Shown: one piece after another, positions 1 through 64,000 of the stretch
How positions within the stretch are numbered: position 1 is the first letter of the stretch
Layout: each line of letters begins with the position of its first letter
Translations under genes and position numbers: made by a program
Assembly: GCA_965223735.1 (NCBI GenBank)
Contig: OZ245010.1
Span: forward strand, 1,712,397 to 1,776,396
Reading direction: 5' to 3'
Length of the DNA stretch: 64,000 nucleotides
Origin: Candidatus Oxydemutatoraceae bacterium
Lineage (GTDB): Bacteria > Pseudomonadota > Gammaproteobacteria > Poriferisulfidales > Oxydemutatoraceae
The notes under the pieces: model-generated
Database searches by the model: none
What the model was told of the DNA's origin: nothing
Seen by the model: the letters and a program-made list of their open reading frames with translations, nothing else

Positions 1-93
1 CTGTTTCTTCAGCGCCAGATTTTCTTCCATCAGCCTGTTATGGTCTTCGAGCAAATCGTTCACCCGCTGCTCAAGTTCCGTCAGCAGTTGCAT
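1..93 (-). CDS. Partial small coiled-coil protein, TIGR02449/ZapB-like. Only the first 31 codons fall in the window; the gene continues past the left edge.
   Basis: Minus-strand ATG at 93-91. Translation is MQLLTELEQRVNDLLEDHNRLMEENLALKKQ, a coiled-coil heptad pattern typical of the small proteins found divergent from pepP/ygfB in gammaproteobacteria. Confidence 0.35.
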   Translation of the reverse strand, partial: MQLLTELEQRVNDLLEDHNRLMEENLALKKQ

Positions 94-765
94 ATTTCCT
101 CTCTGACTTAAATCAGGTTCCATTAAGCAACGGATTATGCTTATTTAGTAAGCAGGGTCAATACTTCTGCAAACCGGTCTCTGCATGATTTTTTGCATTC
201 TCAGCGATAACTTTTCGCGAGTTTGTGTAGAATGCACATTTTGAGTACGCATAACTTGCTGAAAAGGCGGAGAAAACACGTTGAAATTCATTGCAGAACA
301 TGTTCGAAAAAAACAGCGCATTTTACACGGTTGTTTTGATCTTCACGGGGTTTTGTCCGGCGTGTTAACTGTGGATATCTCTGCTCAACTCAAGTACCGA
401 GTACGGGAAATCGAGAAACCGGACACCGGCGCTGAGCGTTTCTCCGGAAGCGTCATACCGGATGGGGAAGCGCTGTTTGATGAAGGTCCCGGCCGACTCG
501 TCGAGGACGATATGCGGTCCGGGCCGCCGCCGTTTGAAGGCAACGGCGCGTCCGTGTCGGCGGACAATCGCCATGAGTGCGTGCAGGCGACGACCGATCG
601 TCGCAGAGGATCTGCATACGGGGTCGGCGTTGACAACACGTCGCTTAAAAATATCCCGTCCGGTTTGAGTTCAAAGTTTTCAAGCGGAATCTGCGAAGTC
701 GGCCTGACCGATTGCGCGGTTTCGCCGGATGACCGTAAGTGCGCCGGCGTGCCGATGGTGCGGGC

Positions 766-2103
766 ATGAGATCGCCCCGGACAAAGGCAGGCGCCATCAA
801 GGCCGGGGGCGAGTTCGCCCGCCGTCGGTGCGCGCTGATGCGTATGCTCGGCAAAGGTGCGCTCGCGGTGATTCCCGCCGCACCGACGGCGTCGCGCACA
901 CGCGACGTCGATCATCCTTATCGCCAGCACAGCGACTTCGCCTACCTGACCGGTTTTTGCGAACCCGATGCAATTGCGGTGTTCGCACCCGGATCACCCG
1001 AACGTCGTGGCGGCGAGTACATTCTGTTTTGTCGTCCCCGCGACGCGCAACGCGAGATCTGGGACGGTGCATTTGCCGGGTGTCGGGGGGCGGTGCGTGA
1101 TTTCGGTGCGGACCGCGCATTTCCGATCGGAGACTTTGACCGAGTCTTCCCAGAACTCGCAGCGAAATGCGCCCGCATCTACCTGCCGATGGACGGTGAG
1201 GAGACGCCGCACCGACACCTGCTGCGCCTGTTGCGACACCCGCTTCGCCAGAGCGGGGGCCGTCGTGAACTGCTCGCGCTTGAGGAGCCGGTTCACGAGA
1301 TGCGCCTGCGCAAGTCGCGCGGCGAGACCGCGTTGATGAGGCGGGCTGCGGTGATTTCGGCGACAGCGCACCGGCGCGCGATGCGCGCGTGCCGCCCAGG
1401 CGTATTTGAATATCAGCTCGCAGCCGAGATCCACTATGAGTTCGAGCGGGCCGATGCGGTGCCCGCGTATCCGTCCATCGTGGCTGGCGGCGTTAACGCG
1501 TGCACCCTGCATTACACGCGCAACGGTGACGCGCTCAGGGACGGTGATTTGCTGCTGATAGACGCCGGCGCCGAGTGTCAGCTTTACGCAAGCGACATTA
1601 CCCGCACGTTTCCGGTCGGCGGACGCTTCAGGCCGGTGCAGCGTGAACTGTACGAGGTCGTGCTCGAAGCGCAGTCCGCGGCGATCGGCGAAGTGCGTCC
1701 GGGCAACACCTGGGAGGACGTACATGGTGCGGCGGTGCGTACACTGACCCGGGGGCTGGTCGCGCTCGGGTTGCTCAGGGGGCAGGTGCGGCGCTTGATC
1801 GCTGCTCGCGAGTATCAGCGCTTTTACATGCACCGCACCGGCCACTGGCTCGGCATGGAAGTGCACGACGTGGGTTGTTACAGCGACGGTGTGCACCCGC
1901 GGCGGTTTGAGCCCGGCATGGTGCTGACCGTCGAACCGGGGCTTTATATTCGCACCGGCGCCGACGTGCCGCGCCGCTGGCGCAACACCGGTATTCGTAT
2001 TGAGGACGACCTCGTAGTGACCAAAGACGGCGCGCGCGTTCTGAGCGACGGCGTGCCGAAAGACCCTGACGAGATCGAGGCGCTGGTTTCGGCGGGTGGA
2101 TGA
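766..2103 (+). CDS. pepP: Xaa-Pro aminopeptidase (M24B family)
   Basis: Long ORF with PepP-like N-terminus (EFARRRCALM..HPYRQHSDFAYLTGFCEPDA) and the M24 metal-binding core (HRTGHWLGMEVHD, EPG..Y). ATG at 766 sits in an ATGA overlap with the upstream ORF. pepP-ubiH-ubiI synteny. Confidence 0.85.
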   Translation: MRSPRTKAGAIKAGGEFARRRCALMRMLGKGALAVIPAAPTASRTRDVDHPYRQHSDFAYLTGFCEPDAIAVFAPGSPERRGGEYILFCRPRDAQREIWDGAFAGCRGAVRDFGADRAFPIGDFDRVFPELAAKCARIYLPMDGEETPHRHLLRLLRHPLRQSGGRRELLALEEPVHEMRLRKSRGETALMRRAAVISATAHRRAMRACRPGVFEYQLAAEIHYEFERADAVPAYPSIVAGGVNACTLHYTRNGDALRDGDLLLIDAGAECQLYASDITRTFPVGGRFRPVQRELYEVVLEAQSAAIGEVRPGNTWEDVHGAAVRTLTRGLVALGLLRGQVRRLIAAREYQRFYMHRTGHWLGMEVHDVGCYSDGVHPRRFEPGMVLTVEPGLYIRTGADVPRRWRNTGIRIEDDLVVTKDGARVLSDGVPKDPDEIEALVSAGG

Positions 2104-3348
2104 GTGTCGGCAATGAAGGCCTTTGACATAACGATCATCGGCGGCGGTCTCGCGGGCGCCGGTCTGGCAGCGGCGTTGCGTGGCTACCCCGGGCGTGTCG
2201 CACTGGTCGAGACGCACGCGCGCGATGTACTGTTCGAGGTGACGTTTGACGAGCGCAGCATCGCGCTCGCCGACGTCAGTCGCCGCATCCTTGACACGCT
2301 GGGGCTGTGGGATGCGCCGGCGATGCAGGTGCATCCGATCCGCGAGATCCGCGTATCCGAAAAAGGCGTGTTCGGCGCCACCCGCATCTGCGCCGCGCAC
2401 GAGAGGCTGGACGCACTCGCGTGGACGGTGCCCCACCGCGTGCTCGGTCAGGCGTTGCACCGGGATCTGCACGGCCTTGAACTGTTCTCACCGGCGACGG
2501 CGACGGCGCTGGCGCAGCACGCGGACCGCGTGACGGTCACGCTTGAGCAGGCGGGGGTATGCCGCGAGATCGAAACCCGCCTGCTGGTGCTTGCTGACAG
2601 CGGCGGACTGCGGGCTGCGGCCGGGTTTGACACCGTGGTATCCGACTACGGGCAGGCCGCCGTTGTGGTCAACATTGAAACCGAGATCGCCTGCGGCGAC
2701 GTGGCTTATGAGCGTTTCACGCCGCAGGGCCCGCTCGCGGTGCTGCCGCTCGGCGGTTCGCGTTGCGGTGTCGTGTGGACGCGGGCGCGGAATGAAGCCG
2801 CCGCCGTCGCCGCGGAACCCGACGAGCGGTTCATCGAGCGGCTGCAAGCTGACTTCGGTCGCCGTCTGGGACGTATTCTGCGCGTTGGCGGGCGCTCGGT
2901 GTTTCCGTTGCGCCTCGTGCGGACGACGCAAATGGTCAGGGGGCGCGTCGTTGTGCTCGGCAACGCCGCCCACACGCTGCACCCGGTTGCGGGGCAGAAC
3001 TTCAATCTCACGTTGCGTGATATTGCGGCGCTTGCCGAAAGTGTGTTCGCTGCGGACGACGCGGGCGCACGTGCCGGTCTCGCCGCGTGGCAGGATCAGC
3101 GCCGCGCCGATGTCCGGCGTGTTGCACGCTTCACCGATTTTCTGGCGCGCGCATTCACCCGGTGTCGGCGCGTGTTCGCGCCGGTGCGCGGTGCGGCGTT
3201 GCTCGGCTTTGAGTTGTTTCCGCCTCTGCGCCGCGCCGTCGTGCGTAGAAGCCTCGGCCTGTTGCCGTCGGCGTCGCGCCTCGCGAGCGGCCTGCCGCTG
3301 ACGCCCCGGAAGCCGCGGGCGGCGCGGGGAGAAGCGCGTGCCGGCTGA
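2104..3348 (+). CDS. ubiH: 2-octaprenyl-6-methoxyphenol hydroxylase (FAD-dependent monooxygenase)
   Basis: N-terminal FAD fold IIGGGLAGAGLA, a UbiH/Coq6-family ORF immediately downstream of pepP. Conserved order pepP-ubiH-ubiI. Confidence 0.8.
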   Translation: MSAMKAFDITIIGGGLAGAGLAAALRGYPGRVALVETHARDVLFEVTFDERSIALADVSRRILDTLGLWDAPAMQVHPIREIRVSEKGVFGATRICAAHERLDALAWTVPHRVLGQALHRDLHGLELFSPATATALAQHADRVTVTLEQAGVCREIETRLLVLADSGGLRAAAGFDTVVSDYGQAAVVVNIETEIACGDVAYERFTPQGPLAVLPLGGSRCGVVWTRARNEAAAVAAEPDERFIERLQADFGRRLGRILRVGGRSVFPLRLVRTTQMVRGRVVVLGNAAHTLHPVAGQNFNLTLRDIAALAESVFAADDAGARAGLAAWQDQRRADVRRVARFTDFLARAFTRCRRVFAPVRGAALLGFELFPPLRRAVVRRSLGLLPSASRLASGLPLTPRKPRAARGEARAG

Positions 3349-4513
3349 CCGCGTCGTTGTTGTCGGCAGCGGCGTCACCGGTCTTGCCTGCGCCGCCGGT
3401 TTCGCGCAGATCGGCTGTCCGGTCGTGTTGTGCGGCGACGAGCCGCTGCCGTTTGACGTCGCTCAGGATCACGACCTGCGCGTGTTTGCGCTGAATGACG
3501 CATCCTGTGAATTGCTGCGGCGTCTCGACGTGTGGGACGCCGTCGCTGCCCAGCGGCTCTGTCCTTACGAGAAGATGGAGGTGTGGGCCGGGCGCGGGCG
3601 CGTGACGTTTCACGCAACCGACGTCGCCCGGGCGCAACTCGGCGTGATCGTTGAAAACCGGCTCCTGTGCAGTGTGCTGTTTGAGCATCTGCGCGGATGC
3701 CGCAAGGTTGAGGTTCGCTGTCCGGCGCGGCTGCAATCCATGCGATCCGTCGCCGACGGGGACGCCTGGTGCGTTGCGTTCGACGACGGCGGCGAAATTG
3801 AAGCGGGTCTTGTCGTCGGTGCCGACGGCGCCGATTCGCAGGTGCGGGCATACGCCGGCATCGTTTACAGGCGTCATGGATATGGTCAGGAGGCGATCGT
3901 CGCGACGGTCGAGTGTGAAGTCGCGCACGACAACATTTGTCTGCAATGTTTCTCGCGCGACGGCATCGCGGCTTTGTTGCCGCTCACCGGGTGCGGCGGG
4001 AAGTTGGGCTCCGTTGTGTGGTCGTGCAACAGGCCGCTCGCCGACGAACTCGCCGCGTTGCCCGACGAGGCGTTCGGTAAACGGCTGATGCAGGTGCTGG
4101 AGAATCGTCTCGGGGCGATGGCGCCGGTTTCGAGGCGCGTCGCCTTCCCTTTGTACGGCGCGCTGGCCGACGACTACATCGGCGCCGGTATCGCGCTGGT
4201 CGGCGACGCCGCGCACAGCGTCCACCCATTGGCGGGGCAGGGTGCGAACATGGGGCTGGCCGACGTGCGCGTGCTGACCGACGCCGTGGCGTCTGCGGCG
4301 TGTGGTGCGGGTCTTCGCCGGTCGGTGCTGCGCCGCTATCAGCGCAACGTCAAGGGACGCAACCTCGGTATGAAGTACGCTCTCGACGCGATCCGCTGGT
4401 GGTTTGTCGGCGAGCATTTGCCGCCGGGCGTGCTGCAATCTGCGGCGCTGGATCTTACCGACCGCTGTCTGCCGCTGAAGATCTGGTTCATGGAGAAGGC
4501 AGCCGGCAACTGA
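3338..4513 (+). CDS. ubiI: UbiH/UbiF/VisC-family FAD-dependent hydroxylase (ubiquinone biosynthesis)
   Basis: GSGVTGLACA Rossmann motif, family resemblance to UbiH, and position after ubiH. Overlaps the ubiH 3' end by 11 nt. Confidence 0.7.
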   Translation: MPADRVVVVGSGVTGLACAAGFAQIGCPVVLCGDEPLPFDVAQDHDLRVFALNDASCELLRRLDVWDAVAAQRLCPYEKMEVWAGRGRVTFHATDVARAQLGVIVENRLLCSVLFEHLRGCRKVEVRCPARLQSMRSVADGDAWCVAFDDGGEIEAGLVVGADGADSQVRAYAGIVYRRHGYGQEAIVATVECEVAHDNICLQCFSRDGIAALLPLTGCGGKLGSVVWSCNRPLADELAALPDEAFGKRLMQVLENRLGAMAPVSRRVAFPLYGALADDYIGAGIALVGDAAHSVHPLAGQGANMGLADVRVLTDAVASAACGAGLRRSVLRRYQRNVKGRNLGMKYALDAIRWWFVGEHLPPGVLQSAALDLTDRCLPLKIWFMEKAAGN

Positions 4514-4650
4514 TGCGGGATTGCCTTGCGTCCGTGCACGTTGAAGGTGCGGAGCGGGCCTGGTGTCGGCTCAGGCGGCCACGTCGGCAGCCGCCGGATA
4601 ATGGCCGGCGATGTTGTCGCCCCGGATTGAATTCGCTGAACAAGTTGTGA

Positions 4651-5154
4651 TTACGAGGCCAGCACGGTTATTGCGGCGTCATAATCGGGTTCGTTTGCGA
4701 TCTCGCTGACCAGTTCGGCGTGCCGGATGACGTTGTCTTCGTCAATCACGATGACCGCCCGTGCGGTGATGCCTGCCAGCGGGCCGTTTTCGATCAGCAC
4801 GCCGTAGTCCTTGGCGAACGCTCTTGAACGCATCAGCGACAGCGGGATCACGTTGTTGAGGTTTTCACTTGAACAAAAGCGCGACATCGCGAACGGGAGG
4901 TCGGATGAAATGATCAGGAACACCGCGTCGGGGTTGCGTTGCGCCGCCTCGTCAAACTTCTTTGTAGAGGTTGCGCACACCGGCGTATCAAGACTCGGCA
5001 CGATGTTCAGCAACTTTCGCTTGCCCTGGAAGTCCTTGAGACTGACGTCTTCAAGATCCTTGTTGACCAGCGTAAAGTCGGGCGCCTCCGCCTCCGGCGC
5101 CGGAAAGACACCGTGCGTGTGTATTTTGTTGCCTTGTAAAGTGATCTCCGTCAT
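4651..5154 (-). CDS. tpx: Thiol peroxidase (atypical 2-Cys peroxiredoxin)
   Basis: Alignable along its length to E. coli Tpx (FTLV.KDL..V.L..F.GKRK.LNI.PS.DT.VCA.S..KF, LPFA.SRFC..E.L.NV). Start chosen at MTEITLQ. Confidence 0.85.
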   Translation of the reverse strand: MTEITLQGNKIHTHGVFPAPEAEAPDFTLVNKDLEDVSLKDFQGKRKLLNIVPSLDTPVCATSTKKFDEAAQRNPDAVFLIISSDLPFAMSRFCSSENLNNVIPLSLMRSRAFAKDYGVLIENGPLAGITARAVIVIDEDNVIRHAELVSEIANEPDYDAAITVLAS

Positions 5155-5432
5155 GGCTTGATTCCTGTTGGGTTGGTTTTGCAACGCGACGCCCGTTTTC
5201 AGGCGACGGGCAGGCTGCTGTTTTTCAGAGGCCTATATTCTACTTGCAGAGCCGCTTGCGGGGCTAAGTATATAATTGCCCTTGTTTAATTAGAAACCGG
5301 AGCCGGTCCAGCCCGAAAACCCCGGAGCAGGGCGGTTACAGCGGCGGGGCTTTGCGGGCGCCCGCCGTAATCCGCTGATTTTATGTGCATAACAAGGGTA
5401 CCTGAACGGCCGCCCGCCGGGCGGCGGAGCGT

Positions 5433-6140
5433 ATGAACGACTTCAGCCACGCTTTTCGTGTCGCCGTCGAGATGGTGGCGGCACTTGATCCCGACCTGCT
5501 CGAGATCATCAGTTTATCGCTTACGGTGAGTTTGACCGCGGTCGTAATCGCCGCGGTGATCGGCCTCTGCATCGGCGCAACGTTGGCGGTCAGCCGTTTT
5601 CCGACGCGCAATTTCTGGATCAGCCTGCTGACTGCCTTCATGGGCCTCCCGCCGGTGGTGGTGGGGTTGTTCGTTTACCTGATGCTGTCGCGCTCGGGCC
5701 CGCTCGGCGTGCTTGGACTGTTGTACACGCCGGGCGCGATGATCATCGCCCAGACCTTGCTGATCTTCCCGATCATTGCGGCGCTGACTTACCAGACCGT
5801 GCGGGATCTGTACCTTGAATACGGCGAACAACTGCGTTCTCTGGGTTGCCGGATGCCGCATACGGTGGGCACTTTGCTGTGGGAGGGGCGTTTCAGCCTG
5901 CTGACCGCGGTGCTCGCCGGTTTCGGGCGCGCCATCGCCGAGGTCGGCGCGGTGCTGATCGTCGGTGGCAACATCAATCATGCGACGCGCGTGATGACCA
6001 CCGCAATTGCGCTCGAAACCAGCAAGGGCAATCTCGCGCTGGCGCTGGCGCTCGGCATGGTGTTGATCGTGTTGTCCCTGTTGATCACTTTCTCCGCGCA
6101 GGCGCTGCGTAATCTCGGCGAATCACGGCTGCACGTCTGA
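5433..6140 (+). CDS. ABC transporter permease (tungstate/anion TupB-like)
   Basis: A 235-aa polytopic membrane ORF with an ABC permease fold, first gene of a permease-ATPase-binding protein operon. Confidence 0.6.
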   Translation: MNDFSHAFRVAVEMVAALDPDLLEIISLSLTVSLTAVVIAAVIGLCIGATLAVSRFPTRNFWISLLTAFMGLPPVVVGLFVYLMLSRSGPLGVLGLLYTPGAMIIAQTLLIFPIIAALTYQTVRDLYLEYGEQLRSLGCRMPHTVGTLLWEGRFSLLTAVLAGFGRAIAEVGAVLIVGGNINHATRVMTTAIALETSKGNLALALALGMVLIVLSLLITFSAQALRNLGESRLHV

Positions 6141-6853
6141 TGGTTTCACTGCACCTGACAGTTGCTGATCTCGACTATGCCGTGCGTGGTCACACGCTGT
6201 TGCGCGACATCAATTTCACCAGCGATGCCGATGCCTGCACCGCGTTGCTCGGCGCCAACGGTGCGGGCAAGACCACGCTGTTGCGGCTTTGCCATGGTCT
6301 GATCGAGCCGAGCGGCGGCGACATCCGCTGGGGTGACGCGTCGCCGCGCGACCTCGGCGGACGCATCGCGATGGTGTTCCAGAGACCCCGTCTGCTCAGA
6401 CGCAGCGCCTACGCCAACGTCGATTACGTCCTGCGTCTGCATGGGTTTTCGGACGAGGAAAGACGGCGGTGCATCACCGAGGCGTTCAGGCTGGTCGGCC
6501 TCGAGCACCGTGCGACACATCAAGCGCATTTGCTGTCCGGCGGCGAGCAACAGCGGCTTGCGGTCGCGCGCGCCTGCGCACTCAGCCCGGACGTTATCCT
6601 GATGGATGAGCCGACCGGCCGGCTTGATATGGAATCCACTGAGCGGGTTGAGGATGCGATTAGAAGCCTCAAGCGTGCCGGCACCAAGATCATCTTCACG
6701 TCGCATAATCTTTCTCAGGTCAGGCAATTGTGCGACGATGTTATTTTTCTCGATCGCGGGTGTCTGATTGCGCACGCCGCGTGCGAGGAGTTTTTCAGCA
6801 GCACCGGGAACAAGACGATATGCGATTTTCTCCGCCTGCAAGCCGCTTTCTGA
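6140..6853 (+). CDS. ABC transporter ATP-binding protein (TupC-like)
   Basis: Walker A GANGAGKTT, ABC signature LSGGEQQRLAVARA, Walker B ILMDEP. Start overlaps the permease stop. Confidence 0.7.
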   Translation: MVSLHLTVADLDYAVRGHTLLRDINFTSDADACTALLGANGAGKTTLLRLCHGLIEPSGGDIRWGDASPRDLGGRIAMVFQRPRLLRRSAYANVDYVLRLHGFSDEERRRCITEAFRLVGLEHRATHQAHLLSGGEQQRLAVARACALSPDVILMDEPTGRLDMESTERVEDAIRSLKRAGTKIIFTSHNLSQVRQLCDDVIFLDRGCLIAHAACEEFFSSTGNKTICDFLRLQAAF

Positions 6854-7695
6854 AGTCCACCCCGGGGCTATTGCCGGGGTTATTGCTGGGGTTATTGCCG
6901 GGGACATTTCTGGGGATGTCCCCCGGTGCATTATCCGGCGGACAGGCCGTCGCATCGGCGCATCCCGTCAGGCTGGCTTCGACGACCTCGACCGATAATT
7001 CAGGGCTTTACGAAGTGTTGCTGTCCGCGTTCAAGCGCGACACCGGTATTGAGGTACACGTGATCGCCGTCGGTACCGGTCGTGCGTTGAGCATTGCGCG
7101 CCGCGGCGACGCCGACGTCCTGATCGTTCATGACGAACCATCAGAATTGGAATTTGTGCGCGAAGGCTACGGCGTTTCGCGCAAGACCTTTATGTTCAAT
7201 GACTATGTGCTGGTCGGGCCGGTCGCGGGTGCCGCCGACATTGTGGGTGCGGTCGGCGTCGTCGAGGTGCTTCGGCGTATCGCAAAAAGCGGTGCAATCT
7301 TTGTTTCGCGCGGCGACGACAGCGGCACACACAAAAAGGAGTTGTCATTGTGGCGTATGGCGTTGAATGTGGTGCCGTCGGAGCGTGGCTGGTACCGCGA
7401 AGTCGGCAGGGGCATGGGTGCGGCATTGAACATCGCCAATGAGCTCAATGCGTACACCTTGTCCGACCGCTCAACTTGGATCAGTTTCAATAACCGCCCG
7501 AACTTGAAAGTGATCGCCGAGAATGATCCGCCGCTGCGCAATCCCTACAGTGTCATTCTGGTCAATCCCGGGCGTCACCCCGGCGTACGTTTTCACGGGG
7601 CGCGGACGTTTGCCGACTGGCTGACTTCCGAAAAGGGGCTTTCGTTGATCCGCGCTTTCAGGGTGCGCGGTGAACAGTTGTTCTTTCCTCTTTGA
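6820..7695 (+). CDS. Periplasmic oxyanion (tungstate TupA-like) substrate-binding protein
   Basis: Signal peptide followed by TTSTDNSGL..VIAVGTGRAL..ARRGDADVLIVHD..FMFNDYVLVGP, which resembles TupA-family binding proteins. Overlaps the ATPase 3' end in another frame. Start chosen at MRFSPPAS. Confidence 0.6.
   Translation: MRFSPPASRFLKSTPGLLPGLLLGLLPGTFLGMSPGALSGGQAVASAHPVRLASTTSTDNSGLYEVLLSAFKRDTGIEVHVIAVGTGRALSIARRGDADVLIVHDEPSELEFVREGYGVSRKTFMFNDYVLVGPVAGAADIVGAVGVVEVLRRIAKSGAIFVSRGDDSGTHKKELSLWRMALNVVPSERGWYREVGRGMGAALNIANELNAYTLSDRSTWISFNNRPNLKVIAENDPPLRNPYSVILVNPGRHPGVRFHGARTFADWLTSEKGLSLIRAFRVRGEQLFFPL
6864..6905 (+). repeat. Three tandem ~14-15 bp units (GGG[G/C]TTATTGC[C/T]GG) inside the tupA-like signal-peptide coding region
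   Basis: Direct reading: ggggctattgccgg ggttattgctgg ggttattgccgg, encoding GLLPGLLLGLLPG. Confidence 0.6.
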
Positions 7696-7710
7696 CGCGG
7701 ATCGGCCGGA

Positions 7711-8265
7711 TCAGCGCGGTGCCGGTTGCATCAGCGTCAATTCGCGCCCCGACTGGCTGAAGTCGAGGCGCTTGAGGAACTCCATGCCGAGCAGGATGCT
7801 GTCGCCCTCCATGTGCGGGTTGATACTGCCGTTGAGGTCGTCGAGACGGATGCCGCCGACTTCAACGCTGTCGAGGCGGGTGCGGTAAACGGTGACCGTG
7901 CCGTTTGCGGTGCGGGCATAAAACGGCGCGCCGTGCACGAGGTTCAGCTTGTTCGCCACTGCCGCGGGGATGTTCACGTCGCTTGCGCCGGTGTCCACCA
8001 GAAAGTTGACCGGGCGGCCGTTGATGTTGCCGCTCGTGACGTAATGGCCGTAACGGTTGCGTACCAGCACAACGCGCATACCGCCGTCCACAAGCCGCTC
8101 GGACACCGGCGCCGTGTTCGGGTTGTAGAGTTTGACCAGATAATCTTCAAAGAACAGAAACAACAGCACCAACACCGAGATCCAGGTCGCCGTGAGCATG
8201 AACCGTCCGTAGCGGCGGCTGACCGGCGCTTCCGGGTGCGGGGGTTCGTCATGGCCGTGGTTCAT
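7711..8265 (-). CDS. Retropepsin-like aspartic protease (TIGR02281 family), membrane-anchored
   Basis: N-terminal TM segment, DTGAS catalytic motif (FLVDTGASDVNIP) and a clan AA fold. Confidence 0.6.
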   Translation of the reverse strand: MNHGHDEPPHPEAPVSRRYGRFMLTATWISVLVLLFLFFEDYLVKLYNPNTAPVSERLVDGGMRVVLVRNRYGHYVTSGNINGRPVNFLVDTGASDVNIPAAVANKLNLVHGAPFYARTANGTVTVYRTRLDSVEVGGIRLDDLNGSINPHMEGDSILLGMEFLKRLDFSQSGRELTLMQPAPR

Positions 8266-8328
8266 TTCGGGAATTATATAACTTCGGACATTCGGGACCG
8301 TTCGCGTCTGCACTTTGAAGATGAACGT

Positions 8329-9066
8329 TCAGTCGGTTTCTGCGACCATCAATTCGCGCGCTTTTTCTGCAAGTTGTTTGCGGTCGCCGTCGCCGGGCAG
8401 GCTGTCGGTGTAGCGCACGACGGCGTGTATGCACGGCTCGCCGAGCACCGCGAGGGCATGGGTGAAGAACGGCACGTCGCTGGTGTAGGGCGCTTTCTCG
8501 TGAACGCCGTCGTGTGCGCTGTTGCACGGGTAAGTGATGACCATCGGCTGCACCCACGCATGGGTGTCGATCGCGGCCATGAACAGGCGGGGGTGAAAGC
8601 GCTGTATTTCGGTGCCGTCCGAAGTCGTGCCTTCGGGAAAGAACGCGACGCTGGCGCCGACGCGCAGGCGTTCGCTGATCAACTGCGCCGCGGTTTCCGC
8701 GCCGGCGCCGCGGTCTATGAACAAGGTGCCGGCTTTGCGCGCGAGATAACCGATGATCGGCCAGCGCGCGACCTCGGCTTTCGACAGAAAACTCACCGGT
8801 TGCAGGCTGCCGACGATCACGATGTCCATCCACGAGATATGGTTGGCGACGACCAGCGACGCGCCTTCGGCGGGTTTGCCGTGAATATGCAGGCGGATGC
8901 CGACCAGTCGCGTGCAGGTGCGCAGCCACCAGCACACGATGCCGCGTTGCCGGGCGTTGCCCGCTTTATGTCCGTCGGGCGTCAGCGCGAAGATGCACAG
9001 CAGTATGCCGATGACGACGTGGATGCCGATCAGCGGGAGACGGATTGCAATGCGCAGGACGCTCAT
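8329..9066 (-). CDS. 1-acyl-sn-glycerol-3-phosphate acyltransferase family (PlsC/LPLAT)
   Basis: NHISWMDI (HX4D acyltransferase motif) and FPEGTTS motif. N-terminal TM segment. Confidence 0.75.
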   Translation of the reverse strand: MSVLRIAIRLPLIGIHVVIGILLCIFALTPDGHKAGNARQRGIVCWWLRTCTRLVGIRLHIHGKPAEGASLVVANHISWMDIVIVGSLQPVSFLSKAEVARWPIIGYLARKAGTLFIDRGAGAETAAQLISERLRVGASVAFFPEGTTSDGTEIQRFHPRLFMAAIDTHAWVQPMVITYPCNSAHDGVHEKAPYTSDVPFFTHALAVLGEPCIHAVVRYTDSLPGDGDRKQLAEKARELMVAETD

Positions 9067-9541
9067 GCGGGATCGGCCGTGTCGGGTCGCAACCCGTCCG
9101 GCGCCGGGTGAATGTCAACCAGTCGCGTGCAGGTGCGCAGCCACCAGCGCACGATGCCGCGCTGCCGCGTGCTGCCCGTTCTATGTCTGTCGGGTGTCAG
9201 CGCGAAGATGCACAGCAGTATGCCGACGACGACGTGGATGCCGATCAGCGGGAGACGGACGGCGATGCGCAGGGCGCTCATGCGGGATCGGTCGGGGTGG
9301 ATCGGAACCCGTCCGGCGCTGGGTGGAGATCGATCAGCCGCGTGCAGGTGCGCAGCCACCAGTGCACGATGCCGCGCTGCCGCGTGCTGCCCGTTCTATG
9401 TCTGTCGGGCGTCAGCGCGAAGATGCACAGCAGTATGCCGATGACGACGTGGATGCCGATCAGCGGGAGACGGATTGCAATGCGCAGGACGCTCATGCGG
9501 GATCGGCCGTGTCGGGTCGCAACCCGTCCGGCGCCGGGTGG
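8896..9541. repeat. Three tandem ~215-bp copies of the acyltransferase 5' end (about 45 codons) plus its upstream region
   Basis: Copies end at about 9110, 9326 and 9541 with a few substitutions. This produces the pseudo-ORFs 9063..9359(-) and 9278..9496(-), which repeat [18 protein letters not shown]. Confidence 0.8.
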
Positions 9542-21200: not shown

Positions 21201-21388
21201 CTTCGTGCCAAGCGGCACTTTCGCCGATGGATATTCTTCGGGGTAGGGTTTTTATCCTCCACCGCACGTTGAAAAATTCGGCATCCCAAGTCAATTAGGC
21301 CGGTTGGTTTGTCATGCTTATCCGCCTCAAGCAATGCCCATCCTATGGAATTGCTGCCGAGATCAAGCCCTAACACCTTCTTGCTCAT
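18280..21388 (-). CDS. cas9: Cas9 (type II-C), with the reading frame interrupted near 18566-18572
   Basis: RuvC-I MSKKVLGLDLGSNSIGWAL at the N-terminus, HNH motif NTEIDHILPLSRSLDDSYMNKV and RuvC-III HRHHAIDAVV. The 942-aa frame stops at 18563. The last ~100 aa (GKDYEFVMALHINDLVSI..., alignable to the NmeCas9 PAM-interacting domain) continue in another frame as the 18280..18675 ORF. No csn2 or cas4, hence II-C. Confidence 0.85.
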
Positions 21389-21416
21389 AGATGCATTCTC
21401 GTATATACTGGCCAGT

Positions 21417-21527
21417 AGTATAACTGACCAAGGCCTATCGATTAGCTTTTCATACCAATGAAATATCTTTTTCGTAGGCAACGCTTTTAAGCGACCAAGA
21501 GCCCTCCCAGCGGGGGCTCTTTTAATA
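21417..21527 (+). ncRNA. Candidate tracrRNA: a 23-nt anti-repeat plus downstream hairpins and terminator. Strand assignment is uncertain.
   Basis: 21417-21439 (AGTATAACTGACCAAGGCCTATC) is the exact reverse complement of repeat positions 14-36. It lies 28 nt upstream of the cas9 ATG. On the plus strand it is followed by hairpins (TTTCAT-ACCA-ATGAAA, CGCTT-TT-AAGCG) and an intrinsic terminator at 21497-21527. Confidence 0.45.
21497..21527 (+). terminator. Rho-independent terminator (8-bp stem followed by TTTT)
   Basis: aagagccc-tcccagcg-gggctctt followed by tt. Confidence 0.5.
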
Positions 21528-21549
21528 TCTGGGAATTATAATAGATAAC

Positions 21550-21822
21550 CTAACGACAAGATTGCTCGTTGAGCATCAAGTGAAGTATTGTCACTCCGCA
21601 AACACTTTCTCGAGGATGTAAATTAATCTGTGTAAGCGGCCAGTTCATGTTATGATCGGCACCCGGTCGCCGAACAGTATGATGAACTGATCCAGGGCCG
21701 CTTTCCAGTCCCTGATCGGCAGCGTCCATTTCTTTGACGCATTCCGCAAACCAGGATACAGGCAGTTTCCGGATCGCGTCGTCATGTGGGAACGCCCTGC
21801 GCCCCTTGATCACTTTCCTCAA
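21550..21822 (-). pseudogene. C-terminal fragment of an IS256-family (mutator-type) transposase
   Basis: RRAFPHDDAIRKL matches the IS256 C-terminal motif (FPN[DE][DE]A.LKL), and NMNWPLTQINL resembles the family's (I)RNW..LNQL tail. The intervening region does not align and the upstream roughly 300 aa of a transposase are absent. Lower GC than backbone. Confidence 0.4.
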
Positions 21823-21851
21823 ACTGTAGTTCAGAGACTCGATATCCCTCC

Positions 21852-22067
21852 ATGGGCACTACCTCGCTATACCGGGCACTCATCGAGGCGAACGTGTCTG
21901 ATGGGACCACCAAGAAAGCAGTTGAGGGACTGATTTCTGTTAATGAGGCGGCTACGAAAATGGACATCGCCGAATTGGAAGTCAGGCTGATCAAATGGAT
22001 CGTTGCCACCGCTATTGCTGTCGGCGGTGCAGTCATTGCAGCCATGGGGTTGATCGCCAGGCTCTGA
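21852..22067 (+). CDS. Small coiled-coil protein with a C-terminal TM helix, XhlA/DUF1640-like (second copy of this type)
   Basis: The 71-aa ORF ends ...EVRLIKWIVATAIAVGGAVIAAMGLIARL. It shares the K-[TI]-x-W-[VI]-V...GAV[VI] pattern with the 14658..14831 ORF. Confidence 0.35.
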   Translation: MGTTSLYRALIEANVSDGTTKKAVEGLISVNEAATKMDIAELEVRLIKWIVATAIAVGGAVIAAMGLIARL

Positions 22068-22166
22068 TAAGCTTTCCATCGCCAAGTCAGAAGTCAAGCT
22101 GATCATCAGCGTGGAGCATTGCCGCCTTGATCATTGCGGTCGCGCATTGTCTTAAGGAGAGCGAAC

Positions 22167-22448
22167 ATGACTTCGACTCCCCGTCAATCAGAAGTAGCCA
22201 CACGCTGGCGTTCTCGCGGGTTCAGTTGTGACCTGTGGGTGGACCCGCCGGGGCAGTGCTGGGAGGATTTCACGCACGCGACCGACGAACTGGTGATGGT
22301 GGTCGAGGGTGAAGTCGAATTCGAGATCACGGGTGAGGTGCGCCGTCCCGCGCCCGGAGAGGAGCTGCTGATACCGGCAGGCGCCGTTCATTCAGTTCGC
22401 AATATCGGCGCCGGCACCGCCCGTTGGTTATACGGTTATAAGCGTTGA
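22167..22448 (+). CDS. Cupin-domain protein
   Basis: Good RBS (aaggaga) before the ATG at 22167. Conserved-barrel motifs ...ELVMVVEGEVEFEI..G.....PGEELLIPAGAVHSVRNIG. Confidence 0.5.
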   Translation: MTSTPRQSEVATRWRSRGFSCDLWVDPPGQCWEDFTHATDELVMVVEGEVEFEITGEVRRPAPGEELLIPAGAVHSVRNIGAGTARWLYGYKR

Positions 22449-22467
22449 GGCCGAGGCAGACGCCTGG

Positions 22468-23595
22468 TCAGTATAAGTGCGGTTTGTGTCTGTCCTTCGG
22501 CGGAAAAATCACTTTCAACTTATTCAGCGGCGTATTGCGGGGCAGATGTTTTTGGTGTTGCAAACATCCCACAACGACGCCCGGGTGGATATTCAATTCT
22601 TTTGCGAATTTGCGGATCGCATGCGCGGACTTTGAGGCTTGTTTGAGTTGTTCCGAGTACTGCTTCGGGATCAGCGTGTTGATCGCAAATTGGCTGGCTT
22701 CTTTTTCGAGTCTGTTTTCATCCGGCATTATTTTGTCGTCCCAGAATGCCATCCGTCGGCTTTGGTGCAGCAGAATGTGGCCGGCTTCGTGAAAGAAAGT
22801 CAGCCAGAACTGATCGTTGGTCTTGCCATATAGCGGCAGTTGGATCAGTGGCCGGTTGGGTCTCAGCCAGCGCGCGATGCTGCTGACGTGCGCTTTCCTG
22901 AAAGCAGGCGTAATCGCCAGATGCACACCTGCGTCGAAGCACAGTTTCTCTATCCCGTGCTCAATCTCCTGTGGTTTTTCGACGGTCAGGTTCCGGATCC
23001 TTGCAATCGCCTTACGGAATTTTACTTTGCCATATTTCGCCGGGGTGCCTTGTTCCTCGGCTTCTATCTCACCCGTGCGCAGCAAAGCTGAAACCGCCCC
23101 CATGTCCTGCCGGCGTTTTTTCGTCAGCGAGAGCATCCTTTCTGTCTCTTCAAAACAGCTTTTCCATTGTTTCGGGGAAGCCACGCCGTAGAATTTCAGC
23201 GCTTCCCGGACAATGCGCGGTTTGTTCCCGGCCGTCTGCCTGGATTTTTCAATGTACCCGTTGTTCATTAACTCCCTGATCGGTATTTGTCTGAGCCACC
23301 TCACCCATTTACGGTATTTTTTGTCTTGCTTCAGGCGTAGCAGTTCAGCGCGGTAATGTGCTTCGCGGGTAAGCCAGAATTTCGCGGAGGGGCCTCCCAA
23401 CACTTGCTCAAGCACCGCAGCCGTTCCTTCAGTGATAGGCGCTTTGCCGTTGAAGAGAAGGCTTACGTGCTTTTCAGACCATCCGGTTCTTTTTGAAAAA
23501 TCAGTCTGTTTCCATCCCCGAGACCTGATAATGTCCTTGATGGTATCTCCCGCAGGAGATACCCGGTCGGGCTCAAATGTATTTAAATCAGACAT
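22468..23595 (-). CDS. HigA-like XRE-family HTH regulator fused to an ImmA/IrrE (M78, COG2856) zinc-metallopeptidase domain
   Basis: N-terminal HTH (GWKQTDFSKRTGWSEKHVSLLFNGKAPIT) and C-terminal HEAGH zinc-binding motif (FFHEAGHILLH). Overlaps the stop of the upstream toxin-like ORF by 8 nt. Confidence 0.7.
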   Translation of the reverse strand: MSDLNTFEPDRVSPAGDTIKDIIRSRGWKQTDFSKRTGWSEKHVSLLFNGKAPITEGTAAVLEQVLGGPSAKFWLTREAHYRAELLRLKQDKKYRKWVRWLRQIPIRELMNNGYIEKSRQTAGNKPRIVREALKFYGVASPKQWKSCFEETERMLSLTKKRRQDMGAVSALLRTGEIEAEEQGTPAKYGKVKFRKAIARIRNLTVEKPQEIEHGIEKLCFDAGVHLAITPAFRKAHVSSIARWLRPNRPLIQLPLYGKTNDQFWLTFFHEAGHILLHQSRRMAFWDDKIMPDENRLEKEASQFAINTLIPKQYSEQLKQASKSAHAIRKFAKELNIHPGVVVGCLQHQKHLPRNTPLNKLKVIFPPKDRHKPHLY

Positions 23596-23848
23596 GGTAG
23601 TCGCTTATTGACACGATCATTATTTTGGTAATTTTTTTCCAGTCGATATTGCCATCAGATAATTTTGGCGGGTCATGGTGATCATGGGTAAATACCAACC
23701 GTATTCCTCCGCTTATGCTGACCGCCCATTTGTTTTTCAATCGTCCATGCAACAAGTGAGGTTGTCTGTGAGGATTCTCTTTAGAGAAAACAGCCGCATT
23801 TTCCGCCGCTTTCGAGTCGCTGAGCACTGCGGGCGGGTTATTCGCCAC
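23588..23848 (-). CDS. HigB-like toxin (RelE/ParE superfamily, killer-protein family). N-terminal half poorly conserved. GTG start.
   Basis: LLHGRLKNKWAVSISGGIRLVFTHD..ISDYH aligns to the HigB consensus L.GDRKGQ[YW]SIRIN.QWRI.F.....VDYH. The toxin-then-antitoxin order is typical of higBA. Confidence 0.5.
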   Translation of the reverse strand: MANNPPAVLSDSKAAENAAVFSKENPHRQPHLLHGRLKNKWAVSISGGIRLVFTHDHHDPPKLSDGNIDWKKITKIMIVSISDYHV

Positions 23849-24035
23849 TTTCTTGTTGAGCAGGTGTTGTGCTTGTCTTTTTTCCTCACAGGTTCTTTTG
23901 CTTCGAGTTCCTGAATGAGATGGCTGTTTGTTAATATTTACCTATATGGTAAACTTTTTCAAGAGAATAGGTCAACTGATGATCCAGCCCCCGGCACGTC
24001 GGCAACCCGTGTTGATCCGATGAGCCGGTCATCAC

Positions 24036-24151
24036 CGCCCACACCCCACGCTGAACCGCCGTTTCCATTCCGGGTCGCGGCGGCGAGGCGGTTCAAATCA
24101 CGGGTGCAGGCCGTCCGGTTGCGTCCCCGGCTCGCGTTCATGCTTCAGGTC
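24036..24151 (-). pseudogene. Degenerate duplicate of the apaH 3' end (about 40 codons, with W->stop and an internal ~110-bp deletion)
   Basis: Minus-strand translation DLKHEREPGTQPDGLHP*FEPPRRRDP..RRFSVGCG matches ApaH DLGHKREPGTQPDGLHPWFEPPHRRDP...RRFSVRCGE encoded at 28140-28380. Nucleotide identity is clear over two blocks. Confidence 0.55.
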
Positions 24152-24244
24152 TATAATGAATGTTGATCGGATCAAATCGCCCAACGATCCGTTAAATAGA
24201 CTCGTTGCTATCTTGACAGGAAGTGATATTGATATGGAAAAACC

Positions 24245-26326
24245 ATGAGACAGAATGCTTTGAATCACTTGCGGATCGCACTTGGTGATCCTCAAGCGGA
24301 GTTCAGGGATGGGCAATGGGAAAGTATTTCGCAGCTTTTAGATCGTAGAAGGGTGCTTGTCGTCCAGCGTACCGGTTGGGGGAAAAGCATGGTTTATTTT
24401 TTGGCGACAAAGCTTATTCGAGAGTCGGGTTCAGGGCCAACCTTATTAATTTCTCCGCTATTATCATTAATGCGCAATCAGATTGAGGCTGCCGCGCGAA
24501 TTGGCATTACACCCAGGAAGATAGACAGTACCAATACCGGCGAATGGGATCAGATCAGGCAGGAGTTGACCGCTGATCAGGTAGATATATTGCTGATTTC
24601 TCCCGAACGCCTTGCAAATGCTTCCTTTCGCCGGCAAGTTTTCCCTGTTATTGCAGAAAACATCGGGCTTTTTGTGATTGACGAGGTTCACTGTATCTCA
24701 GACTGGGGGCATGATTTCAGACCGGATTACAAGCGTATCGTTCGTGTCCTTCAAGCTATTCCTTCCAATGTTCCGGTGCTGGCAACAACGGCAACAGCCA
24801 ATGACAGGGTTGTGGATGATGTCAAGTCGCAACTCGGGGATGACATTGAATTGGCCAGAGGTTCTTTAGTCAGAGAAAGCCTCAAACTTCAGAATATAAA
24901 TATGCCCAGTCCCGCAGCAAGAATGGCTTGGCTGGCACAGACTATTCCAAATCTTCCGGGCAGTGGAATAATCTATACTCTGACTCAGCGCGATGCAGAA
25001 CGACTCACTGAATGGCTTCAGCGCAACAGAATTCGTGCGGAAGCCTATCATGCCGACATCTCAAACCGCGAAGTGTTGGAACAGCGGTTGCTTGATAATG
25101 AAGTAAAAGTTCTGGTTGCCACCGTTGCTTTGGGGATGGGATTTGACAAGCCTGACTTGGGGTTTGTAATTCATTTTCAAAGGCCTGCTTCCGTCGTTCA
25201 TTACTATCAACAGGTTGGTCGTGCCGGTCGTGCTGTTAAAGAGGCGTATGGCATTCTGCTTTGTGGCGAGGAGGACGATCACATTGCAGATTACTTCATA
25301 CGCAGTGCCTTTCCACCTCAGCAGCATATTACCGCCATCCTTGAAACGCTTGATAAGGCGGATGATGGCCTGCCACCATCATCAATGCAAAATTTTTTAA
25401 ATATCAGCGGGTCACAAATTAAAAAAACGATCAAATATCTGACCATAGAATCCCCTTCTCCGATTGTAAAAGACGGTTCTAAATGGTATGCGACAGCTTC
25501 GGCGGCTGACTATGCAATTGATCAGGGGTATATAGAGGCAATTACCCGGATCCGGAGACAGGAACAGCGTCAGATGCAGGAATATATGGAACACAGAGGA
25601 TGCCTGATGGCATTCCTCCAAAATGCGCTCGATGACCCCAACTCACAGGGCTGCGGTAAATGCCGGAATTGTAACCCCGGACTTCTGCTTTCTGAACAGT
25701 ACAGCGATGAATTGGCAAACCAGGCGGCACTCTTTCTTAAAAGAGGCTGTCAACCAATCAAGCCTCGCAAGCAATGGCCCGCAGAGAATATGTTCAAACA
25801 TTATCCACTTGGAGGAAGGTGGATTCCACCAAAATTTCGAGCCTCTAAAGGTCGTGCCCTGAGTCTGTGGCGTGATGCCGGTTGGGGGCAACTCGTTGCC
25901 AAAGGGAAATATGAAACTGGAAGTTTTGCAGATGAGCTTGTAACCGCGTGTGTCGAGATGATTGCAGCATGGGATCCCAGACCGCCCCCCGAATGGTTGA
26001 CCTGCATACCTTCACTTGATCATCCTGAGTTAGTTCCGGATTTTGCACGGCGTTTAGCGGGTGGCCTGAAGCTGCCGTTTATTCCCTGTGTTCGGAAAGC
26101 AAGGCAGAATGATCAACAGAAAACCAGGGAAAACAGCTTTCAGAAAGCACGAAATTTGGATGGTGTTTTTGAAATCAACCTTGAACGGAATGATCCGTGC
26201 CTGTTGATCGACGACGTGGTTGACTCGGGGTGGACTTTTACCGTTGTATCCGCTTTGTTGCGTCAGGCGGGTTGCACGGCGGTTCGTCCTCTGGCATTGG
26301 CGCTTAATTCTCCAAGGATGAATTGA
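24245..26326 (+). CDS. RecQ-family SF2 DNA helicase with a RecQ-type Zn-binding motif, C-terminally fused to a ComF/GntX-type phosphoribosyltransferase (PRTase) domain
   Basis: Motif I RTGWGKS, motif II DEVHCISDWGHDFRPDY (RecQ DEAH box), III ATTATA, VI QQVGRAGR. Cys cluster CLMAF..GCGKCRNCNP like the RecQ zinc finger. C-terminal type-I PRTase signature NDPCLLIDDVVDSGWTF. GC about 47%. Confidence 0.8.
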   Translation: MRQNALNHLRIALGDPQAEFRDGQWESISQLLDRRRVLVVQRTGWGKSMVYFLATKLIRESGSGPTLLISPLLSLMRNQIEAAARIGITPRKIDSTNTGEWDQIRQELTADQVDILLISPERLANASFRRQVFPVIAENIGLFVIDEVHCISDWGHDFRPDYKRIVRVLQAIPSNVPVLATTATANDRVVDDVKSQLGDDIELARGSLVRESLKLQNINMPSPAARMAWLAQTIPNLPGSGIIYTLTQRDAERLTEWLQRNRIRAEAYHADISNREVLEQRLLDNEVKVLVATVALGMGFDKPDLGFVIHFQRPASVVHYYQQVGRAGRAVKEAYGILLCGEEDDHIADYFIRSAFPPQQHITAILETLDKADDGLPPSSMQNFLNISGSQIKKTIKYLTIESPSPIVKDGSKWYATASAADYAIDQGYIEAITRIRRQEQRQMQEYMEHRGCLMAFLQNALDDPNSQGCGKCRNCNPGLLLSEQYSDELANQAALFLKRGCQPIKPRKQWPAENMFKHYPLGGRWIPPKFRASKGRALSLWRDAGWGQLVAKGKYETGSFADELVTACVEMIAAWDPRPPPEWLTCIPSLDHPELVPDFARRLAGGLKLPFIPCVRKARQNDQQKTRENSFQKARNLDGVFEINLERNDPCLLIDDVVDSGWTFTVVSALLRQAGCTAVRPLALALNSPRMN

Positions 26327-26329
26327 TAA

Positions 26330-28135
26330 ATGAACAATCTTTTAACAGACGATACGAAATCGATAATGCTGCTCTGTGGCGTGCTTGGAAAAGCGCGCTC
26401 CATAAAACCACTCACGCAATCAGAATACAACAGGGTAGCCCGCTGGCTGATCGGTGAGAAAATGCGGCCGGCGGATCTGCTCCGATATGAAAATGTAGAT
26501 TTGGCGGCAATAAATTCCGGGATCGAGCTGCAACGATTGAAATCCCTGCTCGGAAGAGGCGTTCAGCTTGGGTTTGCTGTAGAGGAATGGCAACAGAACG
26601 GCATTTGGGTTTTGAGCCGAAGCGACCGGGATTATCCGGCACGGTATAAAAAGCATCTGAAGAATGAAGCACCTCCGCTTCTTTTCGGAGTAGGCGACAG
26701 GTCTCTTTTGCAGGGTGGTGGAGTTGCAATTGTCGGTTCGCGGAATGTGGACGGTGACGGAGAGGATTTTGCCCGTAAAGTGGCTGAGCTATGCGCTTAC
26801 AACAGAATGCCGGTTGTTTCAGGGGGGGCTCGCGGGGTTGACCAGATTGCCATGACCGCCGCACTTGATGCGGGAGGTGTGGTAATAGGCGTTCTTGCTG
26901 AAAATCTTCTGAGGAGAAGTCTTGAACGCAATGCACGCAGGGCAATCTCTGATGACCAGTTGCTTTTAATATCTCCTTACCGCCCGGATGCCCGCTTTAC
27001 AGTCGGGACGGCAATGGGGCGAAATAAGTTGATCTATGCCATGGCTGATTACGGCCTGGTCGTGAGTGCTGAGTATAAAAAAGGCGGCACCTGGGCCGGG
27101 GCGGTGGAAGAGCTGAAACGGGAAAATCCTCTACCGGTTTTTGTGAGATCGGGCGCAAATGTTCCTGTCGGCAACACAGAGTTGCTGTGTTCAGGTGCTC
27201 TGGAGTATCAGGAAGTGAAATATCGGGAAGAGCTGGGTCAACACCTCGCTGATCTTGCCAAGATTGTAAAAGGTCAAGAACAAGCACAGATCGACAGATC
27301 AGGGAAAGATGAAAAACAGGGAGTTCTTCCTATTGGTCCAACGATGGACAGTTCCGCGGTGGCGCCGGGACCCGGCATTTACGAGACTGTATTACCGGTG
27401 ATCATTGATCATCTGGGATCCCCAACCGCCTCCGGTGAATTATCGAAAACCCTGGACGTGTCGAAAGCACAGCTGTATCGCTGGCTCAGAAAGGCTGTGG
27501 ATGAAGGACGGATCCAAAAACTACTAAGTCCTGTGAGATATCAGGTAATAGAGGCGGAACCGGAAACCATTTACGAAGCCGTATTGCCGGTGATCATTGC
27601 TCATCTGGGATCATCAACTGCGGTCGATGAATTATCGAAAGCTCTGGACGTGTCGAAAGCACAACTGAATCACTGGCTCAAAAAAGCCGTGGATGAAGAA
27701 AGGATCCGAAAGCTATCGCAGCCCGTAAGGTATCAGGCAATGGAAGCGGCGCAGACAACCATTTGCGAAGCCGTCTCGCCGGTGATCATCAGTCATCAAA
27801 CTATTTACGAAGCTGTATTGCCGATGATCATTGCTCATCTGGGATCCCCAACTGCACCCGGTGAATTATCGAAAACGCTGGACGTGTCGAAGGTACAGTT
27901 GAACAGCTGGCTCAAAAAGGCCGTGGATGAAGGACGGATCCAAAAGTTATCGCAGCCCGTAAGGTATCAGGCAATGGCAGCGGAGCCGACAACCATTTAC
28001 GAAGCCGTATTGCCGGTGATCATTGCTCATCTGGGATCATCAACTGCGGTCGATGAATTATCGAAAACTCTGGACGTGTTGAAGGTACAGTTGAACAGTT
28101 GGCTCAAAAAAGCCGTGAATGAAGGAAGGATCTGA
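26330..28135 (+). CDS. DprA/Smf (SLOG-fold) domain protein with four C-terminal ~63-aa tandem winged-helix-like repeats
   Basis: DprA Rossmann core VAIVGSRNVDG..VVSGGARGVDQIAMTAALDAGGVVIGVLAENL. The C-terminus carries 4 repeats of IYEAVLPVIIAHLGS.TA..ELSKTLDVSK.QLN.WLKKAVDEGRIQKLSQPVRYQA. Starts 4 nt after the helicase-PRTase stop. Confidence 0.75.
   Translation: MNNLLTDDTKSIMLLCGVLGKARSIKPLTQSEYNRVARWLIGEKMRPADLLRYENVDLAAINSGIELQRLKSLLGRGVQLGFAVEEWQQNGIWVLSRSDRDYPARYKKHLKNEAPPLLFGVGDRSLLQGGGVAIVGSRNVDGDGEDFARKVAELCAYNRMPVVSGGARGVDQIAMTAALDAGGVVIGVLAENLLRRSLERNARRAISDDQLLLISPYRPDARFTVGTAMGRNKLIYAMADYGLVVSAEYKKGGTWAGAVEELKRENPLPVFVRSGANVPVGNTELLCSGALEYQEVKYREELGQHLADLAKIVKGQEQAQIDRSGKDEKQGVLPIGPTMDSSAVAPGPGIYETVLPVIIDHLGSPTASGELSKTLDVSKAQLYRWLRKAVDEGRIQKLLSPVRYQVIEAEPETIYEAVLPVIIAHLGSSTAVDELSKALDVSKAQLNHWLKKAVDEERIRKLSQPVRYQAMEAAQTTICEAVSPVIISHQTIYEAVLPMIIAHLGSPTAPGELSKTLDVSKVQLNSWLKKAVDEGRIQKLSQPVRYQAMAAEPTTIYEAVLPVIIAHLGSSTAVDELSKTLDVLKVQLNSWLKKAVNEGRI
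27371..28135 (+). repeat. In-frame tandem DNA repeat, about 4.2 copies of about 189 bp, encoding the C-terminal repeats of the DprA-like gene
   Basis: Units begin ATTTACGAAGCCGTATTGCCGGTGATCATTGCTCATCTGGGATC at 27571, 27803 and 27991, with a diverged first unit at 27371 and a partial 42-bp unit at 27761. Confidence 0.85.
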
Positions 28136-28139
28136 TCCT

Positions 28140-28955
28140 TTACTCCCCACACCTCACGCTGAACCGCCGTTCCTGTCCCGGGTCGAGGCGGAACGCGGTC
28201 AGGCTGCCGCCCCACACGCAACCGGTGTCGAGGCCGAGAACCCCATCGCGGCGGATGAAACCGAGCGCCGACCAGTGGCCGAAGATCACCGTGTAGGCCG
28301 GGTCGCGGCGGTGGGGCGGTTCAAACCACGGGTGCAGGCCGTCCGGTTGCGTCCCCGGTTCGCGTTTATGTCCCAGGTCGATGCGTCCGTCGGCGCTGCA
28401 GAAGCGTAGCCGGGTCATCACATTGATGATCACGCGCGCACGGTCGTCGCCGTTTAAATTGTCGTCCCAGTATTCGGGTGTGTTGCCGTAGATGTTCTTG
28501 AGGAACGTCCGGTAGTCGTCCGCACGCAGTCGCGTTTCAACTTCTCCGGCAAGTGCCTGCGCGGTGTTGATGTCCCATCCGGGTATCAGGCCCGCGTGCA
28601 CCATCGCGAGGCGGCGTTCATGGTCCACGATGAACAGCGGGTGTCGTCTCAGCCACTCGATCAGTTCGCGGCGGTCGGGGCTTTGCAGCACCGCGTCGAG
28701 TGTGCCGTCGGCCGGCGGGTGTTCGCAGCCGGCGTCGGTTCTCAGCAGATGGAAGTCGTGATTGCCGAGCACGCACCGCACGCACGCGCCGAGGCTTTTC
28801 AGGAAGCGCAGGCTTTCGAGCGAATCGCTGCCGCGGCTGACGAGATCACCGGTCAGCCAGAGTTCGTCGTGCGCCGGGTCAAACTCGATCTCGTCGAGCA
28901 GTTGTTTCAGCGGGTTGAGGCAGCCTTGCAGATCGCCGATCGCGTAGAGTGACAT
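28140..28955 (-). CDS. apaH: Bis(5'-nucleosyl)-tetraphosphatase, symmetrical
   Basis: MSLYAIGDLQGC..LTGDLVSRG..GNHD metallophosphatase motifs. apaG-apaH synteny. Confidence 0.85.
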   Translation of the reverse strand: MSLYAIGDLQGCLNPLKQLLDEIEFDPAHDELWLTGDLVSRGSDSLESLRFLKSLGACVRCVLGNHDFHLLRTDAGCEHPPADGTLDAVLQSPDRRELIEWLRRHPLFIVDHERRLAMVHAGLIPGWDINTAQALAGEVETRLRADDYRTFLKNIYGNTPEYWDDNLNGDDRARVIINVMTRLRFCSADGRIDLGHKREPGTQPDGLHPWFEPPHRRDPAYTVIFGHWSALGFIRRDGVLGLDTGCVWGGSLTAFRLDPGQERRFSVRCGE

Positions 28956-28989
28956 CTCTTCAGTGCGACGTCACATCAGGGCGGTGCGT

Positions 28990-29367
28990 TCAGTGAAGCA
29001 CGCGCGGTGCGGCGAGCATGAATTCCTGTATTTCGGCGTCAAATTCCTTGCCGTCTTCGGCGAGCATCTGGTAACTGCCGCGCATGGTGCCGATCGGCGT
29101 GTCGATCAGGGTGCCGCTGGTATAGCGGAAGGCTTCACCCGGGCGCAGGAACGGCTTTTCCCCGACCACGCCTTCGCCGCGCACTTCCTGCACCTTCTCG
29201 TTGGAATCGGTGATCACCCAGTGCCGTGACAGCAGTTGTGCCGCGACGCAGCCGTGGTTGGTGATCGTGATCGTATAGGCGAATACGTAACGTTCGTTGT
29301 CTGCATCGGACTGATCTTCCAGGTAGTGCGTTTGCACGTCCACGTCGATGTCATAGCGGTTTTTCAT
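28990..29367 (-). CDS. apaG: ApaG (DUF525) protein
   Basis: 125 aa, alignable to E. coli ApaG (DNERYVFAYT.TI.N....QLL.R.W.IT). Start chosen at MKNRYD. Confidence 0.85.
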   Translation of the reverse strand: MKNRYDIDVDVQTHYLEDQSDADNERYVFAYTITITNHGCVAAQLLSRHWVITDSNEKVQEVRGEGVVGEKPFLRPGEAFRYTSGTLIDTPIGTMRGSYQMLAEDGKEFDAEIQEFMLAAPRVLH

Positions 29368-30187
29368 AGTGGTTGCCTCGCTTTCCTGATGCTGTTTGCT
29401 TGCCGTCAATCAAGTTTAACATGCCGAGGAAATCATCTACCCCCAGCGTTTCGGGGCGGGCGGCGGCGGACAGATTGAGCCGTGCGAAATCGGTGTCGTC
29501 GAGGGTGCCCGAGAAGATCCGCCCGATGGTTTTGCGCCGTTGCGAGAACGCACGTCCGACAAGGTTGAGGAACGCCCGCCGGCGTTGCGGGTCGAACGGG
29601 CACGGGCGCGGCAGCAGCCTGACCAGTGAGGAACTGACTTGTGGTGGCGGCGAGAACGCGCTGGGGGCGACGTCAAACAGATGGCGGACTTCCACGAAAC
29701 ACGCCGCGGTCACGCTCAGCCGCGAGTAATTGCGCGTGCCGGGTTGCGCGGCGAGGCGTTCAGCAACTTCGGTCTGTAACATCAGGTGCATGTCGCGGAT
29801 GTGTTCGCAGGTGTTGAACAAATGCATCAGCAACGGCGTCGAAACGTTATAGGGCAGGTTGCCGATGACTCTGATCTTGCGGTCCGTGTGCAGCGCTGCG
29901 AAGTCAAAGTCGAGCGCGTCGCGGCAGTGCAGCGTGAAGGCTTTGTTTTCGGCAAAGCGTTGCGTCAGCCGGTCGGCGAGCGCGTGGTCGATTTCAACGG
30001 TGTCGAGGTGGGCGCAGCGTTCAAGCACCGGCGCGGTCAACGCGCCGAGGCCGGGGCCGATTTCGACGATCGCCTCGTCCGGGGCCGGCGAGATCGCCTC
30101 AACCACGCGCGCGACGGTCTGTGTGTCGGTGAGGAAATGCTGGCCGAAGTGTTTTTTAGCCGGGGTGTTCATCGCCTTGAGGCTCAT
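29351..30187 (-). CDS. rsmA: 16S rRNA (adenine1518-N6/adenine1519-N6)-dimethyltransferase
   Basis: FGQHFL...[17 protein letters not shown], KsgA family. pdxA-ksgA-apaG-apaH order. Start is uncertain (30187 or 30172). Confidence 0.85.
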   Translation of the reverse strand: MSLKAMNTPAKKHFGQHFLTDTQTVARVVEAISPAPDEAIVEIGPGLGALTAPVLERCAHLDTVEIDHALADRLTQRFAENKAFTLHCRDALDFDFAALHTDRKIRVIGNLPYNVSTPLLMHLFNTCEHIRDMHLMLQTEVAERLAAQPGTRNYSRLSVTAACFVEVRHLFDVAPSAFSPPPQVSSSLVRLLPRPCPFDPQRRRAFLNLVGRAFSQRRKTIGRIFSGTLDDTDFARLNLSAAARPETLGVDDFLGMLNLIDGKQTASGKRGNHYEKPL

Positions 30188-30770
30188 CGTTCGGGGGCCT
30201 GTTTTATCCGGCTTGCTCACTGGCGGTTCTCAGTGCTCATCGTTCGGGGATTCGTTGTTTCAACGGTGTCGAGGCGGCACCGCGTTCGAGCACCGGCGCG
30301 GTCAACGCGCCGAGGCCGGGGCCGATTTCGACGATCGCCTCGTCCGGGGCCGGCGAGATCGCCTCAACCACGCGCGCGACGGTCTGTGTGTCGGTGAGGA
30401 AATGCTGGCCGAGGTGCTTTTTAGCCGGGGTGTTCATCGCCTTGAGGCTCATCGTCCGGGGGCCTGTTTTATCCGGCTTGTTCACTGGCGGTTCTCAGTG
30501 CTCATCGTTCGGGGATTCGTTGTTTCAATGGTGTCGAGGCGGCACCGCGTTCGAGCACCGGTGCGGTCAATGCGCCGAGGCCGGGGCCGATTTCGACGAT
30601 CGCCTCGTTCGGGGCCGACGAGATCGCCTCAACCACGCGCGCGACGGTCTGTGTGTCGGTGAGGAAATGCTGGCCGAGGTGCTTTTTAGCCGGGGTGTTC
30701 ATCGCCTTGAGGCTCATCGTTCGCGTGTTTGTTTTGCCTGCCTGCTCACCGGCGCCCCTCAATGTTGATC
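29995..30770. repeat. Three tandem ~265-bp copies of the ksgA 5' end (about 60 codons) plus its upstream leader
   Basis: Copies start at about 29995, 30260 and 30525. The pseudo-ORFs 30237..30485(-) and 30502..30762(-) repeat [23 protein letters not shown]...[17 protein letters not shown]. Confidence 0.8.
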
Positions 30771-30872
30771 GCCTGGAAGTTCACTGTCCGGGATCCTCGT
30801 CGCATAAGCATTTCACGCCGATACCCAACGACACATAACTACTCACTGATCGGTTTCCGTCGCACCGGTGTT

Positions 30873-31859
30873 TCACGTTGCGTGGCGGTACAGGTTGTCG
30901 GCGAGGCGGCCGGCCTGCACGACGGCGGCGCGGAGGCTGGCGGCGGATGCGCGTCCGGTGCCCGCGAGATCAAAAGCGGTGCCGTGATCCACTGAGGTGC
31001 GTACAAAAGGCAGGCCGAGCGTGATGTTCACGGTGTTGCCGAAGCCGGCGTGCTTGATCACCGGCAGTCCCTGGTCGTGGTACATCGCGACGACGGCGTC
31101 GCAGTCGGTCAATTGTCGCGGCGTGAACGCGGTGTCGGCGGGCAACGGCCCGTTCAGGTTCATCGTCGCGGACAGTTGGTCGAGCACCGGGCGAATGATC
31201 TGCGTCTCTTCGTGCCCGAGATGACCGTCTTCGCCGGCGTGAGGGTTGAGTCCGCACACCGCGATGCGCGGTTCATCGATGCCGAACATTCGCCGCATAG
31301 CCTGATCGACGACGCGCAATGTCCGTTCGAGGCGCGCGCACGTCAGCGCCTGCGCGACGGCGCTCAACGGCAGGTGTGTTGTCGCCAGTGCGACGCGCAG
31401 CGTTTCGCAGACGAGCATCATCACCGTGTCGCAGCCGCAGGCATCGGCGAGATATTCGGTGTGGCCGGAGAAAGCAATGCCCGCCTGATTGATCACGGCC
31501 TTGTTGACCGGTGCGGTGACCAGCGCATCGTAAGCACCGTCGCGACAGCCTGCGATACCTGCGTCAATCTGTGCCAGCACGTAGCGCGCGTTATGCGGGT
31601 CGGCGCGGCCGGCGGCGGCGGGCGCGTCCGCCGTGACCTGCGCCAGTTGCAGGGGATTGGGCGTTGCGGACGACTCCATAGGCAACTCCTCTGGGCTGAT
31701 TTTGCTTCCCAGCAGTTCAGCGCGTTCGGCCAGCACCTGGCGGTCGCCTATCAGGACCAATTGATCGACGAGATGTTCTTTAGTCTGGTCGGCGCCGAGC
31801 GCCAGCGCAATATCGGGGCCGATACCGGCGGGGTCGCCCGTTGTGACGGCAACTTTCAT
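30873..31859 (-). CDS. pdxA: 4-hydroxythreonine-4-phosphate dehydrogenase
   Basis: 328 aa, PdxA family (TGDPAGIGP.., GHTE, CGLNPHAGE). surA-pdxA-ksgA synteny. Confidence 0.85.
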   Translation of the reverse strand: MKVAVTTGDPAGIGPDIALALGADQTKEHLVDQLVLIGDRQVLAERAELLGSKISPEELPMESSATPNPLQLAQVTADAPAAAGRADPHNARYVLAQIDAGIAGCRDGAYDALVTAPVNKAVINQAGIAFSGHTEYLADACGCDTVMMLVCETLRVALATTHLPLSAVAQALTCARLERTLRVVDQAMRRMFGIDEPRIAVCGLNPHAGEDGHLGHEETQIIRPVLDQLSATMNLNGPLPADTAFTPRQLTDCDAVVAMYHDQGLPVIKHAGFGNTVNITLGLPFVRTSVDHGTAFDLAGTGRASAASLRAAVVQAGRLADNLYRHAT

Positions 31860-31865
31860 CGGCGT

Positions 31866-32345
31866 TGCAGCAACGGTGTTCCAGCAACCAGGCGGGTGTT
31901 CAAAAGACAGGCGAGGTCATGCGGTTTCCGGGATGACCACGCGGCGCGGGAATGACCCGCAGCGGAACTTGCGGAGGGACCAGTGAGCAGCGGTGTTCCA
32001 GCAGCCAGGCGGGTGTTCAAAAGACAGGCGGGGTCATGCGCTTTCCGGGATGGCCACGCGGCGCGGGAATGACCCGCAGCGGAACTTGCGGAGGGGTCAG
32101 TGAGCAACGGTGTTCCAGCAACCAGGCGGGTGTTCAAAAGACAGGCGGGATCGTGCGCTTTCCGGGATGGCCACGCAGCGCGGGAATGACCCGCAGCGGA
32201 ACTTGCGGAGGGGCCAGTGAGCAGCGGTGTTCCAGCAGCCAGGCGGGTGTTCAAAAGACAGGCGGGATCGTGCGCTTTCCGGGATGGCCACGCGGCGCGG
32301 GAATGACCCGCAGCGGAACTTGCGGAGGGGTCAGTGGGTGGCGGC
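31866..32345. repeat. Intergenic tandem repeat, 4 x ~120 bp, between pdxA and surA
   Basis: The unit gcaacggtgttccagcaaccaggcgggtgttcaaaagacaggcgXggtcatgcgXtttccgggatgXccacgcggcgcgggaatgacccgcagcggaacttgcggagggXXcagtgagca occurs four times. Each unit contains a hairpin CCGCA-GCGGAACT-TGCGG. Confidence 0.8.
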
Positions 32346-32385
32346 AGCATTTTCGCAACAAGGCAGGCGCTCAAACAGCGCGTGA

Positions 32386-33675
32386 TCAGATCCTGATCTC
32401 GACTCGGCGCTCTTCCCGGAGCTTCAACAACCACAACCGCGTCTCCTCATCCGACTTTCTCTTCCTGATTTCCGCGATCGCCTGTCGGTGTATGGTGTCG
32501 TCGCCGATGTCGTGCTCGCGCGTGTCGAGGACTTCCAGAAGATGCCAGCCGAAGGACGACTTGAATGGGCCGACGATGTCGCCTTTCCCGTGCGCCCGTG
32601 CGACCGCTTCGGCAAATTCGGGTACGTAGTTGCCCGGACTCGACCAGCCCAGATCGCCGCCCTTCATCGAACTCAGCGGATCCTGCGAGTATCTGCACGC
32701 AAAGTCTTCAAAGTCGGCGCCGTTTTGAAGCTGGCGTTTGATCTTCATAAGTTTGCGCCGTACTTTGTCGTCGTCGTCGATCGGGTTGGTCTGTATCAGT
32801 ATATGGCGCACGTGATGCTGCAATTGCATCATCTCCGGGCTGCCGCTGCGACTCGCCAGCAGTTGGAACAGGTGCAGCCCGTCGCGGTTGGAGATCACCG
32901 GGCTGGTGGGGGTGTCGCGTAGCGCCTTGAGGCGCCGGCGCACCGGGGCGGGCAGGTTTTCGGCGCGACGCCAGTCGAGATCCTTGACCTGATAGCGCAG
33001 TTGCGTGCGGCCGTCGGCTGCCGCGGCACGCCACAGCCGGGCGAAGCGCTTGCGCAAGTCGATCAGCGAGGAGAACGAGTCGTTGCGCAGTTGCCGCCGC
33101 ACCCGCATGAGGCGTGTTCTCGCCGCGGCGGACTTGTCGGCGGATTCCTGCGGCGGCACCCGAAGGTGCACGACATGGTACTCGGCGTTGCGTCGGCGGT
33201 TTTCATCGAGCATCAGCACGTTTTCTATTTCCTGCTCGCTGACTTCAATCCGATTGATCACTTCGCGCTGTATCAGCTGCCGGATGGTCAGTTCGTCGCG
33301 TATTTTCCGGTTGACCTCCTCAAAGCTGCGGTCATCTCTTTCAATCTGCCGTTTGAATTCAGCCAGGCTCATGTTATTGCGCTTCGCCATCTCTTCCACC
33401 GCGCGGCTGAGCGTGATGTCGTCGATGACGATGCCGAGCCGCTTGGCTTCCTGCAATTGCAGTTGCTGGATGACCATTTGTTGCAGCACTTGCGCAGTGA
33501 GCGTGCGTTCGTCGGGTAGTTCGCGGTTCTGTTGCGCCAGCGCCGCTTTCGCGCGCCGGATGTTTTGTCTGAGTTGGCGTTCAGTGATGGTCTTGTTTTC
33601 GACGACGGCGACGATGCGGTCGAGTCCCATCGGTTGCGCCGGCGCCGACGCCGGCATCAGTATGGTCGCCGCCAT
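32386..33675 (-). CDS. surA: Periplasmic chaperone/peptidyl-prolyl isomerase SurA
   Basis: Signal peptide, SurA N-domain and two parvulin domains (..GGDLGW..). Start chosen at MAATILMPASA. The upstream part of the supplied ORF is Arg-rich non-coding-like sequence. Confidence 0.8.
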   Translation of the reverse strand: MAATILMPASAPAQPMGLDRIVAVVENKTITERQLRQNIRRAKAALAQQNRELPDERTLTAQVLQQMVIQQLQLQEAKRLGIVIDDITLSRAVEEMAKRNNMSLAEFKRQIERDDRSFEEVNRKIRDELTIRQLIQREVINRIEVSEQEIENVLMLDENRRRNAEYHVVHLRVPPQESADKSAAARTRLMRVRRQLRNDSFSSLIDLRKRFARLWRAAAADGRTQLRYQVKDLDWRRAENLPAPVRRRLKALRDTPTSPVISNRDGLHLFQLLASRSGSPEMMQLQHHVRHILIQTNPIDDDDKVRRKLMKIKRQLQNGADFEDFACRYSQDPLSSMKGGDLGWSSPGNYVPEFAEAVARAHGKGDIVGPFKSSFGWHLLEVLDTREHDIGDDTIHRQAIAEIRKRKSDEETRLWLLKLREERRVEIRI

Positions 33676-33845
33676 TGCGGCCGCGGCGCCCGCTGCAGCG
33701 ATGCGGGATTGGGCGTTGCCGGGCCGACGGATCGCCCGACGACGTAGCCTGGTGCCCGTCGCGGTAATCCGCAGTCGGGTGGCGCACGGCGGGCGTGGTG
33801 CAGGCGTCGGCCTGTCTGCCCGGTTTGCTCGTCCGTTGGCGGAGG

Positions 33846-35897
33846 TCATCGTTTGCGGTAATCCGATATCCATTTTTCAATCAGGCCGCTGCCGGTGTTA
33901 GTGCCCAGTGTGGCCAGCCCGCGCAGGCTGAACTCTATGCCGATCCTCGTATTGTAGTCGAGCGAGCCGTTGGCGATGGACTTGTCAGCGCCGTCGATGT
34001 CGCTCAGCAGGCGTTGTCCCGCCAGACGCAAACTCCAGCAGCAGGTGTCGTAGCGCAGGCCGGTCATAACGCCGATGTCTTCGTTCTCCCGCAGGTCGTA
34101 GCGCCAGCCGCCGAACCAGCGCCAGCGCGTGCCCAGCGGCAGGTGGAAACCGATCTCGCTCTGACTGAAGCCTTCGTCGCCGCGCCGGTAGCGGTTCGAC
34201 AAGCTGATGATCTTGTTGTTGCCCGCGTTCAGCGACAGGCGCACGGCGTGGCGTGCCGGCAACTCCCTTTCGGTGTCCCAGATCAGCGACGAGGTGAATT
34301 TCAGTTTCTCGTTCAGGTTCAGCGCGAACTCTGAGGTCAGGTTCGAGTAGTCGTAGCGGTTGGTGCTGAGGTCTTCGTCGGGCAGGCCGACGTCGCGGTT
34401 TCGGAAATAACTCGTGTGCCCGACGCTGAAGCGCAGTGCTTCCCGGCCGCTGCGCGCGTGGATCAGGCGGCTGCTCAGTGCGAGCGTCAGTTGGTCGGCG
34501 TCGCCGACCCGGTCGGCGCCGTTGAAGCGGTTTTCCTCAAACAGTTGCGAGAAGCGGAACTCGGACGCGCCGGTGTCAAATACCGGGAAGTCGCTTTGAT
34601 CTCTGCGCGGCACGTGGAGGTAGAAAAGTTCGGGTTCAATCGTGTGCCGGTAGCGCTGTTGGTGGATGTTCTTTTCAAAGACCAGGCCGGTACGCAGGCT
34701 GAACCACGGCAGCGTGCGGCTTTCGTCTGGGCGGCGGTCGAGGGTGTAGTCGGTGTGGCGCAGGGCGACGCTCGGTGTGAAGTGAAAGCCAGGGCGGCGG
34801 TACGGCCAGCGCAGCGTGATCTCACTGTCGAGACGTTCACCTTCGGCGGTCTCCGACATGTCGGGCGCGTCGTATTTGCGGTTGAAGTCGGTCCATTCGG
34901 TGCGCAGGCCGAGGTCGAGGTTCAGGTGGGGGGAATACAGATTCTTCGACAGCGCTACGCTCGGGTGCCTTTCGTACAGCCGGGTTTCGCGCCGGGCGTC
35001 GTTGTCGGTGCGCTGGAAGTTTTCGGCGGCGAGGTTCAGGTGCCAACCGCGCCACACGTAGTCGGCGAGGATTTTGCTGTTGAGGTAGTTTTCGTCGATC
35101 AGGTCGAAAGAACTGCTCAGGTCTTCAATATAGTCGCTGTCCGAGACTTTTTGAAGATGCAGTTGCACACGTAGTTTGTCGCCGGCTCTGGTCTGATGTC
35201 GCAGCGAATACGAGTAGCGTTCGTCGTCGCCGTTATTGTCGTAGTCGTTGTCGCTGAGCCAATCGCCTTTGAGTGTGCCTTCGCTGAAGCGTCTCAGATA
35301 GCGGTACTTGCCCGCGAACTGCACACCGCGTTTACTCAGGAACCGCGGTTCGAGAGTGACGTCGTGGTTGGGTGCGAGGTTGAAATAATAAGGAAAGGCG
35401 AGTTCCGCGCCGGTTTCGCTGCTTTCGCCGATCTCGGGCGTGAGGAAGCCCGACTTGCGCCGGTTCTCGAGCGAGACATGGTAGCGCGGCAGGTACAGCA
35501 GTGGCGTGTTGCCGACGACGAGCCATGCGTTTTTGGCGGTGCCGGTGTTGGTTTTGCGGTCGAGCGTGAAACGGTCGGCGGACAGGAACCAGGCTGGCTT
35601 TTTCGTGTCGCAGTTGGTGTAGCGCACGTTGCCGCTGGCCTGTACGCGCCGGGCGTTCGGGTCGTAGTCTATGCGTTCGGCGCGAAGGCGGTTGTCGTTC
35701 TGTCTGAATTGCGCTGCGCCCGACAGGCGCGAGCGTCCGTTGATGCGCGCCACAAAATGGTCCGCCGACGCTTCAATCGCGTCGGCCCCCGCCGTTTCGG
35801 AGGCATCCCGCAACGGGCACAACTCGGCTGCGGGCAGGGTCGAGGCGGCCGCGAGCAGCACCGTCGCAGTCAGCGGTCTGAGCGTCGGCGTCTTCAT
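33846..35897 (-). CDS. lptD: LPS-assembly outer-membrane protein LptD
   Basis: About 680-aa beta-barrel OMP with signal peptide MKTPTLRPLTATVLLAAAS. Position upstream of surA. Confidence 0.85.
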   Translation of the reverse strand: MKTPTLRPLTATVLLAAASTLPAAELCPLRDASETAGADAIEASADHFVARINGRSRLSGAAQFRQNDNRLRAERIDYDPNARRVQASGNVRYTNCDTKKPAWFLSADRFTLDRKTNTGTAKNAWLVVGNTPLLYLPRYHVSLENRRKSGFLTPEIGESSETGAELAFPYYFNLAPNHDVTLEPRFLSKRGVQFAGKYRYLRRFSEGTLKGDWLSDNDYDNNGDDERYSYSLRHQTRAGDKLRVQLHLQKVSDSDYIEDLSSSFDLIDENYLNSKILADYVWRGWHLNLAAENFQRTDNDARRETRLYERHPSVALSKNLYSPHLNLDLGLRTEWTDFNRKYDAPDMSETAEGERLDSEITLRWPYRRPGFHFTPSVALRHTDYTLDRRPDESRTLPWFSLRTGLVFEKNIHQQRYRHTIEPELFYLHVPRRDQSDFPVFDTGASEFRFSQLFEENRFNGADRVGDADQLTLALSSRLIHARSGREALRFSVGHTSYFRNRDVGLPDEDLSTNRYDYSNLTSEFALNLNEKLKFTSSLIWDTERELPARHAVRLSLNAGNNKIISLSNRYRRGDEGFSQSEIGFHLPLGTRWRWFGGWRYDLRENEDIGVMTGLRYDTCCWSLRLAGQRLLSDIDGADKSIANGSLDYNTRIGIEFSLRGLATLGTNTGSGLIEKWISDYRKR

Positions 35898-36496
35898 GGC
35901 TGGCTGTGATCGAGTTGCCGCCAGCGGTTGAAGACGTTGCACAGGATGCGTGCGGTGATGTCGGCGTCATACGCCGCCGAGTGCGCTTTGTCGCTGTCCC
36001 ATTTGATGCCGATGGCTTCGGCGATTTTTGACAGCACTGTCTGTCCGTGAGCCAGCGCCCCCAGTGTGACCGTGTCGATGTTGCTGAAAGCGTGGAACGG
36101 GTTGTTCTTGAGGTGGTTGCGACTGACCGCGGCGTTGAGGAACTTCAGGTCAAACGCGGCGTTGTGGCCGACGAGGATCGCGCGGTTGCATTCATGTTTC
36201 TTGAGCGCGTCGTGCACTTGCGCGAACAGCATATTGAACACTTCCTTTTCCGGTTGTGCGTCGCGCGCGACGTCGAACGGATCAATGCAGTTGACCTTGA
36301 GCGAGGACTCCTCCATGTTCGCGCCCAAAAAAGGCTCGACCGCCCAGCACACGCTGCTTTTCGGGTACAGTAGCCGTTGCCGGTCAATGTCGATGAACAC
36401 CGCCGCTATTTCGAGCAGCGCGTCGGTGTTTTCGTTCAGGCCGCCGGTTTCGACATCTACAACCACCGGCAGGAAGCCGCGGAAGTAGTTTTTCAT
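35894..36496 (-). CDS. rnt: Ribonuclease T (DEDDh 3'-5' exoribonuclease)
   Basis: VVVDVETGG (Exo I), LVGHNAAFDLKFL (Exo II), H..YDA (Exo III). Confidence 0.85.
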   Translation of the reverse strand: MKNYFRGFLPVVVDVETGGLNENTDALLEIAAVFIDIDRQRLLYPKSSVCWAVEPFLGANMEESSLKVNCIDPFDVARDAQPEKEVFNMLFAQVHDALKKHECNRAILVGHNAAFDLKFLNAAVSRNHLKNNPFHAFSNIDTVTLGALAHGQTVLSKIAEAIGIKWDSDKAHSAAYDADITARILCNVFNRWRQLDHSQP

Positions 36497-37575
36497 TGTG
36501 CCACCGGTGCGTTTCGTGCAGACACCTGCCAGGTGATGGTGTCGCCGGCGCGAAACGGCACGACGCGCAGGCCGCCGGTCTCAACCGCCGTTTCAAACGC
36601 CGGGGGCACGCACCACGGACGTTTGATTAACGTCACGCGTTCTTGGTTTTGCGCGACGCCGTAAAACGCGGCGCCGTTGATACTGGTAAACGCTTCAAGC
36701 CGGTCGAGCGTACCGGCTTGCTCGAAGATCTCGGTATAGGTTTCCAGTGCTGCCGGCGCGTTGAAGACCCCTGCGCAGCCGTGGTCGCAGTGTTTGCTTT
36801 CAAGCGGGTGCGGCGCCGAGTCGGTGCCGGCAAAGAAGCAGGCGTCGCCGCTGGTCGCCGCCCCGATCAGCGCCGCGCGGTCGCTTTCGCGCTGCGCCAG
36901 CGGCAGGCAGTGGCGGTGTGGGCGCAGGCCGCCGTCAAACAGCGCGTTGCGGTTGTACAGCAGGTGATGCGGTGTGATCGTTGCGCCGGTGTTGTCGGTT
37001 GCGCGCACGAAGTCCACCGCTTCGCGCGTGGTAATGTGTTCCAGAACGATCCTGAGTTCCGGAAAATGCGCTCGCAACGGCGCGAGCGTCGTTTCGATGA
37101 ATGTTCTTTCGCGGTCGTAAAAGTCAATTGCAGGTTCGGTGCTTTCGCCGTGCAGCAGCAGCGGCAGTCCGCGTTTTTGCATTTCTTCAAACGCCGGATA
37201 CAGGCCTTTGACGTCGCCGACGCCGTGTTCGGCGCCGGTCGTTGCGTTCTTCGGATACAGTTTCGCGCCGAAGACCGCGCCGTAGGCGCCGGCGTCGGGT
37301 TTGGCGTCGGCGATGACCGCGGGCGTCGTCGCGTCGGTCAGAAACAGCGTCGTCAGCGGTTCAAAGCCGCCATCCGCCGCCGCGGCGAGGTCCGCGCGGT
37401 AGCGCGAACACAGCGTCGCATCGGTGAGCGGCACTGTGAGATTGGGCATCGCGATAGCGCGCGCGAACACGCGCGTAGTGTGAGGCAGGACAAAACGCAT
37501 CATTTCGCCTTCCCTGAAATGCGCGTGCCAGTCGTCGGGGCGGATGATGTTCAGGCTGTCTGACGCTTCGTTCAA
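36493..37575 (-). CDS. pyrC: Dihydroorotase (class II)
   Basis: [10 protein letters not shown] metal-binding motif. 360 aa, PyrC family. Confidence 0.85.
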
Positions 37576-37640
37576 TGCCTTTATTTTATTTCAGGCGGTT
37601 TTCTGCCATCATATCACAAGGCACGGTCGTTATTTCCACC

Positions 37641-38858
37641 ATGAACAGTATCGACAAAGTTGTTCTCGCCTATTCCGGCGGGCTGGACACCTCAATCATT
37701 CTTAAGTGGTTGCAGACCGCTTACGAGTGTGAAGTGTGCACTTTCACCGCCGACATCGGTCAGGGGGAGGACGACGCGCCGGTACGGGAGAAGGCGCAGA
37801 CGCTTGGTGCGTGCGAAGTTGTCATTGAAGACCTGCACGAGGAGTTTGCGCGCGATTTTGTCTTTCCGATGTTTCGCGCGAACGCGCTGTACGAGGGCGA
37901 ATATCTGCTCGGTACCGCGATCGCACGGCCGTTGATCGCAAAGCGTCTGGTCGAGGTCGCCGCCGAGGTCGGCGCCGACGCCGTGGCGCACGGCGCAACC
38001 GGCAAGGGCAATGACCAGGTGCGGTTTGAACTCGGCGCGTATGCGCTCAACCCCGGCATCAAGGTCATTGCGCCGTGGCGCGAATGGGACCTGAATTCGC
38101 GCTCGGCGCTGATGGCGTACGCGAAGGAGCACGGCATTGAGGTTGAGAAGAGCGCCGACGGCGGTTCGCCTTATTCGATGGACGCGAATCTGTTGCATGT
38201 CTCCTACGAGGGCGGTGTGCTCGAGGACCCATGGGTGCCCGCCGATGAGGCGATGTGGTTGCGTACAGTTTCGCCCGAGGCCGCACCCGACGAGGTGGCG
38301 TATGTGGAGCTTGATTTTGACGGCGGCGATGCGGTCGCGATCGACGGTGAGGCGCTGTTGCCGGCGGCGCTGCTCGAGGCGCTGAACGCGCTCGCGGGAC
38401 GTCACGGCATCGGGCGCGCCGACATTGTTGAGAACCGCTACGTCGGCGTCAAGTCGCGGGGTTGCTACGAAACGCCGGGTGGCACGGTGCTCGCGAAAGC
38501 GCACCGGGCGATGGAATCACTGACGCTCGACCGCGAGGCGCAGCACCTTAAGGATGAGTTGATGCCGCGTTACGCGGCGCTCATTTATAACGGTTACTGG
38601 TGGAGCGGCGAGCGCAGGATGTTGCAGACCCTGATTGATCAAAGCCAGCAGTTCGTCACTGGCACGGTGCGGCTTAAGCTATATAAAGGTATAGTGTCGG
38701 TCGTCGGACGGCGTTCGCCGAACGCGCTGTACGACCGGAAGATCTCGACTTTTGAGGCCGATGAAGGCGCCTACGACCAGTCCGACGCGACAGGATTTAT
38801 CAAACTGAACGCATTGCGCCTGAAACTTGCGGCGGGGCGCAACGACAAAGTAGAATAG
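37641..38858 (+). CDS. argG: Argininosuccinate synthase
   Basis: [11 protein letters not shown]-loop and [13 protein letters not shown]. About 405 aa. Start chosen at MNSIDKVV. Confidence 0.9.
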
Positions 38859-38920
38859 GCCACCCGAAAAAGAGGCGACTAGATATGACATACAGAGGCG
38901 GCACAATCACCGGCGGCGGG

Positions 38921-39643
38921 ATGAGGTTACGTATCGTTGTGATGTGCCTGTCGCTGTCGCTGTTGAGCGGCTGCGCGGTGAAGCAGGCGTTCAATGGCGA
39001 GCCGCGCGATCCGTGGGAGGGTTACAACCGCCACGTGTTCGCTTTCAACGAAGGCGTTGATGTCGTGGTGCTGAAGCCGGTGGCGTCGGCCTACCACAAG
39101 TTGTTGCCGGGATTCGCCAGGCGCGGCGTTGCCAACGCTTTTTCCAACCTCGAAGACCTGCCGAGCGCGCTGAACAATCTGCTACAGGGTGATTTTGCGG
39201 GCAGCGGCAGCGACGTCCTGCGGTTCTTGATTAACTCGACGCTCGGCGTTTTTGGCCTGTTTGATCCCGCGACCGCCATGGGGCTGACTAAGCAGCAGGA
39301 GGACTTCGGGCAAACGCTCGGCGTTTGGGGTGTCGGACCGGGGCCCTATTTCATGCTGCCGTTGCTCGGCCCGAGCACGGTGCGCGATTTTCCCGGCAGA
39401 GTGGTGGATTTTCTGATCTATCCGGTGAACCTGATTGACAACCGCGACGTGCGTACGGCTTTGCAGGCGACGGAGGTTGTCAGCGCCCGCGCGGGTTTTC
39501 TCGAGCAGGGAAAGATCCTGCGCGAGTTGTCGCCGGATTTCTATCAGCAGCTCAGGAACTTTTACCTGAACCGCCGCGGGCATTTGATCAGGGACGGGGC
39601 GGACGGGGTGGACGAGGATCTATATAAGGAGGTCATTGAATAG
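38921..39643 (+). CDS. mlaA: MlaA/VacJ family outer-membrane lipoprotein
   Basis: Lipobox LLSGC, and conserved NRHVFAFNEGVD, NSTLGVFGLFD, PYFMLPLLGPST. Confidence 0.8.
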   Translation: MRLRIVVMCLSLSLLSGCAVKQAFNGEPRDPWEGYNRHVFAFNEGVDVVVLKPVASAYHKLLPGFARRGVANAFSNLEDLPSALNNLLQGDFAGSGSDVLRFLINSTLGVFGLFDPATAMGLTKQQEDFGQTLGVWGVGPGPYFMLPLLGPSTVRDFPGRVVDFLIYPVNLIDNRDVRTALQATEVVSARAGFLEQGKILRELSPDFYQQLRNFYLNRRGHLIRDGADGVDEDLYKEVIE

Positions 39644-39649
39644 GCCGCC

Positions 39650-40264
<615 letters not shown>

Positions 40265-40347
40265 CCGGCTGCCTGATTTGAACCCGATACGATCAGTCGA
40301 CGTCGGACTGGTCGGCAAACGATTGACGTACCGGGAGCTCGCCCGGG

Positions 40348-41298
40348 GTGCCTGAACCCCTGACCGGAGACAAGATCATGCCAGCTCATCCCGATCTTTT
40401 CTCAGAAGCTACGCCGGGGGAGCCGGCGCGGGCTTTGCCGCGGAAGCCGCACAAACGGGAGAAGGCGGACAACCAGCCTGTTCTCGCGTGCGACGACAAC
40501 CTTGCCTTCATGCGGAAACTGTCCGACGGGACGATGAAATTGATCGTTACTTCCCCACCGTACAATCTGGGGAAGGACTATGAGGCCAGGCTCTCGCTCG
40601 ACGCCTACCTCGTGACACAGGAACGCGTGATCGCCGAGTGCGTGCGGGTTCTGCATCCGCAGGGTTCGATCTGCTGGCAGGTCGGAAACTACGTCGAAAA
40701 CGGCGAGATCATACCCCTCGACACTGTGCTCTACCCCGTATTCCGGGCGCAAGGTCTGCAACTCCGTAACCGGACCATCTGGCACTTCGGGCATGGCTTG
40801 CATTGTACGAAACGTCTCTCCGGACGGTACGAGACGATCAATTGGTGGACGAAGGGCAAGCACTACACGTGGAATTTGGACCCGATCCGGGTTCCCGCGA
40901 AGTACCCGGACAAGCGCCATTTCAAGGGGCCGAACGTCGGCAAGCTGTCGGGTAACCCGAAAGGGAAGAACCCGAGCGACGTTTGGGCTTTTCCGAACGT
41001 GAAGAACAACCATCCTGAGAAGACGATCCACCCATGCCAGTTTCCGGTTGAACTGGTAGAGCGTCTGGTCCTCTCAATGACCGACGCGGGGGACGCGGTG
41101 CTCGATCCCTACATGGGAGTTGGTTCATCGGTCATTGCCGCGCTGATGCACGAGCGGATGGCCTATGGATGCGACAATGTCCCCAGGTATGTCGATATCG
41201 CCCGCAAGCGCGTCCGCCAGCTGTATAACGGATCCTTGCGCACTCGCCCTATGGGGAAACCCATCTACGATCCGGATCGGCCGCGCGGCGGGCATTGA
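40348..41298 (+). CDS. Beta-class DNA methyltransferase (N4-cytosine or N6-adenine), SPPY motif
   Basis: Motif IV TSPPYNL precedes the AdoMet motif I (..DPYMGVGSS..), the beta-class arrangement. Adjacent to an endonuclease-like ORF. Confidence 0.75.
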   Translation: MPEPLTGDKIMPAHPDLFSEATPGEPARALPRKPHKREKADNQPVLACDDNLAFMRKLSDGTMKLIVTSPPYNLGKDYEARLSLDAYLVTQERVIAECVRVLHPQGSICWQVGNYVENGEIIPLDTVLYPVFRAQGLQLRNRTIWHFGHGLHCTKRLSGRYETINWWTKGKHYTWNLDPIRVPAKYPDKRHFKGPNVGKLSGNPKGKNPSDVWAFPNVKNNHPEKTIHPCQFPVELVERLVLSMTDAGDAVLDPYMGVGSSVIAALMHERMAYGCDNVPRYVDIARKRVRQLYNGSLRTRPMGKPIYDPDRPRGGH

Positions 41299-41909
41299 TG
41301 CGGATCAGAGCCCTCTATTCGCACCTGAACGGCAGGGAATACCTGCAGGTCCATCGGGAAAGGCTGTGGCGGGAAGTGGAGGAGGTCATTGAGGCCGTGA
41401 ATGCGGAATCTTGTCGAACCAAGATCTCGGAGGAGAAGAAGCGTCACGGCAAACGTCTCTATTCCCCCGTGGACATGAACCAGGCGTTCAAGTGCGGATT
41501 GGAGGCGCGGGGATGAGGCGAGCGCCGGAGTACGTTCTGGGTGACGTTCGACGAGAAGTTGTTGCGCAGCATCTGTGGACGTTCGGAAAATGAGCAGAAA
41601 CAGGTCATCAGGGACGCAGGCTACGAGCCGATCATGTCCTACAATCAGACCGACTTCGTGAAGGATCGTGTCGCGATCGAAATCCAGTTCGGCAAGTATG
41701 CTTTTGTGGCGCACGACCTGTTCGTGAAGCACGTCAGTTTCTACGTCTCAGACGTCATCGACGTTGGGATCGAAGTCCTGCCCATGAAGGAATTGGAGAG
41801 GAAAATGTCTTCCGGTGTGCCCTACTACGAGAGGGACTTGCTGAATGTGCTGCGGCAGGGGCGCGGCGTCCCGGCGGTTCCGCTGGTGCTGATTGGCGTT
41901 GTGCCGTGA
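41295..41909 (+). pseudogene. BamHI-like type II restriction endonuclease reading frame interrupted by an in-frame TGA (41514-41516)
   Basis: ORFs 41295..41516 and 41541..41909 are in the same frame. SPVDMNQAFK aligns to BamHI GPIDVYKEFI, and DRVAIEIQFGKYAFVAHDLF..IDVGIEVLPMKEL aligns to the BamHI catalytic region RVGMEFETGNISSAHRS..IDLAIILMPIKQL. Confidence 0.55.
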
Positions 41910-42002
41910 GTTGTCAGACCCGGCAGGCAACCCCCATTGATCCGGGTTGCAAACCCGGCGCCGACGGATCAGGTATCAGGCAGGCAAAAATGTCAAGGCG
42001 TA

Positions 42003-42302
42003 TCAGCGCAACACCGGATTGAACGGCTTGACGGGGACTTCCTCGTACACACCCGCTGCCAGATAAGGTTCTTCGTCCGCCCACGCCTGCGCGTCTTCGA
42101 GCGAATCAAATTCAGCGACGATCAGGCTGCCGGTGAAGCCGGCGTCGCCGGGCTCGAGGCAGTCGGTTGCCGGAAACGGCCCCGCGAGCAACAGTCGCCC
42201 GCTGCGGTGCAGTGTCTGAAGTCTTGAAAAATGCGCTTCGCGCGAGCGCCTGCGCTTTTCGAGGCTGTCGGGCAGGTCTTTGCAGAGGAACGCGTACCAC
42301 AT
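42003..42302 (-). CDS. YciI-like protein
   Basis: About 100 aa starting MWYAFLCKD..., with the YciI family's conserved H/D dyad region. The supplied ORF extends further upstream. Confidence 0.6.
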
Positions 42303-42486
42303 GGCGGAGATTACTCTAGCATGTCCGGCCTCGCGGGATTGTGCGGAAATCGCCCCGCAACTGCGCCGGGACAAGGGATTTTCGCCGGGATCAGGCGCGA
42401 TATGCCCCTGATTGCCGGTTCAGTTGCCAATCGGGGCGGGGGTATTACAATAAGGTGATAACGGCAGGATATTTGGAGGGATCGTT

Positions 42487-44790
42487 ATGACAGCTGTTAC
42501 CAAGTTTAAGGCCCCAGAAGGTTATTCAATTCACCATATGCCGTGCCCGCACGATTGTCCGGACACCTGCTCGACGCTGATCACCCGCGACGACAAGACA
42601 GGCAAGGCGATCCGTATTCAGGGCGACCCGACCCACCCGGTGACGAAGGGGTATCTGTGCAACAAGGTCAATCATTACCTGGAGCTGGTTTACAACGACA
42701 ACCGCGTGCTGTATCCGCATAAGCGGGTCGGGCCGAAAGGCCCCGGCGCAAAATTTGAACGTATCAGTTGGGACGAGGCGCTCGACGCCGTCACCGACAA
42801 TTTCAAGCAGACCATTGAGGAATACGGGGCCGAGGCGGTCCAGCCTTATTCCTACTCGGGCACGCTGGGGATGCTGGGTTACTGGGGCATGGACCAGCGC
42901 TTCTGGAACAAGATGAATGCGGCGCGTCTCGAGCAGTCCATCTGCATTTACGCCGCAATGTGGGCGGGCATCTACACTTACGGCATCGCCAACGGTCCCG
43001 CGCTAGACGAGGCGTGCGACGACGCCGAGTTGATCATCCTGTGGGGCACCAATCTTGTCAGCACCGGCGTGCACGCAATTCCCTTCATACAGAAAGCGCG
43101 CGCGCGCGGTGTGAAACTGATCGTCATTGACCCGCGCATCACGCGCACGACGATGATGGCCGACTGGCACATTCAGCCGCGCCCCGGCACCGACGGTGCA
43201 CTCGCGCTCTGCATGATGAAGATCATCGTTGACAAGGGGTTGCACGACGTTGATTTCCTGAAAGAGCAGACCAACGGCTGGGAAGAGTTTCTCGAGAAGA
43301 AATTGCCCGAGTACACGGTCGAGAAAGTCGCCGGGATCACCGGCCTGACCCCGGAGGTGATCACTCGATTTGCGCTGGAATACGCCGCCACTAAAAAGAC
43401 GTATATCCGCGCCAACTACGGCCTCAACCGCCATCAGAACGCGGGGCAGATGTGCCGTGCCATTCTGACGTTGCCGTGCATCACCGGCGCGTGGCGCGAG
43501 AAATGCGGCGGCACCGCGTTCGGCACGCTCGAAGAGATGTGGCTGAAGTTTCCGCTGGGAAAATTGCAGCGTCCCGACCTCGGCAACCGCAGCGAATCGC
43601 GCATCGTGAACATGGTGCAGATCGGGCGCGCGCTTACCGATGACGTCGGCGCCAATGAGGAGAAACTCGATCCGCCGATCAAGTTGTTGTTCGTGTACAA
43701 CTCGGATCCCGCAAACTGCGCGCCGAACAGTAACAACGTGCGCAAGGGGCTGATGCGCGACGATCTGTTTGTCGCGGTGCACGAAACGTTCTGGACGGAC
43801 ACCTGTGATTATGCCGACATCGTGTTGCCGGCGGATACGCAACTCGAGCGCATGGATCTGCACGCGGCGTACGGCAATTACTACTTCGGCATGAACAAGC
43901 CGGTGATCGAGCCCCTCGGCGAGAGCGTGCGCAACACCGAGTTGTTCCGCAAGTTGGCGGCAAAGATGGGCTACGTTGAGCCCGGCGACAACGCGTTCAT
44001 CCAGACCGACGAGGAGATGGTTCGCGAGATCATCGATTCCGAGGAGAACCCGCTGATGGAGGGCATCACCTACGAGCAGCTTGAGGAAAACGGCTGGGCG
44101 CGCGGGCACGTCGAGGCGGAGCGGCGCAACTACCTGAAGAACGGCTGGCCGACGCCCAGCGGCAAGATCGATATCTACTGCGAGGCGTTGAAGGAACTCG
44201 GGCAGGACCCGTTGCCGACTTACAAACCCGAGATCGAGGGGCAGGAGGACGAGCGGCGCAAGCAGTTTCCGTTGCAGGTGCTGAGCAGCGCCACGCATTA
44301 CTTCATCGGCGACTCGTTCCAGTCGGTGCCGCGTTTGCAGGCGATGATGTCGCGTCCGACGGTTGAGTTGAGCGTCGAGGACGCCAAGGTGCGCGGCATC
44401 AACGAAGGCGATCTCGTACGGCTGTACAACGACCGCGGCGAGACTTTCTGCTACGCCGTGATCGTCGAGGGATTGCTGTCGGGCGTGTGCTCGACGCAGA
44501 AGCAGTTCAAGGGCAGCAGAACGCTGGGCGGCGTCAATGCAAATGCGCTGAATACTGAAATGCTGACCGATTTCGGCATGAGCCCGACTTTCTACTCGGT
44601 GCTGGTTGAAGCCGAGAAAGTGGAAGACCACGACCGCGTCACACCGCAGAAATGGGCGCAGGTCGGCGGGGATGAGGGTTATATTCGGGAGTGGCGCGCC
44701 GATCCGCGCAACGCTGGCGTCGAGGCCACCGACGAAGAGATCATCGAGTTTGCCAGGAGCAAACACCCCGAAGCGTTTTGTCAGAAATAA
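42487..44790 (+). CDS. Molybdopterin (bis-MGD) oxidoreductase catalytic subunit, cytoplasmic type (no Tat signal)
   Basis: N-terminal 4Fe-4S motif CPHDCPDTC and MopB-superfamily architecture. 767 aa. Confidence 0.75.
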   Translation: MTAVTKFKAPEGYSIHHMPCPHDCPDTCSTLITRDDKTGKAIRIQGDPTHPVTKGYLCNKVNHYLELVYNDNRVLYPHKRVGPKGPGAKFERISWDEALDAVTDNFKQTIEEYGAEAVQPYSYSGTLGMLGYWGMDQRFWNKMNAARLEQSICIYAAMWAGIYTYGIANGPALDEACDDAELIILWGTNLVSTGVHAIPFIQKARARGVKLIVIDPRITRTTMMADWHIQPRPGTDGALALCMMKIIVDKGLHDVDFLKEQTNGWEEFLEKKLPEYTVEKVAGITGLTPEVITRFALEYAATKKTYIRANYGLNRHQNAGQMCRAILTLPCITGAWREKCGGTAFGTLEEMWLKFPLGKLQRPDLGNRSESRIVNMVQIGRALTDDVGANEEKLDPPIKLLFVYNSDPANCAPNSNNVRKGLMRDDLFVAVHETFWTDTCDYADIVLPADTQLERMDLHAAYGNYYFGMNKPVIEPLGESVRNTELFRKLAAKMGYVEPGDNAFIQTDEEMVREIIDSEENPLMEGITYEQLEENGWARGHVEAERRNYLKNGWPTPSGKIDIYCEALKELGQDPLPTYKPEIEGQEDERRKQFPLQVLSSATHYFIGDSFQSVPRLQAMMSRPTVELSVEDAKVRGINEGDLVRLYNDRGETFCYAVIVEGLLSGVCSTQKQFKGSRTLGGVNANALNTEMLTDFGMSPTFYSVLVEAEKVEDHDRVTPQKWAQVGGDEGYIREWRADPRNAGVEATDEEIIEFARSKHPEAFCQK

Positions 44791-44802
44791 CCGGACAGGG
44801 AT

Positions 44803-45936
44803 TTGATCATGAGAGACTTTGCTCAATTCAGCGATCCGCTTGACCGTTATCTCGGACGCACCGTGCCCAAGCCCGACGGCACTCTGCGTGGACGGCACGT
44901 GGTAATCAGCACGGCGGAGATTTGCGCCATCAAGGAACTGACGCACGACACCTACGCGCTGACGGTGCAGTGCGACGCCGAATGTGAAGGCGTGATGCCG
45001 AAAGCGGGGCAGTATGCGACGCTCAAGCCGGATCATCTGATCAAGCCGCGCGCTTATTCGTTTGCTCGTGCTCCCGGCACTGAGCCGATGGGGCAGCACA
45101 CTTTCTTCGTCCGTCTGATGGAAGGTGGGCTGTTTTCCAACTGGCTGTTCGAGAAAGACCGCGTCGGCGAACCGTTGACGGTCAGTGGCCCGCTCGGCAA
45201 GTTCACGATCGACGGTTCGAACCGCCCGATGCTGTGTGTTGCGGGCGGCAGCGGCATGAGCGCGATTTATGCCATCCTCGAGGACGCCACGCGCAATCAG
45301 GTCAAGTGCGACGCGGTGTTTTTATACGGTGCGCGCACGCAGAGGGACTTGTACCTGCTTGACGAGATCAAAGGGTTTGGGGAGCAGTGGCATCCCGACC
45401 ACAAGTTTGAGTTCGTCCCGGTGTTGTCGGAAGAGCCCGACGACAGCGACTGGCAAGGCGGCAGGGGGTTTGTCACCGACTATATGAAGTCCGAGTATCT
45501 CGACAGCGGGCGCGTCAAGGTGTCCGACTGCGCCGCCTACTTCTGCGGACCGCCGCCGATGATCGACCTGGGGATACAGGTGTTGCTCGACGAGGGCATG
45601 AACATTGACGACATCCGCTACGACAAGTTTGAGGACGCGCGCTCGCCGGCGCCGGTGATTGACAACACCAAATGCGTGCTGTGCGATGAATGTCTTATGG
45701 TGCGTCCTGCCGAGCATTGCATCAACGAGATCGTGCAGTTGAAAAAAAACGGCATAGACTTGACTGAGTACGAGCGATTGAAACCGGCCGACACCTCGGG
45801 GCTTTACTACAACACCCTGTATATAGATGACGACGAGTGCATCCGTTGCTATGCGTGCGTTGACGTCTGCCCCGCCGACGCCATCGACCCCGGTTACAGC
45901 AAAGAGCCTAAAACCCTGCGAAATATAGTGGCGTAG
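44803..45936 (+). CDS. FNR-like FAD/NAD(P)-binding reductase with a C-terminal 2x[4Fe-4S] ferredoxin domain
   Basis: Ferredoxin-reductase-type FAD/NAD fold (CVAGGSGMSAI) plus C-terminal CVLCDEC..CIRCYACVDVCP clusters. Probable electron-transfer partner of the upstream Mo enzyme. Confidence 0.7.
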   Translation: MIMRDFAQFSDPLDRYLGRTVPKPDGTLRGRHVVISTAEICAIKELTHDTYALTVQCDAECEGVMPKAGQYATLKPDHLIKPRAYSFARAPGTEPMGQHTFFVRLMEGGLFSNWLFEKDRVGEPLTVSGPLGKFTIDGSNRPMLCVAGGSGMSAIYAILEDATRNQVKCDAVFLYGARTQRDLYLLDEIKGFGEQWHPDHKFEFVPVLSEEPDDSDWQGGRGFVTDYMKSEYLDSGRVKVSDCAAYFCGPPPMIDLGIQVLLDEGMNIDDIRYDKFEDARSPAPVIDNTKCVLCDECLMVRPAEHCINEIVQLKKNGIDLTEYERLKPADTSGLYYNTLYIDDDECIRCYACVDVCPADAIDPGYSKEPKTLRNIVA

Positions 45937-46089
45937 GTTCGCCCCGAACCTGCGGCCTGCGCGTCGGTCTGCAATTCGTCAGTTCCGCGGGCGCGGAGCG
46001 GGTTTTGTATCCGCCGGGACGATGATGCCTGATTTGTCATTCACATCGGCGCAGAGTTTTGGCATAGTAGCAGTTTAGTTGTTGCACAC

Positions 46090-46166
46090 GCGCCCGTAGC
46101 TCAGTTGGATAGAGTACCTGGCTACGAACCAGGTGGTCGGAGGTTCGAATCCTTCCGGGCGCGCCA
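46090..46166 (+). tRNA. tRNA-Arg (anticodon ACG)
   Basis: Cloverleaf read by eye: acceptor GCGCCCG/CGGGCGC, anticodon stem-loop cctgg-CTACGAA-ccagg, T-arm GGAGGTTCGAATCCTTC, 3' CCA. Near-identical to E. coli argV. Confidence 0.9.
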
Positions 46167-46178
46167 CAGCCTGATAAT

Positions 46179-46955
46179 ATGCCGTCTGCGCTGATTACAC
46201 TGATGATCGTCCTGTCCGGGTTTTTTTCCGGCGCGGCATTATTCGCTTCTCCGTTTGATGAAGCCGTCGAAGAGTCGGTGCGCAGTGCGCGCGCCGGTGC
46301 CGCTTCCCAGCAGCTCGTAGAGAAGCTCGACGACGAGGCGCGCGCCCTGTTTGCCGAATACCGTGCGGTGATCCGCCACGTCGAGGCGCTCGAGATCTAC
46401 GTCGGGCGTTTGCGCCGACTGATCGCCGATCAGGAAGACGACGTTCTCCGCCGCGAAGGCGACGTCGCGAGCGTTGGGACTTTTGAGCGCGAACTGTTTC
46501 CCGTCATGGAGCGTATGATCAGCACGCTCGAGCGTTTCATCCGTGCCGACCTGCCTTTTCTGGCCGAAGAACGCACGGAGCGTATCGTGCGGCTCAAGGA
46601 TCTGATGTCGCATTCCGACGTTACCGTGTCCGAAAAATTTCGCCAACTGATGGAGGCGTATCAGGTCGAAAGCGATTACGGCCGCACGATTGAGGCGTAC
46701 CGGGGAGAAGTCGGCGAAGGCGAAGCACGGCGCATAGTCGATTTCCTGCGCGTCGGGCGCAACCTGCTGGTGTACCAGACGCTTGACGGCGAGGAATCCG
46801 CCGTGTGGAACGTCGCGACCGCCGCTTGGCAACCGCTGGCCGACGCCTACCGCGCCGAAATTCGTCGCGGTCTGCGCATCGCGCGCAAACAGGCGGCGCC
46901 CGATCTGTTGATCCTGCCGTTCACGGCGCCGGTTGATCTGGAGACTTTGCAATGA
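46179..46955 (+). CDS. DUF3450-family protein (first gene of a TonB-system cluster)
   Basis: Signal/TM segment followed by a coiled-coil. Standard position upstream of MotA/TolQ/ExbB-ExbB-ExbD-TonB-TPR. Confidence 0.7.
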   Translation: MPSALITLMIVLSGFFSGAALFASPFDEAVEESVRSARAGAASQQLVEKLDDEARALFAEYRAVIRHVEALEIYVGRLRRLIADQEDDVLRREGDVASVGTFERELFPVMERMISTLERFIRADLPFLAEERTERIVRLKDLMSHSDVTVSEKFRQLMEAYQVESDYGRTIEAYRGEVGEGEARRIVDFLRVGRNLLVYQTLDGEESAVWNVATAAWQPLADAYRAEIRRGLRIARKQAAPDLLILPFTAPVDLETLQ

Positions 46956-48331
46956 CGCGGTTTGTGCGCTTCGCCTGTGTGCTGCTCGCCTGTGCCGGTT
47001 CGTGCACAAGCGCCGCCGAACCGTCGGCGCTGACAGGCCTGCTTGAGGAAGTGCGCCGCATGCGCGTTGCCGGCAGTGAAGAGAACCGCGCGCGTGAAGA
47101 GCAGTTTCTCCTGCGACGCGACGAACGCCGCCGCCTGCTCGACGATGCAAAAAACCGTCTCGATCAATTGACCGCCGACAGTGAACTCCTCGAAAAGCGG
47201 TTCAACGCCAACGAACTCAGGCTGGCGGAGCTCGAAACACTTTATCGTCAACGCGCCGGCGGGTTTGACGAGGTGTCAGGTGTTTTCCGCCGTGCCGCTG
47301 CGGATCTCGAGGTGCAGTTCGCCCATTCCCTCGCCGCGTTGGGCATCGGCAACCGGCGCGGTCTGCTCGCCGAGATGCGTTCGCAAAGCGGCCTGCCGTC
47401 GGTGGCGCAACTCGACGGTTTGTTGCTGCTGTTCATTGAATTGATGACGATGCAGGCGGTGAACGTGCACTTTGAAAGCGAAGTCGTGTCGCCTGAAGGC
47501 ATTGCCGATCGTCGGCGCGTGGTGCGGGTGGGGCCGTTTACGGCGACCGCCGCCGGCGATTTTCTGTCCTACCTGCCCGGGCAGGTAGGCGAGCAGGGGC
47601 GGTTGTTTCAGTTGGCGCGCCGTCCGGCGGCGCGTTACGTCGATGCCGCGGAGTCCTTTATGCAGGCCGGGTCAGGGCTCGCCGCCGCACCGATCGACCC
47701 CTCGCGCGGCTCGGTGCTGTCTTTGCTGGTGCGTTCGCCGACGCTCGCCGAGCGCATCGAACAGGGCGGTCCGATCGGCTATCTGATTCTTCTGATCGGG
47801 GCGACCGGTTTGCTGCTCGGCGCCGAGCGCCTGTGGACTTTGACCGCCGCGCGCCGTGCAGTGGAGCGGCAATGCCGCGACATCGGTCACCCGCGTGACA
47901 ATCCTCTGGGGCGGGTGCTCGCGGTCTGCGAAGCCGATCGTGCCGGCGGCGCGGTCGATTACGAAGTGCTGGAGCTGAAACTCGACGATGCGATGATGAA
48001 GGAGATGCCGCCGCTCGAGAGAGGGCTCGGTGCAATGAAGGTGTTCGCCGCGGTTGCGCCGCTGCTCGGCCTGCTCGGTACCGTGACCGGCATGATCGAG
48101 ACTTTTCAGGCGGTCACGTTGTTCGGCTCCGGCGATCCGAAGGTGATGGCGGGTGGAATTGGCCAGGCGCTGGTGACGACTGCGTTGGGGCTGATCGTCG
48201 CCGTGCCGATCCTGCTGTTGCATACGCTCGCGAGCGCGCGCAGCCGCGCGGTCAGGGAGGTGCTCGAAACGCAAAGCGCGGGCCTGCTCTCGGAATATGT
48301 CGAGACGGGGGTTGCGCGCAAGGGGCGGTGA
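46952..48331 (+). CDS. MotA/TolQ/ExbB proton-channel family protein (long form)
   Basis: Periplasmic coiled-coil N-terminal region plus a C-terminal MotA/TolQ/ExbB channel domain (LLGLLGTVTGMIETF). Confidence 0.75.
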   Translation: MTRFVRFACVLLACAGSCTSAAEPSALTGLLEEVRRMRVAGSEENRAREEQFLLRRDERRRLLDDAKNRLDQLTADSELLEKRFNANELRLAELETLYRQRAGGFDEVSGVFRRAAADLEVQFAHSLAALGIGNRRGLLAEMRSQSGLPSVAQLDGLLLLFIELMTMQAVNVHFESEVVSPEGIADRRRVVRVGPFTATAAGDFLSYLPGQVGEQGRLFQLARRPAARYVDAAESFMQAGSGLAAAPIDPSRGSVLSLLVRSPTLAERIEQGGPIGYLILLIGATGLLLGAERLWTLTAARRAVERQCRDIGHPRDNPLGRVLAVCEADRAGGAVDYEVLELKLDDAMMKEMPPLERGLGAMKVFAAVAPLLGLLGTVTGMIETFQAVTLFGSGDPKVMAGGIGQALVTTALGLIVAVPILLLHTLASARSRAVREVLETQSAGLLSEYVETGVARKGR

Positions 48332-48865
48332 ATGAACGTGAGTCTTGACCCGTTCCGTCCCATCGGTGAACTGCTTGAAAGCGGCGGGCCGGTGCTCGGG
48401 ATACTTCTCGTGATGACGTTCGTCATGTGGCTTCTGATCATTGAACGCTACTGGTACTTGTCGTTCCAGCAGCGGTTTTTCGCTGACGAGTTCGCCTCGC
48501 GCTGGCGGGCGCGCAGCGACCGGCGTTCACGCGCCGCCCGCATGATCCGTTCGTGCTGGCTTTCGCAGTTTCGCTGCCATCTTGAACAACGCATTGCCCT
48601 GATCAGGATGCTGGTCGGTATCAGCCTGCTGCTCGGCCTGCTCGGTACGGTAACCGGCATGGTCGGCGTATTTGAAGGACTGTCGGTATTCGGTGTCGGG
48701 GGTTCCGGCGGTATCCGGGCGGTCGCCGACGGCATTGCCGGCGCGGTCTTCCCCGCGATGGCCGGGATGGTTGCTGCGCTGTCGGGTGTGTATTTCTCTG
48801 CGCAGCTCAAAAAGCGCGTCGCGCACGCGGTGCGGGTATTGCGCGTGTGTCTGGCGCTGGAGTGA
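48332..48865 (+). CDS. exbB: ExbB/TolQ family protein
   Basis: 177 aa, three TM helices, LLGLLGTVTGMVGVF motif. Confidence 0.75.
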   Translation: MNVSLDPFRPIGELLESGGPVLGILLVMTFVMWLLIIERYWYLSFQQRFFADEFASRWRARSDRRSRAARMIRSCWLSQFRCHLEQRIALIRMLVGISLLLGLLGTVTGMVGVFEGLSVFGVGGSGGIRAVADGIAGAVFPAMAGMVAALSGVYFSAQLKKRVAHAVRVLRVCLALE

Positions 48866-48975
48866 GGGGCGATGATCAGAAGACATGGCGACCATGCTGA
48901 AAGCGCGTCGCGCACGCGGTGCGGGTATTGCGCGTGCGCCTGGCGCTGGGGTAAGGGGCGATGATCAGAAGACGC
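48811..48975. repeat. Tandem duplication, 2 x ~85 bp, spanning the exbB 3' end and exbD start
   Basis: aaagcgcgtcgcgcacgcggtgcgggtattgcgcgtg[t/c]g[t/c]ctggcgctgg[a/g]gt[g/a]aggggcgatgatcagaagac occurs twice (48811-48894 and 48893-48975). Confidence 0.7.
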
Positions 48976-49377
48976 GGCAATCGCGCTACGCCGGTTGAGG
49001 ACGACGCCGGGATCAACCTGACGCCGATGATCGACATCGTGTTCATCATGCTGATCTTTTTCGTTGTCACGGCGTCCTTTATCAAGGAGTCGGGCATCGC
49101 GGTGGATCGCCCGAGTGCCGAGACTGCGGTTTTGCAGGAGCACGCCGCGATCATCGTTGCGATCAGCGCCACCGGCGAGGTGTGGATCAACCACCGCCGC
49201 GTGGACATCCGTGCGGTGCGCGTCAACGTTGAACGGCTGCATCTCGAGAACCCCCGAGGTACGGTGGTCATACAGGCCGACAAGTACTCCGACAATGGCG
49301 TCTTTGTCGAGGTACTTGATCAGGTGCGTCTCGCGGGGGTCGAGAAGATTGCCATCGCCGCGGCCGTTGAGCCGTGA
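48961..49377 (+). CDS. exbD: Biopolymer transport protein ExbD/TolR
   Basis: INLTPMIDIVFIMLIFF TM helix followed by the periplasmic domain. 138 aa. Confidence 0.8.
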   Translation: MIRRRGNRATPVEDDAGINLTPMIDIVFIMLIFFVVTASFIKESGIAVDRPSAETAVLQEHAAIIVAISATGEVWINHRRVDIRAVRVNVERLHLENPRGTVVIQADKYSDNGVFVEVLDQVRLAGVEKIAIAAAVEP

Positions 49378-50048
49378 ACAGGGCTGGTTCGCATCCGGGC
49401 GGTTACGGACGCGGCGGCATCTGGAATCACCTGCATCGTCATTGGCGCTGGCCGGGCGCCGTGCTGCTCGCTGCAATCGTTACCTGCACGTTGTTTTTGC
49501 TGATGCACCGCCTGACTGATGCCGATCACGGCGGCGCGCACGTTTATTCGCAACGCCCGTTGACGCTTGACTTCATCCGCATTGAGCGCGATCGGGCGTT
49601 GATTAAAAAGGCACGTTTCCTTCCGCCGAAGCCGCGGATTGTCGAGCCCGCGGCGCCGGCACGGCTCGAACTACCGGCGCAGCCCGGACCGCTGCTGCCG
49701 GCGCGGCCGGATGTTCAGGCACTGTCCTACAGGCCGGCGATTGATGGCGTGTTCAATGCGATCGGTTTTATCCGCACGCGCGACGCTGCGCCGTTGGTGA
49801 GGGTCCGTCCGGTCTATCCACCGGACGCTGAGCGTCGCGGCATTGAAGGCTGGGTGAAGGCCGTGTTCACGATCGCCGAGGACGGCGGCGTGATTGAGCC
49901 TCGTGTCGTCGATGCCGAACCCGATCGTGTGTTTGATCGCGCCGCGTTGCGTGCGATCTCCAAATGGCGTTACCAGCCGCAGGTGATCGACGGGCAGGCG
50001 ATCCGGCGCACCGGCGTTGAGGTCATCATTGAGTTCAAGTTACAGTGA
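49374..50048 (+). CDS. tonB: TonB-family energy transducer
   Basis: N-terminal TM segment, Pro-rich spacer, and C-terminal TonB domain (YPPDAERRGIEGWVKAVFTI...). ATGA overlap with exbD. Confidence 0.75.
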   Translation: MNRAGSHPGGYGRGGIWNHLHRHWRWPGAVLLAAIVTCTLFLLMHRLTDADHGGAHVYSQRPLTLDFIRIERDRALIKKARFLPPKPRIVEPAAPARLELPAQPGPLLPARPDVQALSYRPAIDGVFNAIGFIRTRDAAPLVRVRPVYPPDAERRGIEGWVKAVFTIAEDGGVIEPRVVDAEPDRVFDRAALRAISKWRYQPQVIDGQAIRRTGVEVIIEFKLQ

Positions 50049-51160
50049 TGACCGTGCGGCGGAATATTCTTTTTCTGGGCATCCTTTGCCTGTTGTCGCC
50101 GTTTGCAGCGGGAGCTGACGGGTTTCTGGTTTCAGAAAGTGCCTACCGCACGTTGTCGCAGGCTGAGGAGCACATCACGCGGCAGGCGCATCGCGAGGCG
50201 GTGGCGTTACTCGACCGTGCGTCCGCCAGAAGCGGTCTGAACGGATATGAGCACGCTTTGTTTGAGCGTCTTGCGGGGGTTGCGCTGATCGGGGTCGGCG
50301 ATTATGCAGCCGCGGTAGCGCGGTTTGAGGTGGTACTGGCGGGTGCGGCTTTGCCCGCCGCCGTGCTCGAGCAGACGAAGTACCGGCTCGCGCAGTTGTA
50401 TCTGCATCAGGCGCGCTACGACGACGCGCTCGCGTTGCTTAAGCCGTGGAGGGACGAAGTTGAGCCGTCTTCCGCCGAAGCGTATTTTCTGATCGCGTCG
50501 GTATATGCCGGACTTGAGCGGCCGGTGGCGGCGCTCGAGTGGGGCGAGCGCGGGCTTGCGCGGGCGGATACGCCCGCTGAAAATCAATACGTCTTTGTCG
50601 CCAATCTGAACCTCGTGCTGGAGCACTACCTGCGCGCCGCTGAGTTGTTTGAGCAGTTGATTGAGCGCCACCCCCGAACTGCGCAGTATTGGCGTCAACT
50701 GTCGGTGGTGTACAGCGAACTCGAACGCGGCGCGCAGGCGCTCGCCGTCGCCGAGTTGGGTTATCTGCAAGGTGTGCTGACTGCGGACAAAGACATGGAG
50801 CGTCTGGTGCGATTGTATTTGCACCGCAAATTGCCTTACAAGGCCGCCGTATTACTGGAGGATGCGCTGCAGACCGACGCTTCCGGCTTTGACGCTGCGC
50901 GTTACCGCCTGCTGGCCGACGCTTGGATCGCCGCCCGCGATTATCGGCGTGCGGTGCGTCCGCTTGGGAAAGCGGTGGGCTTGTTGCACGCCGTCGGCGA
51001 TTTTGAAGAGGAAGCCGAAACACATCTGCGCAAAGGCATGATCCACGCGCACCTGGCACAGTACGGCGAAGCCGAACGCGAGTTTGAGTATTGCCTGAAG
51101 TTTGAGCGCACCCGCGACGCCGCCGGCCGCTGGCTTGCCTATGTACGGACGGATGAATAA
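50045..51160 (+). CDS. TPR-repeat protein (TonB-system associated)
   Basis: Signal peptide followed by multiple TPR-like helical repeats. Conserved position after tonB. Confidence 0.65.
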   Translation: MMTVRRNILFLGILCLLSPFAAGADGFLVSESAYRTLSQAEEHITRQAHREAVALLDRASARSGLNGYEHALFERLAGVALIGVGDYAAAVARFEVVLAGAALPAAVLEQTKYRLAQLYLHQARYDDALALLKPWRDEVEPSSAEAYFLIASVYAGLERPVAALEWGERGLARADTPAENQYVFVANLNLVLEHYLRAAELFEQLIERHPRTAQYWRQLSVVYSELERGAQALAVAELGYLQGVLTADKDMERLVRLYLHRKLPYKAAVLLEDALQTDASGFDAARYRLLADAWIAARDYRRAVRPLGKAVGLLHAVGDFEEEAETHLRKGMIHAHLAQYGEAEREFEYCLKFERTRDAAGRWLAYVRTDE

Positions 51161-51415
51161 CTTTCGGTGCGCTGGGGATGTTTCCGGAATGTCGTCCATG
51201 CCGGGCGACGACTTTAATGGGACTTATGTACTTACGCCACATTGGGAAGCAAGCATCAATTTCACGTTTCGCAGCCCGGCCGACCCTGAAACTCAAGCAC
51301 GGTTCATGTCGATTTCGTTTGACGTCCGTTGTGGCTGATGATGCTTTCTTTATTGACTATCCCCATGCACGCGCTGTCATTACTTTTTGCCTTTGATTGA
51401 CCAAGAAGGAGAACC

Positions 51416-53829
51416 ATGCTGTTTTGTACAGCGAAAACGCGGTTCATCAAGATTGGTTTTTCCAGACTTTCAATTCCGCCAGCGCTTGTCTTGCCGGTGA
51501 TCTTCTTGTTCGGTGCATCTCCGGCTTGGCCCGAAGAGATCGAGACGATTACCGTTATTGGAACGACGCCGGTGCGTCCGGACGATCTGGACTTGCGCGA
51601 TTTTCCCGGCAACATTCAATCTGTCGGCGGCGATGAGATTGCAAAAAGTGGAAGCCCTGACATCTCAAATTATCTTAATCGTCATTTTGGCGGTGTGCAT
51701 ATCAATTCGGCGCAAGGCAACCCGTTGCAATCGGACTTGTACTATCGCGGCTACGCCGCCTCGCCGCTGCTCGGCCTGCCCATGGGGCTTACGGTTTACC
51801 AAAACGGCGTACGTTTGAACGAACCCCTCGGCGACGCCGGTCACCTGGGATCTGGTGCCGATGAATGCGGTCGCCGGTATGAGCCTGCTCGGTGGTTCCA
51901 ACTCTCTGTATGGTCTGAATACGCTTGGCGGCTCGATAGTGCTGCGGATGAAAAACGGTTTTACCCACCCGGGGCATTCGGTCGGGATCGAGGGCGGTTC
52001 CTACCACCGGTTCATCGCAAACTTTGAAAGTGGCGGCAACAACGGCGAGTTTGCCTACTATGTGAATGCGCAGCGCTTTTACGAAGAGGGTTGGCGCGAC
52101 CTGTCCAATTCCTGGTCGGAGAACGTATATGCGGGTTTTGACTGGCGCGGCGACGCAGGCGCGTTGGGAATCAACTATCACAGGGCCATGTCGGACTTGG
52201 CAGGTAACGGCTTGTTGCCTTACGGTCTGCTCGATCAGGACCGGGGCATCATTTTCACTGCGCCCGACATTACCGACAACGACGTATCTATGTGGGTGGT
52301 CAGCGGCGATTACACGTTTGGCGACGGGGCGACTCTGTCCGGCAATCTTTACTATCGTGACAACGACACCGGTTCGTTCAACGGCGACGCTCTTGAAGAG
52401 GACGACGTGAGTGAACTGATCGACAACGGGTTTGGTGGGGAAGGTGGTTTGAGAAACGCTTTGCGGGGCGAATGCCGCGACGCGGTGGAAAGGGCGATGA
52501 ATGAAGGCGACAACTTCGGGGAGGCGGTCGGCGGGAGCGGCTGCGGCGCGGTCAACAACCTCAGCAGCCGCGGGCAGGAATCGCTTGGGGGGGTCTTCGA
52601 GATTGATGTTCCGCTTGATGGGTTCGGCCTGGTTCACGACCTCAGCGCCGGTGTTGGCTATTACGAAGGGTGCAGCGGTTTTGACTCCCGCGTTCAATTT
52701 GCATTGTTCGACCCGGATACGCGTTCGACACGGGGACCGCAATCTGCATCCGGTGAATTCAGCGATGACAGAACCGATATCGACACACGCGTCGAGAGGA
52801 CCTACGTTTACGTCGGCGACAGCATCTCGATCGGCGACGACTGGGTTATAACGCTGTCGGGGTTTTTTCACGACAGAGAGATCAAGTTGCGTGACCGCAC
52901 CGACGAGCAACCGCAGTTGAACGGCGAGCACGATTACGACAATTTCAACTGGGGGGCGGGCGGCGTGTATCGCTGGAATCCTCAATTTGATGTCTATGCC
53001 TCCTACAGCGAATCGAGCCGTCTGCCGACGCCGATCGAACTCGCGTGCAGTGAGAGGCTTGCCCGCAATCCGGAGACCGATGAGGTGGAGGAGTGCCGCC
53101 TGCCCAATGCCTTTCTTGCTGACCCGCCGCTCGACGAAGTTGTTGCAAAAAGCTTTGAGCTCGGCGTGCGCGGCGAGACGTTGAACGGCTGGAGTTGGTC
53201 GCTGGGAGCTTTTCATACGCGCAACAAGGACGACATCATCTGGCAGACGGGGCAGACCCGCGCCCACGGCTTGTTCAGAAACGTGGATGAAACCCGACGC
53301 CGCGGCATTGAAGCCTCGCTTGCCGGCGCCTACGAAAAGTGGGGTTGGAATTTGAGCCACACTTATGTCGAGGCGACTTTTGAAGATGATTTTGAGGTGC
53401 TCAGCCCGAATCATCCGTTGAACGACGAGGAAGGTGGAATGATGACCAGGTCGGTGGAGAAGGGTGACGATATTCCGGGCATTCCTGATCATCTGTTCAA
53501 GGCCGCTGTGGATTATGCTTTCACCGACCGGTTTTCGCTCGGGTTTGACATGATCGCAGTTTCCGGCAGCCATCTTCGCGGCGACGAATCCAATGAATTG
53601 GACGAGCTCAGCGGCTACGCAGTGTTCAACGCGCGCGAACTACAGGATTGCAAACTTTGAGGCGTTTCTGCTGGTTGAGAATCTGTTCGACAAAGATTAC
53701 GAGAACTTCGGCCTGATCGGTGAGGAGCCGAACGAGGTCGTCGGGCTTGACGACATTCCGGATGACGTTCGCTTCTTCGCGCCCGGCGCTCCGGCGTCAG
53801 TCTGGACGGGCGCGAAGCTGTATTTCTGA
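51416..53829 (+). CDS. TonB-dependent outer-membrane receptor, reading frame broken twice (near 51832 and near 53635)
   Basis: Plug domain in 51416..52027, barrel in 51855..53660, C-terminal ...GAKLYF in 53593..53829. Removing a single G at gacgccggtcacc restores NEPLGDAVTWDLVPMNAV. A second 1-nt shift sits in a gcgcgcg run. Confidence 0.7.
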
Positions 53830-53985
53830 CATATCGGGTTTTAATTTTGTGCGTGAATTCAGGATTAACTTGATACTTGCAAGGCGGAATGTCTTCAGGT
53901 AGGGTGCGTGCCGTCTGGACAGGATATCGAGCAGAAGGGGCTTGAGCATGAAGTCCGCAATTTGGAGGGGGCAGGCTGTTTGGCC

Positions 53986-55326
53986 ATGGTGCAACAGCTG
54001 AGCCAGTTCCGCTATGTCATCGTCGGGGCCGGAATCCACGGTCTCAGTACAGCTTATCACCTTGCACTCGAACTCAAGGCGCGCGGCATAGGCGACGGCG
54101 GCGACCTCGTCGTCGTTGACAAATCATCAGTCGGTGCGGGCGCGTCGGGCATCGCCTGCGGCGTCATCCGCAATAACTACTTCCAGCCCGCGATGCGTGA
54201 GTTGATGGTACACAGCGTCGAGGTGTGGGAAAGCGATCCTGAAAGTTACAGTTACCATCCGGTGGGATATATGCAGATCGCCCCCGCCGTGATGCACGAA
54301 GACGTTGCGAGCATCGCCCGGCAGCAAAAAGACATAGGCTACGAATCGGTCTTTGTCGATGGCAAGAAAGACTGCGCAAATTACATGAAGGAGCTGTTTG
54401 ACGATTGGCAGGCGCGGGACATGACTTGCATATTGCATGAAAAGCGCGGCGGCTATGCGAACAACATGAAATCCATGCACGGGCTCGCCGCAAAGGTCAA
54501 GGGCGAGGGCGTGCAGATCCTTGAGGGCGTTGAAGTCACCGGGTTTGAACGCGACTCGGGAAACGGAGCGGTCAGCGCGGTCGCTACGAGTGCGGGACGC
54601 ATCGACTGCGAATACGTCGTCATCGCATTGGGGCCTTGGGTTAAAACCGCGTGGGAGATGCTCGATTTGCCGGCGACGATAACGGTCGGTCAAGACGGCG
54701 CCGCGCGCGAGTTTCCGATGTGGGTTTACTGGTCGTTGCAGGAAGGCACTTTGGGGGTCAAACCGGACTATCTCAAGACCAATGCCGGTGAGTTTCCGCC
54801 GGTGATTCACATTGATTCAACCGCGCCGCTTCATTCCGACGCCGACGGCTCTCTGATCACCGACAAGATGTGGGGCATTTACTACAAGCCGGATTTTGAG
54901 TTTGGCGGCGTTCAGGGTGGCGCCTCGCCGCACCTGATCGATACCGATCCGGACCGGGTCAAGGTGGACCCTTATGGCCCCGCTTCACCTGACTATGTTG
55001 TGGACGACAAGTTTGTGAACATGTGGGTATCGGCGCTGGGTCATTGCCAGAAGCGCTTTGAAGGTACTCTCCCGAAGTACAAAAACGAGCCGTCGGGCGG
55101 CATCGGCGCGTTTACGCCCGACAACTTTCCGGTGTTTGACGTGTTTTGCGACAACTGCTATATCATTGCCGACTCCAACCACGGCTACAAAATGCTGGGG
55201 GTGGGAAAGCTGGTCGCCGAGGAGATCTGTGGTGATAAGAGACACCTGCTGGAGCCTTTTCGCTTTTCGCGCTACGCGGCGGGCAAGTTACACCCGAAGT
55301 CCCACAGCCCGTTTCCGTGGAGTTGA
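53986..55326 (+). CDS. FAD-dependent oxidoreductase (DAO/sarcosine-oxidase-beta-like)
   Basis: N-terminal dinucleotide fold YVIVGAGIHGLSTAYHLA. RBS GGAGGGGG before the ATG at 53986. Confidence 0.7.
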   Translation: MVQQLSQFRYVIVGAGIHGLSTAYHLALELKARGIGDGGDLVVVDKSSVGAGASGIACGVIRNNYFQPAMRELMVHSVEVWESDPESYSYHPVGYMQIAPAVMHEDVASIARQQKDIGYESVFVDGKKDCANYMKELFDDWQARDMTCILHEKRGGYANNMKSMHGLAAKVKGEGVQILEGVEVTGFERDSGNGAVSAVATSAGRIDCEYVVIALGPWVKTAWEMLDLPATITVGQDGAAREFPMWVYWSLQEGTLGVKPDYLKTNAGEFPPVIHIDSTAPLHSDADGSLITDKMWGIYYKPDFEFGGVQGGASPHLIDTDPDRVKVDPYGPASPDYVVDDKFVNMWVSALGHCQKRFEGTLPKYKNEPSGGIGAFTPDNFPVFDVFCDNCYIIADSNHGYKMLGVGKLVAEEICGDKRHLLEPFRFSRYAAGKLHPKSHSPFPWS

Positions 55327-55378
55327 CAGTGGCGGGGCAAGTGGGTAGTTTGCATTGTCAACGAAGGGGGGCTCGAAC

Positions 55379-56857
55379 GTGACAGATCTTGAAAAGCATG
55401 TCAATGCGCCCGGCAGGGCGGAATTGATCGAGAAAGTGCGCGAGAAAATAAACGCACTCGATATTAAATATATTTACTACCAATTTATTTCAGTCACCGG
55501 CCGCATCGTCGGCAAAGGCATTCCGGCGGACCACTGGGAGCGCGTTTCGGAACGCGGCTTTCAATTGGTTTACGGTTCGACCGCCAATCTTTTTCTCGAT
55601 CGTCACGGCGAATATATCGGCTACGGTCCGGAAGCCGCTGAACTGGTCGGCATCGCTGATCCTGAAACTTTCTGCCAGTTGCCGTGGGACAAGCGCGTGG
55701 CGCGCGTGTTCTGTACCTGTTTCCGCAACCGTGAAGAGCCTCGGGACCCCGGCGCCCACCTGACTTCCGACTGCCGCGGCAATTTGCGGATCATCCACGA
55801 AGAATTCAAGGCCAGGCACGACGGTCTGCATCTGCGCATCGGCACCGAGCCCGAGATGATGTGGCTGAAGCGCGGCGACGGCGGCGGCACCAGCGGCGGG
55901 GTGACCAAGCCGAACTGCTATCACATAGACCAGTTTGAAGAGTTGCGCCCGGTATTCATGAAAGTTATAGAGTATTCGGAAGCGATGGGGTTTGACATGA
56001 TACAGGGTGATCACGAAGACGCGCCCGGCCAGTTGGAACTCAACTGGATGTTCGACGATCCGCTCAGGAATTCTGACCGGCTCAGCACTTACCGTCAGAT
56101 CTGCGCGCAGGTTGCACGTGAGTACGGCCTGATCGCGTGCTTCATGAGCAAGCCGTTTATGGGGGTTTCGGCTTCGGGCTGCCACCATAATGTTTCCCTG
56201 TGGCGCGGGGGCGCGGAGGAACTCAACAAACTGCATTACGACAGTTTGCCCGGGTCGAATAAGGTGTTCACTTATCTTAAAGGCGGGGAAAACACGTTCA
56301 TGCCCGACCCGTCCGCTTCGGATCAGCGCAAGCCCGGGCGCGTCGGTCTGCAGGCCATCGGCGGCGTGATGAAGCATTTGTCGGCACTCACCGCGCTGGG
56401 GTCCTCGACGGTGAACTCATATCGGCGCTTGTGGGACACCGGCTTCTGGGCTCCGTTGTTTGCCGACTGGGGATACCAGAACCGCACTTGCGGTCTGCGT
56501 GTTTCCGCTCCCGGGCGGTTTGAATACCGTTCGGTGGACTCGATGGTCAATCCTTATCTGATGGCGGGCGGCCTGCTCAAGGCGTTTGGCGACGGCATCA
56601 GAAACGACCTCGATCCGGGCGAGCCCGAGGAAAGGAACATTTATGAGGTGATCAAGGAAGGCAAGAAGCAGGTCAAGAAGTTGCCGTTGTCTTTGGGTAA
56701 TGCGCTCGACGCACTTGAAAATGACGAAGTGATCAAAAGCGCTTTGCCCGACGAGATGTATAAAGTATTCATGCACTACAAGCGCGACGAGTGGGAGAGA
56801 TTCAACCATACGGTGACCAATTGGGATATCGAGACTTATCTCGATTACCTGCCGTAG
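55379..56857 (+). CDS. Glutamine-synthetase-family enzyme, gamma-glutamylmethylamide synthetase (GmaS)-like
   Basis: GS catalytic domain (..GTEPEMMWL.., NWMFDD, SYRRLW). Adjacent to an MgsABC-like triplet. GTG start preferred after RBS aaggggggc. Confidence 0.7.
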   Translation: MTDLEKHVNAPGRAELIEKVREKINALDIKYIYYQFISVTGRIVGKGIPADHWERVSERGFQLVYGSTANLFLDRHGEYIGYGPEAAELVGIADPETFCQLPWDKRVARVFCTCFRNREEPRDPGAHLTSDCRGNLRIIHEEFKARHDGLHLRIGTEPEMMWLKRGDGGGTSGGVTKPNCYHIDQFEELRPVFMKVIEYSEAMGFDMIQGDHEDAPGQLELNWMFDDPLRNSDRLSTYRQICAQVAREYGLIACFMSKPFMGVSASGCHHNVSLWRGGAEELNKLHYDSLPGSNKVFTYLKGGENTFMPDPSASDQRKPGRVGLQAIGGVMKHLSALTALGSSTVNSYRRLWDTGFWAPLFADWGYQNRTCGLRVSAPGRFEYRSVDSMVNPYLMAGGLLKAFGDGIRNDLDPGEPEERNIYEVIKEGKKQVKKLPLSLGNALDALENDEVIKSALPDEMYKVFMHYKRDEWERFNHTVTNWDIETYLDYLP

Positions 56858-56912
56858 TTTCTGGATTTAACTTAAAACTGCTGTCATCAAGTCTGAAAAC
56901 TCGGAGGAGAAC

Positions 56913-57854
56913 ATGTGCGGAATAGCGGGCATTATTCACACCGGCAGGGAATCCGACATCGGCACCGAGATAGCTTCCATGCTGCAGGCGATGAAGCATC
57001 GGGGGCCCGACTCGGCGGGATTTGCGCTGTACGGTGCGCCGTTGACGGCCGACCATTATGTGATGCGGGTGAAATTTGCCGAGCAGAAAGACCTGGACAA
57101 GGGAGTCAGCGAAAGAGAAGAGGTCCGAAAGAGAAAAGAAGAAGTTATCGGGCGTCTGGAAAAAATGGGTGCCGAAATCGAATCGCAGGAAGACGTAACC
57201 GAGTATGCGTCGCGTATTGTATTTTCATACAGCAAGGAATTGAAAGGTCTCGCCGACTATATCGAGGACATTGAAGACGTCGAAATACTGTCGCTGGGTT
57301 CGGCGCTGGAACTCGTCAAGGATCTGGGGGATGCCGAGCATATCTGCAGACAGTATAAGCTCGGCGGTTTCGAAGGCACGCACGCGATCGGCCACACGCG
57401 CATGGCAACCGAGTCCGACGTGGACATCCGCTCGGCGCATCCGTTCTGGGCGTACCCGTACAGCGACATCTCGGTGGTTCACAACGGGCAGTTGACCAAC
57501 TACTGGGGCCGGCGGCGTGAGCTCGAAAGAAAAGGGCACCGTTTCACTACCGATTGCGATTCGGAGTTGATCGCGGTCTATGTTGCCGACGCGATGGAGG
57601 AAGGACTGGATATGCGTGCCGCGATGGAGAAATCCATCGGCGATCTCGACGGTGTGTTTACCTATCTGGTTGCGACCAGGGACGCCCTCGGCATGGCCAA
57701 GGACATGATGGCTGCAAAGCCGCTGGTGCTTTATGAGGGTGAGGACTGCATTGTGATGGCATCGGAGGAAGTGTCGATCCGCAGTGTTTTCCCGCACGAA
57801 ATTGATACGTTTGATCCTTACGAAGGAGAGATCTACGTATGGCACACCACGTGA
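56913..57854 (+). CDS. Class-II glutamine amidotransferase domain protein (N-methylglutamate synthase subunit A-like)
   Basis: Ntn nucleophile MCGIAGI and a GATase-2 fold. Confidence 0.7.
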   Translation: MCGIAGIIHTGRESDIGTEIASMLQAMKHRGPDSAGFALYGAPLTADHYVMRVKFAEQKDLDKGVSEREEVRKRKEEVIGRLEKMGAEIESQEDVTEYASRIVFSYSKELKGLADYIEDIEDVEILSLGSALELVKDLGDAEHICRQYKLGGFEGTHAIGHTRMATESDVDIRSAHPFWAYPYSDISVVHNGQLTNYWGRRRELERKGHRFTTDCDSELIAVYVADAMEEGLDMRAAMEKSIGDLDGVFTYLVATRDALGMAKDMMAAKPLVLYEGEDCIVMASEEVSIRSVFPHEIDTFDPYEGEIYVWHTT

Positions 57855-58672
57855 CAGCATCTGAAGGGATGCACGGGGAAAAGCTGGCGGGCAGAACCCA
57901 GCAGGTTTTTTTCTCCCCGACCGCTGAAGAGCGTTTTACTTATCCGGACGCTTTTGAGGTTGATTTCAGCAAGGCAGCCGATATAGACGCCGCCGATATG
58001 GACGCGACGGCGGTGAACCTTCAGATCCGTGAATTAATGGGGCAGGGCTACGGCACGATCACGGTCAAGAACCCGGGTGCCAGACATGGTCTCGGCGTTG
58101 GTATCCTGAACCGGCTGAACCTGAACTTTGAGGGCAGTCTGGGTTACTTCGGCTGCGGCTTGGTTGACGGGCCGAACATCCGCATCAGCGGCCGCGTCGG
58201 CTGGTCTTGCGGCGAGAACATGATGTCCGGAACCATCGTCGTGGAGAAAAACGGTGGTTCCACTTTCGGTGCGGCAATTCGCGGCGGCGACCTCGTATGC
58301 AAGGGCGACGTTGGCGGGCGCACCGGAATTGACCAGAAAGGCGGTACCATCATTGTCGGCGGCAACGTCGGCATGAACACCGGTTTCATGATGCAGCGCG
58401 GACGCATCGTCATACTCGGCGACGCCGGTCCCAACCTCGGCGATTCCATGTATGACGGGATTATTTACATCGCGGGCAAGATCACAAACCTGGGCGTCGA
58501 TGCCGTTGAGGGCGAGATGAGCGAAGTGGACGTTCACTGGCTCGAACACAAATTGGCAATTCATGGCCTGGAAGCGCCCGGCGGCGTGAAGAACGTCACC
58601 AAAATCGTGTCCGGCAAGCAGTTGTGGAACTATGACAATCTGGAGCCGACCGAGAAGAAGCTTGTACTGTAG
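57839..58672 (+). CDS. GXGXG-motif protein (glutamate synthase alpha C-terminal-domain-like; MgsB-like)
   Basis: Repeated G-x-G-x-G beta-helix motifs (GRVGWSCGENM, GGRTGIDQKGGTIIVGGNVG). Confidence 0.65.
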   Translation: MAHHVTASEGMHGEKLAGRTQQVFFSPTAEERFTYPDAFEVDFSKAADIDAADMDATAVNLQIRELMGQGYGTITVKNPGARHGLGVGILNRLNLNFEGSLGYFGCGLVDGPNIRISGRVGWSCGENMMSGTIVVEKNGGSTFGAAIRGGDLVCKGDVGGRTGIDQKGGTIIVGGNVGMNTGFMMQRGRIVILGDAGPNLGDSMYDGIIYIAGKITNLGVDAVEGEMSEVDVHWLEHKLAIHGLEAPGGVKNVTKIVSGKQLWNYDNLEPTEKKLVL

Positions 58673-58695
58673 GTTTTTTACCAGGAGATACACTC

Positions 58696-60078
58696 ATGGC
58701 AATCCCGGAAAAAGAAGTTCTGCCCAAGGTTGATTCCGAAGAGAACGCAGAAAACGACCGGCATAATCTCGGTTCGAGTTTTATGTTCCCGCCGAATGTC
58801 ATCAATGACATTCACGTGAAAGCCGAACTTGGCCGATACCGCATGCGCGGTTTCTCGCTGTTCAAGAAAATTCCGACCTGGGACGATCTGACGTTTCTGC
58901 CGGGGACACTGACGCGCTTTGTCATAGAAGGCTACCGCGAGAAATGTGACACCAGGACGGTCATCGGTCCGCGTTGCAGGCGTCCGCTCGAACTCGACAT
59001 CCCGGTGTATATCACCGGCATGAGTTTCGGCGCTTTGAGTTACGAGGCGAAGACCGCGCTCGCACGCGGCGCGACGATGGCCGGGACGGCGACCTGCTCG
59101 GGCGAGGGCGGCATGATCCCCGATGAGCGCCGTTATTCAGGGAAATGGTTTTATCAATGCATACAGTCGCGTTACGGTTTCAACCCCCATCATCTGCGTT
59201 TGGCTGATGCCGTTGAGTTTTTTATCGGACAGGGATGCAAGGTCGGCATGGGGGGGCACTTGATGGGGCAGAAAGTGACTGATCAGGTCGCCGAAATGCG
59301 CTCGTTGCCGGCCGGTATTGACCAACGTTCGCCGGCTCGCCACCCGGATTGGCTGGGGCCGGACGACCTGGCGCTCAAGATCCGCGAGATCCGCGAGGCG
59401 ACGAACTGGGAGATCCCGATCCAGTTGAAACTGGGGGCCGCGCGCGTTTATGACGATGTGCGTATGGCCGCCAAGACCGGGCCGGACAGCATTTACATGG
59501 ATGGGATGGAAGGCGGCACCGGCGCAGGACCGCATCTCGCTACTGAAGACACCGGCGTGCCCGGTATCGCCGCGATCCGCCAGGCGCGCAGGGCACTCGA
59601 CGATGTCGGCAAAAGCGGCGAGATCTCGCTGGTGTATGCCGGCGGCATACGCAATGGCTCGGATGTCGCCAAGGCGCTGGCACTCGGCGCGGATGCGGTG
59701 GCCATCGGTCACTCCGCGTTGATCGCGCTGAACTGCAATAAAGACATCCCCGAAGCCGACTTTCCGAAGGAGATGGGCGTGCAGGCGGGACACTGTTACC
59801 ATTGCCACAGCGGGCGCTGTCCGGTCGGCGTCGCGACGCAGGATCCGGAATTGCGCAAGCGTCTGGATCCCGACGAAGCCGCGGAGCGCGTTTACAACTT
59901 TTTGCATACGCTGACAATAGAAGCGCAACTGTTTGCGCGTGCGTGCGCCAAGACCAGCGTACATTCGCTTGAGCCGGAAGACCTTGCGGCGTTGACGATG
60001 GAGGCTTCAGCCATGGCGCAAGTGCCTCTCGCGGGGACTCAGCATACGGTTGGGCGTCCCGATATGACGCGCTTCTGA
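58696..60078 (+). CDS. Glutamate-synthase FMN-binding-domain protein (MgsC-like)
   Basis: GltS FMN domain motifs (ITGMSFGALS, VYAGGIRNGSDVAKALALGADAV) plus Fe-S cysteines CYHCHSGRC. Confidence 0.7.
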   Translation: MAIPEKEVLPKVDSEENAENDRHNLGSSFMFPPNVINDIHVKAELGRYRMRGFSLFKKIPTWDDLTFLPGTLTRFVIEGYREKCDTRTVIGPRCRRPLELDIPVYITGMSFGALSYEAKTALARGATMAGTATCSGEGGMIPDERRYSGKWFYQCIQSRYGFNPHHLRLADAVEFFIGQGCKVGMGGHLMGQKVTDQVAEMRSLPAGIDQRSPARHPDWLGPDDLALKIREIREATNWEIPIQLKLGAARVYDDVRMAAKTGPDSIYMDGMEGGTGAGPHLATEDTGVPGIAAIRQARRALDDVGKSGEISLVYAGGIRNGSDVAKALALGADAVAIGHSALIALNCNKDIPEADFPKEMGVQAGHCYHCHSGRCPVGVATQDPELRKRLDPDEAAERVYNFLHTLTIEAQLFARACAKTSVHSLEPEDLAALTMEASAMAQVPLAGTQHTVGRPDMTRF

Positions 60079-60097
60079 TTTCCGGGAGATTTATGAA

Positions 60098-64000: not shown

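Follow-up and report, generated by a model that had tools for sequence, protein, structure and literature searches.

The DUF255 and acyltransferase genes at this locus are separated by a tandem triplication of their own junction, in which three 215-bp units lie head to tail and in register and are 89-95% identical between copies. We consider it likely that this is a genuine, derived gene-junction triplication, probably begun by illegitimate joining, then expanded and partly homogenised, and tolerated because both genes remain intact. Tandem duplications of 90-500 bp are in excess in this lineage specifically, and the array is one of them; the excess may stem from a higher rate of formation or from weaker deletion. 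The window here means the whole 64-kb stretch of DNA that was analysed, and its features and those of related loci are listed in Table 1.

Three programs agree on the array. Tandem Repeats Finder (TRF) places it at 8903..9540 with a period of 215, 3.0 copies, 90% matches, no indels and a score of 1080; a repeat search finds three 219-nt copies with spacings of 215 and 215 and identities of 89% and 93%; and self-BLAST aligns 8897-9326 with 9112-9541 at 90.0% and 8901-9110 with 9331-9540 at 94.8%. The earlier note's description of a unit of about 215 bp in three copies with minor variants is thus borne out, and its CWWLRT, RWWLRT and HWWLRT variants are real, marking the proximal, middle and distal copies respectively. 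No array with a period of at least 60 was found by the same scan in 831 kb of 80 control loci from other bacteria, and the 215-bp repeat is therefore beyond chance expectation. The copy number of 3.0 is that of a single assembly of one genome; exact-protein look-ups of the acyltransferase returned no second assembly of the source genome, the protein cluster having one member, and the novel acyltransferase/DUF255 junction is absent from the JGI metagenome collection.

Read along the minus strand, each unit consists of the last 45 nt of the DUF255 gene (15 codons), the ATGA shared by the DUF255 stop codon (TGA) and the acyltransferase start codon (ATG), at 9493-9496, 9278-9281 and 9063-9066, and the first ~166-171 nt of the acyltransferase gene. 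The copied coding part of the acyltransferase gene is accordingly about 55-57 codons and not the ~45 reported before. The DUF255 gene had also been called convergent; the open reading frame list and the Pfam matches place it on the same (minus) strand as the acyltransferase gene, co-directional with it and directly upstream. It was correctly seen that the region upstream of the acyltransferase gene is triplicated together with its 5' end, but that region is not a leader, as the ~45 nt before each ATG are DUF255 coding sequence. Because the upstream part is the coding 3' end of a co-directional gene, what is repeated is a gene junction rather than a promoter or leader cassette. The proximal copy alone joins the rest of the gene, as had been stated, running on into the 245-aa acyltransferase open reading frame, and 430 extra bp now separate the two genes. 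The DUF255 tail of unit 1 is identical to the genuine tail in unit 3, and that of unit 2 differs from both at 7 positions.

Table 1. Positions of the junction array, its flanking genes and comparable arrays; entries marked with a locus handle are numbered along that related locus and all others along the window.
Feature	Position	Strand	Description
Tandem array, three 215-bp units	8897..9541	-	TRF, self-BLAST, minus-strand dissection
Distal unit (unit 3)	9327..9541	-	Genuine DUF255 3' end (9497-9541) and orphan acyltransferase head (9327-9496), HWWLRT
Middle unit (unit 2), most diverged	9112..9326	-	Orphan DUF255 tail (9282-9326) and orphan acyltransferase head, RWWLRT
Proximal unit (unit 1)	8897..9111	-	Orphan DUF255 tail (9067-9111) and genuine acyltransferase 5' end, CWWLRT
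Distal chimeric ORF, 72 aa	9278..9496	-	Acyltransferase residues 1-~56 fused in frame to DUF255-type tail
Middle chimeric ORF, 72 aa	9063..9281	-	Same design; TGA overlaps ATG of the real acyltransferase gene
Acyltransferase gene, complete, 245 aa	8329..9066	-	PF01553, 78.9 bits (cutoff 23); NHISWMD and FPEGTTSDG motifs
DUF255 / Thioredox_DsbH gene, complete	9493..11649	-	PF03190, 243 bits (cutoff 27)
Sister array, 265-bp unit x 2.7, 95-96%	29992..30754	-	Leader and first ~70 codons of rsmA/ksgA
Sister array, 117-bp unit x 4.0, 95%	31869..32336	-	Fills surA-pdxA spacer
Sister array, 89-bp duplication	48811..48973	+	exbB stop, spacer, exbD start
L001 array, 168 bp x 4, 97%	1292-1965		DUF255 end, spacer, first 43 codons of YdjM-family gene; three 50-aa ORFs
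L001 array, 137 bp	6806-7034		Permease/ABC-ATPase junction
L002 array, 493 bp	4352-5353		Across acyltransferase/Asp-protease junction
L084 array, 344 bp	10715-11410		Acyltransferase/Asp-protease junction; separate event from the L002 array
L084 array, 174 bp	11741-12100		Across 3' end of binding-protein gene
L084 array, 143 bp, copies 100% identical	18897-19185		Inside M24 (Xaa-Pro aminopeptidase-like) gene

Both flanking genes are complete. The acyltransferase has the HX4D motif of its domain, and its NHISWMD and FPEGTTSDG motifs are conserved among its orthologs; these orthologs align over their full length at 56-74% identity and lie on other Mb-scale contigs, and the identical protein has one record only, on a 1.85-Mb contig. 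Its description as a PlsC-family protein holds at the level of the PF01553 domain but not at that of the curated PlsC cutoffs, the scores being 33.7 bits for PRK15018 (cutoff 501) and 86.9 for TIGR00530 (cutoff 102.95). Of the NCBIfam models, the lyso-ornithine-lipid OlsA ones match best, with 141 bits where the cutoff is 300, and since the protein falls below every NCBIfam equivalog cutoff the safe name is 'lysophospholipid acyltransferase family protein'. The DUF255 reading frame is open to a TTG at 11733 with a likely ATG start at 11649, its orthologs in the relatives are 696-714 aa long, and its stop (TGA, 9493-9495) overlaps the ATG of the distal orphan open reading frame. No recognisable Shine-Dalgarno sequence lies upstream of the native DUF255/acyltransferase ATGA overlap. 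For annotation, the acyltransferase gene starts at the proximal ATG at 9066 and the DUF255 gene ends at 9493, and the two 72-aa open reading frames are gene fragments and not genes.

Comparison with orthologous loci, which the earlier note proposed as a check, shows the DUF255/acyltransferase junction in single copy in seven relatives (L002, L083, L084, L085, L087, L088 and L089) and the array in none of them, so that the triplication is the derived state. The junction overlap is GTGA in L083, and the gene calls of L088 give the same 4-nt overlap; the other single-copy relatives have gaps of 21-90 nt between the two genes. In L001, YdjM-family and epimerase genes (1831-3782) are inserted between the DUF255 and acyltransferase genes, which are adjacent in the window and in the seven other relatives. 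The L002 contig (ERZ25069810 ctg137305_11x_c) has the gene order of the window (lgt, thyA, folA, DUF255, acyltransferase, Asp protease and ABC transporter), but its G+C content is 43.8%, where the window and the other relatives have 58-66%. Among named genomes, the nearest are metagenome-assembled genomes (MAGs) of 'Candidatus Oxydemutatoraceae' and 'Ca. Porisulfidus'. One paper only was found with the latter name in its abstract, on a sponge and its associated metagenome, and none was found that mentions 'Oxydemutatoraceae'.

The copies retain a record of how the array arose. The novel junction connects acyltransferase nucleotide ~171 (codon ~57) with DUF255 at 45 nt ahead of its stop codon, that is, ...CGCGACTGGTCGGCATCC of the acyltransferase to ACCCGGCGCC... 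of DUF255. The microhomology at the breakpoint is imperfect only (GGYCGRC..CC), and the junction has mutated since. It is present twice, as two diverged versions, and was therefore copied and then mutated. At 30 sites one of the three copies departs from the other two, and these sites form 8 runs, a number as low as this being reached in 0 of 100,000 shuffles. Units 1 and 3 are identical over a 138-nt tract comprising the tail and the first 93 nt of the head, where unit 2 differs at 13 sites, whereas over head nucleotides 94-133 it is units 2 and 3 that are identical and unit 1 that differs, at 8 sites. This mosaic of variants implies sequence exchange between copies, by gene conversion or unequal crossover; two duplications followed by simple divergence do not yield the observed pattern of runs. 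The first 215-bp duplication may have formed by slipped-strand or template-switch illegitimate joining at the weak microhomology, and recombination between the copies would then have generated the third unit and swapped patches of sequence between units. In E. coli, duplication followed by recombinational expansion is an established two-step model, as outlined in PMC2656507 and PMC1428787, and the triplication fits this scheme in having a copy number above two and exchange between its copies.

Duplication of the junction has created two chimeric 72-aa open reading frames in series, in each of which start and stop both lie within an ATGA overlap so that the -4 geometry is kept. Both are predicted to encode a strongly hydrophobic transmembrane helix at residues ~6-28 (Kyte-Doolittle 19-residue mean up to 2.7), and neither has a match in Pfam or NCBIfam. 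Between copies the acyltransferase heads have dN/dS values of 0.36-0.99 on only 10-15 differences; the ratio is 0.36 for units 2 and 3 and 0.99 for units 1 and 3, with counts too small to exclude weak purifying selection. The DUF255 tails have dN greater than dS, and the substitution pattern of the 72-aa open reading frames leans towards neutral. Ribosomes reading through the array would terminate and restart two extra times before the acyltransferase gene, which would probably lower acyltransferase translation somewhat and yield two small membrane peptides as by-products. The triplication is probably near-neutral.

The array had been treated as an isolated oddity, but the window alone has at least four such arrays, and with its relatives the total is ten. 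A scan for periods of at least 60 finds six arrays in the 64-kb window, one of them a CRISPR array and one an in-frame protein repeat, and one in L001; self-BLAST adds five, of which three are in L084 and one each in L001 and L002. There are thus ten short duplications in ~100 kb of four related genomes, against none in the 831 kb from other bacteria. Their distribution is patchy, with none in L083, L085-L089 or L003-L005, several of which have the same contig-naming style. Within the window, the array at the start of the rsmA/ksgA gene (29351..30220) yields orphan open reading frames of 82 and 86 aa; the spacer between surA and pdxA, filled by the second sister array, is 17-54 nt long in relatives; and the exbB/exbD duplication yields a 30-aa open reading frame whose stop overlaps the exbD ATG.

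Apart from orthology, units of different arrays have no sequence in common, and the only matches to the focal unit are its own three copies and the orthologous acyltransferase 5' ends of relatives. With the units unrelated and the focal unit nowhere else, the arrays are independent local events and not copies of a mobile element. The DUF255 3' end has been hit in two genomes and the acyltransferase/Asp-protease junction likewise in two. A hot-spot at particular junctions was considered and rejected, as a rough count, based on six arrays over about eight shared junctions, gives ~1.6 coincident pairs expected by chance against the 2 observed.

The arrays are strongly biased towards gene boundaries. 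Using the gene calls of five relatives' loci, in which coding density is 0.90, a random segment of unit length has a chance of 0.18-0.56 of including a gene boundary; nine of the ten arrays do so where 2.97 would be expected (P = 8.5e-5). This boundary bias is what selection acting on real duplications would leave, since a duplication that contains a boundary costs little, both complete genes being remade, and one inside a gene breaks it. In a duplication of the former kind the first unit would restore an intact upstream gene and the last unit an intact downstream gene, and the arrangement would so persist, while duplications inside genes would be purged by selection; the placement statistics support this proposed reason for persistence. 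The sole exception is the 143-bp duplication in L084, which shifts the frame of the M24 peptidase gene, replaces its last 17 residues and leaves a 61-aa orphan open reading frame; removing one copy restores an ortholog-like C-terminus. As the only array with identical copies it is the youngest, and its origin lies in a very recent mutation, in a minority variant or in an assembly error. Six arrays hold both stop and start codons, and in four of these the orphan open reading frame exactly remakes the native gap or overlap (-4, +15, -1 and -4). One third would be expected to do so in frame, and the excess is not significant (P = 0.10). Such in-frame remaking may reflect selection for translational coupling of the downstream gene, in which case the arrays may fall short of strict neutrality.

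The window and its relatives contain several other repeats. The thyA (thymidylate synthase) and folA (dihydrofolate reductase) genes are present as a whole-gene tandem duplication (12908-14303 and 15002-16404, period 2094 bp, 95%), and in L002, L083, L084, L085 and L089 they are in single copy between lgt and neighbouring genes. Directly after the second folA copy is a CRISPR-like array (16447-17010) of a ~36-nt repeat (GTTGTGAATTGCGGATAGGCCTTGGTCAGTTATACT) with 66-bp spacing; a similar array lies in L084 (1-637), at a syntenic position, beside Cas1 and an HNH/RuvC Cas9-like gene. The spacer from lgt (11864..12667) to the first thyA copy, 12660-12902, contains, besides short repeats rich in GTGAAGGTG (24 bp x 2.8), two copies of an 81-nt segment at a distance of 116 bp (91%); lgt and thyA abut in L083. 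A plus-strand open reading frame of 601 aa (26330..28135) with a DprA/DNA_processg_A domain has in-frame repeats of 192 and 234 bp at 27376-28132, corresponding to 64 and 78 aa at 81-89% identity and forming a C-terminal series of helix-turn-helix-like modules. Direct repeats of 73 nt (93%) at 24070-24142 and 28298-28370 bracket a 4.2-kb segment containing this DprA-like open reading frame and one of 693 aa. The right repeat lies inside the open reading frame 28140..28955, whose syntenic genes in L083 and L085 are metallophosphatases (PF00149), and the segment looks like an inserted islet with a duplicated target. In L089, a 543-aa protein without a Pfam match (16365..17996, minus strand) contains in-frame repeats at 16398-17629 with periods of 123, 165, 246 and 288 bp and identities of 77-98%.

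Other accounts of the triplication fare less well. We think it unlikely that the array is functional, whether its units adjust the expression of the acyltransferase against that of DUF255, by supplying further translation-initiation regions or by a relay of termination and reinitiation, or its 72-aa open reading frames act as small membrane proteins. Both orphan frames are intact, begin with ATG, encode the hydrophobic helix and keep the ATGA overlap, as would be expected of functional sequences, but one breakpoint that happens to be in frame, as one in three would be, directly accounts for their integrity, and the in-frame fusions that remake the native junction in four of six comparable arrays carry only the pooled P = 0.10. 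The low dN/dS between units 2 and 3 favours function, and is offset by the ratio near one for units 1 and 3 and by the excess of nonsynonymous change in the tails. The copies have persisted long enough for ~10% divergence, yet the array is conserved in no relative examined, and sister arrays of unrelated sequence at unrelated genes point to a mutational process and not to a designed element. The earlier suggestion that the upstream copies act as additional promoters is unsupported, there being no non-coding spacer and no sigma-70-like promoter site in 8200-12200. That the unit is itself a repeat element, whether REP- or MITE-like, an RNA gene or a contingency (phase-variation) repeat, is highly improbable, even though the window is repeat-rich and includes the CRISPR array. 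A mobile or interspersed element (REP, MITE or IS remnant) is rejected by the restriction of the focal unit to its own locus and the orthologous 5' ends, by the lack of common sequence among arrays, and by the absence of inverted repeats within the array in the repeat search. A structured RNA is rejected, as Rfam has no family in the array (the whole window yields one tRNA only, at 46090-46163) and the unit RNA folds no better than shuffles (z = +0.94). A phase-variable contingency repeat is rejected because any whole number of units leaves both complete genes intact, so that unit number has no effect on the flanking frames and there is no frame-shifting switch, and because no promoter-like site is present.

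We also regard it as very unlikely, though less so than a repeat element, that the triplication is an assembly artefact, in which a long-read metagenome assembler either duplicated the sequence falsely in tandem or concatenated variants from different strains. Contig names among the relatives, such as ctg137346_77x_c, suggest that the source is a chromosome assembled from a metagenome, a single assembly of it is on record, and one array in L084 has 100% identical copies and interrupts a gene, all of which would fit an artefact. An artefact would have to account, however, for a novel junction that occurs in two diverged versions, for copies that differ by up to 11% in a mosaic pattern, and for the avoidance of gene interiors by the arrays, a bias for which an assembler has no means; moreover L085 and L089, with the same contig-naming style, have no arrays in 20 kb each. 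The array is only 645 bp long. Long reads, which are assumed to underlie the source assembly, far exceed this length.

Stop/start overlaps of the ATGA type are characteristic of translationally coupled overlapping genes in bacterial operons. The native junction here is likewise ATGA and is copied exactly in each unit, which may mean that the genes are coupled; it differs from ordinary coupled overlaps in that three lie in series with two orphan open reading frames between them, and no description of such a serial stop/start overlap relay was found in the literature. As in contingency loci, there is a tandem repeat by a gene start whose copy number is able to vary by slippage or recombination, but the units are of 215 bp and not 1-10 bp, and frame and start are unchanged, so there is no on/off switch. 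The duplication-amplification of E. coli and Salmonella, so far as it is set out in PMC2656507 and PMC1428787, resembles the present case in its head-to-tail copies and single novel junction. The units considered here are 90-500 bp rather than kilobases, and since none of them amplifies a complete gene they bring no dosage benefit; divergence of up to 11% marks the copies as old and stable, which transient amplifications maintained by selection are not. The tandem duplication/random loss of animal mitochondrial genomes, in the form described for example in PMC4520695, similarly has junction-spanning copies, partial genes and new spacers tolerated in a compact genome. The mitochondrial cases belong to organelle genomes, involve tRNA and control-region junctions for the most part, and lead to a change in gene order. 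The present array lies in a bacterial chromosome whose gene order it leaves as it was, and its partial copies are still open reading frames. We found no precedent in the literature for junction-spanning duplications in bacteria, a result that does not establish their absence.

Taken alone, the array is an ordinary tandem duplication, of note chiefly for annotation. It shows concretely how genes that overlapped can come apart and how small chimeric open reading frames can arise. The interesting part is the density of such duplications in the lineage. The array-bearing relatives, which are uncultured, belong to the gammaproteobacteria; their chromosomes measure about 1.7-2 Mb, and their nearest named kin are sponge-metagenome 'Ca. 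Oxydemutatoraceae' MAGs. A tentative explanation, to which we give somewhat less than an even chance, is that the window's genome and these relatives have a heritable peculiarity of replication, repair or recombination that makes, or fails to delete, duplications of 90-500 bp, at a density of ~1 per 5-15 kb as extrapolated to the lineage from 64 kb and about 125 kb of relatives, and that selection leaves the boundary-spanning ones. If so, these genomes would constitute a natural mutation-accumulation experiment for short duplications, and the process would be a steady source of new intergenic spacers and of coupled chimeric mini-ORFs, that is, new small membrane proteins. Should the excess prove genome-wide, it would offer an unusually clean view of the structural mutations that a compact bacterial genome tolerates, and would suggest that the lineage has a repair or recombination trait of its own, traceable by comparing array-rich with array-free relatives.

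Follow-up and report, generated by a model that had tools for sequence, protein, structure and literature searches.

A predicted plus-strand tracrRNA gene antisense to cas9 in a type II-C CRISPR-Cas9 locus and its relatives

The CRISPR-Cas9 locus

The window, that is the whole stretch of 64,000 nucleotides that was analysed, carries on its minus strand a cas operon followed by a CRISPR array. The operon comprises a type II-C cas9 gene (18280..21388, minus strand; TIGR01865, E = 1.5e-169), whose ATG lies at 21388-21386, then cas1 (18287->17388, minus strand; cas1_NMENI, 5e-85) and cas2 (17391->17059, minus strand; 2e-22), the last two together occupying 17059..18287. The array (16448..17010) contains nine identical 36-nt repeats with spacers of 29-30 nt and is assigned to the plus strand from the strand of the predicted tracrRNA. 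Read on this strand, the repeat is GTTGTGAATTGCGGATAGGCCTTGGTCAGTTATACT, with GTTGTG at its 5' end and TATACT, a -10-like hexamer, at its 3' end.

The cas9 reading frame is interrupted by a frameshift within an A6 run at 18635-18640 of the minus strand (CACAAAAAATGGC). The first ORF extends from 21388 to 18563 on this strand (941 aa) and a C-terminal ORF follows in another frame (18675->18280), of which a stretch of about 115 aa aligns with residues 935-1047 of a full-length homologue at 50% identity. An identical truncated Cas9 of 941 aa was called in a separate Logan assembly (run ERR13605531). Because the array repeats and the anti-repeat described below are still perfect despite this lesion, the frameshift arose recently, is phase-variable, or stems from a sequencing error in the homopolymer. 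Given the frameshifted cas9, the CRISPR-Cas9 system may be non-functional in the source genome.

The anti-repeat and the predicted tracrRNA gene

Upstream of cas9, the minus strand of 21417-21439 carries a tenth copy of the last 23 nt of the repeat, with 0 mismatches, and this is the sole copy found outside the array; no such match was obtained in 100 shuffles. The gap between this anti-repeat and the cas9 ATG measures 28 nt (21389-21416). Both the exact match and its distance from cas9 had been reported in the original prediction and were recovered here, as were two hairpins and a terminator downstream on the plus strand, at about 21458-21475, at 21477-21496 and with a terminator stem at 21499-21519.

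The predicted tracrRNA gene spans 21417..21523 on the plus strand (about 107 nt), with a predicted transcription start site (TSS) at or next to A21417 and a predicted end in the U-tract 21520-21523. All its parts are read on that strand. It opens with the anti-repeat (21417..21439), which provides one strand of the upper stem and is the perfect complement of repeat nt 14-36. A tracr-side bulge, GAUUA (21440..21444), lies between the upper and lower stems and varies from 0 to 8 nt in length among relatives. The lower-stem strand, GCUUUUCAUACC (21445..21456), is invariant or nearly so in 43 loci; its GC is found opposite repeat nt 11-12 and its UCAUACC opposite repeat nt 1 and 3-7. It is followed by an AA junction (21457-21458) and a nexus hairpin (UGAAAU...UUUUCGU, about 21458-21475), together at 21457..21475, with three compensatory pairs in the nexus helix. 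A second hairpin (21477..21496), in which GG...CC closes CGC/GCG, precedes the intrinsic terminator (21497..21527), made of the G+C-rich stem and a U-tract (TTTT).

A search of the interval 16000-22500 against Rfam gave no tracrRNA family at E <= 10 and returned three chance matches. The Rfam models do not include this tracr lineage, which reflects on the models and not on the function of the tracrRNA. A 7-nt self-complement upstream of the anti-repeat (GGCCAGT at 21410-21416 versus ACTGACC) was considered as a feature resembling tracr-L and was rejected, being specific to the window and unconserved. Across the aligned relatives, no conserved upstream extension of the tracrRNA of the tracr-L type was seen.

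Conservation of the module among relatives

More than 3,400 Cas9 homologues were found at E <= 1e-30 and, among the matches listed, these are about 55-65% identical to the window's Cas9 and 1,025-1,050 aa long. From an alignment of 25 Cas9 proteins, 80 genomic loci were obtained in species-representative genomes, spanning methanotrophs, Thiotrichaceae, SUP05-like bacteria, sponge symbionts, Binatia, Nitrospiria and others. An array is present on the contig in 45 of the 80, with a clearly homologous repeat of 36 nt.

In each of the 45 array-bearing loci the best repeat-like match upstream of cas9 has the opposite orientation to the repeat of the array and covers nt ~14-36. Its distance to the ATG is mostly 27-32 nt, reaches 45 nt in a few loci and is 303-416 nt in four SUP05-like ones. 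In these SUP05-like or symbiont loci (L062, L067, L073 and L075) the whole tracr module lies 300-416 nt upstream of cas9. Since the arrangement is present in 45/45 array-bearing loci, the inverted anti-repeat upstream of cas9 is, judging from these sequences, a trait of the whole clade and no accident of one genome. A comparison with tracrRNA positions in Cas9 orthologs, suggested as a check in the original prediction, gives the same arrangement in all 45 array-bearing loci. The module also appears displaced in L068, as judged by its core motif.

A module of about 110 nt, read antisense to cas9, is common to the 45 array loci. Its order is a -10 box, the anti-repeat, the bulge, GC-UUUUCAUACC, the AA junction, the nexus hairpin, the second hairpin and the terminator, and its core motif was also found antisense and upstream of cas9 in 29 of 30 further loci having upstream DNA. 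The nexus stem co-varies among loci (GAAAU/AUUUC, GGAA/UUCC, GAAG/CUUC, GAAGCC/GGCUUC) and is followed by GUAGGC-AACGC-UUUCAA-GCG-ACC, then by a G+C-rich hairpin and a T-run. The pairs of the terminator stem are kept in 43/43 aligned loci (96.5% of cells), and the T-run after it is present in nearly all loci, solely on the strand antisense to cas9. Beyond the terminator, no conservation was observed across loci.

Two peculiarities were seen among the relatives. The tracrRNA of Methylovulum miyakonense HT12 (L012) contains an internal duplication of the lower-stem/junction segment (…TTTGCTTTTCATACCAATG…GTGCATTTTATACCAATGAG…). In two other loci the array includes long intervals, of 1361 nt (L034) and 1426 nt (L044) versus the usual ~30 nt, which are probably insertion elements.

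Structure of the predicted guide RNA

Alignment A2 was built from 43 chimeras, each joining the repeat of a locus to its own tracrRNA through a GAAA loop; L012 was excluded. Run unprompted on these 43 loci, RNAalifold returned a lower stem, GC pairs, an upper stem, the second hairpin and the terminator. The lower stem joins repeat nt 1-12 to the conserved tracr segment (GUUGUGA:UCAUACC and GC:GC), RNAalifold pairing repeat nt 1 and 3-7 (G, UGUGA) with UCAUACC and nt 11-12 (GC) with GC. In the full model with the nexus, 96.7% of cells are paired, versus 39-43% when the partners are slid by 1-3 columns. Compensatory changes were observed at 21 pairs, 13 of them among the 23 upper-stem pairs, and 0 of 500 shuffles reached the observed values. 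The window's own chimera of repeat and tracrRNA folds at -74.2 kcal/mol (z = -10.6), and its MFE and centroid folds show the same architecture.

The lower stem is nearly invariant, its only variation being a change from A7 to G7 that is still paired as G·U, and the G1:C pair is present in 42 of 43 loci. Support for this predicted stem consists of conservation and a fixed register, without covariation. By chance, two short segments that are free to slide against each other match at 6 of 7 positions fairly often, but here repeat nt 1 and the AA junction fix the register. When the window's repeat was cofolded with a real spacer, the spacer took repeat nt 1-13 and masked the lower stem, an ambiguity that comparative folding resolved.

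The perfect 23 nt are thus shown computationally to form the upper stem only, and the bulge and the imperfect lower stem complete a full-length hybrid. The original prediction held that a plus-strand tracrRNA would force a non-canonical crRNA, with its handle 5' of the spacer, and this proved wrong, as repeat nt 1-12 pair as well. Because the entire repeat is engaged and its nt 1 borders the AA junction and nexus, the guide has the canonical Cas9 geometry, with the spacer on the 5' side of the repeat. What had been called a puzzling geometry is an artefact of counting perfect complementarity alone; once the lower stem is counted, the geometry is ordinary for Cas9 guides, contrary to the original view that either strand would be unusual. 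More generally, searches for exact-match anti-repeats mislead in such systems, because perfect complementarity marks the upper stem, whereas the lower stem, which is critical for function, pairs imperfectly.

Another pairing was found in the free tracrRNA (21448-21464, plus strand), in which UUUCAU can pair with AUGAAA, with 94.7% of cells paired in the 43 loci. This hairpin (columns 73-78 with 83-88 of A2) includes one compensatory change from U:A to C:G, in L003 and L004, and is incompatible both with the crRNA lower stem and with the nexus hairpin. It may act as a folding switch or simply reflect the U-rich/GAAA composition.

Strand of the tracrRNA and rival explanations

The two strands can be compared through the wobble pairs that they would allow. 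Over the 23 upper-stem pairs of the 43 loci, there are 49 G·U pairs and 20 mismatches if the plus strand is read, as against 9 G·U pairs and 60 mismatches for the minus strand. Counted per locus, 28 vote for plus and 5 for minus, these counts being phylogenetically non-independent. Folding in both orientations, which had also been proposed as a check, gives the tracr architecture on the plus strand (at the z-score already cited) and, on the minus strand of the window, a fold no better than shuffles (z = -0.6). The sequence evidence places the predicted tracrRNA on the plus strand, antisense to cas9. The plus-strand layout first described (5' anti-repeat, hairpins, terminator) is upheld by the wobble counts, by the side on which the T-run is found and by the displaced modules. 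The identification of the element as a tracrRNA, a predicted function, likewise stands on the conserved module, the covariation and the fold of the window's own sequence.

According to a rival reading, the anti-repeat would be used in cas9 sense, as a 5'UTR element at the start of the cas9 mRNA or as a long-form tracrRNA running into cas9, and would pair with the first 23 nt of minus-strand repeats; the original prediction took such a tracrRNA to be what canonical geometry demands. The perfect pairing would then directly adjoin the spacer, the cas2-distal position of degenerate repeats fits cas-sense transcription of the array by the usual rule, and the cas9-sense anti-repeat ends in a -10-like TATACT or TACACT. 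However, no conserved nexus or terminator lies downstream in that direction, where the next 28 nt hold the cas9 Shine-Dalgarno (SD) sequence and ATG, and the poor fold and wobble counts, together with a T-run found after the terminator stem on the plus strand only, argue against it. The four displaced modules retain the whole RNA in its plus-strand, antisense form at 300-416 nt from cas9. This minus-strand candidate was rejected and is considered very improbable. Another reading keeps the tracrRNA on the plus strand and gives it a non-canonical crRNA, in which the 3' 23 nt of the repeat would serve as a Cas12-like 5' handle for the downstream spacer. It draws on the fact that the sole perfect complementarity, with repeat nt 14-36, abuts that spacer. 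Yet nt 1-12 complement an invariant tracr segment in a register that sets nt 1 next to the nexus and its AA junction, Cas9 is an ordinary II-C protein, and the arrangement with nt 1 paired is that of every characterised Cas9 guide (Faure 2019, PMC6546382), so that we give this possibility very little credence.

The element might finally be an orphan degenerate repeat with no RNA function, possibly a relic of an inverted array or a mere fragment of the cas9 promoter. Anti-repeats of tracrRNAs are thought to derive from repeats (Faure 2019, PMC6546382; Chylinski 2013, PMC3737331), and the fragment bears the repeat's -10-like hexamer, facing cas9. Against this, repeat and anti-repeat co-vary among loci with Cas9 proteins only 48-63% identical to that of the window, the anti-repeat is always joined to the same structured and terminated RNA, and compensatory changes are not expected of a relic; this explanation appears the least probable of all. 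The preferred reading, a plus-strand tracrRNA engaging the full-length repeat, is the one followed below.

Direction of array transcription

Repeat and anti-repeat need the same strand, a piece of logic in the original prediction that is correct, and a plus-strand tracrRNA therefore implies plus-strand crRNAs. We infer that these would be transcribed toward cas2 and convergently with the cas operon. Of the loci with degenerate terminal repeats, 12 have them at the cas2-distal end and one has them at the proximal end; by the usual rule, the distal position points to transcription of the array in cas sense. The rule of the degenerate last repeat gives the wrong direction for Neisseria meningitidis and Campylobacter jejuni, in which experiments showed the array to be transcribed against the direction of the cas operon (Chylinski 2013, PMC3737331). 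In the same work, anti-repeats of II-C systems were mostly found upstream of cas9 (Chylinski 2013, PMC3737331).

Among the loci the repeat ends in TATACT, TACACT or TACAAT. In the 43 aligned loci, T31, A32, A34, T36 and G29 are invariant, and nt 33 and 35 co-vary with the anti-repeat. Each repeat of N. meningitidis and C. jejuni reportedly contains a -10 element. The terminal hexamer of the repeat described here, which has neither a full TG (TGn) extension nor a -35, fits a putative -10 element of this kind in each repeat.

Promoters and the start of cas9

The predicted tracrRNA promoter (21381..21409, plus strand) consists of a -35-like TTGCTC (21381-21386), a 17-nt spacer and the -10 hexamer TATACT (21404-21409), the latter lying 7 nt ahead of A21417 within the 28-nt gap. 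The TTG of the -35-like element is the reverse complement of cas9 codons 2-3, and the promoter spacer bears the SD region of cas9 on its opposite strand, so that the tracrRNA promoter would overlap the start and the 5'UTR of cas9. This promoter was not flagged by a simple promoter scan because its -35 matches only in TTG. In 36 of 46 loci the anti-repeat is preceded, at 7-10 nt, by a -10-like hexamer (TATAAT or TATACT); of the four displaced modules, three are among these and the fourth has the hexamer at 12 nt.

The overlap may explain the conserved spacing of ~27-30 nt between the anti-repeat and cas9, an explanation confounded by the Met-Ser-Lys coding constraint. Tight overlap with the cas9 start is not obligatory, because the SUP05-like and symbiont modules, with their own TATAAT box, sit 300-416 nt away. 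The predicted overlap raises a small regulatory question that lends itself to testing.

As nothing past the terminator is conserved, the cas9 promoter is either context-specific or inside the tracr module. Inspection by eye of the tracr gene in cas9 sense gave no convincing -35/-10 pair for cas9 except the hexamer of the anti-repeat. Read in this sense, the anti-repeat presents the repeat's -10-like hexamer, TAnAnT (invariant T, A, A, T), 27-30 nt before the ATG, and this end of the anti-repeat is the sole conserved TAnnnT hexamer in cas9 sense. It could be the cas9 promoter. That the ~60 bp between cas9 and the body of the tracrRNA hold two interdigitated divergent promoters is a prediction that we regard as rather unlikely. 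If it were true, the polymerase would start either the tracrRNA or cas9, never both, which would couple their ratio, and the cas9 promoter would be portable within the module, which would be sensible given the lack of conservation past the terminator.

Proposed model

Taking as its basis the anatomy, conservation, covariation and strand asymmetry observed in the sequences, the model reads 21417-~21523 (plus strand) as very probably a canonical plus-strand tracrRNA of a type II-C CRISPR-Cas9 system, with predicted TSS, ends and processing. A predicted sigma-70-type promoter would drive the tracrRNA divergently from cas9; the transcript would begin at the anti-repeat and stop at the intrinsic terminator. 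The array would be transcribed on the same plus strand toward cas2, as logic and precedent suggest, and, by analogy with N. meningitidis and C. jejuni, crRNA transcription may begin at the -10-like elements that end each repeat.

Within the predicted hybrid, repeat nt 14-36 would form a perfect upper stem of 23 bp, which is a likely substrate of RNase III. A 5-nt tracr bulge would come next, and repeat nt 11-12 and nt 1-7 would form the imperfect lower stem with the invariant GCUUUUCAUACC. After the hybrid would come the AA junction and the nexus, second and terminator hairpins. In the RNA presumed to be loaded into Cas9, the spacer would lie on the 5' side of the repeat.

Comparison with known systems

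A generic type II guide consists of a lower stem, a bulge and an upper stem with nt 1 paired, an A or AA junction, a nexus and a Rho-independent terminator, and II-C tracrRNAs typically have such a junction (Faure 2019, PMC6546382). All these modules, as well as distal hairpins, are present in the window's predicted hybrid. It differs from the generic guide in its lower stem, which opens with G:C and not with the common G:U and is interrupted by one U·C mismatch and by an internal loop in which repeat nt 8-10 face UUU. A generic architecture of type II guide RNAs has reportedly been defined in other work too.

The closest solved structures are those of type II-C Cas9 proteins including Nme1Cas9 (6JDQ), at E ~1e-64 to 1e-70; Nme1Cas9 itself is only a distant relative of the window's Cas9, which it matches over part of the protein at E ~1e-64. 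[quoted passage not shown] The array and the tracrRNA would likewise run opposite to the cas operon, and degenerate repeats are cas-distal in both although transcription runs, or here would run, the other way. [quoted passage not shown] The window's imperfect lower stem, its perfect upper stem and its -10 with no full TGn also set it apart from these two systems.

In Streptococcus pyogenes the tracrRNA gene is said to lie upstream of cas9 on the opposite strand, and a long isoform reportedly represses the cas9 promoter. The S. pyogenes array is co-directional with cas9 and the tracr gene is about 200 bp away. The window resembles it in having the tracrRNA gene upstream of cas9 on the other strand, and differs from it in a predicted tracr promoter that overlaps the cas9 start and 5'UTR and in showing no evident long isoform. 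The Cas9 guide of Parvibaculum lavamentivorans presumably has a similar repeat start (GCUGCGGAUUGCGG versus GUUGUGGAUUGCGG in L003) and, as we take it, a lower stem that is imperfect and U-rich like that of the window's clade. No literature text on this guide was found, and the likeness is a lead and not a test.

Searching the literature with the repeat and tracr core sequences returned array listings and no open-access description of the tracrRNA, and neither a solved structure nor an Rfam model was found for this Cas9 clade or its tracrRNA. As far as sequence can tell, the element has everything that can be looked for computationally in a II-C tracrRNA: an anti-repeat to its own repeat outside the array, an intergenic position adjoining cas9, cas1 and cas2, a lower stem, bulge and upper stem, a paired nt 1, a nexus with AA junction and a Rho-independent terminator. 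The analysis provides a guide design (spacer, 36-nt repeat, linker and ~107-nt tracrRNA) for a large uncharacterised II-C Cas9 clade that spans more than 3,400 homologues in methanotrophs, sulfur oxidisers, sponge symbionts, Binatia and others. The result is otherwise mostly housekeeping, and a specialist would not be surprised by it.

Genomic surroundings

The G+C content of the CRISPR-cas island (17000-21600) is ~38-42%, versus 56-65% in the flank 10000-16000, which suggests that the island was horizontally acquired. Relatives of the window's Cas9 loci are found across many phyla.

On the array side lies a direct duplication of ~1.4 kb (12905-14290 and 14999-16385; ~95% identity, offset 2094 bp), each copy of which encodes a thymidylate synthase (thyA) and a dihydrofolate reductase (folA). 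The second thyA/folA copy stops ~60 nt short of the first CRISPR repeat. A candidate degenerate repeat at 16327-16362, within the 3' end of the duplicated folA, shares a 10-nt exact core and about 20/36 positions with the repeat; owing to this weak match and to its location inside folA, it was treated as chance and not as an array remnant.

Past the tracrRNA, an HTH plus Peptidase_M78 (IrrE/ImmA-like) protein is encoded at 22468-23595 (minus strand), and a RecQ-like DEAD/Helicase_C protein with a phosphoribosyltransferase domain at its C-terminus at 24245-26326 (plus strand). These two genes fit a mobile or defence island.

What the first reader, a model, noticed from the sequence alone, without database searches (positions are those of the whole stretch)
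22468..23848. higB-like toxin paired with an antitoxin in which the HigA HTH is fused to an ImmA/IrrE (M78) metallopeptidase domain
The toxin-first order and the 8-nt overlap look like higBA. However, the antitoxin is 375 aa with an intact HEAGH zinc site. This merges a TA antitoxin with the protease half of ImmR/ImmA-type SOS- or phage-responsive switches. The toxin N-terminal half is poorly conserved and uses a GTG start, so it may be decaying while the HTH-peptidase persists. Both situations are common in defence islands.
Basis: partly seen in the sequence, partly recalled or inferred. Interest (0 to 1): 0.5.

Follow-up and report, generated by a model that had tools for sequence, protein, structure and literature searches.

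The report
Broken HigB toxin with HTH-peptidase partner
This is a copy of a widespread, already described two-gene toxin–antitoxin-like defence module (HigB-like RNase plus a DNA-binding protein fused to a zinc peptidase) in which the toxin gene has lost its start and been frameshifted while the partner gene is intact, so it is an ordinary, partly decayed member of a known family.

Summary
On the minus strand, a 375-aa ORF (22468-23595) carries a HigA-type HTH and an M78 peptidase domain with an intact HEAGH site. It overlaps an 86-codon GTG ORF (23588-23848) by 8 nt.

The small ORF hits no Pfam, NCBIfam or PADLOC model. It is still a clear member (67.9 bits) of a conserved ~109-aa partner family, found upstream of the HTH-M78 gene in 68 of 80 related loci. 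That family's profile reaches Proteus vulgaris HigB.

The toxin gene is damaged at its 5' end. Its first 13 ancestral codons (23889-23927) lie in another frame, end in TGA, and have lost the ATG. A 96%-identical relative shares the frameshift but keeps the ATG. The remaining frame is open, keeps the HigB catalytic residues, and shows only suggestive constraint.

A conserved operator, TTTACC-N5-GGTAAA (23937-23953), is retained.

The architecture was predicted in 2009. A distant three-gene relative, PD-lambda-2, was tested in 2022, and there the HTH-peptidase was the toxic part.

The module sits in a low-GC defence island between a type II CRISPR-Cas9 locus and PsyrTA.

Verdict: a new member of a known kind, of low to moderate interest.

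The parts
22468..23595 (-). Intact 375-aa HigA-HTH / helical middle domain / M78 (ImmA/IrrE) peptidase gene, the PD-lambda-2 B-type component
   Evidence: ORF. Pfam HTH_3 and Peptidase_M78 both above cutoff. PADLOC PD-Lambda-2_B at E 1.4e-29 over residues 17-349. At least 996 homologs. AF2 model pLDDT 84.6. Fold hits to CapP, IrrE and HigA.
23389..23541 (-). HigA-type helix-turn-helix domain (residues 19-69)
   Evidence: Pfam HTH_3 at 28.3 bits. TIGR02607 HigA at 26.6 bits, below its 47.7 cutoff. Family profile against solved HigA at E 1e-10.
22588..22872 (-). Peptidase_M78 core (residues 242-336), including HEAGH at 22777-22791 and the probable third zinc ligand E297/E299
   Evidence: Pfam match. 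Invariant H269, E270, H273, E297 and E299. Sequence read directly.
23588..23848 (-). 86-codon GTG-initiated ORF: the C-terminal about 3/4 of a HigB-like gene, overlapping the downstream gene by 8 nt
   Evidence: ORF. Family HMM match at 67.9 bits. Equivalents of HigB H54, R73 and D90-Y91-H92 retained. AF2 model finds HigB first.
23849..23890 (-). In-frame extension upstream of the GTG, homologous to family positions about 14-27 (CEEKRQAQHLLNKK). It contains no ATG, GTG or TTG.
   Evidence: Translation. HMM alignment from model position 8.
23886..23927 (-). Stranded ancestral N-terminus in a different frame: ACA (formerly ATG) then AISFRNSKQKNL, followed by TGA. The frameshift lesion lies within 23889-23900.
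   Evidence: This is the best of 94,066 12-mers across all six frames of the window against the family N-terminal PSSM: 17.5 bits against 11.1 for the next best. The 96%-identical relative L082 has ATG at 23927-23925 and CGA instead of TGA, with no indel relative to the window.
23937..23953 (.). Palindromic operator candidate TTTACCTATATGGTAAA
   Evidence: The core TTACC-N5-GGTAA occurs 300-480 nt upstream of the HTH-M78 start in 63 of 80 related loci. It occurs only 3 times elsewhere in 640 kb, and only once in the 64-kb window. Inverted repeat reported.
23933..23975 (-). Two overlapping sigma-70-like promoter matches that overlap the operator
   Evidence: TTGACC-18-TACCAT and TTGAAA-18-AATATT. 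These are consensus matches only.

Best explanation
The locus is a horizontally acquired copy of a widespread two-gene module. The first gene encodes a HigB-like (RelE-superfamily) protein. The second encodes a HigA-type HTH fused, through a helical domain, to an ImmA/IrrE (M78) zinc peptidase. This is the 'Xre-COG2856 fusion with a RelE toxin' class. It is also a distant, C-less relative of the A and B components of the PD-lambda-2 defence system.

Inferred mechanism of intact members:
- The HTH domain represses the operon at the conserved TTTACC-N5-GGTAAA operator and holds the HigB-like mRNA endonuclease in check.
- The peptidase domain acts as a signal-activated switch, by analogy with ImmA/ImmR, IrrE/DdrO and CapP/CapH, which respond to DNA damage or phage cues. 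It inactivates the HTH part.
- That de-represses the operon and frees the RNase, giving growth arrest or abortive infection.

In this window the second gene, operator and promoter are intact. The HigB-like gene cannot make a full-length product. A small indel at 23889-23900 separates its first 13 codons from the rest, and in this strain the ATG has become ACA and a TGA closes the stranded piece. At most an N-terminally truncated protein (86 aa from the GTG at 23848) can be made, translationally coupled to the downstream gene. The module is therefore most likely toxin-disabled: an autoregulated HTH-peptidase with a crippled partner.

Shown: domain identities, family membership, the lesion, the operator conservation and the island context.
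Inferred: who is toxic, what the peptidase cleaves, and whether the truncated product is made.
For: - Domains: Pfam; structure-level matches.
- Partner family: an intact ~109-aa gene upstream in 68 of 80 genome loci and a hit in 29 of 33 viral or prophage loci. The window ORF scores 67.9 bits against the family HMM. The family profile hits solved HigB at E 9e-6, and HigB tops the fold search.
- Active site: HigB active-site equivalents are conserved across the family and in the window.
- Lesion: the out-of-frame N-terminus is the top PSSM hit in the window. The sequence is identical in two Logan assemblies from different runs. The same frame structure occurs in a 96%-identical ENA contig that still has the ATG.
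- Divergence: the window copy matches only 17 of 29 highly conserved columns (other members: minimum 18, median 28). The partner matches 90 of 108.
- Recurrence: an intact HTH-M78 gene with a disrupted or absent HigB-like gene is seen in about 10 of 78 informative loci, with lesions at different sites. That is what is expected if the small protein is the dispensable, toxic part.
- Operator: present in 63 of 80 loci.
- Literature: Makarova 2009 predicted this three-part logic. PD-lambda-2 gives abortive-infection defence.
- Context: low-GC island with Cas9 and PsyrTA.
Against: - In PD-lambda-2, the only tested relative, overexpressed B (the HTH-peptidase) was toxic and A (HigB-like) rescued it. 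This is the opposite of the role assignment used here.
- The remnant frame is not obviously neutral. Against the 96% relative it has 7 synonymous and 5 nonsynonymous changes, falling at codon positions 1/4/7 for first/second/third. Its odds ratio against neutral sites is 0.39, equal to the intact partner's 0.40. Significance is weak (P 0.04-0.06) once the extreme transition bias (78:5) is allowed for.
- No proteolytic target, signal or toxicity has been shown for any member of this subfamily.
- The loci were found with a pattern containing FFHE. The sample therefore cannot reveal members with a dead peptidase.
Confidence: 0.7

Rival explanations
1. Role reversal, as in PD-lambda-2. The HTH-M78 protein is the growth-inhibiting effector and the HigB-like protein is its neutraliser or regulator. 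On this view the truncated 86-aa product is still made and is kept by selection, because it restrains the peptidase.
For: - Vassallo 2022 found PD-lambda-2B toxic alone and rescued by PD-lambda-2A.
- The window protein matches the PD-Lambda-2_B model nearly end to end at E 1.4e-29.
- The remnant ORF has stayed open for 101 codons since before a 4% strain divergence. Its nonsynonymous deficit matches that of the partner (OR 0.39 against 0.40).
Against: - About 10 of 78 related loci keep an intact HTH-M78 gene with no intact partner. That should be lethal or counter-selected if B were toxic at native levels.
- The family conserves the HigB catalytic residues, which a mere neutraliser would not need.
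- Partner proteins do not hit the PD-Lambda-2_A model, and no C component is present.
- The selection signal is weak (P 0.04-0.06).
- There is no recognisable ribosome-binding site before the GTG (read).
Confidence: 0.17
2. The frameshift is an assembly or sequencing artefact, for example a homopolymer miscount in the A4 run at 23896-23899. On this view the strain carries an intact higB-like gene.
For: - cas9 in the same island is also frameshifted, exactly at an A6 run at 18635-18640.
- The window contains odd 90-96%-identical large-period repeats and a 95%-identical thyA-folA duplication, which could indicate assembly problems.
- Removing one A from the A4 run would join the two frames.
Against: - Two Logan assemblies from separate runs are 100% identical across the region.
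- An independent ENA contig at 96% identity has no indel relative to the window.
- Even without the frameshift, this strain has ACA in place of the ATG, with a TAA stop only two codons upstream of that ACA.
Confidence: 0.08
3. Programmed recoding: a +1 ribosomal frameshift at CUG-UGA (window) or CUG-CGA (relative), similar to the prfB CUU-UGA site, yields a full-length HigB-like protein.
For: The junction places a Leu CUN codon before a stop or rare Arg codon in both strains. This resembles known +1 shift sites. That resemblance rests on established knowledge of prfB and Ty1 and was not tested here.
Against: - The window has no start codon for the upstream frame.
- There is no Shine-Dalgarno-like stimulator upstream.
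- A +1 shift would skip the conserved Cys.
- 68 of 80 family members are single-frame.
- The other frameshifted members (L011, L034, L077) break at different positions.
Confidence: 0.03

Closest known systems
PD-lambda-2 anti-phage system of E. coli (Vassallo et al. 2022, PMC9519451)
   Same: Gene order is HigB-like first, followed by a HigA-HTH fused to a C-terminal ImmA/IrrE peptidase. The window's 375-aa protein matches the PADLOC PD-Lambda-2_B model over residues 17-349 at E 1.4e-29. Both lie in a defence context.
   Different: There is no third (P4-antitoxin-like) gene; downstream lies a convergent cupin gene. The small protein and its family do not hit PD-Lambda-2_A. No DNA-level relative was found in 5,426 E. 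coli genomes when an enterobacterial family member was used as query. The small gene here is 5'-disrupted.
RelE/PIN toxin plus Xre-COG2856 fusion, the 'three-component TAS' predicted by Makarova, Wolf and Koonin 2009 (PMC2701414)
   Same: This is exactly that architecture class: a Zn peptidase fused to an HTH, in an operon with a RelE-family gene, found on plasmids and prophages. Here it was found on 43 plasmids and 33 viral contigs.
   Different: That paper is purely computational and gives no mechanism. The present subfamily has its own ~109-aa HigB-like partner, with an insertion of roughly 20-30 residues relative to P. vulgaris HigB, and a defined operator motif.
Proteus vulgaris (Rts1) HigB-HigA
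   Same: Toxin-first order. The HTH profile matches HigA at E 1e-10 and the partner profile matches HigB at E 9e-6. Equivalents of H54, R73 and D90-Y91-H92 are conserved.
   Different: HigA is about 100 aa with no peptidase. Pfam PF05015 scores for the partner family are below the gathering cutoff (13-18.5 bits against 27). The TIGR02607 score is below its cutoff.
ImmA/ImmR (ICEBs1), IrrE/DdrO (Deinococcus) and CapP/CapH (CBASS regulators)
   Same: M78 peptidase with HExxH, paired with an XRE HTH. CapP and IrrE are the best fold matches for the C-terminal part. This is the basis for the 'signal-activated cleavage of a repressor' model.
   Different: In those systems the protease and repressor are separate proteins and control other genes, not a HigB-like RNase. 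Cleavage in cis or trans has not been shown for the fused family.
RosmerTA (RmrA antitoxin: HTH plus M78)
   Same: Same two-domain idea.
   Different: Only the ~80-residue peptidase core matches RmrA models (E 1e-7 or weaker), so this is not a member.

Membership tests
HigB-type RelE-superfamily toxin (Pfam PF05015; P. vulgaris HigB) | Match to PF05015 above the gathering score | tested here: not met
   The window ORF gives no hit at E<=10. Intact family members score 13-18.5 bits against a cutoff of 27.
HigB-type RelE-superfamily toxin (Pfam PF05015; P. vulgaris HigB) | Profile-level homology to a solved HigB | tested here: met
   The family profile A2 hits 4mct_B/4mcx_B/4px8_A at E 9e-6 to 2.5e-5. 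The window ORF is a member of that family at 67.9 bits.
HigB-type RelE-superfamily toxin (Pfam PF05015; P. vulgaris HigB) | RelE/HigB alpha-beta fold | tested here: inconclusive
   AF2 model pLDDT 74.9. The top Foldseek hits are HigB chains at prob 0.95-0.98, but TM is only 0.48-0.54 and E >= 0.098. The modelled sequence lacks the N-terminal strand.
HigB-type RelE-superfamily toxin (Pfam PF05015; P. vulgaris HigB) | Catalytic residues equivalent to H54, R73 and D90-Y91-H92. The roles of these residues are recalled from the HigB literature and were not re-read here. | tested here: met
   The hmmalign mapping gives QPH, IRLVF and SDYH in the window. The equivalent of R60 in the GDR motif is Leu.
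HigB-type RelE-superfamily toxin (Pfam PF05015; P. vulgaris HigB) | Complete ORF with a start codon | tested here: not met
   The first 13 ancestral codons are out of frame. The ATG is replaced by ACA, and a TGA follows codon 13.
HigB-type RelE-superfamily toxin (Pfam PF05015; P. vulgaris HigB) | Ribosome-dependent mRNA cleavage and toxicity | not testable with these tools
   Requires expression and cleavage assays.
HigA antitoxin | XRE/HigA-type HTH | tested here: met
   HTH_3 scores 28.3 bits against a cutoff of 23. The profile hits solved HigA at E 1e-10. Foldseek hits HigA at prob 1.0, TMt 0.7-0.77.
HigA antitoxin | TIGR02607 equivalog score | tested here: not met
   26.6 bits against a cutoff of 47.7.
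HigA antitoxin | Toxin-first operon with an upstream palindromic operator | tested here: met
   8-nt overlap. TTTACC-N5-GGTAAA lies at 23937-23953 and is conserved in 63 of 80 loci. Binding was not tested.
ImmA/IrrE M78 (COG2856) metallopeptidase | Pfam PF06114 above cutoff, with HExxH and a downstream Glu conserved | tested here: met
   29.8 bits against a cutoff of 22. H269, E270, H273, E297 and E299 are invariant. CapP and IrrE are the top fold hits.
ImmA/IrrE M78 (COG2856) metallopeptidase | Signal-dependent cleavage of an XRE repressor | not testable with these tools
   Requires biochemistry.
PD-lambda-2 defence system | B component (HTH-peptidase) | tested here: met
   PADLOC PD-Lambda-2_B at E 1.4e-29, covering model positions 62-377 of 402.
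PD-lambda-2 defence system | A component matching the PD-Lambda-2_A model | tested here: not met
   No PADLOC hit for the window ORF, the reconstructed protein or three intact family members at E<=10.
PD-lambda-2 defence system | Third gene (C, P4-antitoxin-like), required for defence | tested here: not met
   The downstream neighbour is a convergent cupin gene. In three related loci (L026, L039, L048) a homologous ~165-aa gene follows the HTH-M78 gene; the L039 copy carries a SocA_Panacea domain but does not hit PD-Lambda-2_C.
PD-lambda-2 defence system | Anti-phage (abortive infection) activity | not testable with these tools
   Requires phage challenge.

The most novel reading that the evidence does not exclude
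The 5'-truncated HigB-like ORF may not be a dying pseudogene. It may be a domesticated, non-toxic partner kept by selection because it restrains or tunes a growth-inhibitory HTH-M78 protease, as PD-lambda-2A restrains PD-lambda-2B. In that case the 'toxin' and 'antitoxin' roles in this large family would be reversed or bidirectional, and this strain pair would be a natural separation-of-function allele.
Probability: 0.12. Interest if true: 0.5.

Novelty: new member of a known kind. Interest (0 to 1): 0.25.

Why it matters
The value is mainly for annotation. The small ORF escapes every standard HMM, and gene callers start it arbitrarily (79 or 86 aa). The locus would therefore be read either as an orphan 'HigA/ImmA' gene or as an intact higBA pair. 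It is neither.

At family level, three results could help anyone studying PD-lambda-2-like systems. None is specific to this window, and none overturns current understanding.
- A sharply defined operator, TTTACC-N5-GGTAAA, is conserved from cyanobacteria to proteobacteria and Methanoregula-assigned MAG contigs.
- The HigB-like gene is recurrently lost while the HTH-peptidase gene stays intact.
- The module habitually sits inside R-M and other defence operons.

The loss pattern argues that, at native expression, the HTH-peptidase is not the lethal component. That bears on the unexpected toxicity result reported for PD-lambda-2B.

Tried and rejected
- Direct HMM scans of the 86-aa ORF, and of the 117-codon open frame, against Pfam and NCBIfam found nothing even at E=10. 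PADLOC likewise gave no hit for the 100-aa frame at E<=0.01 or for the reconstructed protein at E<=10. The word-index homolog search found only the ORF itself. Homology became visible only through the synteny partners of the HTH-M78 gene.
- A DNA search with an enterobacterial family member against all complete E. coli genomes found no match. The link to PD-lambda-2 therefore rests on the PADLOC B model alone.
- PADLOC models for PD-Lambda-2_A and _C were not matched by partner proteins or by the Panacea-domain downstream gene.
- NG86 pN/pS (0.19 for the remnant) first looked like clear purifying selection at P 0.005. I downgraded it after seeing ts:tv = 78:5. Under a transition-only null, P is 0.04-0.06.
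- Programmed frameshifting, and transcriptional slippage at the nearby A6 run, were considered and rejected. Slippage is rejected because the TGA that closes the stranded frame (23886-23888) lies upstream of the A6 run and the upstream frame has no start codon. For the +1 ribosomal shift, a shift would also skip the conserved Cys.
- A sequencing artefact was considered and judged unlikely.
- The organism could not be named.
Full report
**1. What is at the coordinates**

On the minus strand there is a 375-aa ATG ORF (22468-23595) and, immediately upstream, an 86-codon GTG ORF (23588-23848). They overlap by 8 nt.

The long protein passes the Pfam cutoffs for HTH_3 (residues 19-69) and Peptidase_M78 (residues 242-336). 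HEAGH is residues 269-273 (nt 22777-22791).

In an alignment with 18 homologs of 44-50% identity, H269, E270, H273 and E297/E299 are invariant.

An AlphaFold2 model (pLDDT 84.6) shows three parts: an N-terminal HTH, a long helix with a helical middle domain, and a C-terminal alpha/beta peptidase domain. Its best PDB matches are CapP (7t5t), IrrE/PprI (3dte, 3dti, 8sln) and a long list of HigA structures. At sequence level the family profile reaches P. vulgaris HigA at E 1e-10.

**2. The small ORF**

On its own it matches nothing in Pfam, NCBIfam or PADLOC. It has no relatives in a word-indexed search of 5.8 billion proteins other than itself.

I therefore used synteny. The long protein has at least 996 homologs.

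In 80 retrieved loci, the gene immediately upstream on the same strand is almost always a conserved ~109-aa protein ending in GDYHD. An HMM of 65 of these proteins matches the window at 67.9 bits, and the match starts upstream of the GTG.

Individual members give only sub-threshold PF05015 scores. The family profile, however, hits solved P. vulgaris HigB at E 9e-6. A profile search finds at least 2,214 members, some called 'killer protein' or 'RelE/ParE toxin' by their sources.

The AF2 model of the window frame (pLDDT 74.9) finds HigB chains first, at modest scores. Equivalents of HigB H54, R73 and D90-Y91-H92 are conserved in the family and retained in the window; the Arg of the GDR motif is Leu. 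So 'higB-like' is right at family level.

**3. The toxin gene is broken at its 5' end**

In frame, homology runs only to 23890, and there is no ATG, GTG or TTG between the upstream stop and the GTG at 23848.

I scored a PSSM of family positions 2-13 against all 94,066 stop-free 12-mers in the six frames of the whole window. The best hit is AISFRNSKQKNL at 23924-23889, at 17.5 bits; the next best scores 11.1. It lies directly upstream but in another frame, and is followed by TGA. The codon where the family has Met is ACA, and a TAA lies two codons further up.

Two Logan contigs from different runs are 100% identical to the window here. An ENA contig (L082) is 96.0% identical over 2,055 nt with no gaps, so it shares the frame break. 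It reads ATG GCC ATC... (MAISFRNSKQKNL) and has CGA where the window has TGA.

The frameshift is a 2-nt loss at the CTG|TGT junction or a 1-nt gain in the adjacent A4 run. It therefore predates a 4% strain divergence. The start-codon loss and the stop are later events in the window lineage.

The window copy is also the most divergent member at conserved columns. It matches 17 of 29, against a minimum of 18 and a median of 28 for the others. The partner matches 90 of 108, within the family range.

**4. Is the remnant drifting?**

Against L082, the 300-nt remnant frame has 12 substitutions. Seven are synonymous and five nonsynonymous, falling at codon positions 1/4/7 for first/second/third. The intact partner has 15 synonymous and 12 nonsynonymous.

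NG86 gives pN/pS of 0.19 for the remnant and 0.23 for the partner. However, 78 of the 83 differences are transitions, which inflates synonymous counts.

Under a transition-only null, the excess of synonymous changes has P = 0.06. The deficit at nonsynonymous sites against pooled neutral sites has P = 0.044. The odds ratio is 0.39, the same as the partner's 0.40.

I treat this as suggestive only. The remnant may still be translated, for example from the GTG and coupled to the downstream gene through the 8-nt overlap, and it may still matter.

**5. Family-level anatomy**

A palindrome, TTTACC-N5-GGTAAA, lies 300-480 nt upstream of the HTH-M78 start in 63 of 80 loci. That places it just upstream of the small gene. 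It occurs only three times elsewhere in 640 kb. It occurs once in the 64-kb window, at 23937-23953, overlapping two promoter-like matches. This is the probable operator of the HigA-type HTH.

Of the 80 loci, 68 have a full-length, single-frame partner. About ten keep an intact HTH-M78 gene with a disrupted or absent partner:
- frameshifted at a different site in each: L011, L034, L077
- 5'-truncated: L003, L038, L066
- absent: L012, L055, L061, L068

The gene after the pair is variable and is usually another defence gene. Examples are type I R-M S or R subunits, a type III methylase, GajA, a Ppl-like ATPase, a Panacea-domain protein, Hypoth_Ymh and DUF4238. The pair also occurs on 43 plasmids of many phyla and on 33 viral or prophage contigs.

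**6. Context in the window**

The module lies in a low-GC stretch (0.38-0.51 against 0.60-0.65 in the flanks) from about 16.4 to 28.1 kb. This stretch contains:
- a CRISPR array of nine 36-nt repeats
- cas2, cas1 and cas9
- a cupin gene
- the module itself
- a PsyrT/PsyrA pair, divergently oriented (PADLOC E 3.7e-285 and 1.8e-147)

It is a defence island.

**7. What is known**

Makarova et al. 2009 reported that COG2856 peptidases are often fused to Xre HTH domains. They noted that many fusions sit in operons with RelE or PIN toxins, and proposed a three-component TA with a protease that cleaves the repressor.

Vassallo et al. 2022 isolated PD-lambda-2 from E. coli. Its A component is HigB-like, B is a HigA-HTH fused to a peptidase, and C is P4-antitoxin-like. 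Overexpressed B was toxic, A rescued it, and C was needed for defence.

The window's long protein matches the PADLOC PD-Lambda-2_B model nearly end to end at E 1.4e-29. It matches RmrA and CapP models only over the peptidase core. The small protein family does not match PD-Lambda-2_A, and there is no C gene. The locus is therefore a distant, two-gene relative of PD-lambda-2 A/B, not a PD-lambda-2 system.

**8. Mechanism**

The best-supported model for intact members has three steps:
- The HTH represses the operon at the palindrome and neutralises a HigB-like mRNA endonuclease.
- The M78 domain, by analogy with ImmA, IrrE and CapP, is activated by a damage or phage cue and inactivates the HTH part.
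- The RNase is released.

This model is inferred. Three observations support it: the RNase active site is conserved across the family, loss of the small gene is tolerated repeatedly while the long gene stays intact, and PD-lambda-2 shows an abortive-infection phenotype. The PD-lambda-2 toxicity data argue against it, and I keep role reversal as the main rival.

In this window the full-length RNase cannot be made. The module is most likely toxin-disabled, with an intact autoregulated HTH-peptidase and possibly a truncated partner.

**9. Verdict**

It is not novel: this is a divergent, partly decayed member of a described and widely annotated family, in a typical defence island. Interest is low to moderate.

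Noticed in passing
window 24245-28135 (+): A complete PsyrTA (RqlHI-type) defence pair sits divergently next to the module. PsyrT is a RecQ-like helicase fused to a phosphoribosyltransferase domain (693 aa, PADLOC E 3.7e-285). PsyrA is DprA-like (601 aa, E 1.8e-147). PsyrA is about 200 aa longer than the 398-position model, because its C-terminus carries tandem ~64-78-aa HTH-like repeats (DNA repeats of 192 and 234 nt at 27376-28023).
   Followed up: partly
window 16448-21481 (-): A type II CRISPR-Cas locus: nine identical 36-nt repeats (16448-17010, spacers of 29-30 nt), cas2 (17059-17391), cas1 (17388-18287) and cas9. The cas9 reading frame breaks at an A6 run (18635-18640); the C-terminal about 115 residues continue in the overlapping ORF 18280-18675. 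This is either a real frameshift or a homopolymer error. No tracrRNA or other Rfam family was found in the island at gathering thresholds.
   Followed up: partly
window ~16400-28100: A low-GC island (0.38-0.51) sits in a 0.60-0.65 GC backbone, between folA and a metallophosphoesterase/ksgA/pdxA cluster. It holds the CRISPR-Cas locus, a cupin gene, the HigB-like/HTH-M78 module and PsyrTA.
   Followed up: partly
window 12908-14303 and 15002-16404: thyA-folA is present twice in tandem, at 95.0% identity (63 mismatches, 4 gaps). That is about the same divergence as between the window and the related contig L082. It may be a real duplication at the island border, or two strains assembled in series.
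   Followed up: partly
window 8903-9540, 29992-30720, 31869-32336: Large-period tandem repeats at high identity, some falling inside long ORFs: 215 nt x3 at 90%, 265 nt x2.7 at 96%, and 117 nt x4 at 95%. One falls in or next to the ksgA-like gene. This is unusual for housekeeping genes and may be an assembly artefact.
   Followed up: no
loci L002-L081, 300-480 nt upstream of the HTH-M78 start; window 23937-23953: The palindrome TTTACC-N5-GGTAAA is conserved upstream of the pair in 63 of 80 loci, from cyanobacteria, proteobacteria, Anaerolinea and Methanoregula-assigned MAG contigs. Some loci have two copies 20-65 nt apart. The background rate is 3 hits in 640 kb.
   Followed up: yes
loci L002-L081, downstream of the HTH-M78 gene: The gene following the pair is highly variable and mostly defence-related: type I R-M S subunit in 7 loci, type I REase in 3, type III methylase in 4, and GajA, a Ppl-like ATPase, a SocA/Panacea-domain protein (3 loci), Hypoth_Ymh and DUF4238 in others. 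The pair behaves as a cassette inserted into other defence operons.
   Followed up: partly
window 22029-24083 versus L082: Of the 83 differences between the window and the 96%-identical ENA contig, 78 are transitions (ts:tv about 16). This is far above typical bacterial values. It could be a mutational peculiarity of the lineage or a data artefact. It weakens simple dN/dS estimates.
   Followed up: partly
window 22134-22448 (+): A 104-aa Cupin_2 protein gene converges on the 3' end of the HTH-M78 gene, with a 19-nt gap. It is the most divergent segment against L082 (7.5%).
   Followed up: no

Follow-up and report, generated by a model that had tools for sequence, protein, structure and literature searches.

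The PsyrTA pair of P. syringae was reportedly described as a toxin-antitoxin system by Sberro in 2013. The architecture that joins a RecQ-like ATPase, a Cys4 zinc module, and a ComF-like PRTase domain was published as RqlH in 2012 (PMC3378886). RqlH of Mycobacterium smegmatis, a RecQ-like protein of 691 aa, lacks an HRDC and carries a tetracysteine zinc domain and a C-terminal ComF-like PRTase domain; its 3'-5' helicase activity has been demonstrated, and it was characterized as a stand-alone repair-type helicase (PMC3378886). RqlH and RqlI of E. coli F11, which are the same as PsyrT and PsyrA, were published as a toxin-antitoxin pair in 2015 (PMC4670107). In that work, the toxicity of RqlH was mapped to the PRTase domain and was abolished by D663A, and RqlI co-immunoprecipitated with RqlH only if the PRTase domain was present; the HTH of RqlI was dispensable for neutralization. 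Millman in 2022 published PsyrTA as an anti-phage system, discussed beside ShosTA; PsyrTA is among the systems giving phage resistance, and a psyrA deletion was not transformable (bioRxiv 10.1101/2022.05.11.491447). A native-host study of one E. coli PsyrTA found no protection against the phage panel used (bioRxiv 10.1101/2024.12.20.629700).

ShosTA, from an E. coli P2/P4 hotspot (PMC9122126), also pairs a PRPP-dependent PRTase toxin with a DprA-like antitoxin, and it acts by abortive infection. Its toxicity needs PRPP binding, its antitoxin binds ssDNA and RecA, and it is triggered by T7 Gp0.7 via antitoxin instability (PMC11961720, PMC12961424). Unlike PsyrT, ShosT has no helicase, and ShosA neutralizes without toxin binding, whereas RqlI co-precipitates with RqlH.

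By profile match, the gene pair analyzed here clearly belongs to PsyrTA (RqlHI), a toxin-antitoxin and anti-phage system. Gene 1 matched PADLOC PsyrT with 945.6 bits (E = 3.7e-285; residues 3-689 on profile positions 6-685 of 689), and gene 2 matched PADLOC PsyrA with 489.6 bits (E = 1.8e-147; aa 1-406 on positions 1-396 of 398, in four stretches). The second-best PADLOC match of gene 2 was ShosA (E = 4.1e-26), but PsyrA fits about 400 bits better, and the ShosA profiles, of about 300-330 positions, are shorter than PsyrA. An earlier note, made from the letters of this DNA, had proposed a candidate undescribed two-gene module that is nucleotide-centered, engaged in conflict, and carried on a defense island. 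The general idea was correct; the module is not undescribed, since both genes match PADLOC profiles at full length and the architecture (2012), the pair (2013-2015), and the defense function (2022) had all been published. The P2/P4 system that the note mentioned is the helicase-less relative ShosTA; the locus itself is PsyrTA. The genes and boundaries are as follows.

24032..24154, minus strand: apaH' remnant, a decayed apaH 3' end, the left boundary of the cassette
24155..24244, plus strand: psyrT upstream region, 90 nt, presumed promoter and operator
24245..26326, plus strand: psyrT / rqlH, toxin, RecQ-like helicase-PRTase fusion, 693 aa (PADLOC PsyrT)
26330..28135, plus strand: psyrA / rqlI, antitoxin, DprA-like with a C-terminal winged-helix array, 601 aa (PADLOC PsyrA)
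28140..28955, minus strand: intact apaH, 271 aa, with a Metallophos domain, the right boundary

Both ORFs are uninterrupted and have the limits given by the earlier note. As in PsyrTA/RqlHI elsewhere, the toxin gene comes first, with the antitoxin gene immediately downstream: the psyrT stop codon TGA (26324-26326) is followed by TAA and then by the psyrA ATG at 26330, so that the two genes run in the same direction with 3 nt between them. The public gene call of 589 aa for psyrA probably starts too late, because the N-terminus encoded from the ATG at 26330 is conserved in homologs. Read from the sequence, the psyrT upstream region holds two small palindromes, TTGATC-G-GATCAA and AACG-ATC-CGTT, as well as a tandem TGATAT TGATAT; a consensus promoter scan of this region was uninformative.

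PsyrT, at 693 aa against about 690 in known PsyrTA/RqlHI, has its domains in the same order.

24296..25282, plus strand: RecQ-like SF2 ATPase core, aa 18-346 (Pfam DEAD and Helicase_C)
25535..25675, plus strand: tetracysteine RecQ-type zinc-binding module, aa 431-477 (Pfam RecQ_Zn_bind, Cys4 motif)
25757..26323, plus strand: ComF-like PRTase domain, aa ~505-693 (PRPP loop, family profile)

The domain claims of the earlier note for both proteins were borne out. The RecQ core was significant in Pfam (DEAD 1.6e-26, Helicase_C 2.1e-14), and aa 5-344 matched the RecQ, BLM, and RECQ1 cores in the PDB with E of 1e-46 to 1e-51. Motifs I, II, and VI are intact (Walker A GWGKS 44-48, DEVH 146-149, and QQVGRAGR 322-329). 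Gene 1 exceeded the cut-off of the NCBIfam recQ_fam subfamily (251 bits against 219.8) and was under cut-off for both the NCBIfam RecQ equivalog and DpdF. The zinc finger scored 24.3 bits with Pfam RecQ_Zn_bind, just short of the cut-off of 25; its motif, C453-x16-C470-x2-C473-x2-C476, has a spacing that we take to be that of E. coli RecQ. The PRTase domain was also just short of cut-off in Pfam (Pribosyltran, 21.7 bits against 26.3). The assignment stands nevertheless, because a 32-sequence family profile matched PRPP synthetase, PurF, and HGPRT in the PDB at their PRPP loops (E of 3e-5 to 0.1) and the residues L, DD, S, and W of the PRPP loop, LLIDDVVDSGWT at aa 653-664, are invariant in an alignment of 32 homologs from many phyla.

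PsyrA shares with known PsyrTA/RqlHI the sequence of N-terminal region, DprA-like Rossmann domain, linker, and C-terminal HTH, but it is longer, 601 aa here against the usual 400-460 or so, because the winged helix is repeated: the array has three complete copies, a truncated one, and a fragment of 14 aa.

26579..27199, plus strand: DprA / SLOG Rossmann domain, aa 84-290 (Pfam DNA_processg_A)
27215..27376, plus strand: linker, poorly conserved and by prediction mostly disordered, aa ~296-349 (AF2)
27377..27568, plus strand: winged-helix unit R1, aa 350-413, 64 aa (AF2, end of PsyrA profile)
27569..27760, plus strand: winged-helix unit R2, aa 414-477, 64 aa (alignment, AF2)
27761..27802, plus strand: 14-aa piece from the start of a unit (ICEAVSPVIISHQT), aa 478-491 (period-42 row of Tandem Repeats Finder)
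27803..27994, plus strand: winged-helix unit R3, aa 492-555, 64 aa (alignment, AF2)
27995..28135, plus strand: truncated unit R4 without wing, aa 556-601, 46 aa, and the stop codon (alignment, AF2)

The Rossmann domain was significant in Pfam (DNA_processg_A 5.1e-36, SLOG cluster4 8.6e-08) and has a GGARGVD motif at 165-171. It matched DprA chains in the PDB with E of 1e-7 to 1e-10 and ShosA (9vzo) with 1.4e-4, and the best Foldseek matches of gene 2 were DprA (3maj, ranked first, and 3uqz). Like DprA/Smf (PDB 3maj, 3uqz, 4ljk), gene 2 has an N-terminal helical domain, a Rossmann/SLOG domain, and a C-terminal winged helix. Helicase, ComF-like PRTase, and DprA-like protein together parallel the competence proteins ComFA, ComFC, and DprA, as both the earlier note and PMC4670107 pointed out, and the pair could be a DNA-uptake module that processes incoming ssDNA. 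We consider this highly improbable: with the DprA equivalog models gene 2 scores 87.5 and 65.3 bits, far under their cut-offs of 191.15 and 495, its best match is PsyrA, the nearby genes include no competence genes, and E. coli had no transformation phenotype (PMC4670107). Gene 2 also differs from canonical DprA in being toxin-paired, on a mobile island, and equipped with multiple winged helices.

The arrangement of a helicase-PRTase fusion followed by a DprA-like gene is common. One scan of species-representative genomes gave at least 594 full-length relatives of the fusion, PsyrT homologs of about 700 aa with 100% coverage are abundant, and PsyrA was directly downstream of PsyrT in 72 of 80 fetched related loci. 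A pair on an E. coli IncF plasmid, located within a type I R-M operon, also scores as PsyrT/PsyrA and has 50% (PsyrT) and 34% (PsyrA) identity to the pair studied here.

The low-GC island reported in the earlier note is real, with a GC content of 0.38-0.51 against about 0.60-0.65 for the backbone, and it contains a CRISPR, cas2, cas1, and cas9, as well as an HTH-M78 gene paired with a small ORF. The neighboring cas9 looks frameshifted. The window (the whole 64-kb stretch analyzed) contains at least five further long tandem or segmental duplications. The PsyrTA cassette itself has a GC of 0.49-0.51 against about 0.62. The apaH' remnant forms a direct repeat with the 3' end of intact apaH (28140-28382; 87-89% identity with 28146-28382); in alignment with intact apaH it shows a 120-nt internal deletion, an in-frame stop, and its own terminal stop codon, and its GC of 0.667 is host-like. 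On the right, the psyrA stop codon is 4 nt from that of apaH. Both junctions recur with 100% identity in short-read contigs, the left in L001 and the R4-apaH junction in L083, where apaG lies upstream of apaH. The cassette is very probably a discrete insertion of about 4 kb at the apaH 3' end, inside a folA-apaH defense island.

This setting bears on whether the pair is instead a housekeeping DNA-repair or recombination helicase, RqlH replacing RecQ as proposed for mycobacteria, with the DprA-like partner as a recombination mediator. The species in which RqlH was first characterized, as a repair-type helicase resembling RecQ, has no RecQ of its own (PMC3378886). ShosA, the DprA-like cousin, binds both RecA and ssDNA, and cooperation between RqlH and RqlI on DNA was put forward as a possibility by Russell and Mulvey (PMC4670107). 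However, the pair lies beside CRISPR-Cas on an insertion of low GC that has repeats of the target gene at its flanks, its nearest homologs are at most 78% identical and scattered across unrelated phyla and plasmids, and in E. coli the PRTase domain is toxic and the pair acts as a toxin-antitoxin system (PMC4670107). We consider a housekeeping role very improbable.

The sole unusual feature of the locus is the predicted array of four winged-helix units, putatively DNA-binding; most relatives have one unit or none. The AF2 model of PsyrA, of only moderate confidence (mean pLDDT 62.8), predicts three winged helices. R1 is predicted as three helices and a beta-hairpin (pLDDT 81-87). It is the copy that lines up with the single wHTH of ordinary PsyrA: the last part of the PsyrA profile and the wHTH of the E. 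coli plasmid PsyrA both align with it. R2 is 72% identical to R1 in protein and 79% in DNA, and R3 is 87% identical in DNA to R2 and 82% to R1. R4 is modeled as helices only (pLDDT 44-55); it is truncated at the apaH junction, and the original C-terminus of PsyrA is therefore lost. The number of internal repeats is taken from one long contig, short-read assemblies breaking inside the array.

These data replace the earlier picture of four near-identical repeats of about 63 aa, recently expanded. Three full 64-aa units, a fragment, and a truncated unit were found; the copies are 72-87% identical in protein and 79-91% in DNA, and Tandem Repeats Finder gave 81-87% matches. With a dS of 0.17-0.60 between copies, recent expansion is unsupported, and dN/dS is 0.21-0.41. 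By these values the copies are old, and purifying selection acts on them. No internal repeat was present in any of 68 PsyrA genes adjoining PsyrT in other species; PsyrA proteins with 2-3 copies are present in a library of 1.8 billion proteins, and the expansion is thus rare but recurrent.

The cut-off R4, the apparent cas9 frameshift, and the other duplications in the window would also suit a decaying, non-working remnant, in which the truncated PsyrA end and the array are by-products of a duplication-prone genome. Against this, both ORFs are open with all catalytic motifs intact, a dN/dS of 0.2-0.4 at dS up to 0.6 indicates copies kept by selection, and the HTH is dispensable for neutralization in E. 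coli (PMC4670107); furthermore, from the toxicity reported there, a cell with the toxin gene intact would be expected to die if its antitoxin did not work. We regard decay as unlikely, with only a slight chance of being correct.

The locus is very probably a toxin-antitoxin and abortive-infection module of the PsyrTA (RqlHI) system that was acquired in the form of the cassette of about 4 kb at the apaH 3' end. In relatives, PsyrT is a 3'-5' RecQ-like DNA helicase with a toxic C-terminal PRPP-binding PRTase (PMC3378886, PMC4670107). There, unrestrained PsyrT causes DNA damage, SOS induction, and filamentation, and PsyrA neutralizes it by binding via the PRTase domain. We suggest that psyrT and psyrA are translationally coupled and that PsyrA holds PsyrT silent in uninfected cells. 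Phage infection may free the PRTase activity, either because the antitoxin is lost or because the helicase or DprA domains encounter intermediates of phage DNA. The metabolism of nucleotides and DNA would then be disturbed, phage replication stopped, and the cell sacrificed.

What is the function of the array? The C-terminal winged helix of PsyrA is probably an accessory nucleic-acid-binding or regulatory module. Because the copies appear old and under purifying selection, we speculate that multiplying it most likely raises the avidity or valency of binding to DNA, be it an operator or a target. The best Foldseek matches of the C-terminal half of the PsyrA model were tandem winged-helix proteins: SelB WH1-4, Pol III RPC34/RPC62, and ScpB are likewise consecutive winged-helix strings, a likeness that is architectural only, without sequence relationship and with unrelated biology. 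The linker before the array has pLDDT <50 at 296-303 and 312-348 and a predicted helix at 302-321, and the family consensus is undefined across it; two homologs (P0028 and P0113) carry tandem repeats there and not in the winged helix.

The earlier note had claimed two open reading frames, and both are located exactly where it placed them. They are co-directional, with the toxin gene upstream of the antitoxin gene, and a 3-nt spacer (TAA) runs from the psyrT stop to the psyrA start.

24245..26326, + strand, psyrT, 693-aa ORF
26330..28135, + strand, psyrA, 601-aa ORF

P0001, the public gene 2 protein (589 aa), begins at 26366, 12 codons after the ATG at 26330. Because homologs conserve the longer N-terminus (MxxxLTxDTKAIxLLCGV), the 601-aa ORF from 26330 is probably the real psyrA.

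The PADLOC search proposed in the earlier note assigns gene 1 to PsyrT (PDLC03928; E = 3.7e-285, 945.6 bits, residues 3-689 on profile positions 6-685 of 689) and gene 2 to PsyrA (PDLC03927; E = 1.8e-147, 489.6 bits, aa 1-406 on profile positions 1-396 of 398). The locus is thus a member of the known PsyrTA/RqlHI family. It had been put forward as an undescribed module, but this architecture is already in the literature as RqlH, RqlHI, and PsyrTA. The DprA-like plus PRTase system from P2/P4 hotspots that the earlier note mentioned is ShosTA, a helicase-less relative, whereas gene 1 has a full RecQ-like helicase. ShosTA was rejected as the identity of the locus on this ground and because ShosA is a distant second match for gene 2 (4.1e-26), with 90 bits vs 489.6 for PsyrA. 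A search of the PDB gave RecQ cores, DprA, and ShosA only, with no PsyrT or PsyrA structure among the matches.

The helicase motifs of PsyrT are intact (I, GWGKS, 44-48; II, DEVH, 146-149; VI, QQVGRAGR, 322-329). The protein matches Pfam DEAD (1.6e-26) and Helicase_C (2.1e-14), exceeds the cut-off of the NCBIfam recQ_fam subfamily (251 bits vs 219.8), and aligns with RecQ cores in the PDB with E values of 1e-46 to 1e-51. A tetracysteine zinc motif, C-x16-C-x2-C-x2-C, is present at 453-476 (C453, C470, C473, and C476), and RecQ_Zn_bind scores 24.3 bits, marginally under its Pfam cut-off of 25. The RecQ match stops near residue 361, and no HRDC family was found among the Pfam matches at E ≤ 0.1. 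PsyrT is not a bona fide RecQ, as it scores 287.8 bits against a cut-off of 640.2 on TIGR01389 and 208.6 against 1015 on NF008279. Secondary PADLOC matches to DpdF were also rejected, since NF041063 gives 147.6 bits against a cut-off of 550 and the PADLOC DpdF models reach at most 293.7 bits vs 945.6 for PsyrT; no dpd genes were found in the low-GC island.

The PRPP loop of a type-I PRTase, LLIDDVVDSGWT, lies at 653-664 of PsyrT. Pfam Pribosyltran alone gives 21.7 bits, under its cut-off of 26.3, and the PRTase assignment was tested by aligning the last ~200 residues of 32 PsyrT homologs from many phyla. The L, DD, S, and W of the loop are invariant in these homologs (D656, D657, S661, and W663 in PsyrT), DD being the acidic pair on which toxicity depends in E. 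coli. A profile made from the alignment matches PDB entries of PRPP synthetases, PurF, and HGPRTs at their PRPP loops, with E values from 3e-5 to 0.1. The domain calls of the earlier note were therefore right: the RecQ-like core and DprA are found by Pfam, and the PRTase is backed by the family alignment and profile.

PsyrA has a DprA domain (Pfam DNA_processg_A, 5.1e-36; SLOG cluster4, 8.6e-08), followed by many weak Pfam HTH matches at residues 358-560. It is not a canonical competence DprA, as it scores 87.5 bits vs 191.15 on TIGR00732 and 65.3 vs 495 on NF008007. An AlphaFold2 model made from a 42-sequence alignment is of moderate confidence (mean pLDDT 62.8), and the linker at 312-348 is mostly predicted to be disordered. 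Foldseek matches the model to DprA (3maj and 3uqz) and to the tandem-winged-helix proteins SelB WH1-4, Pol III RPC34/62, UFL1, and ScpB.

The same features characterize PsyrTA/RqlHI: a RecQ-like core, a tetracysteine zinc domain preceded by a linker specific to RqlH, the lack of HRDC, a ComF-like PRTase, and a DprA-like antitoxin encoded downstream. RqlH of M. smegmatis (691 aa) has a RecQ-like ATPase at 1-346, a tetracysteine zinc domain at 435-499, and a ComF-like PRTase C-domain without HRDC, and its 3'-5' helicase activity has been shown (PMC3378886). RqlH of E. coli F11 is genotoxic via its PRTase domain and causes the SOS response and filamentation, and deletion of 509-690 or replacement of D663 by alanine removes the toxicity (PMC4670107). 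The downstream RqlI (400 aa), with a DprA-like region and a C-terminal HTH, binds and neutralizes RqlH; its co-precipitation with RqlH requires the PRTase domain, and its HTH is dispensable (PMC4670107). PsyrTA (RqlHI) is listed together with ShosTA among the two-gene toxin-antitoxin phage-resistance systems by Millman et al. (bioRxiv 10.1101/2022.05.11.491447), who reported defence by a PsyrTA homolog and did not succeed in deleting psyrA. The breadth of this defence is uncertain, because a native-host study detected no protective activity of an E. coli PsyrTA (bioRxiv 10.1101/2024.12.20.629700).

We suggest that the expression of psyrT and psyrA would be coupled at the present locus, that PsyrA would silence PsyrT, and that infection would free the PRTase, leading to abortive infection. 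In the cousin system ShosTA, toxicity needs PRPP binding, the antitoxin binds ssDNA and RecA, and the trigger can be phage-induced shut-off, acting through the instability of the antitoxin (PMC11961720, PMC12961424). A PRPP requirement, ssDNA and RecA binding, and a shut-off trigger may apply to PsyrTA as well, although they are borrowed from ShosTA.

In one scan of species-representative genomes, a set that does not include the host genome, there are at least 594 full-length PsyrT relatives in many phyla, the best of which is 78% identical. The pairing of the helicase-PRTase fusion with a DprA-like gene, whose conservation the earlier note had proposed to check, recurs: of the 80 loci fetched, 72 have a PsyrA homolog directly downstream of PsyrT. 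PsyrT relatives number at least 8000 in a large protein database; the best 120 align with PsyrT over practically its full length, and almost all of them are close to 700 aa long. Full-length PsyrT also occurs on 12 plasmid records, and none was found in phage records. On the conjugative E. coli IncF plasmid NZ_OX030731.1 (37352-40869), psyrT-psyrA is nested in a type I R-M operon, with hsdM-hsdS on one side and hsdR on the other. This pair (710 and 462 aa) has the same co-directional order with the toxin upstream, is scored as PsyrT and PsyrA by PADLOC, and is 50% and 34% identical to the window proteins. Since PsyrTA/RqlHI is very widespread, and PADLOC and tools of the DefenseFinder type already list it, the window locus adds little as a system. 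Its distinctive feature is an unusually expanded winged-helix array in the antitoxin, though one with precedents. The C-terminal part of PsyrA is composed as follows.

aa 350-413, R1, winged-helix unit, the most divergent copy
aa 414-477, R2, winged-helix unit
aa 478-491, 14-aa fragment between R2 and R3
aa 492-555, R3, winged-helix unit
aa 556-601, R4, reduced to 46 aa by the stop codon

In the AlphaFold2 model, R1, R2, and R3 each have three helices and a beta-hairpin, that is, a winged helix (pLDDT 63-87), and R4 has helices only (pLDDT 44-55). The copies are 72-87% identical in protein and 79-91% in DNA (81-87% by Tandem Repeats Finder), with Nei-Gojobori dS of 0.17-0.60 and dN/dS of 0.21-0.41. 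Judged by these dS and dN/dS values, the copies are old and have been maintained under purifying selection. The four near-identical repeats of about 63 aa described in the earlier note are thus three full units, a short fragment, and a truncated fourth, and the recent expansion that it had proposed is contradicted by the DNA identity and dS. Two independent short-read contigs are 100% identical to the window over both junctions (24101-27594 and 27991-30053). Both end within the array, and the internal copy number is therefore that of the long contig.

The best 120 PsyrA homologs are nearly all 400-450 aa with one C-terminal winged helix. Complete PsyrA genes adjoining PsyrT in other species (68 genes) encode 299-491 aa, with a median of 418, and none of the 68 has an internal C-terminal repeat. 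When a single unit was used as the query against 1.84 billion representative proteins, proteins of about 480-650 aa with two to three copies were found, with a PsyrA-like N-terminal region and a DprA domain in their sequences. The four that were scanned (P0126, P0146, P0151, and P0197) are PsyrA by PADLOC, with E values of 1e-131 to 1e-151. These proteins rule out an expansion unique to the window locus. Because they occur in the representative library and not among the 68 neighbour-paired genes, winged-helix multiplication in the PsyrA family is, on these counts, rare but recurrent. The window PsyrA has the highest winged-helix count among those examined. In two long homologs, P0028 and P0113, tandem coiled-coil-like or acidic units of about 20 aa lie in the linker that joins the DprA domain to a single winged helix; because of these, the stretch after the DprA domain is repeat-prone in more than one way. 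The one-unit search also gave multi-stretch matches to P0261 and P0215, which are not PsyrA but HTH-repeat proteins unrelated to it, and 23 stretches of P0124, a protein of 5412 aa from the representative library, match the unit.

Our best guess for the function of the array is a higher DNA-binding valency, and the purifying selection on multiplied arrays suggests a dosage- or valency-sensitive role for the PsyrA winged helix. A stronger proposal is that in PsyrTA systems copy number is under selection and has evolved recurrently and independently, the array being a tunable-valency sensor of DNA or nucleic acid, or an operator-binding module by which the threshold or the specificity of toxin release is set. 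The two- to three-copy PsyrA proteins in unrelated lineages and the age and purifying selection of the present copies can be put forward for this proposal, which we nevertheless consider unlikely. If it were true, the window locus, with three full units and one truncated, would stand at the extreme of the examples observed. The naturally multiplied arrays provide a natural series for probing the function of the PsyrA C-terminus.

The backbone has a GC content of 0.60-0.65 and the gene order surA-pdxA-rsmA-apaG-apaH. A low-GC island lies between folA (15846-16349) and apaH (28140-28955), with the following features beside psyrTA.

16448-17024, CRISPR array, nine 36-nt repeats with ~30-nt spacers
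17059-17391, cas2
17388-18287, cas1
18563-21481, cas9, 972 aa
in the folA-apaH island, cupin gene
within 22468-23848, gene for a 375-aa HTH and M78 (ImmA/IrrE-type) peptidase protein; PADLOC PD-Lambda-2_B, 1.4e-29, and weak RmrA matches
24032-24154, decayed copy of the apaH 3' end, immediately left of psyrT, 87-89% identical to 28146-28382

The HTH-M78 gene overlaps an 86-aa ORF without a family match, and these two are the toxin-antitoxin pair of the earlier note. An anti-repeat at 21413-21439, 96% complementary to the CRISPR repeat, is a tracrRNA candidate. An overlap of the cas9 3' end with a 131-aa ORF in another frame (18280-18675) points to either a frameshift or an error in the assembly.

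The apaH remnant, whose GC is host-like, lacks 120 nt internally and carries an internal stop in addition to a terminal one of its own; 4 nt separate the stops of psyrA and apaH. The ~4-kb psyrTA cassette thus lies between two direct repeats of the apaH 3' end, the decayed fragment on the left and that of intact apaH on the right. We infer that these repeats are the scar of a separate psyrTA insertion at a hotspot, an event that probably also removed the original psyrA end. The boundaries are unusually clear, and psyrTA would have entered a folA-apaH defence hotspot as a minimal unit of two genes. A promoter and terminator scan gave sites no more numerous than in shuffled controls, and Rfam matched nothing at the psyrTA locus, a tRNA being its sole match in the window.

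Tandem duplications also occur elsewhere in the window. A ~2.09-kb segment with thyA and folA is duplicated in tandem at 12908-16400, and an array with a period of 265 nt (2.7 copies, 96% identity) at 29992-30720 covers the 5' end of rsmA/ksgA.

12943-13755/13752-14255 and 15037-15849/15846-16349, duplicated thyA/folA pairs, 99% identical over the 300 nt compared
31869-32336, tandem array between pdxA and surA, 117 nt x 4, 95%
8903-9540, tandem array, 215 nt x 3, 90%
48811-48973, tandem array, 89 nt x 1.8, 94%

The host genome thus seems to undergo tandem duplication unusually readily, and the psyrA array is to be seen against this background. Because of the rsmA array, N-terminal ORF fragments recur at 30237-30485 and 30502-30762, upstream of the complete gene (29351-30220).

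What the first reader, a model, noticed from the sequence alone, without database searches (positions are those of the whole stretch)
27371..28135. Near-identical 189-bp in-frame tandem repeats (about 4.2 copies) forming the C-terminus of the DprA-like protein
Repeat units differ by only a few substitutions. One 42-bp partial unit (27761-27802) sits between copies. This suggests ongoing slipped-strand or recombinational expansion and contraction. It could tune DNA or partner binding through variable WH-domain copy number, or it could be an assembly collapse or expansion artefact.
Basis: seen in the sequence. Interest (0 to 1): 0.5.

Follow-up and report, generated by a model that had tools for sequence, protein, structure and literature searches.

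The report
Antitoxin PsyrA with quadrupled winged-helix tail
The repeat is real: it encodes four tandem, diverged copies of a small winged-helix domain at the end of the PsyrA/RqlI antitoxin of a known toxin-antitoxin phage-defence pair, so it is an unusual variant of a known system and neither an assembly error nor an actively slipping repeat.

Summary
The repeat exists, is in frame and forms the C-terminus of ORF 26330-28135. The unit is 192 bp (64 aa), not 189 bp. The copies are 78-92% identical in DNA, not near-identical. The layout is three full units, a 14-aa remnant and a last unit of 47 aa.

The protein is PsyrA/RqlI, the DprA/SLOG-like antitoxin. It follows PsyrT/RqlH (RecQ-like helicase plus PRTase). 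The pair lies in a low-GC defence island next to CRISPR-Cas9, inserted beside apaH.

Each full unit is predicted to fold as a compact winged helix. The closest folds are Z-alpha, ArsR and MarR. The last unit lacks the wing.

Synonymous divergence between units (dS 0.17-0.57) and dN/dS of 0.24-0.42 point to old duplications kept under purifying selection. They do not fit ongoing slippage or an assembly artefact.

All 117 close homologues, 34 genome loci and 80 metagenome loci carry one copy. More distant PsyrA branches have gained 2-3 copies on several separate occasions, always downstream of a PsyrT-like helicase where checked.

The HTH tail is dispensable for toxin neutralisation in E. coli RqlI. 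The array is therefore most likely an accessory multivalent binding module of unknown ligand. I rate it a new variant of a known kind, of modest interest.

The parts
24245..26326 (+). psyrT/rqlH: toxin, a RecQ-like helicase with a C-terminal phosphoribosyltransferase domain (693 aa)
   Evidence: PADLOC PsyrT E 3.7e-285 over 6-685 of 689 model positions. Pfam DEAD and Helicase_C pass their cut-offs; RecQ_Zn_bind and Pribosyltran are weak.
26330..28135 (+). psyrA/rqlI: DprA/SLOG-like antitoxin, 601 aa, starting 3 nt after the psyrT stop
   Evidence: PADLOC PsyrA E 1.8e-147; model positions 1-396 of 398 are matched by aa 1-406. The N-terminus MNNLLTDDTK aligns with the homologues' starts.
26588..27088 (+). 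DprA-type Rossmann/SLOG domain of PsyrA (aa 87-253)
   Evidence: Pfam DNA_processg_A E 5e-36 and LDcluster4. PDB sequence matches to DprA (4ljr, 3uqz, 3maj) and ShosA (8zva, 9vzo) cover this domain only.
27374..27565 (+). Unit 1 (aa 349-412): complete winged helix, at the position of the single C-terminal domain of canonical PsyrA
   Evidence: Boundaries. HMM score 91.4. Predicted H-H-H-wing at residues 15-71 of the 266-aa model. The PADLOC PsyrA model ends here.
27566..27757 (+). Unit 2 (aa 413-476): complete winged helix
   Evidence: score 104.7; residues 76-135.
27758..27799 (+). 14-aa in-frame remnant (TICEAVSPVIISHQ), equal to helix 1 of a unit; probably acts as a linker
   Evidence: 67-81% identical to the first 42 bp of the other units. 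Low-confidence helix, pLDDT below 50 at residues 143-151 of the model.
27800..27991 (+). Unit 4 (aa 491-554): complete winged helix
   Evidence: score 103.0. AF2 with a 40-sequence alignment gives pLDDT 84.9. Fold searches.
27992..28132 (+). Unit 5 (aa 555-601): truncated copy with helices 1-3 only and no wing; the stop codon follows at 28133-28135
   Evidence: HMM positions 1-47. The model shows H1 plus a long helix and no strands. Sequence after the stop is unrelated to the rest of a unit, and the apaH-homologous repeat starts 10 bp later.
24038..24154 (.). Degenerate copy of the apaH 3' end, forming a direct repeat with 28146-28382; it flanks the psyrTA cassette on the left
   Evidence: Repeat families D3 and D4, 87-89% identity; alignment A3.
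28140..28955 (-). Intact apaH, convergent with psyrA; right border of the low-GC island
   Evidence: ORF. Homologues are named bis(5'-nucleosyl)-tetraphosphatase. GC rises from about 0.49 to about 0.63 at about 28.1 kb.

Best explanation
Shown. The 192-bp array is genuine coding sequence. It gives the PsyrA/RqlI antitoxin of a PsyrTA (RqlHI) toxin-antitoxin and anti-phage module a tail of three complete winged-helix (wHTH) domains. A 14-aa helix-1 remnant and a fourth, wingless copy complete the tail. Canonical family members have a single wHTH.

Inferred.
- The array arose by successive tandem duplications of the ancestral C-terminal wHTH, followed by gene conversion between units.
- The last unit was probably cut by the rearrangement that joined the cassette to apaH.
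- The copies then diverged under purifying selection, so they are made and folded.

Proposed mechanism, inferred and not tested.
- The N-terminal and SLOG part of PsyrA holds PsyrT in check, as shown for E. coli RqlI residues 1-320.
- The wHTH tail is an accessory ligand-binding module, binding nucleic acid or a conserved partner.
- Flexible beads-on-a-string multiplication raises valency and reach. If PsyrA dimerises like DprA and ShosA, a complex would carry 6-8 wHTH domains.
- This would strengthen tethering or sensing without changing neutralisation.
For: System identity: PADLOC PsyrA E 1.8e-147 and PsyrT E 3.7e-285; the genes are co-oriented and 3 nt apart.

Repeat anatomy.

Fold.
- One unit: AF2 pLDDT 84.9 with wHTH topology.
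- Foldseek TM 0.72 to Z-alpha domains.
- The 266-aa tail model has three full wHTH domains, a weak remnant helix, a wingless last unit and pTM 0.38, i.e. no fixed arrangement between domains.

Selection and age: dS 0.17-0.57 and dN/dS 0.24-0.42 between units. The synonymous excess in U1 versus U2 gives binomial p = 0.003. Both the 192-bp units and the 42-bp remnant keep the frame.

Recurrence.
- 15 distant PsyrA representatives have 2-3 tandem copies. Ten of ten tested match PADLOC PsyrA at E <= 1e-129.
- In several, the copies are more alike within the protein than to any outside copy. Examples: P0126 95-100%, P0204 92-98%, P0224 55-66% against 34-40% outside.
- In the P0136-like branch, 45 of 118 clusters have 2-3 copies. 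Both loci checked lie just after a 689-aa PsyrT-like helicase, one of them in independent NCBI and ENA assemblies. No DNA-level repeat remains there, which indicates long-term retention.

Literature: the RqlI HTH (C-terminal 80 aa) is dispensable for neutralising RqlH, and RqlI interacts with RqlH (PMC4670107). ShosA, the DprA-like antitoxin of ShosTA, binds ssDNA and forms a dimer (PMC11961720; PMC12961424).
Against: - No ligand is known for the PsyrA wHTH.
- The units are not basic (pI 5.8-8.0), so DNA binding is not evident from charge.
- No matching set of operator-like repeats was found upstream of psyrT.
- All 117 close homologues, 34 genome loci and 80 metagenome loci have one copy, so extra copies are not required in this clade.
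- The tail is dispensable in E. coli RqlI and may even be slightly inhibitory there.
- This window is unusually rich in tandem duplications, so a mutational origin without adaptive value is possible.
- dN/dS below 1 could reflect only selection against misfolding of an essential antitoxin.
- The assembled copy number could not be checked against reads.
Confidence: 0.55

Rival explanations
1. Neutral by-product. The host genome, or the donor's, is prone to tandem duplication. The C-terminal wHTH of PsyrA is dispensable, so extra copies are simply tolerated and drift. Selection acts only against misfolding or aggregation of an essential antitoxin.
For: The 64-kb window holds many other tandem duplications:
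- 215 bp x3, 265 bp x2.7, 117 bp x4 and 89 bp x1.8;
- 115 bp x2;
- a 1.4-kb thyA-folA segment duplicated 2094 bp apart.

The HTH tail is dispensable in RqlI. Close homologues have tandem repeats in the linker instead (P0028, P0113), which shows that this part of the gene tolerates repeats. The last unit is truncated, apparently without harm.
Against: - dN/dS is 0.24-0.42 across all pairs of units.
- There is no stop or frameshift in 759 bp, although C-terminal truncation should be harmless.
- The remnant is in frame.
- Multi-copy tails recur and persist in a distant branch until the DNA repeat has vanished.
- The array is older (78-92% identity) than most other arrays in the window (89-99%). 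It has the low GC of the imported cassette, so it may predate arrival in this genome.
Confidence: 0.27
2. Autoregulation. As in many type II antitoxins, the wHTH binds an operator in the psyrTA promoter. Extra copies would adapt the repressor to a repeated or extended operator.
For: The domain is an HTH-type fold, like MarR, ArsR and GntR repressors. Antitoxin autoregulation is common (established knowledge of type II TA systems).
Against: - The putative recognition helix and wing are conserved across phyla (P8, W37, P53 and Y56 invariant; Q33, K49 and R55 nearly so). This fits a generic ligand better than locus-specific operators.
- No repeated operator-like motif that would fit four domains was seen upstream of psyrT.
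- In E. coli, RqlI acts by protein-protein interaction and its HTH is dispensable.
Confidence: 0.1
3. Contingency locus. The array is actively expanding and contracting by slipped-strand mispairing or unequal recombination, giving the population PsyrA variants with different copy numbers.
For: The units lie head to tail, share exact stretches of up to about 30 bp and show mosaic patterns that imply past recombination between units. Some other PsyrA proteins have near-identical triplicated domains, so recent duplications do occur in the family (P0126, P0204).
Against: - Units differ at 12-43 positions, with dS up to 0.57. This divergence strongly reduces slippage and recombination.
- No close relatives or alternative alleles were found: the nearest homologue is about 70% identical, and a junction-pattern scan of metagenome contigs found nothing.
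Confidence: 0.05
4. Assembly artefact: repeat expansion, or haplotypes from co-existing strains placed in tandem.
For: The source appears to be an uncultured gammaproteobacterial genome on a 1.85-Mb contig. The window contains several other tandem duplications, some 96-99% identical. Reads were not available.
Against: - The copies are diverged, in frame and mosaic, with dN/dS below 1.
- Four units plus a remnant cannot come from stacking two haplotypes.
- The same architecture (2-3 copies) is found in unrelated assemblies, and in one case in independent assemblies of the same protein.
Confidence: 0.03

Closest known systems
PsyrTA / RqlHI toxin-antitoxin and anti-phage defence system (Sberro 2013; Russell & Mulvey 2015, PMC4670107; Millman 2022, bioRxiv 10.1101/2022.05.11.491447)
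   Same: - Same two-gene operon: RecQ-like helicase with a PRTase domain, followed by a DprA/SLOG-like antitoxin ending in an HTH.
- Both proteins match the PADLOC models end to end.
- It lies in a defence island next to CRISPR-Cas9.
   Different: Canonical PsyrA/RqlI is about 400-450 aa with one C-terminal wHTH. This one is 601 aa, with three full wHTH domains, one wingless copy and a helix remnant. It is the only four-copy case among all sequences examined.
Multi-wHTH PsyrA proteins in other branches of the family (e.g. P0136, P0151, P0391 with 3 copies; P0395 with 2 copies, a Caldilineaceae MAG). They are in the databases as 'DNA-processing protein DprA'. I found no paper that describes them.
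   Same: Tandem multiplication of the same C-terminal domain, downstream of a PsyrT-like helicase.
   Different: - They are independent events. The window's units are closest to the single domains of its own single-copy relatives (71-83% identical), against 37% for the only listed distant multi-copy protein whose best outside match is a window unit (P0236).
- Their copies are so diverged that no DNA repeat remains.
- They have at most 3 copies.
DprA (recombination mediator in natural transformation) and ShosA (antitoxin of ShosTA)
   Same: Shared Rossmann/SLOG DNA_processg_A domain (PDB matches 4ljr, 3uqz, 3maj, 8zva, 9vzo). From my own knowledge, some DprA proteins also end in a Z-alpha-like winged helix.
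   Different: - The best family match is PsyrA, not DprA or ShosA.
- The partner gene is a PRTase helicase.
- No Pfam DprA C-terminal winged-helix family was among the 11 families listed for a single unit at E <= 0.1.
- ShosA lacks a wHTH tail.
Tandem winged-helix arrays: Z-alpha/Z-beta pairs of ADAR1, ZBP1 and PKZ, and the four winged helices of SelB
   Different: - No detectable sequence homology.
- The units are not basic.

Membership tests
PsyrTA / RqlHI system | Toxin: a RecQ-like superfamily-2 helicase fused to a C-terminal PRTase domain | tested here: met
   PADLOC PsyrT E 3.7e-285, model positions 6-685 of 689. Pfam DEAD and Helicase_C pass their cut-offs. RecQ_Zn_bind (24.3 bits against cut-off 25) and Pribosyltran (21.7 against 26.3) fall just below.
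PsyrTA / RqlHI system | Antitoxin: a DprA/SLOG-like protein with a C-terminal HTH | tested here: met
   PADLOC PsyrA E 1.8e-147, model positions 1-396 of 398. Pfam DNA_processg_A E 5e-36. About 70% identical to 424-445-aa homologues.
PsyrTA / RqlHI system | The two genes are adjacent and co-oriented, toxin first | tested here: met
   psyrT 24245-26326 and psyrA 26330-28135 on the same strand. The same order is seen in L119-L121. A PsyrT-like ORF is present in 87 of 118 related loci.
PsyrTA / RqlHI system | The toxin is toxic, the antitoxin neutralises it, and the pair protects against phage | not testable with these tools
   Needs expression and plaque assays. Known only for the E. coli, P. 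syringae and other tested homologues.
Winged helix-turn-helix fold | H1-b1-H2-H3-b2-b3 topology with a beta-hairpin wing | tested here: met
Z-alpha (Z-DNA/Z-RNA binding) domains | Conserved Asn173 and Tyr177 on helix 3 and Trp195 on the wing (ADAR1 numbering) | tested here: not met
   In the local alignment, Asn is kept (N35) but the Tyr177 position is Lys39. By my own manual extension of that alignment, which ends before the wing, the wing Trp195 corresponds to Tyr56. The Z-alpha sequence was recalled from memory. Fold similarity alone does not establish membership.
Canonical DprA (transformation mediator) | DprA-type domain set and context: SAM-like N-terminal domain, Rossmann fold, with or without the DprA C-terminal winged helix; not paired with a PRTase helicase | tested here: not met
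   The Rossmann domain is present. However, the protein matches PsyrA far better than anything else, the single unit gave no hit to a DprA winged-helix Pfam family at E <= 0.1, and the gene is operonic with PsyrT.
Contingency (phase- or copy-number-variable) repeat locus | Near-identical units, and copy-number polymorphism among close strains | tested here: not met
   Units are 78-92% identical, with dS 0.17-0.57. Polymorphism could not be tested because no relative closer than about 70% identity exists in the collections.

The most novel reading that the evidence does not exclude
Multiplication of the wHTH tail is a recurrently selected way for PsyrTA systems to sense infection. On this reading the Z-alpha-like domains bind an unusual nucleic-acid form or a phage protein, and valency (up to 6-8 domains per antitoxin dimer here) sets the threshold at which PsyrA releases the PsyrT toxin. 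That would be a bacterial counterpart of the tandem Z-alpha sensors ZBP1, ADAR1 and PKZ.
Probability: 0.1. Interest if true: 0.7.

Novelty: new variant of a known kind. Interest (0 to 1): 0.3.

Why it matters
How PsyrTA/RqlHI senses phage is unknown, and so is the role of the antitoxin's HTH tail beyond its being dispensable for neutralisation. The tail has been duplicated independently several times and kept for long periods in some branches. This window shows the highest copy number seen. Together these observations suggest that the tail's valency matters. They also provide natural 1-, 2-, 3- and 4-copy variants for testing what it binds. Beyond that, this is an ordinary member of a known defence family in a defence island.

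Tried and rejected
- Copy number in related strains. No relative closer than about 70% identity was found in 5.8 billion proteins. The exact protein is a singleton cluster and has no contig on record.
- Scan of GTDB species genomes. It gave 38 loci; a C-terminal domain was detected in 34 of them, always as a single copy. The source genome was not among them.
- Degenerate unit-junction DNA pattern in JGI metagenome contigs: 0 hits.
Repeating with closer sequences gave 80 loci, all single-copy.
- Operator-like repeats, promoters and terminators around psyrTA: nothing above background.
- Sequence search of the PDB: only the DprA and ShosA Rossmann domains matched, and nothing matched the tail.
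- Plasmid and phage collections: only distant relatives, and none clearly with more than one copy.
- Z-alpha membership: rejected on the key tyrosine.
- Organism identification through ApaH: only unnamed MAG relatives at 84% identity or less; the nearest named hits are Gammaproteobacteria at about 55-62%.

Full report
**Observation**

Tandem Repeats Finder reports overlapping arrays with periods of 192, 42 and 234 bp between 27376 and 28023. The repeat finder gives three 300-nt copies spaced 192 and 234 bp apart. I translated ORF 26330-28135 (601 aa) and split it at the recurring TIYEAV motif. This gives the following layout.

| Element | aa | Window coordinates | Length |
|---|---|---|---|
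| U1 | 349-412 | 27374-27565 | 64 aa |
| U2 | 413-476 | 27566-27757 | 64 aa |
| Remnant (TICEAVSPVIISHQ) | 477-490 | 27758-27799 | 14 aa |
| U4 | 491-554 | 27800-27991 | 64 aa |
| U5 | 555-601 | 27992-28132 | 47 aa |
| Stop codon | - | 28133-28135 | - |

The unit is therefore 192 bp (64 aa), not 189 bp. Every piece is in frame. Pairwise DNA identity is 77.6-91.5%, i.e. 12-43 differences. 'Near-identical' is wrong, but the repeat itself is far beyond chance.

**What the gene is**

- The ORF has a Pfam DNA_processg_A domain at aa 87-253 (E 5e-36).
- It matches the PADLOC PsyrA model end to end: E 1.8e-147, model positions 1-396 of 398 on aa 1-406. The ancestral single C-terminal domain therefore corresponds to U1.
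- The gene 3 nt upstream (24245-26326, 693 aa) matches PsyrT at E 3.7e-285. It carries DEAD and Helicase_C domains plus weak RecQ_Zn_bind and PRTase signals.
- This is the PsyrTA (RqlHI) toxin-antitoxin pair, which has been shown to defend against phage.
[quoted passage not shown] RqlI binds RqlH, and RqlI residues 1-320 neutralise it. The C-terminal 80 residues with the HTH are dispensable and perhaps mildly inhibitory (PMC4670107).
- No PsyrA structure has been solved. Only the Rossmann domains of DprA and ShosA match by sequence.

**Genomic context**

The pair lies at the right end of a low-GC stretch (0.36-0.59) that meets host DNA of 0.60-0.66 GC at about 28.1 kb. The order of features is:

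- lgt and thyA-folA;
- a second copy of the thyA-folA segment, 2094 bp downstream;
- a CRISPR array at 16447-17010;
- cas1, a small ORF (131 aa, no Pfam hit; cas2 by position), and a 972-aa Cas9;
- a gene for an HTH plus M78 peptidase;
- a degenerate copy of the apaH 3' end at 24038-24154;
- psyrT and psyrA;
- intact apaH, with the ksgA- and pdxA-like ORFs beyond it.

The psyrA stop codon lies 10 bp before the right-hand apaH repeat begins. The sequence after the stop bears no resemblance to the missing third of a unit. I infer that the rearrangement joining the cassette to apaH clipped the last unit.

**Fold of a unit**

- AlphaFold2 on U4 with 40 homologues gives pLDDT 84.9 and a helix-strand-helix-helix-hairpin topology, i.e. 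a winged helix.
- Foldseek places Z-alpha domains first (TM 0.72), followed by GntR, MarR and ArsR domains.
- A model of the 266-aa tail shows three complete winged helices, a low-confidence helix for the remnant, and a last unit without strands. Its pTM is 0.38, so the domains behave as beads on a string.
- The tyrosine that defines Z-alpha aligns with a lysine, and the units are near-neutral in charge. I do not call it a Z-alpha domain.

**Age and selection**

- Nei-Gojobori estimates between units give dS 0.17-0.57 and dN/dS 0.24-0.42.
- The synonymous excess in U1 versus U2 is significant (p = 0.003).
- Shared variants are mosaic. U4 resembles U1 in the first half and U5 in the second, while U5 starts like U2. 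This points to past gene conversion.
- These results do not fit current slippage or an assembly collapse or expansion. They indicate that all copies have been translated and constrained.

**Comparison with relatives**

- The nearest homologues are only about 70% identical and 424-450 aa long.
- With a domain HMM, none of the close homologues (116-117 counted, depending on the profile), 34 genome loci and 80 metagenome loci has more than one copy.
- Two close homologues have tandem repeats in the linker instead (P0028, P0113).
- A phmmer search of 1.84 billion representatives with U2 found 15 full-length PsyrA proteins with two or three tandem copies. All ten that I tested match PADLOC PsyrA at E <= 1e-129.
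- In several, the copies are more alike within the protein than to any outside copy: P0126 95-100%, P0204 92-98%, P0224 55-66% against 34-40%. These are therefore separate duplication events.
- In the P0136-like branch, 45 of 118 clusters carry two or three copies.
- Both loci checked in that branch lie directly after a 689-aa PsyrT-like helicase, and one protein recurs in independent NCBI and ENA assemblies. No DNA-level repeat is left there, so the architecture has been kept for a long time.
- The window's units are closest to the single domains of its own clade (71-83% identical). This array is therefore an independent event and has the highest copy number I saw.

**Interpretation**

Shown:
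- a real, in-frame, diverged array;
- a tail of three and a half predicted winged helices on the PsyrA antitoxin;
- independent recurrence of the same kind of multiplication elsewhere in the family.

Inferred:
- the tail is an accessory binding module whose valency is under selection;
- toxin neutralisation resides in the N-terminal and SLOG part.

The ligand is unknown. The near-invariance of surface positions on helix 3 and the wing across phyla favours a generic nucleic-acid feature or the conserved PsyrT partner over a locus-specific operator. No operator-like repeats were found.

The main rival is neutral tolerance of duplication. The window is strikingly rich in tandem duplications, and the tail is dispensable in E. 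coli.

**Verdict**

This is a known system with a new architectural variant. It is wrong on period and identity, right on the fold, and wrong on ongoing slippage. Interest is modest. The useful lead is that PsyrA has repeatedly multiplied its winged helix, which gives a handle on what that domain does.

Noticed in passing
window 12898-14319 and 14992-16413: A segment of about 1.4 kb carrying thyA and folA is present twice, 2094 bp apart. Identity is 93.5% overall and 99% over the first 300 nt. It may be a real tandem gene duplication or a haplotype stacked by the assembler.
   Followed up: partly
window 16447-17010 and 17388-21481 (- strand): A CRISPR-like array (unit of about 66 bp, roughly 36-nt repeat plus spacer) lies next to cas1 (299 aa), a small ORF (131 aa, no Pfam hit; possibly cas2) and a 972-aa Cas9 with HNH and RuvC_III domains. 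This looks like a type II system in the same low-GC island as psyrTA.
   Followed up: partly
window 22468-23595 (- strand): A 375-aa ORF with an N-terminal HTH_3 domain and an IrrE-like M78 peptidase domain lies between the cas genes and psyrTA. This domain pair is common in mobile-element and defence regulators.
   Followed up: no
window 24038-24154 versus 28146-28382; 28126-28140: The psyrTA cassette is flanked by direct repeats of the apaH 3' end. The left copy is 87-89% identical and lacks about 120 bp. The psyrA stop codon sits inside a perfect 15-nt palindrome, AAGGATC-T-GATCCTT, right at the junction (read). This may be a trace of the recombination event.
   Followed up: partly
window 29992-30720: A 265-bp unit repeated 2.7 times at 96% identity duplicates the 5' end of the ksgA/rsmA-like gene and its upstream region. 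It leaves two extra N-terminal gene fragments as separate ORFs (30237-30485, 30502-30762). The period is not a multiple of three.
   Followed up: no
window 31869-32336: A 117-bp unit repeated 4.0 times at 95% identity lies immediately upstream of the pdxA-like gene (30873-31859, - strand).
   Followed up: no
window 8892-9540, 12711-12905, 48811-48973: Further long-period tandem duplications: 215 bp x3 (89-93%), 115 bp x2 (91%) and 89 bp x1.8 (94%). Taken together, this 64-kb window has an unusually high density of tandem duplications of 0.1-2 kb for a bacterial genome.
   Followed up: no
homologues P0028 (574 aa) and P0113 (501 aa): Two close PsyrA homologues carry tandem peptide repeats in the linker between the SLOG domain and the winged helix: about 9 copies of EKLNQQLVDLAANRMEKNM, and about 4 copies of SQEVDPIEEQAVGDPEIKPQP. 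The C-terminal third of the gene is therefore repeat-prone in more than one way.
   Followed up: no
protein P0123 (5412 aa) from the representative search: A 5412-aa protein gave 23 matched stretches to the 64-aa unit and 9 domains with the broader profile. This would be a giant protein with an array of related small HTH domains. It was not examined.
   Followed up: no

Follow-up and report, generated by a model that had tools for sequence, protein, structure and literature searches.

RESULTS

A triplicated gene start in the ksgA operon

The window, by which we mean the whole 64,000-nucleotide stretch of DNA that was analyzed, contains the minus-strand operon lptD-surA-pdxA-ksgA-apaG-apaH, and between pdxA and the intact ksgA of this operon lies a tandem array in which a unit of 265/266 bp, made up of a leader of ~70 nt and 196 nt of ksgA/rsmA coding sequence (the first ~64 codons), is repeated head-to-tail. 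The genes and the components of the array are as follows, in the order of transcription.

33846-35942, minus strand, lptD (from the ORF map)
32386-33873, minus strand, surA (from the ORF map)
30873-31859, minus strand, pdxA, the intact upstream operon gene (ORF of 328 aa; orthologues in syntenic loci carry Pfam PdxA)
30788-30872, minus strand, unique spacer of 85 nt between the pdxA stop and the ksgA array
30523-30787, minus strand, repeat unit 3, the furthest upstream: native, strongly diverged leader (30718-30787) and truncated ORF (30502-30717)
30258-30522, minus strand, repeat unit 2, 265 nt: internal-type leader (30453-30522) and truncated ORF (30237-30452)
29992-30257, minus strand, repeat unit 1, 266 nt: internal-type leader (30188-30257) and the first 196 coding nt of intact ksgA
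29351-30187, minus strand, intact ksgA/rsmA, 16S rRNA adenine dimethyltransferase (Pfam RrnaAD PF00398, E=3.4e-59, profile positions 4-227 of 263)
28990-29409, minus strand, apaG (from the ORF map)
28140-28955, minus strand, apaH (from the ORF map)

That a unit of ~265 bp carrying the 5′ end and leader of ksgA occurs three times head-to-tail was first proposed from the letters alone, and it is borne out by Tandem Repeats Finder (29992-30720; period of 265, 2.7 copies, 96% matches, score of 1358), by a repeat search that returned three copies at a spacing of 265/266, and by alignments. Once the diverged outer leader is included, the full array covers 29992-30787 on the minus strand and amounts to 3.0 copies; the span of 29995-30770 given in the original prediction was close but slightly too short. 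The period is constant across the three units, which abut directly, with no intervening DNA between them. Duplication of an att site by a mobile element was considered as a source of the array and rejected, as the units flank no inserted cargo.

Each transition from one unit to the next creates the junction GTTGAAA|CAACGAATCC (in fuller form, ...CACCGTTGAAA|CAACGAATCCCC...), which is present at 30257/30258 and again at 30522/30523, the two occurrences having distinguishable flanks (ACCATTGAAA and ACCGTTGAAA). In a single-copy locus, GTTGAAA is followed by TCGACCAC. Read directly from the sequence, the breakpoints of the duplication have no more than 1-3 nt of homology in common. Comparisons of the 85-nt spacer with pdxA, ksgA, the repeat unit, and the intergenic DNA of relatives detected no similarity, and derivation of either the leader or the spacer from the 3′ end of pdxA or from ksgA was rejected, the local-alignment signals being weak and inconsistent.

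The 5′ end of the ksgA ORF lies at 30187 (ATG), or at 30220 in the ORF map, although the N termini of relatives point to the ATG at 30172 (MNTPAKKH...) as the probable true start. The encoded protein is 100% identical to P0001, encoded on a contig of 1,846,438 bp, and both its full-length profile match and its conserved surA-pdxA-ksgA-apaG-apaH context place it in the RsmA/KsgA family. The two upstream copies, in contrast, are not complete enzymes: they shift frame and stop after 71 codons each (ORFs 30237-30452 and 30502-30717), and their match to RrnaAD PF00398 is limited to profile positions 4-51 of 263. Because these ORFs contain just the N terminus and SAM motif I (the GxGxG SAM loop), the two copies are almost certainly truncated pseudogene relics that would be nonfunctional as enzymes.

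The fragments retain an older state of the gene

In their coding parts, the copies differ by 2.6-6%. Units 1 and 2 are separated by six substitutions and one indel (189/196 nt identical), units 2 and 3 by 5 differences in 195 nt (190/195 identical), and units 1 and 3 by 11 substitutions and one indel. Both amino acid differences that had been noted between the copies are present: HFGQ versus HLGQ appears in the alignment, and ERCAH versus ERGAA is caused by a 1-nt frameshifting deletion common to both fragments. Comparison with nine relatives polarizes these changes. At the first site, the CTC (Leu) of the fragments is ancestral and the TTC (Phe) of the intact gene is derived; at the second, GGT-GC(C)-CGC (Gly-Ala-Arg) in the fragments is ancestral and TGC-GCC-CAC (Cys-Ala-His) in the intact gene is derived. 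Five private G:C to A:T transitions are found in addition in unit 3. Because the fragments are ancestral at these sites and the intact gene is derived, the duplication predates the changes in the intact gene, and the fragments are fossils of an earlier state of ksgA. Where the fragments depart from the intact gene, the changes form a cluster (four substitutions and the indel fall within 15 nt), and a search of the window for a template for the clustered substitutions at 30011-30028 recovered none. Tandem repeats are normally unstable (PMC11721125), and survival of the array to the point of 3-6% divergence may be a sign that deletion pressure is weak or that the repeats bring some benefit.

The leaders follow a different course. 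Those of units 1 and 2 are identical at 68 of 70 positions, whereas the outer leader (unit 3) matches that of unit 2 at only 47 of 71 positions, against 190 of 195 in the adjoining coding sequence (Fisher p=2.6e-11), which amounts to 34% divergence for the leader and 2.6% for the coding sequence. The homology of outer and internal leaders is nevertheless above chance, as only 4 of 2000 shuffles reach the observed score. This contrast is not expected from a simple recent duplication, against which the divergence of the outer leader counts; gene conversion, array-edge effects, or selection and compensatory evolution acting on the internal leader could be needed in addition. Hypermutation targeted to leaders left no consistent pattern in unit-by-unit alignments of six arrays.

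Within the internal leaders, the 15-nt start context CCCCGAACGATGAGC is present a second time without any mismatch. The ksgA fragment ORF stops on the ATGA of this second copy and is succeeded by a 7-codon ORF that ends in GTGA, the GTG of which is in frame with ksgA. A cis-regulatory leader RNA (riboswitch, attenuator, or sRNA) was rejected as an explanation of the leader: no Rfam family matches the region at the gathering threshold, the leader RNA is not unusually structured (fold z-score of -0.9), and the leader is not conserved in relatives.

The array is very unlikely to be an assembly product

The original prediction had named strain-variant mis-assembly as one of two possible causes of the ksgA array and of similar repeats elsewhere in the window. 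Strain variants of a single-copy ksgA start might have been chained head-to-tail by the assembler, or the copy number might have been set wrongly; the genome is, after all, a metagenome-assembled contig, and the HLGQ and ERGA variants of the fragments resemble what another strain might carry. The junction GTTGAAA|CAACGAATCC, however, is impossible to obtain from variants of a single-copy locus, yet it occurs twice and in distinguishable contexts. Both fragments share a frameshifting deletion and preserve ancestral states, the native leader and the internal ones are 34% divergent, and an array of 800 bp is easily spanned by long reads. Moreover, like arrays occur in five other assemblies, complete chromosomes among them, and all of the arrays respect gene integrity (0 of 14 disrupts a gene, as detailed below), which an assembler would not. 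We therefore regard an artifact as extremely improbable. The array appears to be genuine, mis-assembly being very unlikely, and the source DNA would accordingly hold the three copies of the assembled sequence.

Medium-period arrays recur in the window and in relatives

At least five medium-period arrays, the ksgA array included, are situated at gene boundaries of the window. The others are as follows.

8897-9541, minus strand, sister array of 215 bp x 3: last 44 nt of a DsbH-like thioredoxin gene and first ~57 codons of a PlsC-family acyltransferase gene
12649-12905, plus strand, sister repeat of ~111-115 bp x 2, 80-91% identical: 3′ end of lgt and lgt-thyA intergenic DNA
31869-32344, minus strand, array of 117 bp x 4 (Tandem Repeats Finder, 95% matches): contained entirely in the surA-pdxA intergenic DNA, surA stopping at 32386 and pdxA starting at 31859
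48811-48973, plus strand, sister array of 89 bp x 1.8: 3′ end of an exbB-like gene and first 8 codons of exbD

The plsC-like and exbD repeats, which had been named alongside that of ksgA, both prove to be real. In the plsC array, every truncated ORF terminates on the ATGA of the copy that follows; in the exbD array, it is the ATGA of the real exbD that ends the truncated ORF. The array of four 117-bp units has no match in Rfam.

For comparison, we used the nearest species-representative genome, a 1.94-Mb chromosome of Candidatus Oxydemutatoraceae (OZ243040.1, locus L001) whose KsgA is 76% identical to that of the window, together with further relatives (loci L161 to L170) collected through their KsgA proteins at 59-79% identity. 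An independent assembly of the same species was not encountered: a scan of JGI metagenomes returned nothing above 50% identity, the best match of the genome scan was 76%, and exact look-ups of PdxA and KsgA gave no record of one. The protein encoded at 58696-60078 shows 88% identity across many taxa and is too conserved to pick out the lineage.

None of the relatives examined (L001 and L161 to L170) has the ksgA repeat. The pdxA and ksgA genes overlap or abut in 9 of 11 relatives, and a gap between them is limited to the window, L001, and L167, the three gaps being mutually nonhomologous. Comparable boundary arrays are nonetheless found in five independently assembled relatives, including complete chromosomes, as follows.

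L001, 146 bp x 3: leader and 41 codons of RNase T (rnt start)
L001, 168 bp x 4: last ~20 nt of a DsbH-like gene and 44 codons of a YdjM-like gene
L162, 145 bp x 3.8: 3′ end of an Asp-protease-like gene and downstream DNA, at the contig end
L163, 167 bp x 2.1: surA-pdxA spacer and 12 codons of pdxA
L164, ~494 bp x 2: 3′ end of plsC and start of the next gene
L170, 92 bp x 25: 20-nt leader and 24 codons of pdxA
L170, 308 bp x 3: convergent 3′ ends of apaH and folA
L170, 159 bp x 6: 3′ end of DsbH
L170, 139 bp x 2.8: rnt/lptD boundary

Neither the position nor the period nor the sequence of the arrays is conserved between genomes. At the surA|pdxA boundary, three genomes have unrelated arrays of 4, 2.1, and 25 copies, which represents recurrence and not the turnover of one array.

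Applying a threshold of a Tandem Repeats Finder period of >=60 with >=85% matches and >=1.8 copies, we counted 9 arrays in 186 kb of the lineage and 10 arrays in 2,163 kb of 159 other loci recovered by the same searches, a density about 10 times as high in the lineage (Poisson P=3e-7), and L170 adds four arrays beyond the nine counted. The lineage sample of ~255 kb covers part of each genome and comes almost entirely from around one syntenic region. Of the 10 control arrays, 6 sit within 20 kb of a single Rickettsiales MAG (L062), the sole other locus with a similar density. The suggestion that several loci of the window share a common cause is therefore supported, both by the at least five arrays in the window and by the ~10-fold density in the lineage.

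Arrays spare genes and show no excess of gene starts

To derive a null expectation for array placement, units of the observed lengths were put randomly on the gene maps of three array-free relatives. Under random placement, 75% of units fall wholly within a gene and would disrupt it, and 74% of the tolerated 25% contain a gene start. Of the 14 boundary arrays, not one disrupts a gene (0.25^14 = ~4e-9), and 8-9 contain a gene start, against the 74% expected (binomial P=0.22). Arrays are also located at 3′ ends (L162 and L170) and where two genes converge, and that at 31869-32344 is confined to intergenic DNA. An intact-gene filter, and not a promoter-directed mechanism, explains the shared architecture of the arrays, because only duplications across a boundary leave an intact copy of each flanking gene and so survive.

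These results speak against the second cause that the original prediction had offered, promoter-proximal amplification. Here, ksgA is an internal gene of its operon, and a consensus scan for sigma-70-like promoter sites detected none in 29300-32500 on either strand; duplication of a promoter was rejected as an account of the ksgA unit, there being no sigma-70-like site in it. More generally, a mechanism aimed at gene starts might operate through fork stalling and template switching at head-on conflicts or through R-loops near the starts of transcription or translation. It would draw on the several arrays that contain 41-64 codons of a gene start, on the GC skew, which is positive throughout the window and makes the minus-strand operon transcribed head-on to replication, and on experimental systems in which conflict-induced indels cluster near promoters and in the 5′ parts of genes (PMC7451550). 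We nevertheless hold such a mechanism to be quite improbable, given that start-containing arrays are not in excess, that arrays occur where no start is involved, and that two of the five arrays in the window lie in codirectional genes (three are head-on, and orientation shows no trend). The reuse of boundaries is likewise near chance, with 6 coincident pairs against ~4.5 expected from a birthday-type calculation; hot-spot boundaries, proposed on the basis of surA|pdxA and the DsbH 3′ end, each of which is affected in three genomes, were rejected as not significant by the same calculation.

Truncated ORFs that end on the start of the next copy (at ATGA, GTGA, or TGATG) occur in the arrays of plsC, exbD, pdxA of L163, pdxA of L170 (21 of 24 units), and rnt of L001. 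This agreement raises the alternative that the arrays are kept for a function, i.e., the tuning or buffering of downstream gene expression, whether through a coupled chain of mini-ORFs, through copies of the ksgA mRNA 5′ end that titrate KsgA autoregulation, or through reversible variation in copy number. At ksgA itself, the fragment ORF, the 7-codon mini-ORF, and a GTG-started ksgA form an unbroken ATGA/GTGA chain, and the internal leader is sharply diverged from the native leader, as if selected. Escherichia coli KsgA is said to repress its own translation, a finding attributed to van Gemen et al. in 1989. Retention for a function is, however, unlikely in our view: stop-start overlap arises at 34% in a null simulation on array-free relatives, so that the observed 5 of 9 is not significant (P=0.15) and a frame rule by which stops fall on the next start beyond chance was rejected; arrays without any gene start also exist; and array position, period, and sequence vary from genome to genome.

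DISCUSSION

We consider it most probable that the ksgA array evolved in two steps, illegitimate tandem duplication and subsequent unequal crossing-over, and that the lineage is one in which such repeats are generated or retained, a reading to which we assign a probability of roughly 0.78. A segment of ~266 bp, reaching from ~70 nt upstream of ksgA to codon ~64, would have been duplicated by illegitimate recombination or template switching, and unequal crossing-over between the repeats would then have expanded the array to three copies. This second step can be read as recent because the two internal leaders are nearly identical (68/70). The fragments would thereafter have decayed slowly, as suggested by their shared 1-nt deletion and the transitions of unit 3, with the intact copy continuing to evolve as a gene. 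The duplication of ksgA would have been tolerated because the unit spans the gene start, leaving the downstream-most copy as a complete ksgA with its own leader.

The same process would have acted repeatedly in the lineage, producing units of 89-494 bp at many gene boundaries of this genome and its relatives. In compact operons of overlapping genes, selection would purge duplications inside genes, and the survivors would be those that hold a gene start, a gene end, or both. The high load of arrays could reflect a higher rate of formation, weak deletion pressure, or a small population size. Taken in this way, the process is a known and ordinary one, of which the lineage is an unusually dense case.

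There is an outside chance that a lineage-specific process or regime instead builds gene-start cassettes, in which a coupled chain of mini-ORFs sets the expression of the intact gene. Unit length would then be constrained such that each truncated ORF ends on the next start codon, and the diverged internal leader of ksgA would be a compensatory adaptation. A related possibility is that the array-rich members of the family may have in common a defect in replication or repair that renders them prone to duplication.

The arrays of the lineage have their closest analogue in the tandem repeats of variable copy number described for Ehrlichia ruminantium (a 2005 paper and Frutos et al. 2006, as relayed in PMC10710844 and PMC7343930). 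In each case, a small genome carries numerous medium-period arrays within or beside noncoding DNA, and short-read assemblies are broken by them; as in Ehrlichia, arrays are numerous and exceed the usual bacterial density (9/186 kb versus 10/2,163 kb). Ehrlichia ruminantium is an AT-rich, obligately intracellular alphaproteobacterium with a coding density of ~64%, whereas the present lineage belongs to the Gammaproteobacteria, has a high GC content (~60%), and is densely packed with genes that overlap, for which reason its arrays have to include gene ends. The 2005 paper on Ehrlichia reportedly found that the arrays there also yield truncated gene fragments. Variation in copy number among strains is a documented feature of Ehrlichia, whereas the species studied here is represented by one assembly.

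Two other classes of repeats show partial resemblance. With classical duplications and amplifications (PMC11721125), the arrays share head-to-tail copies, low-homology junctions, and stepwise expansion from two copies, but classical duplications are kilobase-scale, comprise whole genes, are selected for dosage, and are quickly lost without selection, whereas the arrays of the lineage have units of 89-494 bp, include gene ends only, and are 3-10% diverged (up to ~20% in the oldest). Minisatellite or VNTR loci of the kind used for MLVA (e.g., in Wolbachia, PMC3287509) are similar in having units of tens to hundreds of base pairs, an often intergenic location, and a propensity for slippage and recombination. 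VNTRs, however, are usually noncoding or in-frame protein repeats, whereas what is repeated at ksgA, plsC, and rnt is a gene start with its leader, which gives rise to serial truncated ORFs.

Taken alone, the ksgA locus is a pseudogene-generating tandem duplication, and it is the wider pattern in the lineage that is of moderate interest for genome evolution. An array density so far tied mainly to obligately intracellular Rickettsiales is encountered here in an apparently reduced (~1.7-2.4 Mb), gene-dense, high-GC family of Gammaproteobacteria, and its array-rich and array-poor members offer a natural comparison for asking which recombination and repair functions control such repeats and how operons of overlapping genes tolerate them. 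The array-rich side comprises the 1.85-Mb source contig, OZ243040.1, ERZ24894577 ctg521947l, and ERZ25071132 ctg816903, and the array-poor side ERZ25069810 ctg137305, ERZ26694896 ctg117875, and ERZ25067264 ctg836508. For annotation, the ksgA array yields two spurious short RsmA-like ORFs, and for assembly, arrays of this type are at risk of collapse or breakage.

The window has further repeats of other kinds, among them an in-frame repeat within a DprA-like gene and a 1.4-kb second copy of thyA-folA. Pieces of the apaH 3′ end at 24038-24154 and 28146-28382 do, unlike the ksgA units, flank inserted genes.

Arrays at other gene boundaries

At the surA-pdxA boundary, the spacer in the window is filled by an array of four 117-bp units (31869-32344) that stops 10 nt short of the pdxA ATG and matches no Rfam family. 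In two loci from relatives' genomes, L163 (167 bp × 2.1) and L170 (92 bp × 25), this boundary holds arrays unrelated to that of the window. The L170 array is located as follows:

L170 6791-9091 (ERZ25071132 ctg816903_3x_l), tandem array of a 92-bp unit, 25 copies

Each 92-bp unit combines a 20-nt leader with the first 24 pdxA codons, and in 21 of 24 units the 30-codon ORF has its stop on the following unit's GTGA.

Arrays also begin in the tail of a DsbH-like thioredoxin gene, both in the window (8897-9541) and in L001, a relative's locus on OZ243040.1 (19217-19890), the array start in each genome being the last 20 to 44 nt of that gene. The gene downstream differs, being plsC-like in the window versus ydjM-like in L001; the truncated ORFs of both arrays run in-frame into the copied DsbH tail and take their stop codon from it.

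Among the control loci, only L062, from a Rickettsiales MAG (OZ253531.1), has an array density like that of the lineage studied, with six medium-period tandem arrays in 20 kb (4957-19353). Rickettsiales are known to be repeat-rich, and the density in L062 agrees with this.

The low-GC island and neighboring genes

A compact type II CRISPR-Cas locus lies at 16447-21481 of the window, inside a low-GC island (GC content of 40 to 52%), and comprises the following:

Within 16447-21481, CRISPR array, about 9 36-nt repeats (GTTGTGAATTGCGGATAGGCCTTGGTCAGTTATACT) with a period of 66
17388-18287, minus strand, Cas1
18563-21481, minus strand, small Cas9 of 972 aa (HNH_4, RuvC_III, Cas9_a)

Cas9, Cas1, and a 32-repeat array are likewise present in L163, where the neighborhood differs from that in the window in that the locus adjoins tonB/exbBD, downstream of apaH.

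Both copies of a doubled thyA-folA pair (12908-14303 and 15002-16404; 1.4 kb each, 95% identical, 2,094 bp apart) adjoin the island. The pair is single-copy in relatives.

Pieces of the apaH 3' end (28146-28382) are found again at 24038-24154 with 87 to 89% identity, and between them lie two genes:

24245-26326, DEAD/RecQ-like helicase with a PRTase-like C terminus
26330-28135, DprA-like protein

The segment 24038-28382 appears to have arisen by insertion into the 3' end of apaH, with duplication of the target. The C-terminal end of the DprA-like protein (27376-28135) carries four to five in-frame tandem copies of an HTH-like module of about 64 to 78 aa (periods of 192/234 nt, 74 to 87% identity).

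A conserved glutamate-synthase-family protein

One further gene of the window is as follows:

58696-60078, FMN-binding glutamate-synthase-family protein (in some sources, methylamine-glutamate N-methyltransferase subunit C)

Among the matches listed, which do not include the window's own sequence, it is about 88 to 90% identical to proteins of many unrelated taxa, an unusual degree of conservation.
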